Shown: positions 1 through 52,510, numbered from the stretch's first letter. The stretch is DNA of 52,510 nt from Candidatus Micrarchaeota archaeon (GCA_013425335.1 JACCLG010000046.1:1-52510); one strand, 5' to 3'. The notes: generated by a model not told the origin, from the letters alone. A program made the numbers and translations.

Positions 1-46
1 TTCCGCTGCTTTGTGGTGCGCCAGAAGCTGAAGTTATACGATATAG

Positions 47-904
47 ATGGTAGATTGCGTGAGAGTGAAAGCTAGAGACGTAGAAAAATTCGTTGGGAAG
101 TTTCCGATTTGGGTAGAGTACCACATAGAGAGGGTAGTGGATACGCTGGGCGGGATGGATGAGCAGAAACGCGACAGGCTGCTTCTGGAGGAAACTGTCA
201 AGCTTGACAAGTTCTGTGAAATACTCTGCACCACCAACAAGAACCATATTGAAGCGGAAAATGAGGTTTACGGCGACACTAAGCAGTTCTACGCGCTGAT
301 GAAAAGGAAGAAAGAGGTACGCAGGAAATTCTTGGCCAGAATGGAGGAGAAGCGGGAGAAAGAACGGCTTAAGGAAGAAAAAATGCGGGAAGAGCAGGAA
401 AAGCTGAGGAAAGAGATGGAGGAGCCGGATGAGAATTTCCCAGATGAACGTTTTTACCTTGAAAATGACCTGACATACAAGATGAGGGAGAGGCTGATCC
501 AGATTGGCTACAAACGGCTTAAGATCAGCCCATTTGGGACTTCCGGAGCCTCTTATTACTGGGTGCAGACAAGATACAACGAAAGCAAGGAGCACGCGTT
601 CTTCTGCTACCTGATTCAATCAGAGGTTAAAGAAAAAGCCGATAGCACCAGACTGTACGTGAATTACGGGCCAGATGTGGAGTTTGAATACAACGAGAGA
701 ATATACTGCTTTGACGTTGAGACTGGGAAGAACCTTGCAAGAAACAAAGCAATGATTGAACGCAAGTTTTTGAAGTATAAAGAGAGGTATTTCAAATCGT
801 TCATTTTTATTACAAACAAGAGGCTGAAGTACAGGTACTCAAAATACGGAACTGTAGTTACCCGCGCCACTCTGAAGAAGACTTTGGAAGCTATTTTCAG
901 GTAA
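47..904 (+). CDS. Hypothetical protein, coiled-coil plus C-terminal PD-(D/E)XK-like nuclease fold
   Basis: E/K-rich helix followed by GPDVEF...CFDVETGK, resembling a PD-(D/E)xK core; lies next to the TA/integrase block. Confidence 0.45.
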   Translation: MVDCVRVKARDVEKFVGKFPIWVEYHIERVVDTLGGMDEQKRDRLLLEETVKLDKFCEILCTTNKNHIEAENEVYGDTKQFYALMKRKKEVRRKFLARMEEKREKERLKEEKMREEQEKLRKEMEEPDENFPDERFYLENDLTYKMRERLIQIGYKRLKISPFGTSGASYYWVQTRYNESKEHAFFCYLIQSEVKEKADSTRLYVNYGPDVEFEYNERIYCFDVETGKNLARNKAMIERKFLKYKERYFKSFIFITNKRLKYRYSKYGTVVTRATLKKTLEAIFR

Positions 905-1104
905 TCCCAGCACAAATAGATTAACATATATATTATATGGAGTGCTGTAGGAGGCAGTGAAACAGCTATTTTTCGATGATTCCCTGAATGAGCGCAAAAC
1001 CTGCGCAAAGAGGAATTAAGGGTGAGAAAACAAGGTTTGAGAATGCATGAAAAAGGCGAATTTTCCGCTTAATTCTACGCTTAAATTTTTCGCAGATTCA
1101 ATTT

Positions 1105-1626
1105 TCAGGCCAATTCCCTGAACTTTTTCCTGTCCGCCTTGATTTGCGAACGCAATGCAAATCTTCCATAAGGGGTCTGCCTTGTCTTGGCGCCAGCTAT
1201 GTTTCCCCGGTGAAATATTATCTCATTGCCGAAAAAGGAGAGGATCCTTGCGATTTTCCTTGCACGCCAAGTCCCCCTTGCAATGTTCTTCTCAGTGCGC
1301 CGTTTTAGGCTTATTTTTCTTGAGATTTTTGGATTTACTATGTGCACGCTTCCGGAAGGCTGCCAATTCAGGCCTAACGCTTCCTCTGCTGTCCTGCAGC
1401 TGAAATAGAACTCATTGCTTTCCAAGAAAAGCGCGACAGCCTGGAACAGGACCTTGAGCGGCTTTTCGATGAACGCGGCCTTCCTTTCCTCCTCCAGAGG
1501 GACGTAGTAAATTCCCTTAAAAGGTGTTGGGAAGAGCTTGAGGGACGAGCACAGCGCCAGAATTTCCTTCTTGCTCAGCCCTTCTGAGCGAAGCTGCGCA
1601 AAACTGACTGCCTGCTTAGGAAGCAT
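1105..1626 (-). CDS. AbiEi-like type IV antitoxin / transcriptional regulator
   Basis: N-terminal wHTH-like segment with FKGIYYVP; ATG at 1626 overlaps the stop of the AbiEii gene. Confidence 0.6.
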   Translation of the reverse strand: MLPKQAVSFAQLRSEGLSKKEILALCSSLKLFPTPFKGIYYVPLEEERKAAFIEKPLKVLFQAVALFLESNEFYFSCRTAEEALGLNWQPSGSVHIVNPKISRKISLKRRTEKNIARGTWRARKIARILSFFGNEIIFHRGNIAGAKTRQTPYGRFALRSQIKADRKKFRELA

Positions 1627-2203
1627 CAGAAACCACCTTTTGGAAAGCTGCTGCATCCTCCTGGTTTAGCGCCATAGCGCCTATATCCTCTATGCCCTTT
1701 GGAGGGCCGCTTTTCGTTATCAGCTTTTTCACCATCGCAGAACCGCCTTTCCCCTTCAAAATGCAGAATATGTCAAACAGGTCCCTTGCTTCCTTCCTGT
1801 CAGAGTATGCATCCTGCTTCATCTCTAAAATGTCGCTAAGCGATGCAACCTTTATGCTTATGCCGCTGAACACGTGTTCCTCAATGCACTTGATTTTCCA
1901 CCCTGGTTCAAAAACCTCAACCTTTATGCTTGTGTCCTCGAACTGGATGACGAACTGGTTCTTGAAAGCGCCTGGCATGGTGCGGTAGCCCTTCTTGGAA
2001 AGGCAGCCTTTGAGCTCTTCTTTTAGCTTTATTTCATCGCCAGAGACTGGCACAAAATCCAAATCAACGCTTACGCGGTGTTTCAGGTAGAAAAGGGCAA
2101 GCGCTGTCCCGCCAACAAGGATTAATTTTCCCTGGGCGCATTCGGCAACATCCGGGAGTATCTCCAGCACCTTCTTGTATTTCCTGTTGAATGACTCATT
2201 CAT
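1616..2203 (-). CDS. AbiEii/AbiGii-family nucleotidyltransferase toxin
   Basis: LVGGTALALFYLKHRVSVDLDF motif and C-terminal K...R...RDLFD. Confidence 0.85.
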   Translation of the reverse strand: MNESFNRKYKKVLEILPDVAECAQGKLILVGGTALALFYLKHRVSVDLDFVPVSGDEIKLKEELKGCLSKKGYRTMPGAFKNQFVIQFEDTSIKVEVFEPGWKIKCIEEHVFSGISIKVASLSDILEMKQDAYSDRKEARDLFDIFCILKGKGGSAMVKKLITKSGPPKGIEDIGAMALNQEDAAAFQKVVSDAS

Positions 2204-2244
2204 GGTTGTTTATTGATGCACAAACTATATAAACCTTGTTATTA

Positions 2245-2269
2245 CTAGATTAAATTAAGTTTAATCTAG
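2245..2269. promoter_or_regulatory. Perfect inverted repeat CTAGATTAAA-TTAAG-TTTAATCTAG (recombinase core site or AbiE operator)
   Basis: 10-bp arms with a 5-bp spacer, between the integrase stop and the TATA box of the abiE operon. Confidence 0.6.
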
Positions 2270-2296
2270 ATAAACTTTAGTCGACTGTAAGAAATT

Positions 2297-3493
2297 CTAG
2301 AGTTTTCCGCTCAAGCCGAGCTCGCCTATCCTTCTTACAAGGAAGCCGAGCGTTTCCCGGTCTTTCACGAGCTCGTTAAGAAGCTCATCGCCTTTTCTCC
2401 TCTCGTCCTCAACCTGCATAACGGTTTCAACGTTCAAAACCGCGCCGCACTTGTTGCAGAATTTCGAGGTGGGGGAGTTGGGCTGCTTGCAGCGGTGGCA
2501 GTTTCTGATTTGGATTTTCATTTCCTCCTCCTTCTTTTCTGCCATGTGGTGCATTTTCAGCAAAGTGTCATCCAGATCCCTCCCTGACATGTGCACATAG
2601 ACCGAAGCCATTTCCGAAGACTGCGTCCAGCCAAAATATTCCTTCATCTGGGCCTCTGTCAATTTTGATGCCATGAAAGTCGCTCTTGAATGCCTGAAGA
2701 GATGCGGGTAAACCTTCTTTTTTATGCCTGCCCTTGCCGCAAGATTGCGGATCAAAACATAGACCGAGCGGTATTCCGCTGCCGTATCCTTGTTGTAGAT
2801 ATTGTGGGAACGCGGCGGCCATAAAGACGAGTCCGGCTTTGCGTTTCCGTAGTTGTCCAGCCAGGTGGAAAGCGCAGGCGCAGATGTAATTGCCCTTACT
2901 CTCCTGTCGCCAGTCTTGCCGGTAACTATCAGAATTGCCCCGTACTGGTCAAACGAGACATTCTTAACCTTCAGGGAGAGAAGCTCGCCAATCCGGCAGC
3001 CAGTTTCATACAACAGCAAAACCAGCGCCTTGTCGCGCGGATTGTTTGTTGCCTGGGCCATTTTCAGGACTTCCTCCTCAGTAATGAGCTCTTCCGGCAG
3101 TTTGTGCGCATTGTTTCTCAGCTTCGGTTTCAGCCAGCTTATCTCAGGCGGGAAGGTTTCGTCGTTGCCCTTCATCCACTTGTAGAGTAGCTTCAGGACG
3201 ATCTTGAAGTCGTATTTGGTATACTCCGCGTATTCCTGCCTCTCCAGCTCTCCAACCAGCGCAATGAGATCGTTTTTACTTGCCTGGGCAAAAGGCTTCT
3301 TCAACCAGTGAGCAAGGAACCGCAGGCAATATGCGCACTTCACTACCCGGAGCCTGCTGGAGCCCCTTGCCAGCCTTGCCCTGCAAAAGTCGAGAATGGC
3401 CTGCTTGTTCTCTGGGCAGACCTGCTTATCCTGCTCGACCCGTCTGCAGGCGGCATCGAAGTCCTTCATACTCCTGTGTTGTCTGTCGTCCAT
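2297..3493 (-). CDS. Tyrosine recombinase/integrase with C-terminal zinc ribbon
   Basis: ETGCRIGE (catalytic R), GKTG (K), HLFRHSRAT (HxxR), YFGW, VYVH (Y); CxxC...CxxC tail. Confidence 0.92.
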   Translation of the reverse strand: MDDRQHRSMKDFDAACRRVEQDKQVCPENKQAILDFCRARLARGSSRLRVVKCAYCLRFLAHWLKKPFAQASKNDLIALVGELERQEYAEYTKYDFKIVLKLLYKWMKGNDETFPPEISWLKPKLRNNAHKLPEELITEEEVLKMAQATNNPRDKALVLLLYETGCRIGELLSLKVKNVSFDQYGAILIVTGKTGDRRVRAITSAPALSTWLDNYGNAKPDSSLWPPRSHNIYNKDTAAEYRSVYVLIRNLAARAGIKKKVYPHLFRHSRATFMASKLTEAQMKEYFGWTQSSEMASVYVHMSGRDLDDTLLKMHHMAEKKEEEMKIQIRNCHRCKQPNSPTSKFCNKCGAVLNVETVMQVEDERRKGDELLNELVKDRETLGFLVRRIGELGLSGKL

Positions 3494-3765
3494 ATGCCTC
3501 TCCTCCTAGGCAAAGGACTTATTATTGCTTAGTGTCTAATCAGACACTATTGTGCTGCTAGTGCGGTTCTGCACTCAGGTTCGCTCTGGGCTTACACCCC
3601 CTGCACCAAGTCTTTTACTAGAGTCTTGCTTTTCTCCTCGTCAAATGTTTCAGACCCACGCATCCTCCGTGCCTTGCTCCCCCTATATTCTATTTTTCTA
3701 ACTTTTTTGCGCTAGGCTAGGGGGATGAATCTTAGAAACGGCATTCTACGGTTTCGCAAACGCTT

Positions 3766-3957
3766 TTAGACTTTTTTTACGCTCTTTGCACGCGGCCCAC
3801 GTTCGCCTGATTCAACATCGTACTCTACAACATCGCCGACCGCGAGCACGGCACCGCCTTGGATCTCCGAGACGTTCACGTACACGTCACTGCCGTCGTC
3901 GCCCGTGATAAATCCAAAACCACGCGCGGTATTAAACATCTTTACTTTTCCTTTCAT
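3766..3957 (-). CDS. cspA: Cold-shock domain protein
   Basis: MKGKVKMFNTARGFGFI (RNP1), DVYV (RNP2), GPRA. Confidence 0.92.
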   Translation of the reverse strand: MKGKVKMFNTARGFGFITGDDGSDVYVNVSEIQGGAVLAVGDVVEYDVESGERGPRAKSVKKV

Positions 3958-4294
3958 TAGATCACCATCACTTCATACTGCTTTTGAAGCGCATAGCTTA
4001 TAAAATTATCCAATTACTTCAATGTCTTCCCCAACTACGCGTACTTTATATTGTTTTGCTGGTCTATTCGCAGGTCCTCCTACGACTGTGCCAGTTCTGA
4101 CATTGATTTATGTCTTTTATAATCATAGGATTCTAGATTGATGTAAGAGTTTGTTAGTAAAGAAACCCAAGAGCGGGGAATTTATTAACTACGGCAGGAG
4201 TCAAGACGAACTCGAGGCTTCAGACTCAAGCTTCACTCTTGCTTTGCACCCCCTGCATTATACTTTTTCTTGAGTGCAGTACAGCAAGATTCTT

Positions 4295-4858
4295 TCAGGC
4301 AGCCGCAAGCATTCTCTTCACTTCCTGCACTCCGAGAGCTGCAGCCCCGCCGCAAAGCGCTGTTGCAAGTTGGATTATCCCAAATGCGGCAATGAATTGC
4401 GCAGGAACAAGGCCAAGAAAGAAAAGCGCGAATGCCGATGCAGAGAGAAGCGCAGTCTTCGCCAATGAGCCAGCAGTGAGAGCCGCCAGGCGGTTCTTTC
4501 TCTCTGAGAACACCAGCTCCTTAACTGCAAATACAAGGATTGCGTTGCCCAGCCAGATGAACGGCAACATGTAAACCAGAGATACTGACAGCGGGCCGAA
4601 CACCATCCCAGCCAGCAGTGCCCCGACGCTGGGAAGGAGTATGACCGGCAGCAGGCGCGCACCGCGAAGGTTGAGTGCTGCAAGCACGAGGGCGCAGTTC
4701 ACCACCGAGCCAACGAGAAGCTGCTCGTGCCCCAGGATGAATGGAAGTGAGAATGCCACAGCTGCGTAAAGAATCATCTCAGCATATTCCTGCGCTTGAG
4801 AAAGCGTATACTCCTGCTTGAAAAATGAATCTGAAATGTAAGAATATTCCCTCTTCAT
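4295..4858 (-). CDS. Integral membrane protein, ECF S-component-like
   Basis: About 5-6 hydrophobic helices, QLLVGSVVN motif; divergent from the hydrogenase operon. Confidence 0.5.
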   Translation of the reverse strand: MKREYSYISDSFFKQEYTLSQAQEYAEMILYAAVAFSLPFILGHEQLLVGSVVNCALVLAALNLRGARLLPVILLPSVGALLAGMVFGPLSVSLVYMLPFIWLGNAILVFAVKELVFSERKNRLAALTAGSLAKTALLSASAFALFFLGLVPAQFIAAFGIIQLATALCGGAAALGVQEVKRMLAAA

Positions 4859-4925
4859 ATTCTCGCCTCACTAATTCTATTGTAGGTTAAATATATAAGG
4901 ATTTTGCGCAAATTATACTGATGGA

Positions 4926-5372
4926 ATGGAAAGGAAAAAAGGCACCAGCTTGCTTATGAATATCCTGCATGAGGAGCAGGACAAGCACGGCTACATCTCC
5001 GAGCAGACTCTCAAGAAAATTTCAGTAGACGAAGGCATACCAATTTCACGGCTTTTCGGGGTTGTCAAGTTCTACACAATGTTCCATACAGAGCCACAGG
5101 GAAAGTATGTTGTTGAAATTTGCGGCTCCCCGTCATGCGTCCTGAATAACGGAGTGCAGCTCGAAAAGTTCCTTGAGAAGGAGATAGGCGTGAGAATAGG
5201 AGAGACTTCCAAAGACGGGATGTTCTCCCTCTACAAAACTTCCTGCATCGGCTGCTGCAACGAGGCTCCGGCAATGCTCATAAACGGCATGCCATACACC
5301 AAGATGACTGTGGGGAGGCTGCAGCTGCTCCTGAAGAAGCTACGTGCAGCTTCAAAAAAGAAAAAGAAGTGA
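4926..5372 (+). CDS. hydC: [FeFe]-hydrogenase gamma subunit, NuoE-like [2Fe-2S]
   Basis: FYTMF, CGSPSC and CIGCC thioredoxin-like 2Fe-2S ligands. Confidence 0.88.
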   Translation: MERKKGTSLLMNILHEEQDKHGYISEQTLKKISVDEGIPISRLFGVVKFYTMFHTEPQGKYVVEICGSPSCVLNNGVQLEKFLEKEIGVRIGETSKDGMFSLYKTSCIGCCNEAPAMLINGMPYTKMTVGRLQLLLKKLRAASKKKKK

Positions 5373-5376
5373 GTTC

Positions 5377-6501
5377 ATGCAGATACTCTGCCAGACAAAC
5401 CTTGATGCGCTTGAGAAGGCGCGCATGCTCGGCTCAAATGGAGTGCTCTCCCTTCTGGAGAAGAAGGGGCTTGAGGGGAGAGGGGGTGCGGCTTTTTCCA
5501 CTGCCAAGAAATGGCAAACCTGCCGCGATACGCCAGCAGATGAGAGGTTCGTGGTGTGCAACGCAGATGAAGGCGAGCCCGGCAGCTTCAAGGACAAGTT
5601 TATCATCAGGTGCAATGCCGAAACTCTTATTGAGGGAATCCTCATTGCGGCTTATACCATCGGGGCTAAGAGGTGCTTCATCTACCTGCGCGGAGAGTAT
5701 GACTACCTGCGCCCAAGGCTTCAGGAGCAGATTGAGGATGTCATTTCACGTGCAAAGATGAAAGGGGTGACCATTGAGATTGTGCGTGGCGCAGGTGCAT
5801 ACATATGTGGCGAGTCCACAGCGCTTGTGCAGTCCATCATGGGCTTCCGCGGGGCTGCAATGTACAAGCCCCCGAACCCGACCAGGCAGGGGCTCTGGGG
5901 CAAGCCGACGCTCATAAACAACGTTGAGACGCTCACATGCGCTGCCCAGGCCGTTCTGTTCGACGACTGGGATGCCAACCTGAGGCTGTTCTCGCTTTCA
6001 GGCAACATCAAAAACCCCGGAGTGTATGAGTTTCCGCTCGGTGTGAAGATGTCCACCGTGCTGGACGTTGCCCGCCCTGAGAAAAAGCTCAAGGCAATGT
6101 CCTTCGGCTGCTTCGGGGGCATAATGCCTGTTGACAAGAGTATGAGCATCACACCAGAAGCAATTTGCAAGGGGGACTGCCAGCAGGGCAACTATAGCAT
6201 AATTTTCATAGATGAAACACACAACATTGTGGACATTGTCTACTCAATTGCGAAATTTTACACCTACGAGTCGTGCGGCAAGTGCACTCCCTGCAGGGAG
6301 GGAACGGTCAGGATGCTCAACCTGCTCAAGAAAATCAGGAGCGGCGAGGGCGAGAAAAAGGATTTGCAGCTCCTGCGCGAGCTTGCAATGCACATACAAG
6401 AAACTTCGCTGTGCGGTTTGGGTGAGAGCTGCGGGAACCACATACTCACAAGCCTGGAGCATTTCTCCAAAGATTACGAGACATACCTTGCGAAGAAGTG
6501 A
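5377..6501 (+). CDS. hydB: [FeFe]-hydrogenase beta (diaphorase) subunit, NuoF-like, short form
   Basis: GRGGAAF, NADEGEPGSFKD, GAGAYICGE, NNVETL, ESCGKCTPCREG, SLCGLG; ATG 5377 directly follows the hydC stop. Confidence 0.9.
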   Translation: MQILCQTNLDALEKARMLGSNGVLSLLEKKGLEGRGGAAFSTAKKWQTCRDTPADERFVVCNADEGEPGSFKDKFIIRCNAETLIEGILIAAYTIGAKRCFIYLRGEYDYLRPRLQEQIEDVISRAKMKGVTIEIVRGAGAYICGESTALVQSIMGFRGAAMYKPPNPTRQGLWGKPTLINNVETLTCAAQAVLFDDWDANLRLFSLSGNIKNPGVYEFPLGVKMSTVLDVARPEKKLKAMSFGCFGGIMPVDKSMSITPEAICKGDCQQGNYSIIFIDETHNIVDIVYSIAKFYTYESCGKCTPCREGTVRMLNLLKKIRSGEGEKKDLQLLRELAMHIQETSLCGLGESCGNHILTSLEHFSKDYETYLAKK

Positions 6502-6505
6502 GAAT

Positions 6506-8170
6506 ATGAAAATAACGCTCAATGGAAAGTCAGTTGAAGTTGACGGGGGCAAGTCGCTCCTTGACATATGCAGGGAGAACGGCATCACCGTGCCGACCCT
6601 CTGCTACCACGCAAGCATTTTCCCAGAGGCGCGCTGCCGCGTCTGTCTTGTGGAGATGGACGGCAAGCTTGTCACTGCATGCTCAACAAAGCCTAGGGAT
6701 GGCGCCTCCATTGTAACAAACTCTGAGAGAATTGTGAAGGCGAGAAAGCTGAACATGGAGCTCATGATGCCAGAGCCTTCCTGCAAGCGCGTGGATGACC
6801 TGGAAGTTTGCGAAATTTACAGCGAGGTCGGGATGAGGAAAGCCAGATTCCCGCAGATAAAGGGGTACAAGCCTGACCTAGGGGCTGCGGTAGTGCGAGA
6901 CGACAACAAATGCATAAACTGCGGAAGGTGCGTGCGCGTGTGCGCAGATGTGCAGGGAGTTTTTGCGATAGACTTTGCGAGCCGCGCTCACAACGAGCAC
7001 ATCACGCCTTACTGGGAGCACCCCCTTGCTGATGTCGCCTGCATACGCTGCGGACAGTGCATACTCAACTGCCCTGTTGGTGCCATTACTGAATGCTCAC
7101 ATATAGAGGGGGTTGTTGCTGCTCTTAACGACAAGGACAAGTATGTGGTGGCTCAGGTTGCCCCTTCAATCCGCGCTGCGCTTGGCGAGCTTTTCGGCAT
7201 GCCTGCAGGCACGCTTGTCACAGGCAAAACTGTTGCCGCTCTTCGCAGGTGCGGGTTTGAGAAGGTGTTTGATGTTGATTTGGGGGCGGACATAACCATA
7301 ATGGAGGAGGCATCCGAACTTCTGAGGAGGGTTGAGAAGGGCGGAGTGCTGCCCATGATAACAACATGCTGCCCCGGCTGGATACTCATGATGGAGTTCT
7401 TCTACCATGACCTCATAAGGAACATGTCAACCTGCAAGTCGCCCCATGAGATGCTGGGCATGCTCATCAAGACTTACTATGCGAAAAAGGCGGGAATTGA
7501 CCCGAAGAAAATTGTGGTGGTTTCAATCATGCCCTGCACAGCTAAGAAGTCCGAGTCCACCCGCCCTGAGATGAAAAGCGGGGTGGATTACGTGCTCACC
7601 ACGCGGGAGCTCGGCAAGCTCATAAAGATGAAGAATATTGACTTTGCCTCCCTGCCTGATGAGGAGTTTGACCCTGCTCTGGGAGTCTCAACCGGCGCTG
7701 GGGTGATTTTCGGCGCGACAGGCGGGGTGATGGAAGCAGCTCTCAGAACTGCGCACAAGTTCGCAACAGGCAGGGAGCTGAAGAACATAGAGTTTTCAGA
7801 AATACGCGGAATGAAAGGCGTGAAGGAAGGCTCCATAACCCTGAAAGGAAAGAAGATAAGGTTCGCCTGTGCCCATGGAGGAGCAAACGCGCGCAGGCTC
7901 ATAGAGCAGAAGGACAAATACCACTTCATAGAGATAATGGCATGCCCGGGCGGTTGCATTGGCGGAGGCGGGCAGCCCATCTACCGCGACCCGGACACCC
8001 TCAGAAAGAGGACTGAAGCAATTTACACTGCAGACCGCAGCTCCAAGCTCCGCAGGTCTCATGAGAACCCAGTTGTGGAGAGGATTTACGAGGAAATGCT
8101 GGGCAAGCCGCTTTCCAAAAAGGCTGAGGAGCTGCTGCACACGCGCTACATGAAAAGGAGCAGATTCTGA
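6506..8170 (+). CDS. hydA: [FeFe]-hydrogenase catalytic subunit, group A
   Basis: H-cluster motifs TTCCPGW, MPCTAKKSE, EIMACPGGCIGGGGQP; N-terminal 2Fe-2S and 2x[4Fe-4S]; true start MKITLNGK at 6506. Confidence 0.95.
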   Translation: MKITLNGKSVEVDGGKSLLDICRENGITVPTLCYHASIFPEARCRVCLVEMDGKLVTACSTKPRDGASIVTNSERIVKARKLNMELMMPEPSCKRVDDLEVCEIYSEVGMRKARFPQIKGYKPDLGAAVVRDDNKCINCGRCVRVCADVQGVFAIDFASRAHNEHITPYWEHPLADVACIRCGQCILNCPVGAITECSHIEGVVAALNDKDKYVVAQVAPSIRAALGELFGMPAGTLVTGKTVAALRRCGFEKVFDVDLGADITIMEEASELLRRVEKGGVLPMITTCCPGWILMMEFFYHDLIRNMSTCKSPHEMLGMLIKTYYAKKAGIDPKKIVVVSIMPCTAKKSESTRPEMKSGVDYVLTTRELGKLIKMKNIDFASLPDEEFDPALGVSTGAGVIFGATGGVMEAALRTAHKFATGRELKNIEFSEIRGMKGVKEGSITLKGKKIRFACAHGGANARRLIEQKDKYHFIEIMACPGGCIGGGGQPIYRDPDTLRKRTEAIYTADRSSKLRRSHENPVVERIYEEMLGKPLSKKAEELLHTRYMKRSRF

Positions 8171-8240
8171 GGCAAACTGCCCGGATGCACTCCTGCGCCT
8201 TCTACATAAATTTTTATACCCCATGAATTAATTATATACC

Positions 8241-9962
8241 ATGAGAGCCCGCAGAGCATTCATCTTCACTGCAGATGCTGTACTCGCCTTCTATCTCATA
8301 ACCATCATACTCTCAATCCTCATGCTTCTCAGCTACACCCCTAAGTTATACACCCAGCAGTTCCAGTCCGTTGCAAGGGATACAGTGGTTGCATTAAGCA
8401 CCATCAGGTTGAGGGACGTGTGGGGCAGTCCACAGTACAACTATACCAACAGCCTTCTGTCCGTGCGAAACAACACCTTGACATTATGGCCCATGTTCCT
8501 GAGGACGATTGACCACAGTACTTCAATAGTTTCTGCATACCCCAAATCCAACTATGTATGGTTAACCTATCTAGTTAGCCCCGTGGGGGCAACAACCGGA
8601 GTTCACTCCACACCCGTGTTGTATAACGGCAAGATTATCGCAACGTCCGAAAACGGCATATACGCCTTTGATGAGAATAATGGGACGAGGCTCTGGTTTT
8701 TACCTATATGCTCTGATTCCACCCCTCTTCTATACAACGGTCGCATCTTTGTAGGGTCTCTCAACAGCAGCTTCTACTCGCTTGATGAGATGGGCAATGT
8801 GGTTTGGAATGCCACTCTCGACGGCAGCGTCATATCCTCGCCAATTGCACACAACGGGAAAGTGTTCATGGGTACCGCCAACGGGTCCCTCGTGTCTTTT
8901 GATGTAGAATCCGGATTCAAGAGCTGGTCTTTCAGCACTCCAGGAAACATAACATCGTCACCAATCTTCTATAACGGAAACATAATTATATTCTCCAATG
9001 ATACTTCCAACATGGGTCACCTCTACGCCCTTGACGAATACAGCGGAGCCTTGATGTGGTCATATAACCAGGGGCTCTCTCAACCGATTGACATATTCAC
9101 CCATCCATCTCCAATAGTCTCAAACGACGTCATCTACTACAGCGATGAATGGAAAATCCATGCATTAATCACAACAACGCTATCTGAGCTGAATGGATGG
9201 CCCGTCAATCAAGTTGGCCTCTCATTCACCTCATCTCCAGCGCTTGACAACAATATGCTGTATATCGGCTGCAGCAATGTGAGTAACCTCAAAAAGGGGG
9301 TATGCATCATTAATACGACCTCATCCCAGCCGTTATTATCATTAGTTCTGGCTGATCTTGGCTCTTCTGTGTACTCCACCCCGCTGGTTGTAAATGATTC
9401 GGTAATAACAGCAACTTACGATGGCACTTTGAGGGTGGTGAATAAGTCCGCTCTGCTTTCTGGCACTGTCCAACCCCTCTGGAGCTATACTGCAACGAAA
9501 CCAATATACTCCTCTCCTGCAGTTGTAAATGGCAGGATATACGTAGGAGCGGATGACGGCAATATCTATTCATTCGGGAACTGTTCTCTATGGGATGACA
9601 ATATGTCAGTAATCGACTCCATCGCCGCATTCTGGAGCATAAACAGGACGGACTGCGCGCGGGCAATTGCAAAGGAATTCCTTGACTCGGCAGTGCCGCA
9701 GAACTACGGTTTTGAGCTTGTGATAAAACCTCCTGAGGGGACAGGCCTGCAATGCAGTAGAATCTTTGGGAATTCATGCTACTACTGCAACGGAACAAAC
9801 TCAACAAAGTGGGATTCTATATACACAAATGACTGCGATCAGACCAAGTACCAAAGGCTTTTAATACGAGACAGCAGATATATATCCGGTTTGTTGCGGA
9901 AGAATAGTGGAATATATTACGCCCAAAGCCCAATAGAAGTTGAGCTAAGAGTCTGGAACTGA
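8241..9962 (+). CDS. Pilin-like protein (class III signal peptide) with PQQ-type beta-propeller repeats
   Basis: RRA/FIFTADA prepilin-like N-terminus; repeated SSP...G.IF.G...G.LY..D..G...W units. Confidence 0.75.
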   Translation: MRARRAFIFTADAVLAFYLITIILSILMLLSYTPKLYTQQFQSVARDTVVALSTIRLRDVWGSPQYNYTNSLLSVRNNTLTLWPMFLRTIDHSTSIVSAYPKSNYVWLTYLVSPVGATTGVHSTPVLYNGKIIATSENGIYAFDENNGTRLWFLPICSDSTPLLYNGRIFVGSLNSSFYSLDEMGNVVWNATLDGSVISSPIAHNGKVFMGTANGSLVSFDVESGFKSWSFSTPGNITSSPIFYNGNIIIFSNDTSNMGHLYALDEYSGALMWSYNQGLSQPIDIFTHPSPIVSNDVIYYSDEWKIHALITTTLSELNGWPVNQVGLSFTSSPALDNNMLYIGCSNVSNLKKGVCIINTTSSQPLLSLVLADLGSSVYSTPLVVNDSVITATYDGTLRVVNKSALLSGTVQPLWSYTATKPIYSSPAVVNGRIYVGADDGNIYSFGNCSLWDDNMSVIDSIAAFWSINRTDCARAIAKEFLDSAVPQNYGFELVIKPPEGTGLQCSRIFGNSCYYCNGTNSTKWDSIYTNDCDQTKYQRLLIRDSRYISGLLRKNSGIYYAQSPIEVELRVWN

Positions 9963-9970
9963 GGTATGCC

Positions 9971-10594
9971 ATGAAGAAAAAAGCATTCTTCTTCACTCTT
10001 CTCGTATTCATCTTCTCCTTCCTTGTCCTGATTTCAGTCACGGCCTGGATACGGACCATGGAATCGCTTGAGAAGCAGGATGTTTCTTCAGTAAGGATAA
10101 CGAAGATGAATGAGTTCTCCAACAGGGTCAAGGATGATGCAGTTAGAAGCACACAGCTGACCGGGTTCAACGCCCTGAGGACTGCAGCCACCTACGTTGC
10201 CTCAAACAACCAGAGCAAATTCCTGAATAACTTGAACTGCATTAACAATTTCTGCATTTATGAGCTCATGCACAATGTAACTATAGAGGGAAATTCCAAT
10301 TACACAAACTGGAACGGTGTTAATATCAGCTTCTCAGCGCCTGACCAGATGGGCAACTTCACCCTCCTGACGTGGGATCAGAAGATTACACGGCTTGCAA
10401 ACGCGTCTGATTTCAACATAAGCATCGCAAGAATGGATGTTGCTGTATTCCAGTCCGACCCCTGGAATGTGAAGATAGGCTATAACCTATATTTCAACAT
10501 AAGCGACAGGACGCTGGACTCTGTATTCAGGACGGATATGGTGCCTGTGCTTGTAACAATCCCGATAACCAATTATACATATTCAGGCGGTTGA
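9971..10594 (+). CDS. Minor pilin-like protein, class III signal peptide
   Basis: MKKKA/FFFTLL plus hydrophobic helix; many N-x-S/T sequons. Confidence 0.6.
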   Translation: MKKKAFFFTLLVFIFSFLVLISVTAWIRTMESLEKQDVSSVRITKMNEFSNRVKDDAVRSTQLTGFNALRTAATYVASNNQSKFLNNLNCINNFCIYELMHNVTIEGNSNYTNWNGVNISFSAPDQMGNFTLLTWDQKITRLANASDFNISIARMDVAVFQSDPWNVKIGYNLYFNISDRTLDSVFRTDMVPVLVTIPITNYTYSGG

Positions 10595-10595
10595 T

Positions 10596-13500
10596 ATGGG
10601 GGATGAAAGAACTAAAATGAAGAATAGGCATATCCTCGGAGCAGTCCTCTCTCTCATTATGGAACATGCGGGCCCTCTTGGCAGAATGACTTCAGCATTG
10701 TTCTTGATGGTTTTCGTGCTTCTACCCTCCTTACTCTTTGCTCCTTCTTATTCACTGAACTCGACCAGTTCAACTCTTGCGGGAACCCCAGGGGTACATA
10801 ACCTCTACTGGCAGGATAGTGCGGGTTTAAGTGGCTACATCTTCCAGTTCTGCAACGGAACCTGGAATGGAACAGGTTGCGGAGGAGGAGGGGCATCAAA
10901 CTGGGCAGACAGCAGCTGCAGCTACAAGAGACAGCTTAACTTCAGCACAGGATTTGGAACGCAGAACCTCACAAACTTCCCAGTTCTTGTTGTGCTGAGC
11001 TCCTCAAGGATAAACTACTCAAGCACCTCTTCTTCAGACATACGCTTCTATGACTCAGACAACTCCACCCTGCTTTATAAGGAGACAGAGCTGTGGAACT
11101 CCTCAGGCAAAAGCTACATCTGGGTCAAAAAGCTGTCTTTGAACAACAATACTAAGGACTACATCTGGGCGTACTACAACTGCTCCAACACAAATTCAGA
11201 TAGTAAAACTCAGGTATGGGATAGCAATTATACGGCAGTCTACCACAGCAATTCATCCAGTGGTGGAACTCTTGTCGATTCGACAAATAAGTATAACGGT
11301 ACTCAAACAAATACTCCCACAGCAACAACCGGGCAGATAGATGGCGCGATGAATTATGCAGTCAGTTCTCAGCAGTACTATTCAACAAGTATAACACCAG
11401 GAAAAACTTTCACCTGGGAAGTGTGGGCAAATATCTCATCCTATACCACATACCACACCATGATATGCACCTCCAGTACCAACTACCAGCTGTTTGACCA
11501 GAACGGCAGTGCTCTTTCAATATGGACTCCAGAGTCTGGGATGGGCGGCGTTAACGCAGGGGTCACCGGTTTGTCCGCGGGTACCTCGTATTACTTTGTT
11601 GAGGTGCGTGATGGGGACTCCATAACGAACGGATACAAATTCTATAAAAATGGTGCGTTGACAAGCACCCAGTATACCACGGGCACCTGGAGCCCGTCAA
11701 ATACCATAATGATAGCCGATAGGGCGGACTCATTAACTCAAGCTTTTAACGGTGCGCTAGATGAAATACGAATCTCCAGCACAAACCGTTCAGCCTCTTG
11801 GCTAAATGCCACATACCTCACAGGAATGGACCAGCTCATAACTTACGGCTCAGAACAGGCAAAGGGAAGCAGCGGGTGGGTCAACGATTCCTGGGTTGCA
11901 TTCAGCTCCGGTATGTGCTCCACACCGTATACCGCATGCTGGAGCAATGTGACGAAGGTCATCAACTCCACAGGAAATGCGGTAATCGCATGGTGCGTTT
12001 CTACCAACAACACGTTAAACGTCTCGAATGGAACCTCCTGCAGCCCACCTTTCACCTATCTGACTGTCGCACAAACACCAACTCAGCTCAACCAGTCCGC
12101 TTCACCTTCACAACCGCAGCTTTATGGAACTGTCGTCAATTTCATTTGCAACTATTCCAATGCCAGCAATAATGCGCCAATTACGGGCGCAACAGTATAC
12201 GTGAATCTAAACAGCTTTAATTACACAGCAACCTACAACGCAACCACTGGCAATTATACCTACACAAACAGCACTCTCCCGCTGGGAAGTAACACTTGGT
12301 ACTGCATTGCAAATGAAACCGGCTACCAGTCCCAGACTGGCTCCACCCAGACCTACACAATAACGCTCTCATCGAATACCACTATTGTCTCACTAAGCCC
12401 GGCGGATGGATCGGCTGTTACACAGAGAACGGTCAAATTCACCTACAACGTTACATGGGTTGCGTATACGCCAATCAACTGCTCCCTCTGGGATAGTTCG
12501 AGCGGCACATTTAGTTTTGCGTTGTTAAACAGCAGCCGCTTGGTAAATGCCTCTCAGAACAATATCACCAAAACCTACTCGCGGGATTATGATTCAATTA
12601 CGTGGGCTATTCAGTGCTGCGATTCAAGCGGGGCATGCCCCATGTCGTCCCAGCAGATAGTTGCAGTGCACACCTCGAATATTGGCATTTCTGCTTCACC
12701 CCCAAGCCCCCAGTGCATCAATTCACTAGTGTATTTCTACTGCAACTACACTGATGGCAATGGGATTCCGATTCAGAATGCGCTTGTCAATATGAGCTTT
12801 GGTTCAAAAATATACAGCAACGATCCAGCCCTTTTGTTACTTGGATATCCTCCTGTCTACTACAACAGCAGCTTAGGGGAGTACTACTTTTATACCATCA
12901 TCATAAACAGCCAAGGTGATTATCCCTACAACTGCAGCGCATCGCAGAACGGCTATCCTTACAACAGCACGAGCAGCACTTATACGATTAAAGACCTGCT
13001 AAACTCTTCTCTAAGTGTCAACTCCACTCCGGCAACTCCATCGGTTTACGGCACAAGTGTATACTTCAACGGCACCTACACAAATACAAGCGGTGCACAG
13101 CCGATAATCCTAACCAATGCATTGTGCAGCCTGACTATACCCGGTCCGATCACCTACAACAACTTGATTTTTAATACTACAACAAACAGCTATGGGGTTC
13201 TAGTGGACGCGCTTGCGCCCTATGACAACAACTATGTGTTCCAGTGCAGCCAAACATGTTTCCAAACGGCATCCTACCACGGATATTTTTACATGTCCTA
13301 TAGCGGTCTTCCGTTATCCCCAGCTCTCACATTTGAGGATCCTCTCTACTCCACAAAAACCAATGGAACTTCTCATAAACTCATAAGCGCTGCCTCCAGC
13401 AATGACAGTTTTGTCGCAAACATCAGCTATAGCATGAGCGGCTCTGGCTGGGTTTATACAATGGTAACAAAGCCTATAAAAGATAATCCGCAATGCAACG

Positions 13501-14117
13501 AACTCCCCCCTCCCGACTCTTCCAAGATTCTGCTTGTAAAAAACTCAACATACATAGCGGATACATCCCCAACCGGGTGCCCCCAGGTGAACAGCAGCTA
13601 CGCTGGAGTCATATTTGAGGATGATTACTGCGGCAGGATTTCTAACTGCAACCTAGCTTCGCTGCCATACGCATACAACTTCACCTCTCCCATATACAAC
13701 AGCATATCCAATGCTTCCTACGTTCTGCTGAATGGCGATTACCATGTGGTGCAGAACATCTCAAAACTCAGGGAATTCTATCTAAACGGCTACTACCGAG
13801 CCAGCAATTATGCGCCAAGCTTCCTTATGAGGCTGAGCGGGCAATTTACTCAATCCCCGTATGGTATGGAGTCATTTGTTAAAATTAATCAATTTGTAAG
13901 CCCAACGTCTGCCGTTGATTATTACTACTTCAACAGCAGCCTGAATCCATTGACTGTATACAAAATAAAGGGAATGCCAAACTGCGAGAACAAAGCTGCA
14001 TGCAGTCAACCCCCACCTCACTTCTATCTTGACAACGAGATAGCTGTTGCCAACTCAAGCGGAACATACACCCACCTGCAGATATACACCGGTGGTATGA
14101 GTCTTGTTACGCCCTAG
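10596..14117 (+). CDS. Large surface glycoprotein/adhesin (DUF2341-like, LamG, Ig-like repeats)
   Basis: LTNFPVLV...DIRFYD...WVK (DUF2341-like), FNGALDEIRIS (LamG), S/T/N/Y-rich beta domains. Confidence 0.72.
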   Translation: MGDERTKMKNRHILGAVLSLIMEHAGPLGRMTSALFLMVFVLLPSLLFAPSYSLNSTSSTLAGTPGVHNLYWQDSAGLSGYIFQFCNGTWNGTGCGGGGASNWADSSCSYKRQLNFSTGFGTQNLTNFPVLVVLSSSRINYSSTSSSDIRFYDSDNSTLLYKETELWNSSGKSYIWVKKLSLNNNTKDYIWAYYNCSNTNSDSKTQVWDSNYTAVYHSNSSSGGTLVDSTNKYNGTQTNTPTATTGQIDGAMNYAVSSQQYYSTSITPGKTFTWEVWANISSYTTYHTMICTSSTNYQLFDQNGSALSIWTPESGMGGVNAGVTGLSAGTSYYFVEVRDGDSITNGYKFYKNGALTSTQYTTGTWSPSNTIMIADRADSLTQAFNGALDEIRISSTNRSASWLNATYLTGMDQLITYGSEQAKGSSGWVNDSWVAFSSGMCSTPYTACWSNVTKVINSTGNAVIAWCVSTNNTLNVSNGTSCSPPFTYLTVAQTPTQLNQSASPSQPQLYGTVVNFICNYSNASNNAPITGATVYVNLNSFNYTATYNATTGNYTYTNSTLPLGSNTWYCIANETGYQSQTGSTQTYTITLSSNTTIVSLSPADGSAVTQRTVKFTYNVTWVAYTPINCSLWDSSSGTFSFALLNSSRLVNASQNNITKTYSRDYDSITWAIQCCDSSGACPMSSQQIVAVHTSNIGISASPPSPQCINSLVYFYCNYTDGNGIPIQNALVNMSFGSKIYSNDPALLLLGYPPVYYNSSLGEYYFYTIIINSQGDYPYNCSASQNGYPYNSTSSTYTIKDLLNSSLSVNSTPATPSVYGTSVYFNGTYTNTSGAQPIILTNALCSLTIPGPITYNNLIFNTTTNSYGVLVDALAPYDNNYVFQCSQTCFQTASYHGYFYMSYSGLPLSPALTFEDPLYSTKTNGTSHKLISAASSNDSFVANISYSMSGSGWVYTMVTKPIKDNPQCNELPPPDSSKILLVKNSTYIADTSPTGCPQVNSSYAGVIFEDDYCGRISNCNLASLPYAYNFTSPIYNSISNASYVLLNGDYHVVQNISKLREFYLNGYYRASNYAPSFLMRLSGQFTQSPYGMESFVKINQFVSPTSAVDYYYFNSSLNPLTVYKIKGMPNCENKAACSQPPPHFYLDNEIAVANSSGTYTHLQIYTGGMSLVTP

Positions 14118-14127
14118 ATTTACGGCA

Positions 14128-15147
14128 TCATCTTGAGAACAGGGACGCAAACACGAGGCCGAATAGCAAAGTTACTGCAAAAAACACCGCCAGCCCAAGC
14201 CCCACAAAAAATGGAGCATACTTGAAGCCGTTTATCCAAGAGCCGGTATTGATTACCGCAATAATCATTGATGCTGAAAATGTGACAAGTATTGTCGCAA
14301 TAATCGCGAACTTGTAGAAGTCATCTGTCGATACCTTTGGCGGTCTCGGCTGGAGTATTGACGACATCGCCCCAATCTTCGGGAAGCCCTCGGGATTCTG
14401 CTTGTTGATATCGCTCCATATCTTATTTGTGGAGCCTATCAGCTGATAGGAAAGCCCGTATAGCATAGGAGCTCCTATGCAGGATGCAAAAACGATGAAT
14501 ATGACGTACATGAGCATCATCTCAGAAATTTCCTTGTGCAGTATCTGCACCTGCCTCGCATCTGAAGAGCACTTCTCAAGTAGTGTTGCAATCTCACCTC
14601 CGCTGGAACTCTCCTCAATAATCAGGTTGACGGTCCTGTTAAGCTGCCTTGAGTTGAACTTCTTCGCAAGCTTCCTCAGAGCCTGAGTGAATGGCTCCCC
14701 TCCAAATGTCCGCCTTGTCGTATTTGCAACCTCCTCAGAGAGAAGGCCGAACTCGGGCCTTGCGGCAAACCATAAAGCCCTTTCAATTGACATGCCCGCC
14801 CTGACGTTTGCTGCGCATATCTGCAGGAAATCAGGAAGCACTTCTTCTATCTGCTTCTTCCTGTTGTCTATCCTCATCCTCAGCCATACGTAAATTACCA
14901 GAGCATCGAATATCATAACTCCCACTGACACAATCAGAGCAATGTCCGGGAAGGCTCTAACCATGAAAATGAAGGTGGGAATGGGGATTCCCAGCACGGC
15001 GAGTATGACCATTCCCATAAATACCTCTGGCGATATGTCCACCCCGGCCATTGCCAGGACGTCCTCCACCTGCAGTATCCATTCTCTTCTCAGCAACCTT
15101 CCCAATACACCGTATACTTCAGCCATGCTTCTTACCTCATATATCAA
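14128..15147 (-). CDS. Type II/IV secretion system F-family platform protein (TadC/PilC-like)
   Basis: LPDFLQ..AANVRAGMSIERAL, FGLLSEE, multiple TM helices. Confidence 0.88.
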   Translation of the reverse strand: MIYEVRSMAEVYGVLGRLLRREWILQVEDVLAMAGVDISPEVFMGMVILAVLGIPIPTFIFMVRAFPDIALIVSVGVMIFDALVIYVWLRMRIDNRKKQIEEVLPDFLQICAANVRAGMSIERALWFAARPEFGLLSEEVANTTRRTFGGEPFTQALRKLAKKFNSRQLNRTVNLIIEESSSGGEIATLLEKCSSDARQVQILHKEISEMMLMYVIFIVFASCIGAPMLYGLSYQLIGSTNKIWSDINKQNPEGFPKIGAMSSILQPRPPKVSTDDFYKFAIIATILVTFSASMIIAVINTGSWINGFKYAPFFVGLGLAVFFAVTLLFGLVFASLFSR

Positions 15148-16069
15148 AGTTCGGTCTTGAAGACCTCAGTATTGTCATGAAGGCATACTGCATCAATGCA
15201 AGGAACACCAGCACGATAGTGAGAGTCCCGAAATCAACATCAAAGCTTACGAACGAGCTCAGTATCACTCCAATTGCAACCCCGAGCGAAGGCAGGATTA
15301 TCGCAAACAGCATGTAGAACATGGCAATCGGGTTGAGCTTCTGCCCGTACCTCTTTATCTCTATTATCTGCTCCTGGGAAATCTGGTTCAGGGCGCTCTC
15401 CAGCCCAGTCCCTATATCAGAGCCGGACCTCAGGGACATGAGCACCTGCAGTATTATTCTCCTGAACGAAGGCGCCTTGTTCGACTCGTAGGCCTGCTGC
15501 AGCGCTATTTCCGCAGGAATCCCGCTGTCCACCCTCTCCACTATCTTCTGGAATTCCTTGCTTGTAGCCCCGTAATCCTTCCTGACTCCTACAAGCGCAT
15601 TGAAGAGCGGGGCTCCTGACTTCAGCGCTATGAGCATATCCCTGCCTGCAAACAGTGAATCCCTATCAACCTCTCTTGCCTTCTGGCTTATCTTGACATC
15701 AATCGCCCCAATCCCCATGATGAAGAAAACGAAGAACAGCACTGGCGATATGAGCACAACCAGCAGCCATGGGAACTGGAAAACGGATGCAAGCATTGCG
15801 AGCACTATGGTGAATATTATCATCATGACGAAGGCATTTAAAAGCGTCCTTGTGGCGAAGTCCCTAGGGTCGATATCCATGTCCGCCATCTCAAGCTTCC
15901 TCGGCAAATCCGGGAATTGCTTGACAACAACGCCAATGATTCTCTTGTCCCATCCAACACGAGCCCTGCGCCCCTCGGCTCTAGTTGCCGGCAGTTGCGG
16001 CTCCTTTTTCTGCGCGATAATCTTTTCCAGCGCCTGCTTCACTTCCTCCTTTTTTTCTGACTCGCCCAT
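15137..16069 (-). CDS. Type II/IV secretion system F-family platform protein (TadB-like)
   Basis: LKSGAPLFNAL, EFQKIV...SG.P.E.AL, TM helices; probable start MGESEK at 16069. Confidence 0.85.
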   Translation of the reverse strand: MGESEKKEEVKQALEKIIAQKKEPQLPATRAEGRRARVGWDKRIIGVVVKQFPDLPRKLEMADMDIDPRDFATRTLLNAFVMMIIFTIVLAMLASVFQFPWLLVVLISPVLFFVFFIMGIGAIDVKISQKAREVDRDSLFAGRDMLIALKSGAPLFNALVGVRKDYGATSKEFQKIVERVDSGIPAEIALQQAYESNKAPSFRRIILQVLMSLRSGSDIGTGLESALNQISQEQIIEIKRYGQKLNPIAMFYMLFAIILPSLGVAIGVILSSFVSFDVDFGTLTIVLVFLALMQYAFMTILRSSRPNFDI

Positions 16070-16076
16070 TCTCAAC

Positions 16077-16790
16077 TCACCCGCTTTCAAGTAAATCTTC
16101 AATGTCCTTCTTCATCTTCCTTATCCTCTCCTGCTTCTCCCTCTCCTCCTTCTTCATGGTTATCTTCTTGAAATTCTCGCTGAGCTCCTTTATCTCCTCA
16201 GCTTTAGCCTCATCAATCACAGGCTTCTCTTCACCCGTGGCTATATTCATCTCAGCTGCCTGCCTTGGCCTCTCAGGCTCGGCTTTTGGCTTACCAAGGA
16301 CGAACTGCTTCTCTCTCGGCGCCTCTGGGGCCTGCCTTGCATCATTTGAGACTTCTATGACGCGTTTCTTCTCTGGAATGTTCAACATGAGGTTGGCAAA
16401 CTTCTCTTTCATGCTCTCCAGTTTCCTTTCCTCCTCCTCTATCTCTTGCTCGCTCCTTTCCAGAACCTCAACCTTCTCCTGCGGTATCCTCTCAAGCTCC
16501 TTCTCGCTGAGAATCCTCCGCCCGGCCATCTTCTCAGCCTTCTCCTCCTTCTCAATTCTCGCAGCCTTCCTTCCCACGCTTTCTATTTCCTCAGCACTCT
16601 TGAGGGCAGATTCGTATGAATCTATAGAAACATTCTCAACATCAGAATACTCAAAAACAGCACCGCCTGGAAATACCTTCGCTCCAGTTGGTATTGCCTC
16701 TCTCTCAAGCCTCCTTGCCTCGCTGGATGCTTTCAGGAAAGCCGCATCCACATTCTCTGTCACACCCTTGTCATCCGTCTCACTTGCCAT
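16077..16790 (-). CDS. Hypothetical charged/coiled-coil protein in the pilus operon
   Basis: E/K-rich ORF overlapping or closely abutting its neighbours. Confidence 0.6.
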   Translation of the reverse strand: MASETDDKGVTENVDAAFLKASSEARRLEREAIPTGAKVFPGGAVFEYSDVENVSIDSYESALKSAEEIESVGRKAARIEKEEKAEKMAGRRILSEKELERIPQEKVEVLERSEQEIEEEERKLESMKEKFANLMLNIPEKKRVIEVSNDARQAPEAPREKQFVLGKPKAEPERPRQAAEMNIATGEEKPVIDEAKAEEIKELSENFKKITMKKEEREKQERIRKMKKDIEDLLESG

Positions 16791-18297
16791 ACAACCCCAG
16801 CTCCTCGCTCCAAGGCTCGTCCCTGTTTACAATTTCCATCATCTCTCCAGAATTCCTGTAGTACCGCGATACAACCAAACCCACATTATCCACGTCTCTT
16901 ATCTGGTTCTTCAGAATCCACTTCAGCACCTTGGTTTTCTCTGCTATGTCATCAACTATCTCCTTCCTAGTCATACCTGCGTAGAGGGAGAGCGTGTCCG
17001 CAAGCACGCTCAGCTCGTTTATCTCCTTTATTGCGTCAGTCTTCAAATCCCACCTTGCTATGATGTTGATGTCCCCTCCTTTTAATATTTCAGCAAACTC
17101 CAGCATCCTCCTTATGCCAAGCCTCCTGTGCCTGAACTGAACAATAATCCCGGCAAGTGCATCCAGCATGCTCTTTGGAATGTTGATTGGCGGGTTGGTC
17201 AGCCTTGTCACCGTGTCGCCTGCATTGTCCGCGTGCAGTGTTGCGTAAACAGAATGGCCGGTGTGCATTGCCTCAAAAAGAACCTCGGCCTCCTTCTGCC
17301 TCCTTATCTCCCCCACTATTATCCTGTCGGGCCTCTGCCTCAGGGCGTTCACCAGCAAATCCAGCATTGTCACCTCTCCCTTGCCCTCGGGGTTTGGCTG
17401 CCTTGTGAGCATGGGCACCCACTGCATGTGCTTCGGCAGCGTCAGCTCCGATGTATCCTCTATGGTGATTATCCTGTGGTTGGGTGGTATAAAGCATGAG
17501 ATTGAGTTCAGAAAGGATGTCTTTCCGGAAGCGGTTCCTCCCGAGACGAGCAGGGACAACTCATTCTGCATGCACATCCATATGAGGGAAGCAGCCTCTG
17601 GGCTTATGGAATTCCTCTCAAGCACCGCAGTGATTGTCCAGGGGTTCTTTGAGAACTTTCTTATGGTTATGGTATTGCCGCACACTGAAATGGGGTGCAG
17701 CGTTGCATTTACCCTTGACCCGTCCGTAAGCGTTGCGTCCATGAGTGGGTTGAGAACTGTTATCTGCTTGCCTATCCTTCTGCCTATGCTGGCTGCGTAT
17801 TCATATATTGTCTCCTCATCCTTGAGGTTGAGGTTTGTCTTGCACCACCCGTGCTTCTTGTGGAACACCCATACAGGCTCGGATGCCCCGTTGACTACTA
17901 CCTCCTCAAGGTTCTCATCATGAATCGGAGTCTCCAAATCCCCCAAGCCGAGCATATTCTGGACAAGGTATGCCGCAAGCAGCTTCTTGGCATCATCGGA
18001 AATCGTCAGGAAATGCTTGTCCAGCAGCTTCATGGCCTTCTCTTCGAACTTCTTCCTTACCTGGTCTATGAGCTTCGGGTTCATGAGCTCGTCAGCGTCA
18101 AGCTTCACATCGGTTATGAGCTCCCCTCGCAGTGTATTAAGCACTATCTTTGTCCCTTCCCCCAGGCCTCGCACTCCAATTTCGTAAAAGGGGACAAAAT
18201 CCTTCTTTGTCTGGCTTATCTTCACTGTAACTGGTATATCGCCTGCCAAAAAGCTGTACTCCTCAATGGTCCCCTCACTAGCTTCCTGGTCGCTCAA
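16780..18297 (-). CDS. Type IV pilus assembly ATPase (VirB11/CpaF/FlaI family)
   Basis: Walker A GGTASGKT, ITIED, LRQRPDRIIVGEIR, TGH...TLHA. Confidence 0.93.
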   Translation of the reverse strand: MSDQEASEGTIEEYSFLAGDIPVTVKISQTKKDFVPFYEIGVRGLGEGTKIVLNTLRGELITDVKLDADELMNPKLIDQVRKKFEEKAMKLLDKHFLTISDDAKKLLAAYLVQNMLGLGDLETPIHDENLEEVVVNGASEPVWVFHKKHGWCKTNLNLKDEETIYEYAASIGRRIGKQITVLNPLMDATLTDGSRVNATLHPISVCGNTITIRKFSKNPWTITAVLERNSISPEAASLIWMCMQNELSLLVSGGTASGKTSFLNSISCFIPPNHRIITIEDTSELTLPKHMQWVPMLTRQPNPEGKGEVTMLDLLVNALRQRPDRIIVGEIRRQKEAEVLFEAMHTGHSVYATLHADNAGDTVTRLTNPPINIPKSMLDALAGIIVQFRHRRLGIRRMLEFAEILKGGDINIIARWDLKTDAIKEINELSVLADTLSLYAGMTRKEIVDDIAEKTKVLKWILKNQIRDVDNVGLVVSRYYRNSGEMMEIVNRDEPWSEELGLYGK

Positions 18298-18336
18298 CTA
18301 ATCACCACATAATAATCTTTTGCGGGGAATATAAAC

Positions 18337-19566
18337 TTATCCACTGATCTTTCCCAACATGCTGAGGAACTTGATATACTCCCTCTCAAAATCCAGTATG
18401 TCCTCCTCGCTTCTCTTTACCTCCTCCTCGCACTCCTTGGCCTCAGCAAATAGCTTTACTAGGTCAGACCTTGGCCGGACTTTAAACCTTTGAATCCTTC
18501 GTGAGATGTTCCTAAGCTTATCCCACAGCAGCATTTTCACTTCCTCAAGGGACTGCAGCTCGCCCTCGGCCTCATCCTTGTACCTAACCCTCTCCTCGTA
18601 CTTCTGTATTATTTTGTGCAGCTCATCCAGCCCAACCCTGGCCTCTTTCCTGCTATTCTCAAGCTTGCCGTAGAGCTCCCTTTCAACCTTCTCTGAAACC
18701 GTGGTATCTGCCGAGTAAGTTTTATCCTTTATCCTTCTAAGCTCTTTACAGTTCCTCTCAATGGAACGAGTGAAATCCCCCCAAAGCTTGTTGATTTCCG
18801 AGCATTTGCCCCTTATTTCGTCACTCATCACGCCAGCCTGCTTTACAACCTCTTCGCTCGGCTCCTTCTGAGCGACTTCAACAGTGACTTTCGGCTCAGC
18901 AACTTTCTCTGGTTCCTCTTTTTTGACCAGAGGTTTCTCTACAACTTCCTCCTTCCTGCCGAAGCTCTCTTCAATAATTTCCTTCTCTCTTGCAACATGA
19001 GGCTCAGCAACTTTCTCTGGTTCCTCTTTTTTGACCAGAGGTTTCTCTGCAACTTCCTCCTTCCTGCCCGGAGTTTTTGGGATAGCTATCTTTATCTTTC
19101 CAAGCCCCTTCAAACTTTCTTCAACAGACTTTGTAAAATCCCCAAACAGCTTATTAACTTCCAGGCGTTTCTTTGTTTCATCACTCACTCCACCAATCTG
19201 CTTCCTAAGCCCCTCAGCAACCTTCTCTACTTCCTCTTTTTTGATAAGTCCCTCAATTTCCTCCCTGCTGACCCTAAGTTCCGCAATTTTCTTCTCTAAT
19301 TTCTCTTTTTTACTAGGAGCCTTCTTAGCAGCCGCTTCCTTCTTCACTGTATGCGTTTCCTCCTCCTTTTCCATATGCATAGCTTCCTTCTTCTCAGCAA
19401 CTTTCTCCTCTTTTTTACTGGGAATTTTTTGTGTAACATCATCTTTCTTGCTAAGGACTTTCTGAACAAGCTCCTCTTTCTTACTTAATTTTTTCTGCCC
19501 AACCTCCTCACTTTTGCTCTGGCGTTTTTCAGCTTCCTCCTTACTGCCTAGCTTTTTCTTGGTCAT
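18337..19566 (-). CDS. Hypothetical K/E-rich coiled-coil protein with internal repeats
   Basis: SKKEE repeats; duplicated GRKEEV.EKPLVKKEEPEKVAEP. Confidence 0.65.
   Translation of the reverse strand: MTKKKLGSKEEAEKRQSKSEEVGQKKLSKKEELVQKVLSKKDDVTQKIPSKKEEKVAEKKEAMHMEKEEETHTVKKEAAAKKAPSKKEKLEKKIAELRVSREEIEGLIKKEEVEKVAEGLRKQIGGVSDETKKRLEVNKLFGDFTKSVEESLKGLGKIKIAIPKTPGRKEEVAEKPLVKKEEPEKVAEPHVAREKEIIEESFGRKEEVVEKPLVKKEEPEKVAEPKVTVEVAQKEPSEEVVKQAGVMSDEIRGKCSEINKLWGDFTRSIERNCKELRRIKDKTYSADTTVSEKVERELYGKLENSRKEARVGLDELHKIIQKYEERVRYKDEAEGELQSLEEVKMLLWDKLRNISRRIQRFKVRPRSDLVKLFAEAKECEEEVKRSEEDILDFEREYIKFLSMLGKISG
18893..19068. repeat. 68-bp direct repeat (18893-18960 / 19001-19068), one mismatch
   Basis: Direct sequence comparison. 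Confidence 0.9.
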
Positions 19567-20180
19567 TTCTTTCCACTCTTTGCAGCTTCACCCTTCTGGA
19601 CTTCTGAGCAGATTTTTATGCTGTTCTGCAGTTCCTCGCCCATCTTCTGCAGTTTTTCGAGCTTCTTCTCGCTCTCCTCGACTCCTTTTTTAAGAGCATC
19701 AACATCCGAGACAAACTTCTCATTGCTGGACCTGCACCTGAAACACATCTCTTCATACTGCCTCTCAAGCTCATCCAGCTCCCTCACTCTCTGCCTCGCG
19801 GCTGCCATCTTGTTCTCAAAGAGCTTTGATACGCCCACGAATTCATCCCTCATATCGTCAAGTTCCTTCCCAACCCTCTCAAGTCTCTTTACCTGCGTTT
19901 CAACCTCCCTGGACATGGTCACCTGCATATCCGCTATGTCCTTCGCCCTCTTCTGCAATTCAACCTTCTCTGTGCCCTGCGATGTGATGTAGACTTTGGT
20001 AAACTGGTAATCTATCTTGACAATGCCCTCCTTCTCCAGCACCTTCGCCCACTCCTCCAAAATGCCCTGTGAAATTCCCAGCTCAACGGCCGCATCCCTC
20101 AGCTCAATTCTTCCCCTGTCGCGCACCAGCTTCATGAGACCGTCAACACCGGTGCTTAGGATTACGTCGTCATTAACCAT
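19563..20180 (-). CDS. Winged-helix plus coiled-coil protein associated with the pilus locus
   Basis: STGVDGLMKLV...AAVELG...LEEWAKVLEKEGIV HTH pattern; ATGA overlap with the next gene. Confidence 0.65.
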   Translation of the reverse strand: MVNDDVILSTGVDGLMKLVRDRGRIELRDAAVELGISQGILEEWAKVLEKEGIVKIDYQFTKVYITSQGTEKVELQKRAKDIADMQVTMSREVETQVKRLERVGKELDDMRDEFVGVSKLFENKMAAARQRVRELDELERQYEEMCFRCRSSNEKFVSDVDALKKGVEESEKKLEKLQKMGEELQNSIKICSEVQKGEAAKSGKK

Positions 20181-20262
20181 GTATGGATTTTCACTGTTAA
20201 TTATTAATAAAGGTTTAGGTATAATACCTCTAATATACGTCTAATGGGTAGCAGGTGGGAAA

Positions 20263-20538
20263 ATGGGAGAAGAGCTATTGGGAATTATACCGGTAAAGGA
20301 GGACCTTGGCGTAGTTGAAAGGTTCAAAATTGAGAAGATACTGTACGAGAAGTTCAAGGATGATGCAATCAAGGTCTACCTGTCTATAGACTCAAAGAAG
20401 AATGCAGAGGAGATAAAAACCGAGACTGAAATTCCGGAAGCGAAGTTTTTGGAGATGCTGGACTTCATGGAGAAGTCGAAGTTGATCCAGCTCAAAACAA
20501 TCTTTGAAATTGAGGTTAATAAAAAAGACAAGCGCTGA
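20263..20538 (+). CDS. Small winged-helix-like protein (single copy of the repeat in the next gene)
   Basis: LYEKFKDDAIKVYLSID.KK.AEEI...L.FMEK..LI. Confidence 0.6.
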   Translation: MGEELLGIIPVKEDLGVVERFKIEKILYEKFKDDAIKVYLSIDSKKNAEEIKTETEIPEAKFLEMLDFMEKSKLIQLKTIFEIEVNKKDKR

Positions 20539-20562
20539 TTTACCTTTTAGAAGTGGTTTGGG

Positions 20563-22059
20563 ATGGATAAGGATTCTCTCAAAAAGATACTTGAAAAGAA
20601 GCCCGAGGGGCCAATTGACAGGTACATGCATGAGAAGGACCTGTCGGATAAGTACGGGAACGAGGGAATTAGGATATACCTGCTTATGGACGGCCAGACC
20701 AGCGCTGAGGAGATAATGAAAAAAGTCGGCGTGGAGGAGAACAGGTTCATAGAAATCATCAATTATATTGAGAGCAATGGCATGCTAGAGACTGGAGAGC
20801 CGGTTTCCAAGCCTGCCGAGGTGCCAGCCCCCCCTCCCAAACCGCGCGAGGAGCCTGTCAAGCCTGTGGAGGAGTTCCCTCTCGCGAAGCCAAAGTTAGA
20901 GGTTCCATCAATTCCGCTGGTGAAGACAGAAGATGTTAATTTTAAAGAGGAGGAAACTCCGAAAGTGAATGAGCTGCCACTTGAGAAACCAAAAGAGGAG
21001 ATACCCTCCATCCCTCTGCTGAAGACTGAAGGAATTGTCGAGGCAGAGGAGAAGAGTTCAGCGCTCAAGGCGCTTGTCACTAGTGAAAAGCCCACGGAAG
21101 AGCCAGCCCAGCCCGCTCCAAGACAGAAAGCATACGGCAAGCCGCGCATCCCAAAAACCCCGCTTGAGAAGAAGCTCTATGCCAAATTCGGGGATGACGG
21201 GCTTTATGCGTATTCACTCATTGACGAGTTCAAAACTCCAAGGGAGATAGTGAAGCAGAGTGGGATGAGCGAGGAGCGGCTTAAGGAGATAATTGGATTC
21301 ATGAAGGATGAGGGCATAATAAAGCTTGAGAGGCCTCTCATTGCTCCGGTTGAGGCAATTCTTGCCGAGGAGAAGCCCACCCCTGAAAAACCCCAGGTGC
21401 AGCCTCCCAAGCAGGTCACTCCTTACCGCGCTCCGACTATTATAATCCCTCTGCAGCCGAAGTCGGCGCCTGCTCAAGCAAAGCCTGCTGAAACTTCCGC
21501 ACCGTCAAAGCCTGTTGTAGCCCAGCCAGTAAAACAAGTTGAGAAACCCGAGCCAAAAGCGTTGAAACCGCTTCCACTCAACAGGGAAGAGATATGCGTG
21601 CCGACTGCAGTTCCCATGAAACTTGTCAACAAGCTGAGGCTTGAGGGAGAGCTGCTCAGAAGATACGGAAACGAGGGCTCCAAGGTGCTCTCTCACATGA
21701 ACGGGAAGAAAGTCAATGTAAAAATTATGAAAGAGCTTAGGATGAGCCCGGCGAAGTTTGACGAAATAGCGTCATTCCTGCTCGATGGTGGAGCAATAAA
21801 GATTCAGTGCCTTACTCCTGACAACGTGAGGGAGCTTTACGGGGAGGAGGGGCTCTCCATATACAACAAATACGGAAGGGACGGCATTCTGCTCTACGAG
21901 TTCATAGACAAGAAATCAAGCCTGAAGGATATAGTAAAGATGAGCGGCATAGAGCCCAGGCTCGCAGTTGAGATATTCGCCTTCATACACAAGGTGCTGG
22001 GCCTTGACATACCCATAGACACGGAATTGCTCTACAAGCAGCTTGGAATAAAGCCGTAG
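20563..22059 (+). CDS. Multi-winged-helix repeat protein with P/E/K-rich linkers
   Basis: Four to five copies of K(Y/F)G..G...Y..ID...EI. Confidence 0.65.
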   Translation: MDKDSLKKILEKKPEGPIDRYMHEKDLSDKYGNEGIRIYLLMDGQTSAEEIMKKVGVEENRFIEIINYIESNGMLETGEPVSKPAEVPAPPPKPREEPVKPVEEFPLAKPKLEVPSIPLVKTEDVNFKEEETPKVNELPLEKPKEEIPSIPLLKTEGIVEAEEKSSALKALVTSEKPTEEPAQPAPRQKAYGKPRIPKTPLEKKLYAKFGDDGLYAYSLIDEFKTPREIVKQSGMSEERLKEIIGFMKDEGIIKLERPLIAPVEAILAEEKPTPEKPQVQPPKQVTPYRAPTIIIPLQPKSAPAQAKPAETSAPSKPVVAQPVKQVEKPEPKALKPLPLNREEICVPTAVPMKLVNKLRLEGELLRRYGNEGSKVLSHMNGKKVNVKIMKELRMSPAKFDEIASFLLDGGAIKIQCLTPDNVRELYGEEGLSIYNKYGRDGILLYEFIDKKSSLKDIVKMSGIEPRLAVEIFAFIHKVLGLDIPIDTELLYKQLGIKP

Positions 22060-22165
22060 GATTGACGGAAACCTACCCCTCCCCAACCTTTATAAGTATT
22101 GGAAGCAAAAAAATAGTGGCGATCAGGCAGAGGATGAAAAAACAGCAAAACATTCTGGGGAGCCC

Positions 22166-25100
22166 ATGGTTTACATAGAGAGAATCAAACTGAAGAGATT
22201 CAAGTCGTTCAAGTTCGCAGACATACCTCTCTCAAAGGGTTTTGTGTGCCTAGTCGGGCCCAACGGCTCTGGCAAGTCCAACGTATGCGACGCGATACGC
22301 TTTGCTCTGGGCGAGAACAGCTTCAAGTCCCTCAGGGCGAAGAAAGTTGCGGATTTGATAACCCGCGGCTCTGAGAAGGCTGAGATATACCTGCAGTTTG
22401 ACGGTGAGAAGAAGCACGAGCTGAAGAGGGCGATAAGGAATGACGGTAAAACCCTCTACAAGCTTGACGGGAAGAGGCTGACGCGAACAGATGTCCTTGA
22501 CGAGCTCTCCCGCATGGGCATAAGCGCAGGAGAACACAATGTGATAGCCCAGGGTGAAGTTGAGAGGATTGTGGACATCAACCCCAAGGAGAGGAGGGAG
22601 ATAATTGACGGCGTTGCAGGCATCTCCGAGTTCGAGGAGAAGAAGAAGGAGGCGCTTGCAGAGCTTGCCAAGGTTGAGCAGAAGATAAACGACGCCACGA
22701 TTGTTCTGAAGGAGAGGGAGGGCTTCCTCACAGAGCTGGAGAAGGACAAGAATGACGCCTTGAGATACAATGAGATAAACGCGGGCTTGAGGAAGTACCA
22801 GGGTTCCCTGCTTTTCATTGAGCTGAAGAAAGTTGAAAAGGAGTTCACACGGGCAACAAACAAGTATCTGGAGCTGAAGGGCCAGGAGGAGGAAGTCAAC
22901 AAGAAGGTTGTTGAAATTGATGCTAAGATAAAGGAGCTTGAGAACCAGAAGAACGGCATAACCCAGCAGATAAATGAAAAAGCAGAGAGGGAGAAGAACT
23001 CCCTTTTCAGCGAGGTTGAGCAGCTAAAAACTTCAATAAATTTGGCCTTGGGCAGCAAGGAGCAGAAGGAAAGGGAAGTTGAGAGGATAAAGCAGAGGAT
23101 AGGCTCTTTGGAGAACGAGAAAATATCGCTCAACGCGAAAATGATTCAGCTCGCGCAGGACTCAGCTGGGGTGAAAGAGAGAATATCCGATGTTGAGGGG
23201 CAGATTCTTGCATTCCTGAATGAGAGGGACAGGGCTTCCAAGGAGTCGGCTTTGGGCAGCAAATTCTACGAGGCAAAGCTGAAATCAAACAATTTACTTA
23301 AACAGCTTGAGGAGAGAAGGGAGAGGGTAAGAAAGCTTGAACTCGATGTTGAGAAGCTCGCCAGCAAGAAGAGTTTCGCCGAGATGGAGCTCAAGAGACT
23401 GGAATCCCAGGCTCCTGCAGAGAAAACTGAGAGGGAGAGCGAGATATCCCAGGATGCGGAGGAGCTGAGGAAAGCCAGCAAGGAAATAGATTCGCAGCTC
23501 AGCTCTCTTTTCGAGAAGGAGAAGGAGCTCAACCAGAAGCTCCCCACAACCGAGAAGATGCTGCTTGAGGTGAAGGAGAAGCATGTCAGCATAGCGAGCA
23601 AGCTGCAATTCCTGAAAGAGCTTCCCGAGAACCAGGGAGTGAGAGCCCTGCTCGACCTTAAGAAGAACGGCATGCTCCCAGGAGTATACGGAACTGTTGG
23701 AGAGCTGTGCAAATTTGATGACGAGTATGCAACTGCAATAGAGGCTGCGGCGGGCCACAGGATGAACTACCTTATTGTGGAGGATGTGGATACTGCGGCA
23801 AAAGCAATAGAATACCTGAAGAAAACGAAGGCAGGCAGGTGCACATTCATACCTCTTGACATCAATGCCCGCTTCATAACTGATGAGCAGAGGGCTTTGA
23901 GCAAGAAAGAGGGTTCCCGTGGCTTCCTGCTCGAGGTTGTGAGCTTCGACTCCAAATACTCCAATGTCTTCCAGTTTGTTTTCGGTGACACGCTTCTCAT
24001 TGACAGTATAGAGCGCGGAAAGAGGGTTGGAATTGGAAAAGCCCGCATGGTTACATTGGAGGGAGATTTGCTTGAGTCTTCCGGAGCCATAACTGGAGGG
24101 ATTTTGAAAAGGGTCTCCTCTCATGCAAAGGAGAGGGCAGAGGTTGAAAGACTTAACTCGGAGCTAGAAGCCCTCAAAGCTGAGAGGGATGGAATTGTGA
24201 ACTCTCTCTACTCCCTGAGGGAGGATATGAGCAAGAAGAGAAGGGAGAAGAGCGAGCTTGAGGTTAAGCTGAAGGGGTTTGAGCTGGAGCTTGCGCACAT
24301 TGCAGAGACAAGGAGCAAGGAGAGGAAGGGCAAGGAGACCTATGAGGCGAATCTTGCTTTACTAAGGCAGGAGATAGAAAGAAGCTCCAAAGAACTCTCA
24401 GAGAGGCAGGCGGACATTGAGAAGCTGAACTCAGAGATTGCAGAGCTCCAAAAAGCAAATGAGGATTCTCTGAAGCAGATAGACGCGGAGAAGGAGGAGC
24501 AGTTCAACAGGAAGATGCAGGAGTTCGAGAAGCAGCTCAACGGCTTCAACTCGACAAAGGCATCCCACGAAGCTGAACTGGCAAAATGCACAGCGGAGCT
24601 TGACGTGATGAGGAAGAGAGCGCAGAGCATTGACGATGAATGCGAGCCGCTCAGGAAGGATTTGAACGCCCTGAAGAGCGATGTGAAGGAGCTGGAGTCA
24701 TCCTTGGCTTCAAACAACAAGCTGTACGAAGAGAAAAGCGCGAAGATAAAGCACATCAGCAGCGAGCTGGAGAGATTGTTTGAAGAGAGGAACGTGATGG
24801 ACAGGCAGATTGAGGCGCTTGCTCTTGAGAAGGGCAAGAGCAGCTTCAACTACGAAAAATTCTTCAAGGATTTGACAAGGTACGAGATTATGAAATCCAA
24901 CCTTGAGACAAGGCTGGCGGACTTGAAGACTGAAAGCGCCTCTTACAATGATATAGAGCAGGTTGAAGGCGCAAAGGAGGATATTGAGGCAAAGATATCT
25001 GAGGGTGAGCAGCAGCTTGCAGCCCTCGGTAATGTCAACCTGAAAGCTCCTCAGGAGTATGATGAGAGAGTAAAGGAGATGAAGGAAGTCAAGGAGAAGA

Positions 25101-25618
25101 GCGAGAAGCTTGCCGAGGAGAGGAAGGCTGTGCAGAGCATGATTGATGAGATTGAGACGAAGAAGTCGGCAATATTCATGGAAACATTTGAAGTTGTGAG
25201 GGAGAACTTCGTGAAGCTCTATGGCTATGCCTTCAAGACAGGGGAGGGCGACCTTGTGCTGCAGAACCCCGAAGCACCTCTGGAGAGCGGTCTGCAGATT
25301 CAGCTGAAGACGGAGAAGGGGGAGCTGCAGTTCATTGAGTCCAAGTCAGGAGGGGAAAAGTCTCTGTTAACTCTGATGTTCATATTCGCAATCCAGATGT
25401 ACAAGCCTGCTCCATTCTACCTCCTGGATGAAGCGGATGCATCCCTCGACAAGGAGAACAGCCTGAAGCTCTCCCAGCTCCTCAAGGAGCTTTCCAAGAA
25501 TACGCAGTTCATTGTTGTGACCCATAATGATGCAGTTTTAACATCTGCGGATACGGCAATTGGAGTTACAAGGACAAAGGAAGGCTCAAAGATTGTGGGA
25601 GTGCAGTTCAACACGTAA
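22166..25618 (+). CDS. smc: Chromosome segregation protein SMC
   Basis: FKSF, GPNGSGKSN, IAQG, hinge (GVYGTVGEL, GRCTFIPL, TLEG...G.ITGG), SGGEKS, PFYLLDE. Confidence 0.97.
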   Translation: MVYIERIKLKRFKSFKFADIPLSKGFVCLVGPNGSGKSNVCDAIRFALGENSFKSLRAKKVADLITRGSEKAEIYLQFDGEKKHELKRAIRNDGKTLYKLDGKRLTRTDVLDELSRMGISAGEHNVIAQGEVERIVDINPKERREIIDGVAGISEFEEKKKEALAELAKVEQKINDATIVLKEREGFLTELEKDKNDALRYNEINAGLRKYQGSLLFIELKKVEKEFTRATNKYLELKGQEEEVNKKVVEIDAKIKELENQKNGITQQINEKAEREKNSLFSEVEQLKTSINLALGSKEQKEREVERIKQRIGSLENEKISLNAKMIQLAQDSAGVKERISDVEGQILAFLNERDRASKESALGSKFYEAKLKSNNLLKQLEERRERVRKLELDVEKLASKKSFAEMELKRLESQAPAEKTERESEISQDAEELRKASKEIDSQLSSLFEKEKELNQKLPTTEKMLLEVKEKHVSIASKLQFLKELPENQGVRALLDLKKNGMLPGVYGTVGELCKFDDEYATAIEAAAGHRMNYLIVEDVDTAAKAIEYLKKTKAGRCTFIPLDINARFITDEQRALSKKEGSRGFLLEVVSFDSKYSNVFQFVFGDTLLIDSIERGKRVGIGKARMVTLEGDLLESSGAITGGILKRVSSHAKERAEVERLNSELEALKAERDGIVNSLYSLREDMSKKRREKSELEVKLKGFELELAHIAETRSKERKGKETYEANLALLRQEIERSSKELSERQADIEKLNSEIAELQKANEDSLKQIDAEKEEQFNRKMQEFEKQLNGFNSTKASHEAELAKCTAELDVMRKRAQSIDDECEPLRKDLNALKSDVKELESSLASNNKLYEEKSAKIKHISSELERLFEERNVMDRQIEALALEKGKSSFNYEKFFKDLTRYEIMKSNLETRLADLKTESASYNDIEQVEGAKEDIEAKISEGEQQLAALGNVNLKAPQEYDERVKEMKEVKEKSEKLAEERKAVQSMIDEIETKKSAIFMETFEVVRENFVKLYGYAFKTGEGDLVLQNPEAPLESGLQIQLKTEKGELQFIESKSGGEKSLLTLMFIFAIQMYKPAPFYLLDEADASLDKENSLKLSQLLKELSKNTQFIVVTHNDAVLTSADTAIGVTRTKEGSKIVGVQFNT

Positions 25619-25678
25619 CTAATTATAAAATTTAGTAAGCAGCTTGTTAATTTCATAGAATTAGATTTGGGGTGATGG

Positions 25679-25707
25679 CAACATGTGGGGCAAAACCCCA
25701 CATGTTG
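25679..25707. other. Perfect 12-bp hairpin CAACATGTGGGG-CAAAA-CCCCACATGTTG
   Basis: Lies between the convergent smc and wHTH genes; terminator or part of an ncRNA. Confidence 0.6.
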
Positions 25708-25773
25708 GAGGTGAACTTATGGCCGAACCACCCCTTTTTATACAAAGAGATTTATATGGTCGTCTTGCCAGCA

Positions 25774-26151
25774 TCACTTCGCAAAGTAATAAACCCTCCT
25801 CCCAGCCTGCTTCTTCTCCAGCAGTCCCTGGGAATGCAGTCTGTTCAGCCTTGCGCTTGCAGCATTCTTCCCCCTGTAGTTGAATGCCCTCTGCAAATCC
25901 TCAGCGCATGCCTTTCCGTTCTTCTTCACAAACTCAATTATCCTCTCGTCAACATCACCAAGTATATCATCGGAAACTTCCTTGCCCAGCTCCCTCTCAA
26001 TCCCATCAAGCCTTTTCTCAATAGTGCCAAGCCTCTCGGAAATCTGTCCCAGGAGCTCCATCTCGGTTGTTTCCTTGATTTTTCTAAGTATTGTGGTTGT
26101 TTCCACGCTCCTTTTGTCAAGCTCCTTTACCTCCACGTCTGACATTGGCAA
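25774..26151 (-). CDS. Coiled-coil plus winged-helix DNA-binding protein
   Basis: IIEFVKK.G..CAEDL.....NAASARLNRL...GLLEK...GRRVYY. Confidence 0.7.
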   Translation of the reverse strand: MPMSDVEVKELDKRSVETTTILRKIKETTEMELLGQISERLGTIEKRLDGIERELGKEVSDDILGDVDERIIEFVKKNGKACAEDLQRAFNYRGKNAASARLNRLHSQGLLEKKQAGRRVYYFAK

Positions 26152-26166
26152 CTCCCTCCTGAGAGT

Positions 26167-26208
26167 ATCATGACTAAAGCTGGTTTAAATCATGACTGTG
26201 TCATGATT
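26167..26208. promoter_or_regulatory. Putative operator: AATCATGAC-tgt-GTCATGATT plus an extra ATCATGACT half-site
   Basis: Inverted repeat between the TATA box (about 26222-26229, minus strand) and the wHTH gene start. Confidence 0.55.
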
Positions 26209-26336
26209 AGAAAAGAAGAGGTATATAAACCTTGTGTTCTATCGTAAGATTAGTTTTCATATTTCAAATTTCAAAATTTCTCCGAAGTAGAATAAAAGCA
26301 TGCAAGATATTTAAATGGCTTCTGCCAAATCAAATC

Positions 26337-26888
26337 ATGAGCTTAACTGTGACAGAGGCTTTGAAGGAGATGCTCGTTGCACTCATGACAAATGAGCTCT
26401 CCCAGCTCAAGAAGATAAGCGACAGGTGCATCAGCTCATTCGCTCTGGGGGATGAGTCCGACCTGCTAGATGTTGCAATAATCTCCTATGTGCTTGCAAA
26501 GGTTCTTGAGAAGCCGCGCTACTGGGACAGAAAAATAAAGAAGGAGTTTGTTGAGAAGGTTGAGGAGAGCCTGCATAACGCAGTTGCATCCATTGATGAG
26601 AACAGGCTTGAAGACATGAGGGCGTACCTCAAATCCATCAGTGATGACCTGAAAGGCTTCGACACTGAGGACAGGAGGTATGTGAGTAGCCTTTTCCACA
26701 AGGCAAAGCTCAGGTCCGCCTCCTATTTATACGCACAGGGGTTCTCCCTGAGCAATGCAATTGAGCTCACGGGCACGAACAAGAGCGATGTGCTCAACTA
26801 CTCTGGGCAGACCCTGATGCACGACCGGGTTGGCAAAACAAAATCAATTGAGGAGAGGCTTAAAAATGTCAGGAAACTATTCCAGTGA
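26337..26888 (+). CDS. Hypothetical helical protein
   Basis: ATG 26337 about 22 nt after TTTAAA; coupled to the PIN gene. Confidence 0.6.
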   Translation: MSLTVTEALKEMLVALMTNELSQLKKISDRCISSFALGDESDLLDVAIISYVLAKVLEKPRYWDRKIKKEFVEKVEESLHNAVASIDENRLEDMRAYLKSISDDLKGFDTEDRRYVSSLFHKAKLRSASYLYAQGFSLSNAIELTGTNKSDVLNYSGQTLMHDRVGKTKSIEERLKNVRKLFQ

Positions 26889-27567
26889 AATACCGCAGGA
26901 CTCAATAGTCTGCGACTCTAGCTCCCTGCTATCCTTGTCTGACTCCTGCCTTCTCTGGCTGCTCTCGGATATTGTGGAGAGTTTCAAAGGCCACTTCCTA
27001 ATAACAAAAGCAGTGGAATATGAATCCGTGACGCACCCGCTTGAAATGAAATCCCACACCCTTGGCGCGGTGAGAGTTAAGAAGATGCTGCTTGATAGTG
27101 TGATAAAGGTTGTTGAAACTACAAACTCCAGAGCTCTCACCTCAGAGCTATCATCCCTGGGCAACAGCGTATTCTCCATCGGCGGAAGACCCCTGAAGCT
27201 CATCCATGAGGGTGAGACTGAAAGCCTTGCAGTGGCCATAGACCTCAACCTGCGTAACATACTCATAGACGAGAGAACAACAAGGATGCTCATTGAGGCT
27301 CCATTTGAGATGAAGGCTCACATGGAGGATGAATTTCAGAAGAAGATAGAAGTGAGCCAGAAGAACCTTGACAGGTTCCTTGAAATGACAGGGAAGCTCA
27401 ACCTGTTCCGAAGCGCAGAGATAGCAATGATAGGATACGAGAAAGGTTTATTCAAGGACTACACGGGAATGGAGAAGCGTGCAATAGAAGCCGCCCTCTA
27501 CGGGCTGAAGTTTGCAGGCTGCGGCATAAGCTTCAGCGAGATTGAGGAGTACTGCCGATCTATCTGA
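26866..27567 (+). CDS. PIN-domain-like protein
   Basis: IVCDSSSL, EYE, IHEGETESL, ILIDER acidic PIN motifs. Confidence 0.65.
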   Translation: MSGNYSSEIPQDSIVCDSSSLLSLSDSCLLWLLSDIVESFKGHFLITKAVEYESVTHPLEMKSHTLGAVRVKKMLLDSVIKVVETTNSRALTSELSSLGNSVFSIGGRPLKLIHEGETESLAVAIDLNLRNILIDERTTRMLIEAPFEMKAHMEDEFQKKIEVSQKNLDRFLEMTGKLNLFRSAEIAMIGYEKGLFKDYTGMEKRAIEAALYGLKFAGCGISFSEIEEYCRSI

Positions 27568-27581
27568 AGCAAGGTGATACC

Positions 27582-28265
27582 ACGGAACAGAGTTCCCTTA
27601 ATGAATTCTCCGAGAAGGAGAAGAGAAATTTCGTAGAGATACTTGTTGACGAGAAGGAGAGCAGGGGCGCCATTGCCGATATGCTGAAGGAGCTTGGGGC
27701 AGTTGTCAGGATAAAAACCCTCCCTGTTGGGGATTTCATAATATCCGATAGGGCTGTTATTGAGAGAAAGACTCGGAGCGATTTTGAGAGCTCAATAATC
27801 GACGGGAGGCTTTTCAAGCAGGCAGAAAACATGGTTGACAATTTTGAGAAATGCATAGTGATAATCGAGGGCGAGGGCTTTGAGGAGAGGGTGAACAGGA
27901 ACGCACTGCTTGGCGCCATATCTTCTCTTATACTTGATTACGGAATTCCAGTCTTCTTCACCAAGAACCTGGAGGGAACCGCGGAAATGATATTCGCCCT
28001 TGCGAAGAGGGAGCAGCTTGGCAAGGAAGCTGTTGTGAGGCTAAAGGGAAACAAAAAAGTTCACACAATGGCGCAGCAGCAGAGGATGATTGTAGAATGC
28101 CTGCCGGGGGTGGGCCCAAAGCTCGCAGTTGCACTTCTTAAAAAATTCAAAACAATCGAGAACATTGCAAAGGCAAATGAAAAGGAGCTGACTGAAGTGG
28201 AGAAGATAGGAAAGAAGAAGGCGAAATTCATAAAAAGAGCTTTGAGCGAGGAGTTCTGCGAGTAG
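27582..28265 (+). CDS. xpf: Short XPF/ERCC4 structure-specific endonuclease
   Basis: ILVDEKE, VGDF, IERKT..DF..SI.DGRL..Q, C-terminal HhH pair; probable ACG start at 27582 after GGTGAT. Confidence 0.88.
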   Translation, partial: TEQSSLNEFSEKEKRNFVEILVDEKESRGAIADMLKELGAVVRIKTLPVGDFIISDRAVIERKTRSDFESSIIDGRLFKQAENMVDNFEKCIVIIEGEGFEERVNRNALLGAISSLILDYGIPVFFTKNLEGTAEMIFALAKREQLGKEAVVRLKGNKKVHTMAQQQRMIVECLPGVGPKLAVALLKKFKTIENIAKANEKELTEVEKIGKKKAKFIKRALSEEFCE

Positions 28266-28267
28266 GC

Positions 28268-28759
28268 TCACTTTTCAAGAGCCAGCATTGCAATCTTCTC
28301 AAGAAGCAGCTCCTCAAGGGGGTAGCATCCGCAGGCATTTTCACTTATGCCGAAGCTGTGGGTTATCCTGCTTGCCTTTTCCCTGCTCATCCTAAGCAGC
28401 GTCATATCAGGCTCTGCCCCCAGGTCTCTGAGCACTTCCTTCTCCTTCCCTTTTTGTACAAGGAACACAACTCTCCTCGCATCTTTCACCCCAACCTTCT
28501 TCACAGCCTCCTCAATTCGCCTTGTCCCAGCAGCCCAGAGCAGGAGCTCGCTCTCAATCTTCTTTGCTATACCCCTCTTCTCAGCAAAAGCCTTAAAAGC
28601 ATGGTGAGCTGAAAATATAAGATGGTTTTCGGAGAGAACCATGTCAGGGTCGAACGCCTGGATGACGGCTCTTCTCCTCTCAGAAACTTCCTTCATTCTG
28701 GAGAGAAGCTCCTCAACATCCTCAAACTTCGTCCTTGCCGGCACAACTCTGAATTCCAT
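28268..28759 (-). CDS. cgi121: KEOPS complex subunit Cgi121
   Basis: QAFD...HL...HA.KAF...IAK.IESELLLWAAGTRRIEEA...G; ends LLEKIAML. Confidence 0.85.
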   Translation of the reverse strand: MEFRVVPARTKFEDVEELLSRMKEVSERRRAVIQAFDPDMVLSENHLIFSAHHAFKAFAEKRGIAKKIESELLLWAAGTRRIEEAVKKVGVKDARRVVFLVQKGKEKEVLRDLGAEPDMTLLRMSREKASRITHSFGISENACGCYPLEELLLEKIAMLALEK

Positions 28760-28800
28760 GGAGAAATATTCAACAAACTTATATAAAAAGGAGGTTTCAT

Positions 28801-29184
28801 ATGGAGCAGTTTCACGGAAAGCCAAAGAGAAAGACAAGCGGGAGCGGCAAGAAGCAGAGGAAGTTCAGGGACAAGCGCCTGCACGAGATGGGCGGGCCAT
28901 TTGCCAGCACCAAGGTTGATGAGAAGGATGAGGTCAAGCTTGATAGAACCAGGGGCAGCAACATCAAGGTGAGGCTCATGCGGGCTGCATTTGCAAACAT
29001 AACAACTCCGGAAGGGATGAAGAAGGCCAAGATTAAATCCGTTGCCGAATCTCCTGACAACAGGCACCACGCCAGGATGAACATAATAACCAAGGGGGCA
29101 GTAATAGAGACGGAAATTGGCAAGGCAAGAGTGACAAGCAGGCCAGGGCAGCACGGGGTTGTGAATGCCATTCTTCTGAAGTAG
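28801..29184 (+). CDS. rps8e: 30S ribosomal protein S8e
   Basis: RKTSG, RTRGSN.K, NIITKGAVIETEIG.ARVTSRPGQHGVVNA. Confidence 0.97.
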   Translation: MEQFHGKPKRKTSGSGKKQRKFRDKRLHEMGGPFASTKVDEKDEVKLDRTRGSNIKVRLMRAAFANITTPEGMKKAKIKSVAESPDNRHHARMNIITKGAVIETEIGKARVTSRPGQHGVVNAILLK

Positions 29185-29220
29185 CTTCCTTTTTAAATTT
29201 TAAACTGCATAGAAATAGGC

Positions 29221-31173
29221 ATGCATAAACTGGAAAAGGACTTCTGCCATTTCGGTGATGAGCAGCTCCGGCTGAAGGAGCATCTTGAAGGCCTCGGAAA
29301 GGAGAAAATTGTGTGGGAGAGCTTCAGGACTGTCGACACCATCTCACCAGTATTTAAGGGAAAAGCCCCTGCGCTTTCCGTTGAGCTTATGTTCAATGCA
29401 GATAAAACCCTAAAAGAGGTAAAAATAGTCGACAGGGTGAAATCAATGACTGCAAAGTATGACAGTTCCGGAAAGCTTATAATGGACGAATGGCTTCTGA
29501 AGCACCCGGAATGCGCTGAAACTGCAAAGGTTTACGAGCAGAGACTCAATGCCCTGCTGACATACACCCGTACAATCCAAAAGCTACCTGCGTCTGAACC
29601 CCAAAAACAGGTTCAAAAGCCTTCCATAGTTGAGTCTCCAAAGCAGGCATTCCAGCCGCATGCCATAAAGACAGAAATTCCCATTCCTGCCTCCCAGCAG
29701 GAGGTAACAAGGCGGGTCAGGCATTTTACCGGCAAGATGGGCAGACCCTTCTTCACTCCGGAGCAGATTGAGATAAGAAACAAGGAGATAGATGCTTTCT
29801 GCGAAGAGAAAGGCATTGATTTCGAGAACCATCCTTCTCTCCATAATCTAGCTCTGAAAAACCTTAAGAGAATAGTCGCATTATGTGAAGAGAAGCACAT
29901 GCCATTCGCCCCCTACCGCAGCTTCCTTTCCTATCCATTCAACAGTTTCAGAGGCAACCTCCAAGCCCTTGAAGAACACGGAGTTGACCCAGTAAAATTT
30001 GCATATGCGCTTGTATTCCCCACGCAAAACCTCTCAGACAACTTGAAAACCTGCGCTGAGCAGGGGAGAGATGCTGTGGAAGAAGCCTTGGTTCCGCACC
30101 TCAGCATGAACTCTGAAAAATTCAGGGAGTTCCTAAATACCTACGTGCCTCCGGAACACCTGAACCCAGAAGAGAGGGAGAAAAAGGTCATTGCAATACT
30201 CGTGAAAAACGGCATGGAGGAGAAAGATATCAAGGACTACACAAAGAAAAAAGCCCCAGAAACAGTTGGGAGGATAATAGAAATATGCGACAGGCATCAT
30301 TTTAACTGGAAAGCCCATCAGATTGTCTTTTCATATGCTCCCGGTACTCTCAACTCAAACCTCGATGCATGTGCATCCCATAATATAAGCCCTGTCCGCC
30401 TTAACGTGCTAAAATACCTCATGCTTCCAACTGAGAGGTTCAATAAAGCGCTGGATGACGCAATCTCGCAGGGTGTGTTGCCGAGGTATGCCCTCCCAGC
30501 AGATAGGGAGAATGCAATTGTCCAGATGATAGTGGAAAAAGGAATGGATGAAAAAGAAATAAAGGACTATGTCAAGAAAAGCCATCCTAAGACAGTTAAG
30601 AAGATAATAGAGGCATGTGAGGAAAATGGATTCGACTGGAAAAAGCACCAGATTGTTTTCACGTTTGCCCCGAATACACTGCTTCTGAATCTCCGCTCAT
30701 GCACGTCCAACAATATTGACCCCGTAAAATTCGAGCTTATAACCGACCTTACTCTCCCCAATGAAAGATTCAACAGCAGGCTGAGGGAAATAATTGAGAA
30801 AGGCGTCCAACCGAAACTTCTGTCAGAGGAGGAGAAGAGGAGCAAAATCCTCGAGATAATGGCAAGGGAGGGCTTGAGCGAAAATGAGGTAAACAACTAT
30901 ACCAAGAAAAAACCCCCAGAAACAGTTGAGAGGATAATAGAAATATGCGACAGGCATCATTTTGACTGGAAAGCCCATCAGATTATTTTTGCATGTGGTC
31001 ATAATATTTTGGAATCCAACCTGAGCTTGTGTGACTTCAACAATGTAGACCCGGTAAAGTTCGGCGTAATCTCAAGGCTGACCCTCTCGCGCGATGACTT
31101 CAAGGATTATCTGAAAGTTCTCATGGCTCAGAGAGGGCTGGAATTCAAAGAGCTCCCGCCTCAATCACAGTAA
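29221..31173 (+). CDS. Hypothetical helical-repeat protein (mTERF-like appearance)
   Basis: Three about 110-aa repeats (KK.PETV..IIE.C....F.WK.HQI.F...L..NL..C) plus a degenerate one. Confidence 0.6.
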   Translation: MHKLEKDFCHFGDEQLRLKEHLEGLGKEKIVWESFRTVDTISPVFKGKAPALSVELMFNADKTLKEVKIVDRVKSMTAKYDSSGKLIMDEWLLKHPECAETAKVYEQRLNALLTYTRTIQKLPASEPQKQVQKPSIVESPKQAFQPHAIKTEIPIPASQQEVTRRVRHFTGKMGRPFFTPEQIEIRNKEIDAFCEEKGIDFENHPSLHNLALKNLKRIVALCEEKHMPFAPYRSFLSYPFNSFRGNLQALEEHGVDPVKFAYALVFPTQNLSDNLKTCAEQGRDAVEEALVPHLSMNSEKFREFLNTYVPPEHLNPEEREKKVIAILVKNGMEEKDIKDYTKKKAPETVGRIIEICDRHHFNWKAHQIVFSYAPGTLNSNLDACASHNISPVRLNVLKYLMLPTERFNKALDDAISQGVLPRYALPADRENAIVQMIVEKGMDEKEIKDYVKKSHPKTVKKIIEACEENGFDWKKHQIVFTFAPNTLLLNLRSCTSNNIDPVKFELITDLTLPNERFNSRLREIIEKGVQPKLLSEEEKRSKILEIMAREGLSENEVNNYTKKKPPETVERIIEICDRHHFDWKAHQIIFACGHNILESNLSLCDFNNVDPVKFGVISRLTLSRDDFKDYLKVLMAQRGLEFKELPPQSQ

Positions 31174-31203
31174 ATTTTTATACCTAGATGCTGATACATA
31201 CTC

Positions 31204-31836
31204 ATGGAAGCAGTTGAGACATTTGAGCCTGCCGTTATTGAGAAAAAAACAAGGGAGAGGTGCGAGACAAACTTCTGGAAGGCTGCCTCCCAGAAGCTCC
31301 ACTCTCTTGGCAATTCTCTCAAAAACTACTCCAGAGACGTTGTTGAGCCAAAAATAAGGAGCTGCGATGAGCTTCTCAAGAAGTCGTCTGACGAGCTCGA
31401 AATACTCAAAGACATCATAGCGAGGATAACCAAGCTCTTCAAAAGGGTGAGCCCCAAGGAAGATGAATGGATGCTCAAATCCTCATTTGAAATCAGGGAC
31501 AGGCGCTCGGAGCTCACTGAGCTTAAAACAAACCTTGAGAAGACTGCGGAGAACATAGAGAGCGTCGCATACTGGTCCTCTGTTCGGGCAAATGACCGGT
31601 CAAACTCCCAGGCCGAGGTCTCCCTGAAGATGCTGCTTGACAAGAATGCAAATTTGCAGGAGTGGGTGGACTTCGGCATAGGATTGAAGACTCCGTCTGG
31701 GAAAATCGTGGGCAGCTCCTGGCAAGGCTTGAGCCTCGGCTATCCTGCAATAAGAACCTCATTTGAGAAAGCGGTTGGGGCAAAGAGAACTATAGCGTCA
31801 ACATTGGTGGAGAGACTAACAAAGGGTATGCTATAG
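31204..31836 (+). CDS. Hypothetical protein
   Basis: 210-aa ORF with an upstream TTTATA. Confidence 0.55.
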   Translation: MEAVETFEPAVIEKKTRERCETNFWKAASQKLHSLGNSLKNYSRDVVEPKIRSCDELLKKSSDELEILKDIIARITKLFKRVSPKEDEWMLKSSFEIRDRRSELTELKTNLEKTAENIESVAYWSSVRANDRSNSQAEVSLKMLLDKNANLQEWVDFGIGLKTPSGKIVGSSWQGLSLGYPAIRTSFEKAVGAKRTIASTLVERLTKGML

Positions 31837-31896
31837 CAGTTGAAAAAGCAGAAAAAGAAAAAAATAAGAAAAAAAGAAAGTTGTCAATCTATTCTT

Positions 31897-32136
31897 CTAA
31901 ACAATTGGAGCTTCGCCGGCTTCACCGACCTTCTCTGCAATTGCGCAGGTTCTCTTCACGTCGGTTATTTTCACCTTAATCTTCTCTCCAACCTTAGCGT
32001 TCGGGACAAATATAACAAATCCCTCAACCTTTGCAATTCCATCCCCTTTGGATGCAACTGCCTCTATTGTTATTTCCCTCTCTTCCCCAACCTGAACAGG
32101 TTTAGGGCCAAAATCGGGTCTTCTTCCAAATTCCAT
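31897..32136 (-). CDS. Single TRAM-domain RNA chaperone
   Basis: PKPVQVGEE..ITIE....GDGIAKVEGFVIFVP..KVGEK.KVKI. Confidence 0.9.
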   Translation of the reverse strand: MEFGRRPDFGPKPVQVGEEREITIEAVASKGDGIAKVEGFVIFVPNAKVGEKIKVKITDVKRTCAIAEKVGEAGEAPIV

Positions 32137-32290
32137 ACTTTACACCTCTTCTTTTAAACGTCAGAAAGAGCTTTCCTTCCTCTCTGCTTTCAGCAGTCAG
32201 ACAGTACAGCTTTCCTTCCGTTGATAAGCTATTATATGCATTGGTAAGTTTATAAATATATCAGTGGGAAGGCCCTTACCTCGGGGCGTC

Positions 32291-32953
32291 TCACCTGCGG
32301 GTCGCAGAATTCAGCAGCTCTATGTTCACCCTGCTTCCGTCCTTAAGCTTGAGCTTTTCCCTCAGGTTGTGTTGCGAGACAATCTCAATGATATCCGAGC
32401 TGTAGTGCGACCTTTCGGGGAGCACAAGAGCCCCCCTCACTTTGCCGTTTATCAGCACTGGGAAGCATTTAACTTTTCCCAAAACTCGATTGCCAATGCT
32501 GAACCCGTCAACAGTAATTCCTTTCATCCTGTTGAGCATCAGCTTCTTGTTCCTGTCCTCCATCACAACATTGAGGGTTCCCCTGTAAGGAGTGAAGCCC
32601 AGCTTTTTCCTGAACTGCCTCGCATAGTGAGGGAGCGAAAGGTAATACCTGCCGTCCTTCAGGCCGGACACCACAGTCCCAAAGAGCTTGACTGGAAACT
32701 CCTTTTCAAATGAGCTCTTCATCACAAAATAAACTCTCATTAGCTCATCCAGCGCCTTGCTCGTCAGCCAGATGCTGGAATGCCCCCTCTCCACAAACCC
32801 CGCCCTCTCAAGCTGTATAACCCACCTCGAGATGCTCTGCTGGGAGATGCCAAGCTCCCTCGCAATATCGTTTGTTGTAGCAAAAACTTTGTCAGTGCCC
32901 CCTCCTGCCCTTAACAGCAAAAGAAGCAAATCAAGATGTGTCTTCTTCATCAT
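32291..32953 (-). CDS. ribK: CTP-dependent riboflavin kinase with N-terminal HTH (RbkR-like)
   Basis: SQQSISRW HTH; GTVVSGLKDGRYY, LGFTPYRGTLN, IEIVS..NLR..LKL.DG. Confidence 0.9.
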   Translation of the reverse strand: MMKKTHLDLLLLLLRAGGGTDKVFATTNDIARELGISQQSISRWVIQLERAGFVERGHSSIWLTSKALDELMRVYFVMKSSFEKEFPVKLFGTVVSGLKDGRYYLSLPHYARQFRKKLGFTPYRGTLNVVMEDRNKKLMLNRMKGITVDGFSIGNRVLGKVKCFPVLINGKVRGALVLPERSHYSSDIIEIVSQHNLREKLKLKDGSRVNIELLNSATRR

Positions 32954-32999
32954 CTAAACTACCTCAATATGCTGGCGGAGGCAGTTCACTTGCCCGCGG

Positions 33000-33329
33000 T
33001 TACTTTTTTTGTTTATGGCTGAACCACATTGCGTATAGCGTGGTAATCTCAACTAGTATGAATAGGAGCGAGACGTTTATTGATACCAGAGAAACGAGCA
33101 TGGCTCTCGATATGTCCACATCGCTTACCGCACCAGGCTTGAGCAGCACGAACGGGTTGGCAAGCGCCATAACATAGAGCGTTGTAGCCACCGGAAATAG
33201 CACGAAAAGTATCTGCATCCAGTATGCCTTTATGCTCCACGATAGAAACTTATATTCATCAGGCATCATATCACCCAAGATTAGTTGTATTCCGGTGTAT
33301 ATTAAGCTTGCTATGCAGGCCATCTCCAA
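33000..33329 (-). CDS. Small membrane protein
   Basis: Two hydrophobic helices; start uncertain. Confidence 0.45.
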   Translation of the reverse strand: MEMACIASLIYTGIQLILGDMMPDEYKFLSWSIKAYWMQILFVLFPVATTLYVMALANPFVLLKPGAVSDVDISRAMLVSLVSINVSLLFILVEITTLYAMWFSHKQKK

Positions 33330-33375
33330 TGCTTTCCATGCGCAGATATTTATTCAACATACACAAAATTGAATC

Positions 33376-34359
33376 ATGCGACTGGATGCTGCAATGAATC
33401 TTGAAATGGGGGAAACTTCCATCTCCCTTGACGGATGCGGAAGGGCAAACTGCTTTGTTTCGCATGCGCACTCAGACCATGTCGCAGCCCTCAGGGCAGG
33501 AGGGAAGAGCATACTTGCATCCGATGAGACGCTCGCCCTGGCCGGCTACTCGGATAAAGTCTCCCCTTTGAAACTGGACGGAGTGAGCATAAAACTTCTC
33601 AACTCAGGCCACATACTGGGCTCAAGGCAGCTCAGGGCTGAGCTGGACGGGGAAAGTTTTGTCTACACTGGCGACTTCAAGCTTCACGACTCGCTTACAA
33701 CAAAGGGCGCTGAAGTTGAGAAATGCGACGTCCTTCTCATTGAGAGCACTTATGGATCACCGGAGATGGTTTTTCCCGAGAGGGATTTTGTATACTCCTG
33801 TATGGCGAAGTGGGTGAGGAGCAACCTTGAGAGAGGAGCCATAGTAATGCTTGGCGGCTACTCAATAGGAAAAGCGCAGGAGCTCGTGAAGCTCGCAAAC
33901 CAATATCTTGGGATATCACCGGTTGTCGAGTCTAACATTGAAAAAGCATGCTCTGTTTATGAAAAATTCGGGGTCAAGCTTGACAGGATACCTGTGAGGA
34001 CAGATGAGGCAGAGGAAGTACTGAAGCACGAGTTCCTTTCCATTGTAACCCCGTCTTCTGCCAGCAGGAGCTTCTGCGGCAAGCTCGAGGGGATATACAA
34101 CAGGAAAGTTGTCTGCGCTGTTGCCAGCGGCTGGGCGCTGAGGTATGCCTATTCCGCGGACAGGGCGTTTCCGCTGAGCGACCATGCCGATTTCAACCAG
34201 CTGATTGAATATGTCGAGAGGAGCTCCCCTAGGAAAATATACTGCACCCACGGAGAGACTGTGAGGCTTGCCAGCGAGCTCAGGAGGAGAGGCTACGACG
34301 CAAAAACAATCAGCAAGGCGTCCCAGATGACGCTCGATGAATTCTCGGAGGGGGACTGA
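33376..34359 (+). CDS. Beta-CASP metallo-beta-lactamase nuclease
   Basis: SHAHSDH, SGHILGS, YTGD, ESTYG, GKAQE, LSDHADF, THG. Confidence 0.9.
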   Translation: MRLDAAMNLEMGETSISLDGCGRANCFVSHAHSDHVAALRAGGKSILASDETLALAGYSDKVSPLKLDGVSIKLLNSGHILGSRQLRAELDGESFVYTGDFKLHDSLTTKGAEVEKCDVLLIESTYGSPEMVFPERDFVYSCMAKWVRSNLERGAIVMLGGYSIGKAQELVKLANQYLGISPVVESNIEKACSVYEKFGVKLDRIPVRTDEAEEVLKHEFLSIVTPSSASRSFCGKLEGIYNRKVVCAVASGWALRYAYSADRAFPLSDHADFNQLIEYVERSSPRKIYCTHGETVRLASELRRRGYDAKTISKASQMTLDEFSEGD

Positions 34360-34415
34360 TGCTGGCAATAATTTAATATACCTCATACTCAAATAGATTT
34401 GGGGGGGGGGATAAA

Positions 34416-34817
34416 ATGAAGGAACTAACGATTTTCGCTGAAGACAGGGTTGGCCTTCTGGCCAAAATTTCGAATAGACTGAGTGAGAAGAAAATCAATA
34501 TAGATTACATATCTGGTGAGAGCATAGGCGGCACAGCAGTTTTGCACATCGTTGTGAAGGACGGGGAAAAGGTGAAGAAGATACTGGAGGAGGCCGGCTT
34601 TCTCACGGCGCTTTCCGATGTGCTGGTTCTGAAGCTCAAGGACAGGCCTGGGGAGATGGGAACTGTTGCGGCAATACTAGCTTTCAAGGGAGTGAACATA
34701 AGAAGCGTGTACAGCCTTGAGAAGAAGGGCAATGAGGGAATATTCGCATTCAAGGTGGATGACATAAAGAAGGCAAAAGAAGCTGTAAAGAGCTATGTTT
34801 ATACAAAGATGGGCTGA
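34416..34817 (+). CDS. Tandem ACT-domain protein
   Basis: EDRVGLLA.I...INI and DRPGEM.....GVNI. Confidence 0.85.
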   Translation: MKELTIFAEDRVGLLAKISNRLSEKKINIDYISGESIGGTAVLHIVVKDGEKVKKILEEAGFLTALSDVLVLKLKDRPGEMGTVAAILAFKGVNIRSVYSLEKKGNEGIFAFKVDDIKKAKEAVKSYVYTKMG

Positions 34818-34871
34818 GCAATAATTCCTTGTTGTTTGTATTTCAGTTAGTTGTCAGACCAGGCTTCTTAA

Positions 34872-34944
34872 TAGCCCCGGTCGGATTCGAACCGGCGTGT
34901 GGAGCTCCAGAGGCTCCCATCCTTGACCACTAGATGACGGGGCT
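34872..34944 (-). tRNA. tRNA-Gln (CTG)
   Basis: AGCCCCG acceptor stem, D-loop AGTGGTCAA, GGAGC-CTCTGGA-GCTCC anticodon arm, GGTTCGAATCC; A1-U72; no encoded CCA. Confidence 0.93.
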
Positions 34945-36009
34945 GCGAGTAGGTTTAGTCCCCTCTTCCTTTAAACCTTTTTCCCCAAGCTCATAATCTT
35001 TTGGGAAGTAGATGAAGTTTGAGGCAAACAGCCCGCTCATCACATCCCCTCCTCCCTGCGGTATTCCAAAAGTGAGCTCCTCGCTTTGGGATACGGGCTC
35101 CTTCACGCATGGAAACTTCGAGCGGAAATGCATCTCAAGCAGGTCTGAATTCTCCCCATAACCTATGAATGTTACTCTGAATATTGCGTCGTTTGTGAGC
35201 CTGGCGTTGTCGCACATTGCAACTATGGTGCGCGCTATGTACTCCCTTTTCACGTCAAATTTTTTCGGCGGCACTGCAACTGTTGTCTCCTCATAGACTG
35301 CACCCTTGTCCAAATCCCTCACAGGAGTTGTTGTGAACTGACTGGAAAGTGCATTGCCCAGCAGCACCAGCAGCGAAACCTTCTTCTCCTTCTTCACAAC
35401 CCCCCCGGTCCGCCCGTAGGTGATTTCCTTCTCGTAGAATGCGCGCTCCTTCTCAAGCTCTGCCTCGGATGCAGGAACGAAGGACACCAGCATTTTTGTC
35501 TTCTCTCCTTTCATTGCGTTGTAGATGTCCGCAAGCCTCTCCGGGTCGTAGTACATTCTTGCCTGGCTTGCCGGTGAGCGTTCTCCCGCTTCCCTGTAAT
35601 CCATAATGTGCTCGGGAAGCGGAAATGCGATGTACTTCCACAGGGTTTTCGGGTCTATCTCCTCATCCAGGCACTCGCTGAGATACTCGAACCCCAACCC
35701 CCCAGCCCCCTCGAATATGCTCTCAACCACCCTTCTCCCAGCCCCGAGAGTCACCATGTAGATTTTCTCTTCTTCAAAATCATACAGTATTGAGAAGGGT
35801 GTGCCCTTGAGTTTCCTCGTGAAAATGGCAGGAACATTGAATTCACTCTTGACTTTGTGGAGCATGAAGAGATGGTATCCTGAAACAACATGGCTTGACT
35901 TGCCTCTCCTGAAAGTTATGTCAAACCCGTCCTTCCCCATTCTAATGCTGCTCTCGTTGTTGCTGGGCTTGTCTGTCCCAATAACCAAGCCGGACGGATC
36001 GAATTTCAT
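34930..36009 (-). CDS. Hypothetical protein
   Basis: 359-aa ORF with upstream TTTAAATA; its stop lies inside the tRNA. Confidence 0.65.
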   Translation of the reverse strand: MKFDPSGLVIGTDKPSNNESSIRMGKDGFDITFRRGKSSHVVSGYHLFMLHKVKSEFNVPAIFTRKLKGTPFSILYDFEEEKIYMVTLGAGRRVVESIFEGAGGLGFEYLSECLDEEIDPKTLWKYIAFPLPEHIMDYREAGERSPASQARMYYDPERLADIYNAMKGEKTKMLVSFVPASEAELEKERAFYEKEITYGRTGGVVKKEKKVSLLVLLGNALSSQFTTTPVRDLDKGAVYEETTVAVPPKKFDVKREYIARTIVAMCDNARLTNDAIFRVTFIGYGENSDLLEMHFRSKFPCVKEPVSQSEELTFGIPQGGGDVMSGLFASNFIYFPKDYELGEKGLKEEGTKPTRSPVI

Positions 36010-36080
36010 GACTAATTTCTGCCTTTCACTATTTAAAAGACTTCAGATACTTATTTATATAACTGTGAAAAAATAACTTC

Positions 36081-37106
36081 ATGAAAAAAATACTACTCGT
36101 ATTTGCTCTCCTGCTCCTTGCAGGATGCCTATGCCCTTACTTGCTGGGTGGCAGCAAGGATGTGCTTGAACTGGTGCCAAAATCCGCGAACGTTGTACTA
36201 ATAGTCAGACCCTCTGCAATTCTCAACGACTCGGACCTGTCCTCGCTATACAATTACGGGGGCACGGCATACAACAAACAGCGTATTGAGACGACCACAG
36301 GCATAGACCCAACAAAGATTGACAGGATTGTGCTCTTCACGGAGGTTAACTCCCTCAAATCTACAGACAACTCTTACGGGGCGTTCATCGCACGCGGCAC
36401 AATGGACAAGAACACTGTTCTGGACAAAATGAGAGTGGATAATTACGTAACCCAGCTTAGCTACGGAGGCCAGGATCTCTACGAGATAAGCTCAAAGCAG
36501 TCGCCCGGCGATGTTTCATATTTCTCCTTCCTTGACAGCAGTACTCTTGTGGGGGGGACAAAAGAAGCTGTGGAGGATTCCATTGACACCAACGCCGGGA
36601 AGATGGACAGCGTGAAAACCAGGCAGAACCTCAGCCAAATCTACGATGCGCTTGACAAGAACTCACTCATCATCCTCCTCATGGATATACCTCAGCAGAT
36701 GAAGAGGGAGATAAGCCAGAGCCTGAGCTCCCAGCCCAATTTCCAGGCACTTTCGCAAATTGACTGCATTGGGCTCTCGGCTGTTAAAAACAGCAAAAAT
36801 ATAAACATCAAAATGCTCGTCACTGCTGACGACGCTTCCTCGGCAACCGATGTATCCGATGCGTTCGACAAGGGTCTCTCGACTCTCAAAGGAGTTGCTC
36901 CGGCAGGGAGCACAATTGAGACTATTGCGAATAAATTGAGTGTTGATGCAAAGGGAGTCACCGTCACGGTAAACCTCCAAACAACATCTAACGAGCTGAA
37001 CAGCCTAATTGGTGAGCTCTCTTCGCTCGGCGGGGCCAATTCCCAGGGAGGGACTGGAGCAGGCGATAATGGGTCAAGCATCCAAGGAATCATCCTGCCT
37101 GGGTAG
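36081..37106 (+). CDS. Lipoprotein of unknown function
   Basis: MKK + hydrophobic stretch + LAGC lipobox. Confidence 0.7.
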   Translation: MKKILLVFALLLLAGCLCPYLLGGSKDVLELVPKSANVVLIVRPSAILNDSDLSSLYNYGGTAYNKQRIETTTGIDPTKIDRIVLFTEVNSLKSTDNSYGAFIARGTMDKNTVLDKMRVDNYVTQLSYGGQDLYEISSKQSPGDVSYFSFLDSSTLVGGTKEAVEDSIDTNAGKMDSVKTRQNLSQIYDALDKNSLIILLMDIPQQMKREISQSLSSQPNFQALSQIDCIGLSAVKNSKNINIKMLVTADDASSATDVSDAFDKGLSTLKGVAPAGSTIETIANKLSVDAKGVTVTVNLQTTSNELNSLIGELSSLGGANSQGGTGAGDNGSSIQGIILPG

Positions 37107-37112
37107 CCAGCG

Positions 37113-37529
37113 TTATATATCCAGCAGCACCCTTATTGTGAGCTTGCCGTTTCCCTCAACCTTTATGAGGTGGTGGGTGACTGCCTTTATGTTCGTCTTA
37201 ACCTTCCCGCTCTCCCACCTGCCTCCATGGACTTTTCCCCTTATGCTGAAAACTCCGTCTTTCTGAGCAAACCTCTCAACCTCAAACCTCTTTGGAAGCA
37301 CTTCATTTATCTCGCTCTCCGAGAGGATTGTTGAAAGCGTGAAGACAGTGAGTTTCTCCAGGCTGTCTGCATGCTCCTCAACACTGAAGCTTTTCTCTTT
37401 CTTGAGTTTTTTGGTATCGCACATGACGCCGAACATTGCTTCTGCCGCATTCTGAAGAGCTTCCTCAAAGTTCTTCCCATAGGCCTCGAAAAGCACGTCT
37501 GCAGTATGCTCAAGAAAGCGGTATTTCAT
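37113..37529 (-). CDS. Archease
   Basis: YRFLEHTADV...IKAVTHH...VLLDI. Confidence 0.93.
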   Translation of the reverse strand: MKYRFLEHTADVLFEAYGKNFEEALQNAAEAMFGVMCDTKKLKKEKSFSVEEHADSLEKLTVFTLSTILSESEINEVLPKRFEVERFAQKDGVFSIRGKVHGGRWESGKVKTNIKAVTHHLIKVEGNGKLTIRVLLDI

Positions 37530-37537
37530 CAACTCAT

Positions 37538-38752
37538 CTAGGAGCCGAAAATCTTTGACTTGCCTGTGTAGCTCAGTATGAGCGGCATCACATCCAAACC
37601 CCTTATATGCCCGAGCCCGCCTGCCATGCACGCTATCTCGTCAAACTTCCTCACGCTGTCCACCCTCACTCCCTCCCCGTATATTACTATTGGGAGCGGG
37701 TCTGCCGAGTGGTTCTTCAACGCGCATGGAGTGCTGTGGTCACCTGTCAGCACGATGTATGCACCGGTTTTCATGAGGTAGCCCACCATCTTGTCTATTT
37801 TCTCAATCATCTTTATTTTCCCATTAACATCCCCGTCGTGGCTGAAATTGTCTGTTGCCTTCACATGTATGAAAACAAAATCGCAGTCGCTCAGAGCGCT
37901 TTTGGCAGCGCTTGCCTTTGCCATGAGGTCAGTGTCCGCAGTCCCTGTTGCGCCCTTCACATCAATAACCTCCATCCCGACAGCCCTCGCAACTCCCTTG
38001 TAGAGCGCGCCTCCTGCCACGCAGGCGCTCTTTATCCCGAATTTCTCCTGCAGCGTGTCCAAACGTGAGTATGCGCCAGCCCCCCTTGCCAAAACTATGT
38101 TGGCAGGAGGCTTCTCCTTCTTCTCCCTCTCAATGTTGATTGGATGCTCCCTCAGAACCTCGTTTGAAAGAGCGGTGAACCTGTTGAGTATGAAGGAAGT
38201 CCTTTTGGCCTCCATTGTGCCGTCAAGAGGCTTTGATTTCAGCACAGCCATTCCTGCCTCATGCGGGTCTACATCAGAGACATTCCTGGAAAGGCCTTCC
38301 CCCCTCAGCACAAGGACGCCCCTGTGCTCTGTGGTTGCCTTGAAGACAATCTCGGTGCTGTCCACCTTCTGGCCGTTGAGCTCCTTGGCAAGCTCTGGAC
38401 CAACCCCGCTTATCCTCCCAGCCCTCCTGTCAGTGACAATCATCCTGTAGTCAACCGTTGCGAAGTTGCACCTGAATGCAATGTCTCCCTCCTCAAGCTC
38501 CAAGCCGGCGCCGAGAGCCTCGTATACGCCTCTCCCTTGGTAGAGTGTGTAAGGGTCATAGCTGAAAAGGGCCAGATGCGCCGTATCGCTGCCAGGGGTT
38601 ATGCCCTGCCCTATTGTGTGCATAAGTCCTGTTATGCCCTTTGATGCAAGGGCATTCATGTTGGGCCTCCTTGCCCTCTGGAGTGGGGTTTTTCCCTTAA
38701 TTTGTCTGTCGCCGAGCCCGTCGCATACCATCAAAATAGCCTTTCCAACCAT
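37538..38752 (-). CDS. apgM: 2,3-BPG-independent phosphoglycerate mutase (archaeal type)
   Basis: DGLGD, TPL, PGSDTAHL, GRG..EA, DRRAGRI, H.K.TD..SHDG, TGDHSTP, HS.DP. Confidence 0.93.
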   Translation of the reverse strand: MVGKAILMVCDGLGDRQIKGKTPLQRARRPNMNALASKGITGLMHTIGQGITPGSDTAHLALFSYDPYTLYQGRGVYEALGAGLELEEGDIAFRCNFATVDYRMIVTDRRAGRISGVGPELAKELNGQKVDSTEIVFKATTEHRGVLVLRGEGLSRNVSDVDPHEAGMAVLKSKPLDGTMEAKRTSFILNRFTALSNEVLREHPINIEREKKEKPPANIVLARGAGAYSRLDTLQEKFGIKSACVAGGALYKGVARAVGMEVIDVKGATGTADTDLMAKASAAKSALSDCDFVFIHVKATDNFSHDGDVNGKIKMIEKIDKMVGYLMKTGAYIVLTGDHSTPCALKNHSADPLPIVIYGEGVRVDSVRKFDEIACMAGGLGHIRGLDVMPLILSYTGKSKIFGS

Positions 38753-38817
38753 AAAACCACCAACAAGTAGTAATTCGAAGTGAAACAATATAAAGATTGT
38801 TCGTAAAAATCATGTTA

Positions 38818-40581
38818 ATGCGAGTCAGCACTGGTCTTCTGGTAAAGATTATTGTAATAGCCGTAATTCTGGCTTTCGTCTTCTTCACAGTGACGCAGAG
38901 GGAATTTCCCAACTGGATTGGGGAGATAAGCAAAAACCCTGAAACGCCAAAGCTGCCATACTACATCTTCAGGACAATGCTGAGGATGATTGCGGCCTAT
39001 ATACTCGTCGTGATTTTCGGCCTTTCCTACGGGATAATCGCAGGCACATACGAGAGGCCAAGGAAGGTGATGATGCCCCTCCTTGACATACTGCAGTCCA
39101 TACCTGTCCTGGGCTACCTGCCTGCAGCCATACTATTCTTTGTTAACGTGTTTCCCGGGGAGCTGGGAGTTGAAATCGCATCCATACTCCTCATCTTCAC
39201 AGGAGAGGCCTGGGCTGTCACCTTCGGGATATTCGGGGCTGTGAGAAACCTGCCCGAGGACCTGAAGACAGTGGGCAAGGCCTTCGGTCTCGGAGGAGTT
39301 GAATACTACAGGAAGTTCCTCCTTCCCTGTATATTTCCTGCCTTCATAACAGGCAGCATACTGGCCTGGGGAGGCGGCTGGTACTTCCTGGTTGCCTGCG
39401 AGTTCATGACCTTTGGAGGCAGGCTCTACACACTTCCAGGGGTGGGCTACTACCTTGCCAATGCGGTCTATGTGCAGCACAGCATCGTATCCGCAATTTT
39501 CGGCCTTATCATTTTCATCCTGCTCATCTTCTCCATAGACAAGCTTGTGTGGACTCCTCTCATGGACTACTCGGAGAAATTCAAGGTTCAGACAGTTGAG
39601 CATGAGCAGTCCTACGCGCAGACTCATTCACTGTTCGTGAATTCATTTCGTTTTGTGGTGCATACCTTCGATGATGTGTGGGAGGGCATCTGCACAATGC
39701 CAATCTTCAAGAAACTCTCCCATGCGCTCAAGCCACCCAGGATTGTATTCAACCTGCAGGTGCCGCAGATAAATGTCAACCCCAGGAGGATGAGGCTCCG
39801 CAATCTTCTGCTTTCCATATTCCTCTTCTCGCTTGTCATGTACTTCCTCGGGCTGTTTGTTGCCGCCTCTGTCCAAAAACCGCTTGCAAATTTGGAGCTC
39901 TCCTTCCAAAACCACCCAGAGGCATACTCCATACCATTTATCACAGTAAGCTCGATACTGAGGATATTTGTTGCCTATGTAATCGCCCTTGTCTGGACCC
40001 TCGCAGCAGCCGTCATCATCACAAGGAGCAAAACCCTTTCACGGTTATTCCTGCCGCTTTTCGACATAGGGCAGTCAATACCTGCATTGGCTCTCTTCCC
40101 TTTCATAGTTATAGTGGTCTTCAAGTATTTCGGGACAGGCGAACTCGGAGTGGAGATTGCCTCGGTGATTCTGCTTCTCACAGGAACGCAGTGGTATCTG
40201 CTCTTCAACATCATAGGTGCCATAAAGCACATACCCGGAGATGTTATTGAGGCTGCCAACTCCTTTGGAATAAAGGACTGGAAGTTCGTGAGGTATGTCA
40301 TTCTCCCTGCAATATTCCCAGGCATAGTTGTCGGGAGCATACAGGCGTGGGGAGGCGCGTGGAATGCAACCATAGTGAGCGAGTACATCAACTACGGGGG
40401 GCAGATATACTCCGTGAACGGGCTTGGGGCTTTCATAAGCCGGGCCACAGGAGAGTGGGGGGACCCCTGGCTCATCACCATTGCCATAGCAACCATGTCG
40501 CTCACAATAATACTCCTCAACCGCTTCGTGTGGAGCTACCTCTTTGGAAAGGCAGAAAGATATAAATTTGAGATGACTTAA
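38818..40581 (+). CDS. ABC transporter permease, duplicated NitT/TauT-type
   Basis: Two DILQSIP/DIGQSIP TM modules; start could also be 38812. Confidence 0.88.
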   Translation: MRVSTGLLVKIIVIAVILAFVFFTVTQREFPNWIGEISKNPETPKLPYYIFRTMLRMIAAYILVVIFGLSYGIIAGTYERPRKVMMPLLDILQSIPVLGYLPAAILFFVNVFPGELGVEIASILLIFTGEAWAVTFGIFGAVRNLPEDLKTVGKAFGLGGVEYYRKFLLPCIFPAFITGSILAWGGGWYFLVACEFMTFGGRLYTLPGVGYYLANAVYVQHSIVSAIFGLIIFILLIFSIDKLVWTPLMDYSEKFKVQTVEHEQSYAQTHSLFVNSFRFVVHTFDDVWEGICTMPIFKKLSHALKPPRIVFNLQVPQINVNPRRMRLRNLLLSIFLFSLVMYFLGLFVAASVQKPLANLELSFQNHPEAYSIPFITVSSILRIFVAYVIALVWTLAAAVIITRSKTLSRLFLPLFDIGQSIPALALFPFIVIVVFKYFGTGELGVEIASVILLLTGTQWYLLFNIIGAIKHIPGDVIEAANSFGIKDWKFVRYVILPAIFPGIVVGSIQAWGGAWNATIVSEYINYGGQIYSVNGLGAFISRATGEWGDPWLITIAIATMSLTIILLNRFVWSYLFGKAERYKFEMT

Positions 40582-40596
40582 ACCTAGAGTGGAAAC

Positions 40597-41364
40597 ATGG
40601 CTCCGATACTAAGCGTACAGAACCTCAGCAAATCCTTCACGCAGGACGGGGGCAAGATGAAGGTTCTCAACAACATCACCTTTGACGTTCAGGAGCATGA
40701 GTTCATCTGCATTGTGGGGCAGAGCGGCTGCGGCAAGTCAACCCTTCTCAGGATAATTGCAGGCCTGGACAAGCCGACCTCTGGGGATGTGCTCTTCAAG
40801 GGCGAGCCAATAGACGGGCCCGACCCTCGCAGGGCGACCATGATATTCCAGACGTTTGCTCTTTTCCCGTGGCTCGATGTGCGCGAGAATGTGGAGCTGG
40901 CGCTTGAAGTCCTAGGGATGCCGAAAATAAAGAGGCATGCGATTGCGAGCCACTACCTGCGAATCAACGAACTTGAGAAATTCCAGAACTCCTACCCCTC
41001 CGAGCTTTCAGGAGGGATGAAGCAAAGAGTGGGCATCGCCCGGGCTTTGGCAGTTGAGCCTGAGATACTCCTCATGGACGAGCCCTTCTCAGCTCTTGAT
41101 GCTCTCACAGCGCAGACTCTGAGGAACGATGTGCTTGATATATGGAGGGACACCAGAATACCTACGAACACCTTCCTCATGATAACTCATCTTATTGAAG
41201 AAGCGGTGTTCATGGCAGACAGGGTGATTGTGCTCTCAAAAAGGCCTGCCAAAGTAATAGGCGACATACCAATAGACATACCGAGGCCAAGGACACAGCA
41301 TGAAAGGGACCCTGCCTTCTATGAGATATCGGACAGGATAAAGAAGCTCATAATGGCGGAATAG
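40597..41364 (+). CDS. ABC transporter ATP-binding protein (NitT/TauT family)
   Basis: GQSGCGKST, LSGGMKQR, LLMDEPFSALD, ITH. Confidence 0.93.
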   Translation: MAPILSVQNLSKSFTQDGGKMKVLNNITFDVQEHEFICIVGQSGCGKSTLLRIIAGLDKPTSGDVLFKGEPIDGPDPRRATMIFQTFALFPWLDVRENVELALEVLGMPKIKRHAIASHYLRINELEKFQNSYPSELSGGMKQRVGIARALAVEPEILLMDEPFSALDALTAQTLRNDVLDIWRDTRIPTNTFLMITHLIEEAVFMADRVIVLSKRPAKVIGDIPIDIPRPRTQHERDPAFYEISDRIKKLIMAE

Positions 41365-42378
41365 CTACCTGCACCTTCTTGTATCCAAATTGCATGACGA
41401 GCCTGGGCAATTCCAGTCGCCCTGGCACTGCGTGTTCAAAAGTGATACGCAGGTATACAGCTCGGCATCGCCTGGCACCAGGTCGCACCTCTGGGTTGAG
41501 GAGCAGTCAGCATCGCTGGCGCACATTCCCGCCCTTGTGACGCACTGGTGGCTGCTGCACGTCTGCCACCCTCCGCACTCGCTGTCAAGGTTGCACATGC
41601 CCTCCCTTGTCATGCATATGTGGTTGGCAGGGTCGCAAACCTGCCAGCTCTGGCAGTCCCTCGTGTCTGTGCAGTTACCTCTGTTTGCCTTGCAGAGCAA
41701 AGCCTGCTGGTCGCACGTCTGCCAGCTCTGGCAGTATGAGTCGTTTATGCAGTATCCTGCCATGAGGGCGCATTTGTGGTCTGACCCGCACGTGAATCTT
41801 GGGTCGCAGTCATAGTTGCTGTTGCAGAACCCAGCCTTTGCATTGCAGAAGTGGGTAGTGGCGTTGCATATTTCCCATCTCTGGCACTCGGAATCCTCCA
41901 TGCAGTAGCCGATATTTGCAGCGCAGAGATGCGTCTCGTTGTTGCAGTTCTGCCAGTTGGCGCAGTCATAGTCGTCTGAGCAGAAGTCAGCCTTTGCAAT
42001 GCAGATGTGCTTTGTCAGGTCGCACTCCTCCCAGCGGTTGCAGACTGCGTCGTCATCGCACCTGCCCGTGAGCGGGCTGCATTTCTGTGTTGAATTGTCG
42101 CAGAACTGCCAGTCCCTACAGTCATAATTGTCAAGGCAGTAGCCGCCCTTGTACGCGCATTTGTGGGTAGTCAAATCGCAGCCTTTCTTGGGGTCTGTGC
42201 AACCTGCGTCTGCAATGCAGTAGCCAGTCCCGGTGACGCACTTGCTTGTCTTTGTGTCGCACACCTGCCAGCTCGAGCAGTCCTTGTCCTGGGCGCATGT
42301 TTTTGCCGGAGTCTGCAGGCATCCGAAAATAGCGAGTGAAACCATTAGCAGAAGAACAATCATGATAGTGTTTCTCAT
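41365..42378 (-). CDS. Cysteine-rich repeat lipoprotein
   Basis: Signal peptide with IFGC; about 12 repeats of C..D.DC..WQ.CD..T..C....G. Confidence 0.8.
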   Translation of the reverse strand: MRNTIMIVLLLMVSLAIFGCLQTPAKTCAQDKDCSSWQVCDTKTSKCVTGTGYCIADAGCTDPKKGCDLTTHKCAYKGGYCLDNYDCRDWQFCDNSTQKCSPLTGRCDDDAVCNRWEECDLTKHICIAKADFCSDDYDCANWQNCNNETHLCAANIGYCMEDSECQRWEICNATTHFCNAKAGFCNSNYDCDPRFTCGSDHKCALMAGYCINDSYCQSWQTCDQQALLCKANRGNCTDTRDCQSWQVCDPANHICMTREGMCNLDSECGGWQTCSSHQCVTRAGMCASDADCSSTQRCDLVPGDAELYTCVSLLNTQCQGDWNCPGSSCNLDTRRCR

Positions 42379-42566
42379 CCCATCACTCCTTGGTACACTT
42401 CTAAAATTATTGCTCAATTTTGATTTATAAAGGTTATGTCTCTACCTGTCAGATACGTTATTTAAGCAGGGAATTTGCCAACCATGCCGGGAGGAAAACC
42501 GTAAATGCGGAAGGTATACGACTTGCAAGGTAAATGCTTAAAAGGCGGAAATGAGCAAATTAATGG

Positions 42567-43268
42567 GTGATGTTTATGGGCGACAATGTGGGAGGTTCCT
42601 CAGGAGGAGAAGTAGGGGATGGGATTAGAGCTACTAGGGAGCCAGTAGCACTGAAAACAAAGGAAGAGAAGCCGATGATGCTCGGAAAGATGAAGGTTGA
42701 GTTTGTTGATTCTGCAGGCTTGAAGAAACAACATGATTTTGATATTGTTGGATGGCGAGCGGACCTACTGGGTAAAGAAGAGAGAGTGGTCATGGGAAAG
42801 AGGACAGCTGGAAGCTTCTTAAGGGATACCGGATTACACCCCGGGGGAAAGAATTTAAAGGAGAGGGTATACGCAAATGAGTCGGTGCTGCTGGCTACTC
42901 CAACACTTCAAGGTAAACTGACTAATGATGAAATTTCAAAAAAAACACTGGGAGTAGGATTTAGATATGTGTATGAAACTGACGATAAAAATGCCGTCAA
43001 TTCAGCTGACTTATTGTCATCGTATCAGGTGAATATAGCACTCAAGCTGGGAGAGGACGGGAAGTTCCAACGTCCTTCTTCTGTGAAACTATCCTATGAC
43101 TCTGGCGGCCGAACAATAGACCTTGATAGAATCCAGGAGCTGGTGGATGAAATCAACAAGCTTTTCAAGGAATCGGCTGAAATCAGGGCATGGTTCAAGA
43201 AAGATACGGGGCTGGAATGGGGAGTCAAGGGAAACACTGAAGAATTCAAAAAGCACAGCCAGAAATAA
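42567..43268 (+). CDS. Hypothetical protein
   Basis: Open frame with GGTGA signal; start uncertain (42576 likely). Confidence 0.55.
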   Translation: MMFMGDNVGGSSGGEVGDGIRATREPVALKTKEEKPMMLGKMKVEFVDSAGLKKQHDFDIVGWRADLLGKEERVVMGKRTAGSFLRDTGLHPGGKNLKERVYANESVLLATPTLQGKLTNDEISKKTLGVGFRYVYETDDKNAVNSADLLSSYQVNIALKLGEDGKFQRPSSVKLSYDSGGRTIDLDRIQELVDEINKLFKESAEIRAWFKKDTGLEWGVKGNTEEFKKHSQK

Positions 43269-43399
43269 GCTGCCCCGAAGCAGGAAGGTAGAGGAAACCT
43301 GCAGGGTTTCTCTTGGGAGGTTATAAGGAACCGTGAGGTTCCTCTTGAGGCAGAAAGGCTTATATACCTAATTATAGATAATTCTATAGGTGGTTATAG

Positions 43400-43639
43400 A
43401 TGAACTATACAAGTATTCAAATCTCTCCGGAAACGAGGGCAAAGCTGGGCAAGTTCAAGGAGTACACAAGGGAGACCTACGACGAAGTGCTGAACAAGCT
43501 CATGTCTATTGTGGAACTCGCAAGGGATGAGGGAAAGCTCAGCGATGAAACACTTCAGGACATCGCGGAAGCCAAGAAGCAGTATGCCAGCGGGAAAACA
43601 TTCTCAACCAAGGAAGTGCTGGAGAAGCTCGGTGTCTAG
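43400..43639 (+). CDS. Antitoxin, RHH-like
   Basis: TSIQIS.ETR.KL..K....ETYDEVL; abuts relE. Confidence 0.8.
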   Translation: MNYTSIQISPETRAKLGKFKEYTRETYDEVLNKLMSIVELARDEGKLSDETLQDIAEAKKQYASGKTFSTKEVLEKLGV

Positions 43640-43891
43640 ATGACTTACGAACTTGTCTGGACGCCAAAATCACTCCAGAGGCTGAGGGAGCTCGACAGGA
43701 AAACTGCCCTCCGCATTGCGGAGAAGCTCGAGGGGGCAAAGGAGTTCCCGCACCATTTCTTCATAAAGCTGGCCGATGCCGATTCCTGGAGGATGCGCAT
43801 CGGGGACTACAGGGTGATATGCTTCATTGAGGATAAGGAGAGGAAGCTTGTCGTGGAAACGCTGGGGCACAGGAAGAAAATCTACAAATGA
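43640..43891 (+). CDS. relE: RelE/ParE family toxin
   Basis: WRMRIGDYRVI...LGHRKKIY. Confidence 0.9.
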   Translation: MTYELVWTPKSLQRLRELDRKTALRIAEKLEGAKEFPHHFFIKLADADSWRMRIGDYRVICFIEDKERKLVVETLGHRKKIYK

Positions 43892-44045
43892 GCAGGCGGC
43901 AGGGGGTGGAGGGAACCGCCAGGTTCCTCTTTTGGGCAATCCCGAGCCATCCAGTCTTTTCAGGTGATGCAGAGCTATTTAAAGAGTGAAAGACAAAACA
44001 TCAATGCCAATGAAGACAGCATACGAGGCAATTATAATCTAAGAG

Positions 44046-44543
44046 TTGATGCTCATGGCGCATGGAGCCGAGGTACCTTATTGGATTTATGCACCGCACA
44101 CGGAGAAAAAGGAACTGGTGCTGGTTGCAGGGCAGAATTTCAAGGATGCTATCGTCACAAAGCGGGCGGACGGGACTTGGAAGGGGAGCGGCCTTTATGA
44201 GAGGGAAGAGGCCGGCCTCAAGGTGCCAATTGAAATTCGCATAAGCTACGAGAAGAAGCTTTCCGAGAAGCACGGTGCGGTAAGGGTTGTAGTGGAATTC
44301 AAGGATGAGAAATACGGGAAACTGGACAAATTCGACCTGACCTTCAGGGAGGGGGGGCTGCCGAGGCGCTGGAAGCTGGAAACGCCGCATGAAACTCCTC
44401 TGGGTGAAGCGGTGAAGACGCCCGAGTGGGAGCGGATGCTGAAGGGCTTTTTGGAATACGATACCGCAGGGGAATGGCTGAAGATGAGGAAAAAGGAGCT
44501 TCTTGACGGGAAAATCATCTCACAAGGCCTCAGGCGGGAGTGA
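44046..44543 (+). CDS. Hypothetical protein
   Basis: 165-aa ORF; start uncertain. Confidence 0.5.
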   Translation: MMLMAHGAEVPYWIYAPHTEKKELVLVAGQNFKDAIVTKRADGTWKGSGLYEREEAGLKVPIEIRISYEKKLSEKHGAVRVVVEFKDEKYGKLDKFDLTFREGGLPRRWKLETPHETPLGEAVKTPEWERMLKGFLEYDTAGEWLKMRKKELLDGKIISQGLRRE

Positions 44544-44584
44544 ACTGCGTATGCCTATTTAAGCGGGGAATTCGCAATATTAAT

Positions 44585-44643
44585 GCCGATGACGACATGA
44601 ACAACCACTGATACAACATGATGAGGTCAACAGCGTCCGAGGC
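44585..44643 (+). ncRNA. Box C/D guide sRNA
   Basis: GCC stem, C ATGACGA (44589), 12-nt guide, D' CTGA (44608), C' ATGATGA (44618), 12-nt guide, D CCGA (44637), GGC; TATTTAA about 25 nt upstream. Confidence 0.8.
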
Positions 44644-44877
44644 CTTGTTGATTTTACGACGGAGAATTACATTAATACCGAGGATACGCTGACCTCATCA
44701 TCTTTTTAAGATTGCTTTGACTTTATGTAACTCCGTACCGTCTTTTCATCTATTCAAAAGAAGGAAGAGCGAATTCCTCTCTTGCTTTAAGAATTTCTCT
44801 AAAATCTTTCTTGCTCACTCCAAGCTTCATTTCCGCAAGTTCCTCCGCAACACTAAACTCCACCTTCTCAAGCAATA

Positions 44878-46149
44878 TTATGTCTGTTTGGGACTTTCGT
44901 ATTTCTGAATCAACAGCTCATATTCTGGTGAGAAAAACGTCCTAACAACCTCGAATGCATGGACCCTTCCTTCGAATGTGAGTGCGAGTCTATCGGATGT
45001 CGCCTCAACGTATCCCTTCCTTTCGAGTTTGCAAATTTGATTTTGAAAAACAATCTCCATTGGCATTCCAAACATTGATTCGAATACTTTGTTGTCCACC
45101 TGCAGGAATAGCAGCTGCTTTGCGACATATCTCACCATCCGTTCATGCGCGGTAAGCTTTTTCCCAAGTTCTACCGGCATTTTTCCGTCTGCGAGCAGCT
45201 CCAGATATCGCGCGGATGCCTTTACATTACGGTACACGAATCCGTCATAGTAGGAGAACGCTCCGGCCCCGAGCCCTATCACAGAGTGCCCTGCCACATA
45301 GAGCCCATACCTGTTCTCATGCCTCCTCACGCACGCCTGGTCTATCGAATAGCGCGAAAAGCCGTTTTTTGAAATCGCCTCATCCGTTATTTCAATCATC
45401 CGCCTCAAATCATCAAGTAGCGGCATTCGCCCGACCCGCCCTTCATTAACATGGCGGTAGAGCGGCAAGACTGGAACCAGGTCAAGGGCGTATATGCTCA
45501 AGTGCTGCGCGCCGGTAGAAAAGAAAACTGCGATGTCGTTCTCCCACGCGGTTGTCGTTTGTCCCGGGCGGGCGTAAAGCAGGTCAACGTTCACGTCCAG
45601 CCCCCCCGATTGCGCCATCGAAATTGCTGTTTTTGCCTGGGTCGAGGTGTGCGAACACCCGAGCGAGCGCAGCCCTTCAGGTTCAAAAGTTTGCACCCCA
45701 AAGCTTACGCGTGAAACGCCCATTTTGGCGAGACCGCCTAAAAACGCCTCGCTCGCTGAACTTGGGTTCGCCTCAACGGTTATCTGACAGTCTTCTGAGA
45801 AGTCAAATGTCTTCCTGGCATTGTCGATTAGTCCTTGGATGGATGAGACTGGGAGAAGGGAAGGCGTTCCGCCCCCGACGTACACGCATTCTATGCGCGC
45901 GGAAGAATGCCTCCGGCTATTTGCAACTAGCCTCATTTCTTTTTCAACGCCCTTCACATAAGCTTCAAGATGCTCTTTCCCCTTGGGGATTTCCTTGGTA
46001 AATGGGCAGTAATAGCAGAAGCGGCTGCAGAAAGGTATGTTTATGTATAACGCCGTATGGGTCGGCCCGCTAATGTCTTCCCATCCGGCCCTCGGCAAGG
46101 CCGGCGGATAATCATAGAACCTCCCAATGCTCGTTGTCATTCGTTTCAT
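44878..46149 (-). CDS. HemN-like (class C methyltransferase-type) radical SAM enzyme
   Basis: LYINIPFCSRFCYYCPF, YVGGGTPS, EANP, RVSFGVQTF, NVDLLY..PGQ, GLGAGA. Confidence 0.88.
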   Translation of the reverse strand: MKRMTTSIGRFYDYPPALPRAGWEDISGPTHTALYINIPFCSRFCYYCPFTKEIPKGKEHLEAYVKGVEKEMRLVANSRRHSSARIECVYVGGGTPSLLPVSSIQGLIDNARKTFDFSEDCQITVEANPSSASEAFLGGLAKMGVSRVSFGVQTFEPEGLRSLGCSHTSTQAKTAISMAQSGGLDVNVDLLYARPGQTTTAWENDIAVFFSTGAQHLSIYALDLVPVLPLYRHVNEGRVGRMPLLDDLRRMIEITDEAISKNGFSRYSIDQACVRRHENRYGLYVAGHSVIGLGAGAFSYYDGFVYRNVKASARYLELLADGKMPVELGKKLTAHERMVRYVAKQLLFLQVDNKVFESMFGMPMEIVFQNQICKLERKGYVEATSDRLALTFEGRVHAFEVVRTFFSPEYELLIQKYESPKQT

Positions 46150-46157
46150 CCCAGTTA

Positions 46158-46209
46158 ATTTCTTAAATAAAAAACAAAGAAAGAAGCGAGAAAGACTGTC
46201 CTCTCCGCT
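46158..46209 (-). terminator. Hairpin plus U-tract between the peptide gene and the radical SAM gene
   Basis: AGCGGAGAG...CTTTCTCGCT followed by TCTTTCTTTGTTTTTT on the minus strand. Confidence 0.55.
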
Positions 46210-46213
46210 ATCC

Positions 46214-46261
46214 TTAACCCATGAAATGGACTAGCTCCACTTTGATTCCATCATATTCCAT
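46214..46261 (-). CDS. 15-aa peptide MEYDGIKVELVHFMG (candidate RiPP precursor or leader peptide)
   Basis: Perfect GGAGGTGA SD 5 nt before the ATG; directly upstream of the radical SAM gene. Confidence 0.7.
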   Translation of the reverse strand: MEYDGIKVELVHFMG

Positions 46262-46423
46262 CGTTTTCACCTCCGATAAATTTTTTTCGGACTAGAGCCC
46301 AAAGAAAGGCATGACGGGATGCTTGTTCCGCCATGCGACATTTTCTACTGGCCCGAATGGGATATGTTTATAAATGCCAATTATATAATTATTATGCATA
46401 AAATAAAGCAAATTTAATTAGAA

Positions 46424-47095
46424 ATGATTAAAATGAAGCAAACAAGCGCCGCTGTGAGAGAGGCTGTAGGGCGGCATCCGCTCATACGGAGAGCAATGGC
46501 TGCGCGAATCCTCAACTACTCGGCCGCCGCGCGCGCCATCCGGAAAGAGGTGGAATCGCTTGTCGGCAGGGATGCCGAAGCATCCGCGATTGTATCCGCC
46601 CTCGCAAGGATGGAATCTGAAGACGCGCCAAGGGCAGAGAAGTTAGAGATCCGCCAGCTGCTTCTCAAGTCGGGCCTGTCGGATATCGCGCTCAGGAGGA
46701 ACGAAAGGACGATAACTCTTGTAGAATCTACCCGACAAAAGACCGATTTCGGCGCCGGCGAGACTCTGATAGAAACACTTGGGGACCACGAGATAAACGT
46801 GGTTACAGAAGAACGGATTGCAGGGGAGCTGCTCAGGAATGTGTCGGAAAAAGATGTCCTCAGACATTATGAGCGAGTGTGCGAGCTGTGCATTTACATA
46901 ACTGAGAACATGTCGAGAGTACCAGGCGTTTTCGCCGCCATAACGCTCCACCTGGCGGCAAACGACATAAACGTTCTCGAATGCTTCTCAACACTCACTG
47001 AGTTCTCTGTCGTCGTCGAGCAGGAGGATGCCCAGCGAGCTTATGCCGCCCTGCAGGAGCTCGTCGCTGAGTCTTCGAAGGCGAGAAAACGATGA
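46424..47095 (+). CDS. HTH plus ACT-domain amino-acid-sensing regulator
   Basis: ILNYSAAARAI...AIVSALAR; VPGVFA.I...LA..DINVLE..ST.TE. Confidence 0.75.
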   Translation: MIKMKQTSAAVREAVGRHPLIRRAMAARILNYSAAARAIRKEVESLVGRDAEASAIVSALARMESEDAPRAEKLEIRQLLLKSGLSDIALRRNERTITLVESTRQKTDFGAGETLIETLGDHEINVVTEERIAGELLRNVSEKDVLRHYERVCELCIYITENMSRVPGVFAAITLHLAANDINVLECFSTLTEFSVVVEQEDAQRAYAALQELVAESSKARKR

Positions 47096-47225
47096 GGTTT
47101 TTCTGCGGGGGGTGCCAGTCGATTCGCCGATTTCTCGGTCGGAGCAAATAGTTTAATATTTAACAAGCTAAATAGTACTCAGGAAAGTGTGCCTTGTGAC
47201 TGAGGTTATCAACGCGATAAGGTCT

Positions 47226-47287
47226 ACAGCGTCCGAGGCAAAACGAATTCTACGACGTAAAATTAGACTAATTTAAGATTGTTTTGG
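47226..47287. repeat. Copy B of sRNA 3' end plus junction site
   Basis: ACAGCGTCCGAGGC...TACGAcGTAAAATTAGACTAATTTAAGATTGTTTTGG. Confidence 0.85.
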
Positions 47288-47299
47288 CTTGAGAATTAC

Positions 47300-47836
47300 T
47301 TAAAGCATCTTTGTATAAAGATACTCCGTTTTTTTGAATCCAACGTGCTCAAGCAAGGCTTGCATTGCAGTCTCTCTTGTGCTGCAGTATGCGGATGCTA
47401 CCCCTTCAGTTTTGCACTCCTCAAGCACTATCTCTAGGGCCTTGCTGCCTATCCTATTCCGCTTTAGCTCTGGTTTCTCTCCGAGCTCGTTTTTCTCCTC
47501 TCCCTTTTTCCCAACTGGGTAGAAGTCTTCAATCATAACAGTCCTATCATCGTCTTTCAAGCCGCAGCCGGTAAAGATATCATGCAGCCTAGAGGCTCGG
47601 AGATCGCCAATCCTCCTGTGCCGCACAGTTACGTACCCTATCTTCTCTTCCTCATCAGAGCCCGGTCGCGTCAGGAAAACATCATATTTTGCTTCTCTCC
47701 TTTCCCAATTCTCCGCATCACTCCGCCCGAAGAAAGCGTTTCTAGTTATCATCAGAGGACTCTCGGCAACTCTCAACTGTATGGTTCCAGCTTTCGTTTC
47801 CTTCTTTTCCATTGGTTCTTCCTTAACCCAAGCCAT
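47300..47836 (-). CDS. GNAT-like acetyltransferase
   Basis: LKRNRIGSKALE...AMQALLEHVGF resembles GNAT motifs A and B. Confidence 0.55.
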   Translation of the reverse strand: MAWVKEEPMEKKETKAGTIQLRVAESPLMITRNAFFGRSDAENWERREAKYDVFLTRPGSDEEEKIGYVTVRHRRIGDLRASRLHDIFTGCGLKDDDRTVMIEDFYPVGKKGEEKNELGEKPELKRNRIGSKALEIVLEECKTEGVASAYCSTRETAMQALLEHVGFKKTEYLYTKML

Positions 47837-47870
47837 GCCTAAATTATGCCTCTTTTGATATTTAAGCTTG

Positions 47871-47932
47871 ACAGCGTCCGAGGCGAAACGACTTTTACGA
47901 AGTAAAATTAGACTAATTTAAGCTTGCTTTGG
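47871..47932. repeat. Copy C of sRNA 3' end plus junction site
   Basis: ACAGCGTCCGAGGC...TACGAaGTAAAATTAGACTAATTTAAGCTTGCTTTGG. Confidence 0.85.
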
Positions 47933-47992
47933 GGCAGGCGGGAGGTGGAATTATGATTATTGCTCCCGGACCTGTTACGCACCTTCTTCCTC

Positions 47993-48166
47993 TTATAATC
48001 CCAGCTTTACCAATAAGCTCTTTTGGTAGTCCTTGCCTATTTTCTTATTAACTCGTTCTATATTCTCATCAAAGCAATTCCTACACAGAAAAAATGTAGC
48101 ACTTGAACTAACTTTCCTATCCTCAATACGGCAACTTGCTTCCTTTCCACACTCATAACATTTCAT
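47993..48166 (-). CDS. 57-aa zinc-finger microprotein (MKCYECGKEA...LCRNCF)
   Basis: Two CxxC pairs; GGGGGTGA SD; below the ORF-track cutoff. Confidence 0.65.
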   Translation of the reverse strand: MKCYECGKEASCRIEDRKVSSSATFFLCRNCFDENIERVNKKIGKDYQKSLLVKLGL

Positions 48167-48350
48167 CTATCTCACCCCCTCTTCATCTAAATCCTTAATT
48201 CTATCTAACTCGCCTAACAACTCTCCCATTCACCCACCCAGAAGTAGTTAGCATTCTGAGTATACTAAGATTGCTTTGGCTTCTTTTTCTTCTCTGCATT
48301 TTTCTCAATTTATCATAAGTCCAAACGATGAAGCAAGAAATAGGGCATAG

Positions 48351-48440
48351 TTACCTACGTCTCCCACCAAACCTCCTACTTTCCGCTCTTTTCGCTCGTT
48401 TCTCCATCCTTCTTTTTCTTTGTTTGGAAAAGCAACTCAT
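48351..48440 (-). CDS. 29-aa arginine/lysine-rich microprotein
   Basis: MSCFSKQRKRRMEKRAKRAESRRFGGRRR; GGTGAT SD. Confidence 0.45.
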   Translation of the reverse strand: MSCFSKQRKRRMEKRAKRAESRRFGGRRR

Positions 48441-48473
48441 TATATCACCACATAATAATTTGAACTGAGAGTA

Positions 48474-49082
48474 TTAAGCTTGCTTTGACTTCTCAGCAAT
48501 AAAGACCCAGTCATTTTTACTGCGTCCCTCACCAAGTGAAATGATTTTGGATAATCTATCATCAAGTAAAATGAATCCAGCATTTTTGAGTCGGTTTCTC
48601 ACTTCTTCTACCTCCTTGTCAGTGAATAAGCTTTCAAGTACCGCAACCCCATTAGGTTTGAGAGCTCTATATATCTCATTTATCATTGTTTTTTGTTCAT
48701 CTCTCCCGAATTGTAGGTCCAATACAAAATGACAAGTCGCTGCATCAAAGGTCCTATCTTTGACTGGGATTTTATTCCCTTCCCCTAAAAGGAGATGTAT
48801 ATTTTCAATCTTCCCAGCTTTAATTTTGTTTTTTAATATCCCAAGCGATACTTCAGAAAAATCCACACCAGTAACATCAAAACCTTCCTTTGCTAGGAAA
48901 ATTGAGTTTCTACCGCCTCCGCAACCAATATCAATTACATTTCTGACTCCGTGTTCCTTAAGAAGAGAGATAAGTTCTGCACCAGTTTTTCTTGGTGGCC
49001 TTTCAGCTTGATCTTTAGCATATTTAACCCATTCTGAGGACTCACGCATGAATTTATCTTTTTCAAGGACTTTTAGAGCCAT
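48474..49082 (-). CDS. Class I SAM-dependent methyltransferase
   Basis: VIDIGCGGGRN, VTGVDFS, TFDA, RALKPNG. Confidence 0.9.
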   Translation of the reverse strand: MALKVLEKDKFMRESSEWVKYAKDQAERPPRKTGAELISLLKEHGVRNVIDIGCGGGRNSIFLAKEGFDVTGVDFSEVSLGILKNKIKAGKIENIHLLLGEGNKIPVKDRTFDAATCHFVLDLQFGRDEQKTMINEIYRALKPNGVAVLESLFTDKEVEEVRNRLKNAGFILLDDRLSKIISLGEGRSKNDWVFIAEKSKQA

Positions 49083-49184
49083 GCTTATATTATATCAGTT
49101 TTGCTATTTAAACCCCAAAGAAACCGAGTCTGCTTCATTTAAACTTTTAAGAAAAGTTTAATCAAAATAACCCTGTTGAAAAAG

Positions 49185-50222
49185 TCACCGGGAAACATCC
49201 TCCCAGGCATTCTTTATAGCGTTGTAAAACTTCTTCGCATAAGCCCGGCCAGCAGTCAGGAAATCCTCAAGAGCGCTGGAGAACCTCTTCTCTGAGAGAT
49301 AAAGAATGCCCCTCGCCATATGAACTGAAATGAAATCCGGGTTCAGCTCAAGAGCCTTGGTGTAGTCTTCAATAGCCTTCCTGTATTCGTATTTTCGTTT
49401 GTAAGAATCCCCGAGCTGGCCTTTCCGGGAGTAAGCATTCGCCCTGTTCGCATATACATCGGCATCATTCGGATTCTGCTGGATAGACATTGTATACTCA
49501 AAGATGGCGCCGTCATAGTCCCATTCACGGGCACAAGCAAGACCTTTAGAAGCATAGGCAATCGCGTCAATGACCCTCGGGTCGGAAGTTTCGGAGTATA
49601 CCCTGGGGTATATCTTGTGTAGCTCCTTAAGAGGGTAATACGCTGCAAAATCCTTAACGGTTGTCTCGAAGTAGAAATCCTCCGTAGCGACAAGTGCATG
49701 GCTAGGGACTATGACCATCTTGACCGGTATGCCCAGCTCCTTTGCGACATCAAAGACAAGCGTGGAGGAATTATCGCAGTCCCACAAATTCTTGTCAAGC
49801 GACTCAGACAGCAAGCCGAACTTGTTAGTTCCATAGCTCATATTGACATTGCCGTAGATTACACCCCAAACCCCAGTTATGAAGTCCTCCTGCATCTGCT
49901 TCTTGCCTTTTTCTGAAAGCCCCTCGTAACCTGCAATCTCATCCTTGAGTATGTCCGCAATGGAGCCGACCAGATTGAGGTACTGCTTCACGTATGTTTC
50001 ACGCTTGCTATGAAAACCGAACCCCAGCTCTATATTAATCCTCATTTCCCCGGCATATTCATTAGTTCCGAAGCGCATTTTGTGCTGAGGCGCTTCCTTC
50101 ATCCTGACTTCCAGAAATGGGGCTACAGAAGGTTTTTCCTCCTTCTCACCCCTTCTGAATAAATCCCTGAATCTATGCAGGGGTGACTCCTCTTCTGGCT
50201 TTTTTGCAGTAGCTTCTACCAT
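49185..50222 (-). CDS. Transglutaminase-like domain plus TPR repeat protein
   Basis: WDCDNSS...VPSHALV...FETT (Cys-His-Glu); TPRs AIFEYT..I..NP, AIEDYTKALELNP. Confidence 0.7.
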   Translation of the reverse strand: MVEATAKKPEEESPLHRFRDLFRRGEKEEKPSVAPFLEVRMKEAPQHKMRFGTNEYAGEMRINIELGFGFHSKRETYVKQYLNLVGSIADILKDEIAGYEGLSEKGKKQMQEDFITGVWGVIYGNVNMSYGTNKFGLLSESLDKNLWDCDNSSTLVFDVAKELGIPVKMVIVPSHALVATEDFYFETTVKDFAAYYPLKELHKIYPRVYSETSDPRVIDAIAYASKGLACAREWDYDGAIFEYTMSIQQNPNDADVYANRANAYSRKGQLGDSYKRKYEYRKAIEDYTKALELNPDFISVHMARGILYLSEKRFSSALEDFLTAGRAYAKKFYNAIKNAWEDVSR

Positions 50223-50286
50223 AACAAACTCTGATTATTGCTCATTTTCCCTTTTTTAAGCTTCTTAGAGATAGCTCCCAATCCGA

Positions 50287-51255
50287 CTACTCTTTAATGA
50301 TTTTTTTAGCAACTTTCTGAAATTCGTCAGCCGCATCTTTCTTTTCTTTCTCGATTTTCTCCAGCTCATTAAGGATTTCCCAGAACCTCTTGCTTTTTAT
50401 GAGCGATTGGAAACTATCCTTAAAAGTTTTCTCGCATTCTCCAATTAGCTCTTCCCCAACCTCGCCTGTTTTGGTGAAAGCCGCAACAAAAAAAGGCTGA
50501 TTCTCCACAGCATTCCCGCTGTAATCACTCCAAAGTTTCATAACATCGCGGTTGAGCTTAAATTTCTCTACATTTCTCACTTCCAGTGGAATCCCTCTCA
50601 TTTCCTCAACCGGATACGCGGAAATCGCCCTGGCAAACCCTCCGATTACCAGCACGCCGTCTTGCTTCAGTAGTTTTGTCGCCTCGAGAATATTGAGCTT
50701 ATCGGTTGATGACATCATGGCGTTGAGAAGTACATGAATCTTAAACTCTTCTGACTCCCTGATTTTTCCGAACTCTTTCACGCTAAATCCCTTTTCAAAA
50801 GATTTGCCGTACTTTGCAAAGAAACGGTAATAAAAGCCCACAACCGCATTTGGCGAATTCAGCAGAACAGCTGCATCCGCACCAGCAACCGGCACACTTG
50901 ACATATCACCGATAACCCTGAACTTCTCGCCTTTTCCCTCTTTATCAAGGCGATGGAAATCCTTGGATTTCCCAAGCTGCTCCCTGCTCAAATCAACAAC
51001 AACATAATTGAATTCCTTCTTTGCTACCTTCTCAACAACATCTTTAAGTCTTCCTCGTCCACCTGCTATATCGACAATTGTGATTGGTTCTTTACTTTCA
51101 TTAATCATCTCCGCGAGCCCTGAGACTGAAACTGCTTTCTCATAAAACTTATCCATAAGGGGGCTGCTCGAAACCTTCTCATGGAATGAGGTAGGGTAAA
51201 AATTCTGGAACCTTGCCAGGACCTTACCTTCTTCTGGTTCGAGTAACCTGTACAT
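50287..51255 (-). CDS. Class I SAM-dependent methyltransferase-like protein
   Basis: IVDIAGGRG, VVVDLS..QL, IGDM, LLKQDGVL. Confidence 0.65.
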   Translation of the reverse strand: MYRLLEPEEGKVLARFQNFYPTSFHEKVSSSPLMDKFYEKAVSVSGLAEMINESKEPITIVDIAGGRGRLKDVVEKVAKKEFNYVVVDLSREQLGKSKDFHRLDKEGKGEKFRVIGDMSSVPVAGADAAVLLNSPNAVVGFYYRFFAKYGKSFEKGFSVKEFGKIRESEEFKIHVLLNAMMSSTDKLNILEATKLLKQDGVLVIGGFARAISAYPVEEMRGIPLEVRNVEKFKLNRDVMKLWSDYSGNAVENQPFFVAAFTKTGEVGEELIGECEKTFKDSFQSLIKSKRFWEILNELEKIEKEKKDAADEFQKVAKKIIKE

Positions 51256-51459
51256 GCCTAAATTATGCCTCTTTTTCTATTTAAGCTTGCTTTGTTTTTT
51301 TTATTTTTGAATGAGTACTTAAGTCCACTAGAGATAGCTTATCGGTTATGTAACCATGGTTACATCTCTCTCAGGCACTTTTTGAGGTTCTTATAGCAGG
51401 AAGTATTATAAATATATACTTATATAAACTTATACACATAAAGCTCGTATGGTGATAGG

Positions 51460-51744
51460 ATGACAACCCTTTCAAAAACCCTTTACAGGGATGATGTGCT
51501 GCATTACCCTAATTTGAAAACCGTTCTATTGGTGGAGGATTTGCTGAAAAACGCAGATAAAGCAATCTCCAGGGAAGAGATAAAGAGAATCCTGGGAGGC
51601 AGGGTCATGCACCAGACGCTCAATGTGATACTGAAATACCTGGAATACAGCGGAAAGATAGTTGTCAGCAGAAAAGGAATCGTCTGGATATACAACCCAA
51701 GCAGGAAGCTGGCGGAAGCAATAGAAAAAGGAGTGGAACATTGA
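51460..51744 (+). CDS. Winged-helix antitoxin-like protein
   Basis: YPNLKTVLLVE...L..LE.SGKI; TTGA overlap with the toxin. Confidence 0.65.
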   Translation: MTTLSKTLYRDDVLHYPNLKTVLLVEDLLKNADKAISREEIKRILGGRVMHQTLNVILKYLEYSGKIVVSRKGIVWIYNPSRKLAEAIEKGVEH

Positions 51745-52109
51745 GGCAGGTTAGGGTTATTTTTGAAGCGGAAACCGACAAGGCTTACAGGGAATTGGTT
51801 AAAATTGCTGCCGAGGAAAAGAGAAACGGGCTGGAGAACTCTGACAACCAGAGACTTCTAAAGTCAATAGACAACAAGGTGGAAAGACTGAAACTGGACC
51901 CGACTGCAGGGGATCAGCTGCCTGCCAGGCTATTCCCAAAAGAATATGCGGAGAAATACAAGATAAACAACCTGTGGAAGATAGACCTGGTGGATTTCTG
52001 GAGGATGCTGTATACGCTGAGGGGAGACAGGGTCGAAGTGGTCTGTCTTATACTCGGGTACATGTCCCATCCGGAATATGACAAGAAGTTTGGGTACAGG
52101 AAGAAGTGA
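51741..52109 (+). CDS. RelE-like toxin
   Basis: LK.DP..G....P.......NLWK.DL..FWRMLYTL......H.EY.K.FGY. Confidence 0.7.
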   Translation: MRQVRVIFEAETDKAYRELVKIAAEEKRNGLENSDNQRLLKSIDNKVERLKLDPTAGDQLPARLFPKEYAEKYKINNLWKIDLVDFWRMLYTLRGDRVEVVCLILGYMSHPEYDKKFGYRKK

Positions 52110-52188
52110 TTGAATCAATGACTAATGCTCCCAAGAGTTTCAATTCAAAAGGTCTTTGTAACCATGGTTACATTCTGCTCTGCTGTAT

Positions 52189-52510
52189 CTACCTTCGCCT
52201 ATGTTTCCAGTTGCGCGAGCCTTTTCCCCCAGACCTCTTTTGGCGTTTGCCCTTCCATCCGGCCACCTCGAAGTCTATGAACCCCTTGTTCGGATTCAGG
52301 TTTATGAGCCTCACCATCACCTTCTGGCCCACCCGGAGGCCTCTCACTCCGCGCATCACGCGTCCTTCAGCCGGCGGTGCAATGAGCCGCACGTATGTGC
52401 CATGGTCAGAGACTCCTGTGACTATGCTGTTGAATGACTGGCCTATCTTTCCTGAAAGGACGAATGCCGCCTCAGCCTTCTCCATGAACCTTTCCACCTT
52501 CTTTGATGCC
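52189..52510 (-). CDS. RNB/RNase R-family ribonuclease, C-terminal S1 part (truncated by window edge)
   Basis: KVER....AA.....IGQSF..IVTG....GTYVRL..PPAEGR...G.IDF plus basic tail. Confidence 0.75.
   Translation of the reverse strand, partial: ASKKVERFMEKAEAAFVLSGKIGQSFNSIVTGVSDHGTYVRLIAPPAEGRVMRGVRGLRVGQKVMVRLINLNPNKGFIDFEVAGWKGKRQKRSGGKGSRNWKHRRR

What the first reader, a model, noticed from the sequence alone, without database searches (positions are those of the whole stretch)
44585..51340. Candidate integron-like cassette array whose junction sites double as promoters
Seen: (T/C)TAAG followed by (A/C)TTG(C/T)TTTG recurs at gene junctions at 44706, 47273, 47918, 48265, 48474 and 51281 (partial at 47862). 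I did not notice it in the housekeeping region. The fullest copies read TTAGACTAAT-TTAAG-CTTGCTTTGG, a pseudo-palindrome. On the minus strand the site reads CAAAGCAAGCTTAA, i.e. BRE plus TATA, about 25-35 nt ahead of several of the ORFs. The methyltransferase at 48474 takes its stop codon from the site, as integron cassette ORFs do from attC. Cargo is unrelated and mostly co-oriented (radical SAM, GNAT, microproteins, methyltransferases, transglutaminase-TPR). Inference: a tyrosine recombinase captures genes here, and crossover at the TATA box gives each cassette a promoter.
Basis: partly seen in the sequence, partly recalled or inferred. Interest (0 to 1): 0.85.

Follow-up and report, generated by a model that had tools for sequence, protein, structure and literature searches.

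The report
Promoter-led gene cassette island in Micrarchaeota
A short DNA word that recurs between genes in this tiny archaeon is a shared promoter heading single-gene units that related species gain, lose and reorder, so the locus looks like an integron in layout but lacks an integron's machinery.

Summary
The 14-nt word occurs six times exactly, all on one strand, between 44706 and 51294; shuffles expect 0.3. Read on the minus strand it is aAGC-CAAAGCAAKC-TTAATATA, an extended BRE plus TATA box. It sits 34-72 nt ahead of start codons of unrelated genes.

The word is not the genome's ordinary promoter. It has 23 copies in 1 Mb, and only the five genomes of the same genus carry 6-16 exact copies each.

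The stretch is a hypervariable island between a small-RNA-like gene (44585-44643) and an RNase R-type gene (52189-end). Flanking core genes are 70-84% identical between congeners. Single cassettes recur elsewhere at 94-99%, with different neighbours and in a different order. Six of nine homology end points lie within 20 nt of the motif.

It is not an integron. No integrase is adjacent, the genome's integrases are XerA-like, no attC core pairs were found, and every cassette has its own promoter. Break points fall at variable positions in and around the motif, which favours recombination through a portable conserved promoter module. Larger blocks appear to enter at RNA-gene 3' ends; a second hotspot at tRNA-Arg shows displaced tRNA fragments. 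A dedicated crossover inside the motif is not excluded (about 15%).

The parts
44585..44643 (+). Small-RNA-like gene (C/D-box-like) that anchors the island. Its 3' end, ACAGCGTCCGAGGC (44630-44643), is the repeated 'core'.
   Evidence: Weak Rfam hit sR14, 21.3 bits against gathering 38, E 0.014. Boxes and 12-nt guides were read by eye, and a TATA-like box lies about 30 nt upstream. The element is conserved at the same place in G001, G002 and G003 at 81-93%. No exact 11-nt target for the D' guide was found in G002, so the assignment is inconclusive.
44706..44719 (-). Motif copy 1. It faces the 3' end of the small-RNA-like gene and has no ORF downstream.
44878..46149 (-). Radical SAM, HemN/HutW-like (423 aa).
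   Evidence: Pfam Radical_SAM 5e-17. NCBIfam HutW/HemW models match below cut-off. No DNA match in the 5 congeners.
46424..47095 (+). DUF7523 plus ACT domain protein (223 aa), opposite orientation.
47136..47287 (+). Full copy of the multi-copy 'D1' element. It has its own TATA, then AGGAAAGTG..., a hairpin, the core (47226-47239), the 17-nt palindrome ATTCTACGACGTAAAAT, and the motif.
   Evidence: Thirty core copies were found in G000 plus 20 loci of congeners. The RNA structure is inconclusive.
47273..47286 (-). Motif copy 2 (CAAAACAATCTTAA), facing D1.
47300..47836 (-). GNAT-like gene (178 aa). It is flanked by 70-nt direct repeats 47218-47287 and 47863-47932 (87% identical).
   Evidence: D1 family; weak Acetyltransf_1.
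47862..47870 (-). Half motif (AAGCTTAAATA...) that forms the GNAT promoter. The 5' half CAAAGC is replaced by the core copy at 47871-47884.
47918..47931 (-). Motif copy 3, followed by a truncated D1 3' part.
47993..48229 (-). Cassette with a 20-aa ORF and a 57-aa zinc-ribbon ORF.
   Evidence: It differs by 2 mismatches in about 317 nt from G003:C13, where it has different neighbours.
48265..48278 (-). Motif copy 4 (CAAAGCAATCTTAG), promoter of the zinc-ribbon cassette.
48351..48440 (-). 29-aa Arg/Lys-rich micro-ORF cassette.
   Evidence: It is 94% identical to copies in G001:C42, which lies inside the tRNA-Arg hotspot, and in G004:C3, where the order is swapped.
48474..48487 (-). Motif copy 5. 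It is the promoter of the micro-ORF and supplies the stop codon of the methyltransferase.
48474..49082 (-). SAM-dependent methyltransferase (202 aa).
   Evidence: Pfam Methyltransf_25 1e-20.
49185..50222 (-). TPR protein (345 aa) with an ordinary (non-motif) promoter. The hairpin AAACTTTTCTTAAAAGTTT at 49141-49159 marks its 3' edge.
   Evidence: It is 85% identical to G002:450100-451220. Break points at 49140 in runs X1 and X2.
50287..51255 (-). 322-aa ORF with no family hit. It carries the motif ITIVDIAGGRGR, read by eye as SAM-binding.
   Evidence: 74% DNA identity to G001:C40.
51281..51294 (-). Motif copy 6, a leaderless-type promoter (ATG at +39) of the 322-aa ORF.
51348..52173 (+). Two-gene ParE-like toxin-antitoxin module (51460-52109), bracketed by identical 17-nt palindromic direct repeats TGTAACCATGGTTACAT (51349-51365 and 52157-52173). 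It is an insertion relative to G001, G002 and G003.
52189..52510 (-). 3' end of an RNB/S1 exoribonuclease (RNase R type) that closes the island. The full gene is 509 aa in G003 and has its own motif promoter there.
   Evidence: It is 95-96% identical in G001, G002 and G003.

Best explanation
The motif is the core of a genus-specific, portable promoter module of 25-50 nt: aAGC-CAAAGCAAKC (extended BRE), TTAATATA or TTAAATA (TATA box), then one of two conserved initiator/5' UTR forms. One form runs to ...GGCATAATTTAGGCATG, probably leaderless. The other runs to ...CTAACTACTTnTGGGTGGnTGAATG and includes a Shine-Dalgarno sequence. The stretch 44.6-52.2 kb is a hypervariable island lodged between a small-RNA-like gene and an RNase R-type gene of a Micrarchaeota (DPANN) archaeon. 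It is built of one- or two-gene transcription units, most of them led by this module. Congeners hold different units at the same locus, and identical units recur elsewhere with other neighbours.

Shown: the motif, its positions relative to ORFs, its restriction to the genus, the turnover of cassettes, and the clustering of homology ends at the motif.

Inferred: because break points lie at several positions in and beside the module, the module most likely acts as portable homology through which cassettes are exchanged (homologous or short-homology recombination, possibly through circles). Larger blocks enter by integrase-type recombination at RNA-gene 3' ends. At the tRNA-Arg locus the displaced tRNA fragment is visible. 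In the window the repeated core ACAGCGTCCGAGGC plays that part.
For: Promoter. Of 23 sites within 1 mismatch of CAAAGCAAKCTTAA in the genome, 11 have the next same-strand called gene starting at +34 to +72. Three more have an ATG-led ORF there that my crude gene caller missed (and the sequence printed for 33315). About 2% is expected for random positions (my arithmetic: 516 same-strand starts per 1.005 Mb times 39 nt). The motif fits the genome's own promoter consensus: in 114 TATA-aligned upstream regions A is 0.54 and 0.50 at -4 and -3, C is 0.35 at -10, and the TATA is TTTAAATA or TTAATATA. The GC-containing upstream part is not general; AAAGCAA occurs in 9 of 114.

Genus-specific. All 5 of 5 congeners have 6-16 exact copies, 3 of 25 more distant relatives have 1 each, and the reversed control gives 0 everywhere.

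Turnover. Window 36000-42444 is syntenic in all 5 congeners at 70-84% identity, and synteny stops at about 42445. Beyond that point matches are cassette-sized: 43315-43894 at 95%, 47918-48282 at 97%, 48245-48474 at 94%, 48296-48487 at 94%, and 52154-end at 95-96%. G003 has transglutaminase-like, NosD, radical SAM/SPASM and methyltransferase genes between the same two landmarks. G002 has almost nothing there. The order of the micro-ORF and zinc-ribbon cassettes is swapped in G004. Six of 9 end points of matches with at least 90% identity and at least 150 nt lie within 20 nt of a motif copy, and those zones cover 3% of the region.

Variable break points. They fall at motif position 1, 8/9, 9/10 and about 21, just before the SD, and inside an ORF end.

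RNA-gene att. At gatE...tRNA-Arg, G004 has no insert. G000, G001 and G002 have inserts of 0.56-0.8 kb bounded by the tRNA and a displaced fragment, ACGCCCC(C)ACGGGGAT. These inserts carry motif-led cassettes, among them the window's micro-ORF cassette.

Population variants. Contigs of four runs break at 48261, 48474, 49140/49141, 51349 and 52157. In run X1 a joint from 47292 to 49140 at depth 5.6 stands beside the MAG's own depth of about 9.5.
Against: No transcription start or RNA data exist for this organism, so promoter function rests on geometry and consensus. About 16 of 82 motif copies (5 at tRNA 3' ends, 11 at D1 arms) point into a convergent RNA gene and have nothing to drive. Several patterns are what a crossover inside the motif would leave. 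(1) The inserted block 47932-51294 is bracketed by motif copies, while G003 and G001 have a single copy at the same junction. (2) The two halves occur separately: the G002 tRNA-Arg cassette starts at the TATA without CAAAGCAA, its ORF ends in AAGCCAAAGCAGTCTTGA with no gene after it, and the GNAT promoter lacks the 5' half. (3) Of 13 long frames that read into 79 motif copies, 9 use the one frame that stops in CTTAA. The module is short (14-50 nt) for classical homologous recombination. The cassette order in the MAG may partly be an assembler's path through repeats: among the 8 listed own-depth pieces of X1, only the junctions at 44706 and 48474 are bridged, and 179 further pieces were not shown.
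Confidence: 0.6

Rival explanations
1. An integron analogue. The motif is itself a recombination site. A recombinase acting in trans crosses over between CAAAGCAA and KCTTAA, excising and inserting circular cassettes. Each cassette brings TATA plus gene and leaves its tail (AAGCCAAAGCAA, often coding ...KQS*) against the next promoter.
For: Motif copies bracket every cassette of 47918-51294, while G003 and G001 have one copy at the equivalent junction. The right-hand break points of two cassettes fall at motif positions 8/9 and 9/10. Half motifs occur alone at junctions. A tandem pair of motif copies 33 nt apart occurs in G003:C13. The stop-codon frame is biased, 9 of 13. The same micro-ORF cassette sits in two different hotspots, each time between motif copies.
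Against: No recombinase gene is next to any array. The nearest is 41 kb away in the window and 5.6 kb away in G002, and G001 and G005 have no PF00589 hit at 91% completeness. No serine recombinase or Y1 transposase was found in G000. The site has no dyad symmetry (10 of 25). Other break points lie at position 1, about 21, about +43, or inside ORFs. The TATA and 5' UTR of the zinc-ribbon cassette are only about 70% identical where the body is 99.4% identical, so the proposed 'start of cassette' is not inherited with the cassette.
Confidence: 0.15
2. A regulon signature. The motif is conserved because a dedicated factor reads it. One candidate is the extra single-repeat TBP paralogue that the islands of this genus carry; another is a repressor that binds the upstream AAGCCAAAGCAA. 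Cassette turnover is then ordinary island dynamics with no role for the motif in recombination.
For: The motif is genus-specific. So are island-borne TBP paralogues next to motif copies, found in G000, G002 (2), G003, G004 and G005 (2), while most relatives outside the genus have one TBP gene. The TBP paralogue is itself motif-driven. A 17-nt palindrome lies at the expected start site in the D1-type copies.
Against: The paralogue resembles the core TBP closely: 76% at DNA level, and both sequences are printed with the DNA-facing FPGAI and LLLFKNGK segments alike, read by eye. That gives no sign of a new specificity. A regulon does not explain conserved 5' UTRs, motif copies that face RNA genes, or homology ends at the motif.
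Confidence: 0.2
3. A selfish miniature repeat (MITE or REP-like) or an assembly artefact, with no role in expression or recombination.
For: It is a multi-copy short repeat clustered in islands, and contigs of all runs break at it.
Against: There are no terminal inverted repeats or target duplications around single copies. Orientation and distance to start codons are fixed. The motif is present in six independently assembled genomes, one of them nearly closed, at homologous places. No Y1 transposase was found.
Confidence: 0.04

Closest known systems
Integrons, including those reported in archaeal MAGs (Ghaly et al. 2022, PMC9668308; passages read)
   Same: A tandem array of short, unrelated, mostly co-oriented ORFs with a recurring junction sequence. 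Content varies between relatives. Some ORFs take their stop codon from the junction. Cassettes are shared between genomes at much higher identity than core genes.
   Different: There is no IntI: the window's integrase and the C51 one, the two of three that were scanned, are XerA-like and lack a match to the IntI-specific part. No attC-type imperfect palindromes were found. No attI or Pc is present; every cassette carries its own promoter. Break points are not at one fixed position.
Genomic islands integrated in tRNA/tmRNA genes (Islander database, PMC4383910; abstract seen in the listing); 'gene capture' by archaeal integrases (She et al. 2001, recalled, not seen)
   Same: An intact RNA gene lies at one end and a displaced 3' fragment at the other. 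This is clear at tRNA-Arg. In the window, three copies of the small-RNA 3' core have different left arms. Contents differ between relatives, and blocks accumulate in tandem.
   Different: The inserts are tiny (0.56-0.8 kb at tRNA-Arg; 0.65-3.4 kb blocks in the window) and hold no integrase. One target is a C/D-box-like small-RNA gene instead of a tRNA. Inside the blocks a second, promoter-delimited level of shuffling is seen.
Putative mobile promoters / promoter reuse (Nijveen, Matus-Garcia and van Passel 2012, PMC3575422; main text read)
   Same: Highly similar upstream sequences stand in front of non-homologous genes within a genome and between related genomes. How they move is unknown.
   Different: This is an archaeal BRE/TATA module of 40-50 nt, shorter than that study's criterion of at least 50 nt. 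It includes the 5' UTR and SD, is confined to one genus, is concentrated in hypervariable islands, and coincides with cassette boundaries.

Membership tests
Integron | intI gene (tyrosine recombinase with the IntI-specific additional domain) next to the array | tested here: not met
   G000 has PF00589 hits only at C30:2588-3085 (41 kb away), C51:11372 and C16:278. The two scanned score 50-53 bits on TIGR02249 against a cut-off of 265, and only the N-terminal part of the model is matched. Their best model is XerA, at 105-115 bits against a cut-off of 220.
Integron | attC sites: paired core sites RYYYAAC...GTTRRRY 55-150 nt apart forming an imperfect hairpin | tested here: not met
   Zero pairs on either strand of 44001-52000; mononucleotide shuffles give a mean of 0.54. 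This was a simple core-site scan, not IntegronFinder's covariance model.
Integron | Promoterless cassettes expressed from a common Pc | tested here: not met
   Each unit has its own BRE/TATA 34-72 nt ahead of its start codon.
Integron | Array of unrelated cassettes whose content differs between close relatives | tested here: met
RNA-gene-anchored genomic island (Islander type) | Intact target RNA gene at one end and a displaced 3' fragment at the other | tested here: met
   At the tRNA-Arg locus the fragment ACGCCCC(C)ACGGGGAT is present in G000, G001 and G002 and absent from the empty site in G004. In the window the core ACAGCGTCCGAGGC lies at 44630, 47226 and 47871 with different left arms. 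The RNA nature of the window's target is only weakly supported.
RNA-gene-anchored genomic island (Islander type) | Integrase gene inside the island | tested here: not met
   None lies between 42445 and 52510 or in the tRNA-Arg inserts.
Archaeal BRE/TATA promoter | A/T-rich octamer with a purine-rich BRE directly upstream, at promoter distance from the gene | tested here: met
Archaeal BRE/TATA promoter | Transcripts that start about 22-27 nt downstream of the TATA box | not testable with these tools
   No RNA run is available for this organism.
Putative mobile promoter (Matus-Garcia et al. 2012 criteria) | At least 80% identity over at least 50 nt upstream of non-homologous genes | tested here: inconclusive
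   Identity is high but the module is shorter. For example 47834-47870 against 51253-51289 is 37 nt at 95%, and modules span about 40-50 nt at roughly 85-90%.
C/D box sRNA (for 44585-44643) | C, D', C' and D boxes with 12-nt guides and an rRNA or tRNA target | tested here: inconclusive
   Rfam sR14 scores 21.3 bits, below the gathering score of 38. The boxes AUGACGA / CUGA / AUGAUGA / CCGA were read by eye. The D' guide has no exact 11-nt target in G002 outside the gene itself. G000 holds no rRNA.

The most novel reading that the evidence does not exclude
The motif is both a promoter and the crossover site of a previously undescribed archaeal cassette-capture system. It would work like an integron but without IntI or attC. 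Circular single-gene cassettes would recombine at CAAAGCAA|KCTTAA, each arriving with its own TATA box, mobilised in trans by XerA-like integrases of DPANN archaea.
Probability: 0.15. Interest if true: 0.85.

Novelty: new variant of a known kind. Interest (0 to 1): 0.55.

Why it matters
DPANN archaea have very small genomes, and little is known about how they acquire and express new genes. This locus shows, at nucleotide level, a flexible gene pool that moves between species of one Micrarchaeota genus as single-gene units. Each unit is pre-equipped with one shared promoter module, and the units collect at hotspots beside small RNA genes. If the module serves as the recombination handle, promoter and mobility signal are the same sequence, which would explain how foreign genes are expressed at once. 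The module also gives a concrete strong-promoter candidate for a lineage that has no genetic tools. It also makes the question testable: does recombination occur at one fixed site in the module or anywhere in its homology?

Tried and rejected
Rfam at gathering threshold finds only tRNA-Gln in the window. At E up to 5 over 44300-48600 there is one weak C/D hit and one chance-level hit.

The D1 element as a structured RNA. A single fold gives z = 0.21. RNAalifold on 14 copies gives -1.09 kcal/mol with 0 compensatory pairs. My own hairpin has 1 pair with a two-sided change, and 34 of 500 shuffles reach its covariation score. I left this as inconclusive. A + strand peptide reading of D1 (…STASEAKRILRRKIRLI*) was dropped because d-type copies have a stop directly upstream in that frame (by eye).

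C/D target search. No rRNA is in G000, and no exact 11-nt target is in the genus.

The motif (19-mer) and the core (20-mer) have 0 hits in IMG/VR viral contigs.

No serine recombinase or Y1 transposase is in G000 at 89% completeness.

PADLOC gives only a generic methyltransferase-domain match to mad2, so no defence system is called.

The G/T position of the motif is only loosely tied to the downstream class: A 7 G / 2 T; B 15 G / 25 T / 2 C; D1 3 G / 8 T. It therefore does not locate a crossover.

My ORF test with ORFs of at least 30 aa was uninformative, because 56% of random positions pass it. I used called-gene starts instead.

The look-up of sequencing runs: no RNA holder listed. Parts of the window without cover in runs X2-X4 are not interpreted.

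Literature: a search for single-repeat TBP in DPANN found nothing relevant. I did not use structure prediction, the Atlas search, the complex tool or the representative-protein search.

Full report
THE OBSERVATION. The pattern YTAAGMTTGYTTTG has six exact copies in the window, all on the + strand, at 44706, 47273, 47918, 48265, 48474 and 51281. There are two 1-mismatch copies, at 20493(-) and 33302(+). Dinucleotide shuffles give 0.30 matches on average, and none of 100 reached 8. In the whole 1.005-Mb, 55-contig assembly (G000; the window is contig C30) there are 16 exact copies. The other ten include clusters of four on C51 (52.6-60.9 kb) and three on C49.

WHAT THE MOTIF LOOKS LIKE ON THE OTHER STRAND. 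Reverse-complemented it reads aAGC-CAAAGCAAKC-TTAATATAC or -TTAAATAG. There are 23 sites within one mismatch of CAAAGCAAKCTTAA in the genome. Downstream of them two conserved forms recur.
- Form A runs ...TTAAATAnnnnAAAGGCATAATTTAGGCATG, with the ATG at +39.
- Form B runs ...TTAATATACTCnGAAnnCTAACTACTTnTGGGTGGnTGAATG, with an SD-like GGGTGG and the ATG at about +50.
The proteins behind them are unrelated. Eleven of the 23 sites have the next called gene on the same strand starting at +34 to +72. Three more have short or mis-called ORFs there. I expect about 2% for random positions.

The genome's general promoter was derived from 581 upstream regions. It is TTTAAATA or TTAATATA (50 and 20 exact copies) preceded by a weak A-rich BRE. 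The motif obeys that consensus, but its G/C-containing upstream part is not general: AAAGCAA occurs in 9 of 114 TATA-aligned regions. So this is a special, extended promoter module and not the ordinary promoter. Genes behind it in G000 include:
- a single-repeat TBP paralogue;
- PsbP-like, HAD and CAP proteins;
- two GNATs and two AbrB/MazE-domain proteins;
- a ZIP transporter and a T2SSE-ferredoxin ATPase;
- an HTH-IrrE protein;
- several ORFs with no family hit.
None of those scanned is a ribosomal or other core informational gene.

WHO HAS IT. The best homologues of a TBP gene of this genome are named Candidatus Micrarchaeota/Anstonellales. Among 30 relatives, all 5 genomes of the same genus have 6-16 exact copies, 3 of the other 25 have one each, and the reversed control gives none. 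In the nearly closed G002 the copies again form clusters.

THE LOCUS IS A HYPERVARIABLE ISLAND. BLASTN of window 36000-52510 against the five congeners shows 36000-42444 syntenic in all five at 70-84% identity. Synteny then stops. Beyond that point matches are patchy, cassette-sized and much more similar:

| Window segment | Content | Match | Identity |
|---|---|---|---|
| 43315-43894 | DUF7557/ParE pair | G001 | 95% |
| 47918-48282 | zinc-ribbon cassette | G003:C13 | 97% |
| 48245-48474 and 48296-48487 | micro-ORF cassette | G001:C42 and G004:C3 | 94% |
| 49140-50259 | TPR gene | G002 | 85% |
| 52154-end | RNB/S1 exoribonuclease | G001, G002, G003 | 95-96% |

Two landmarks are shared: a small-RNA-like element at 44585-44643 and the exoribonuclease gene. 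Between them G003 carries transglutaminase-like, NosD-like, radical SAM/SPASM and methyltransferase genes that are unrelated at DNA level. G002 carries about 190 nt. In G004 the micro-ORF cassette is preceded by the 3' end of the zinc-ribbon cassette, the reverse of the window's order.

Of nine end points of matches with at least 90% identity and at least 150 nt, six lie within 20 nt of a motif copy, in zones that cover 3% of the region. The other three lie at short palindromic direct repeats.

Logan contigs of four metagenome runs break at the same places: 48261, 48474, 49140/49141, 51349 and 52157. The run that holds 95% of the stretch contains, beside the MAG's own contigs at about 9.5x, a joint from 47292 to 49140 at 5.6x and a G002-like joint from 47929 to 49140 at 121x. 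A caveat follows. Among the eight listed own-depth pieces only the junctions at 44706 and 48474 are bridged, so part of the cassette order could be an assembler's path through repeats.

IS IT AN INTEGRON? No.
- The only tyrosine recombinases of G000 are at window 2297-3493 (41 kb away, beside an AbiEii gene), on C51 and on C16.
- The window's integrase and the C51 one, the two scanned, match archaeal XerA below cut-off. They reach 50-53 bits on the integron-integrase model (cut-off 265) over its N-terminal part only.
- G001 and G005 carry motif arrays but have no PF00589 hit, and in G002 no integrase adjoins a cluster.
- A scan for attC core-site pairs found none.
- The 'pseudo-palindrome' is 10 of 25 self-complementary.
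- Each cassette has its own promoter.
By the criteria used for archaeal integrons, IntI and/or clusters of canonical attC sites (PMC9668308, passages read), this is not one.

WHERE DOES RECOMBINATION HAPPEN? There are two layers.

(1) RNA-gene 3' ends. The locus gatE...tRNA-Arg(gcg) is a second hotspot.
- G004 has no insert.
- G001 has an insert of about 0.8 kb, bounded by the tRNA and a displaced fragment ACGCCCC(C)ACGGGGAT. It contains the very micro-ORF cassette of the window between motif copies.
- G000 has a 0.59-kb insert with a motif-led 142-aa membrane gene.
- G002 has the same gene inverted.
- G005 has a different gene.
This is the classical signature of integrase-mediated insertion into a tRNA gene, but the inserts are tiny and hold no integrase.

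In the window the same logic applies to the 3' end of the small-RNA-like gene. The core ACAGCGTCCGAGGC occurs at 44630, 47226 and 47871, always followed by the same right arm (a 17-nt palindrome plus the motif) and preceded by different left arms. Thirty such cores with at least four kinds of left arm occur in G000 and the fetched loci. The GNAT gene is bracketed by 70-nt direct repeats of this unit at 87% identity. Motif copies also abut tRNA 3' ends in G002 (twice, 20 kb apart, as if attL and attR) and in G005.

(2) The motif itself. Inside 47918-51294 the only repeated junction sequence is the motif, and G003 and G001 have a single copy where the window has four copies with three blocks between them. 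Exact alignments show where identity ends.
- The zinc-ribbon cassette is 99.4% identical from its SD to CAAAGCAAG of the next motif (position 9/10). Its own TATA and 5' UTR are only about 70% identical.
- The micro-ORF cassette starts at motif position 1 and ends at position 8/9 of the next copy.
- The TBP-paralogue cassette is 91-94% identical among five genomes. It starts at position 1 in G000 and G004, lacks the TATA in G002, and ends after position about 21 or inside the ORF.
Break points therefore cluster at the module but not at one bond. I read this as exchange through a short conserved module (portable homology) and not a fixed-site crossover.

I keep the alternative open for four reasons: half motifs occur alone at junctions; a tandem motif pair exists; 9 of 13 long frames that enter the motif use the one frame that stops in CTTAA; and 14-50 nt is short for homologous recombination.

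COMPARISON WITH WHAT IS KNOWN. In layout the island resembles an integron array. In mechanism the better-supported relatives are tRNA-anchored genomic islands (Islander abstract) and 'putative mobile promoters', which are similar upstream sequences before unrelated genes whose mode of movement is unknown (PMC3575422, main text read). What differs is the combination. This is an archaeal BRE/TATA/5' UTR module confined to one DPANN genus. It heads single-gene cassettes, coincides with their boundaries, and sits in hotspots at a tRNA and at a small-RNA-like gene. I found no description of this in searches. Those covered open-access text only, and supplements were closed.

VERDICT. My confidence is about 0.85 that the motif is a promoter and about 0.9 that the stretch is a cassette island with inter-species exchange. 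It is about 0.5 that exchange is homology-driven rather than site-specific.

Noticed in passing
G000:C19:19716-19961 (L037:1474-1776) and G000:C51:57130-57489 (L024:11131-11490): Both TBP genes of this genome encode a single TBP repeat (100 aa and about 103-119 aa). In 29 of 30 relatives with a hit, the reading frame is 100-145 aa; only G030 has a two-repeat frame of 192 aa. Named Micrarchaeota TBPs in the protein database are about 190-200 aa with two near-identical repeats. A homodimeric TBP would be symmetric, leaving promoter direction to BRE/TFB. The genus has extra island-borne paralogues. My search found no paper on this.
   Followed up: partly
window 43327-43346 and 43912-43931; 51349-51365 and 52157-52173: Both toxin-antitoxin modules (DUF7557/ParE at 43400-43891; ParE-like pair at 51460-52109) are bracketed by short palindromic direct repeats (GGAACCGnnAGGTTCCTCTT; TGTAACCATGGTTACAT). 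Homology with other genomes and runs ends at these repeats. They may be insertion scars, antitoxin operators or terminators.
   Followed up: partly
window 1105-4858: A second mobile-looking patch holds a 398-aa tyrosine recombinase with a C-terminal zinc ribbon (2297-3493, -) next to an AbiEii nucleotidyltransferase toxin gene (1616-2203, -).
   Followed up: no
G002:C1:341443-414983: Three identical integrase hits spaced 25,989 nt apart (341443, 367432, 393421), each with a second weaker hit at the same offset. This looks like a tandem triplication of a roughly 26-kb integrated element, or an assembly repeat.
   Followed up: no
G000:C49:9642-10326 and the same locus in G001, G002, G004 and G005 (L043-L052): gatE...tRNA-Arg(gcg) is a second cassette hotspot with displaced tRNA 3' fragments. 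Two conserved genes present in G001, G002 and G004 are missing in G000 and G005.
   Followed up: yes
window 44878-51255 and L004:10976-15565: The cargo at this locus has recurring themes in two species without DNA homology: radical SAM, SAM methyltransferases, transglutaminase-like or TPR proteins, and Arg/Lys-rich micro-ORFs. This is reminiscent of peptide-modification genes. It was not tested.
   Followed up: no
G000:C38:1172-1263: ARAGORN calls a 92-nt 'tRNA-Stop (tta)'. It may be an intron-containing tRNA or a false call.
   Followed up: no
window 52189-52510; G000:C51:62262-63407: The RNase R-type gene and a DUF7118 gene, which are neighbours in G003, are 91-96% identical among congeners whose core genes are 70-84% identical. 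The recently exchanged region therefore extends beyond the cassette array.
   Followed up: partly
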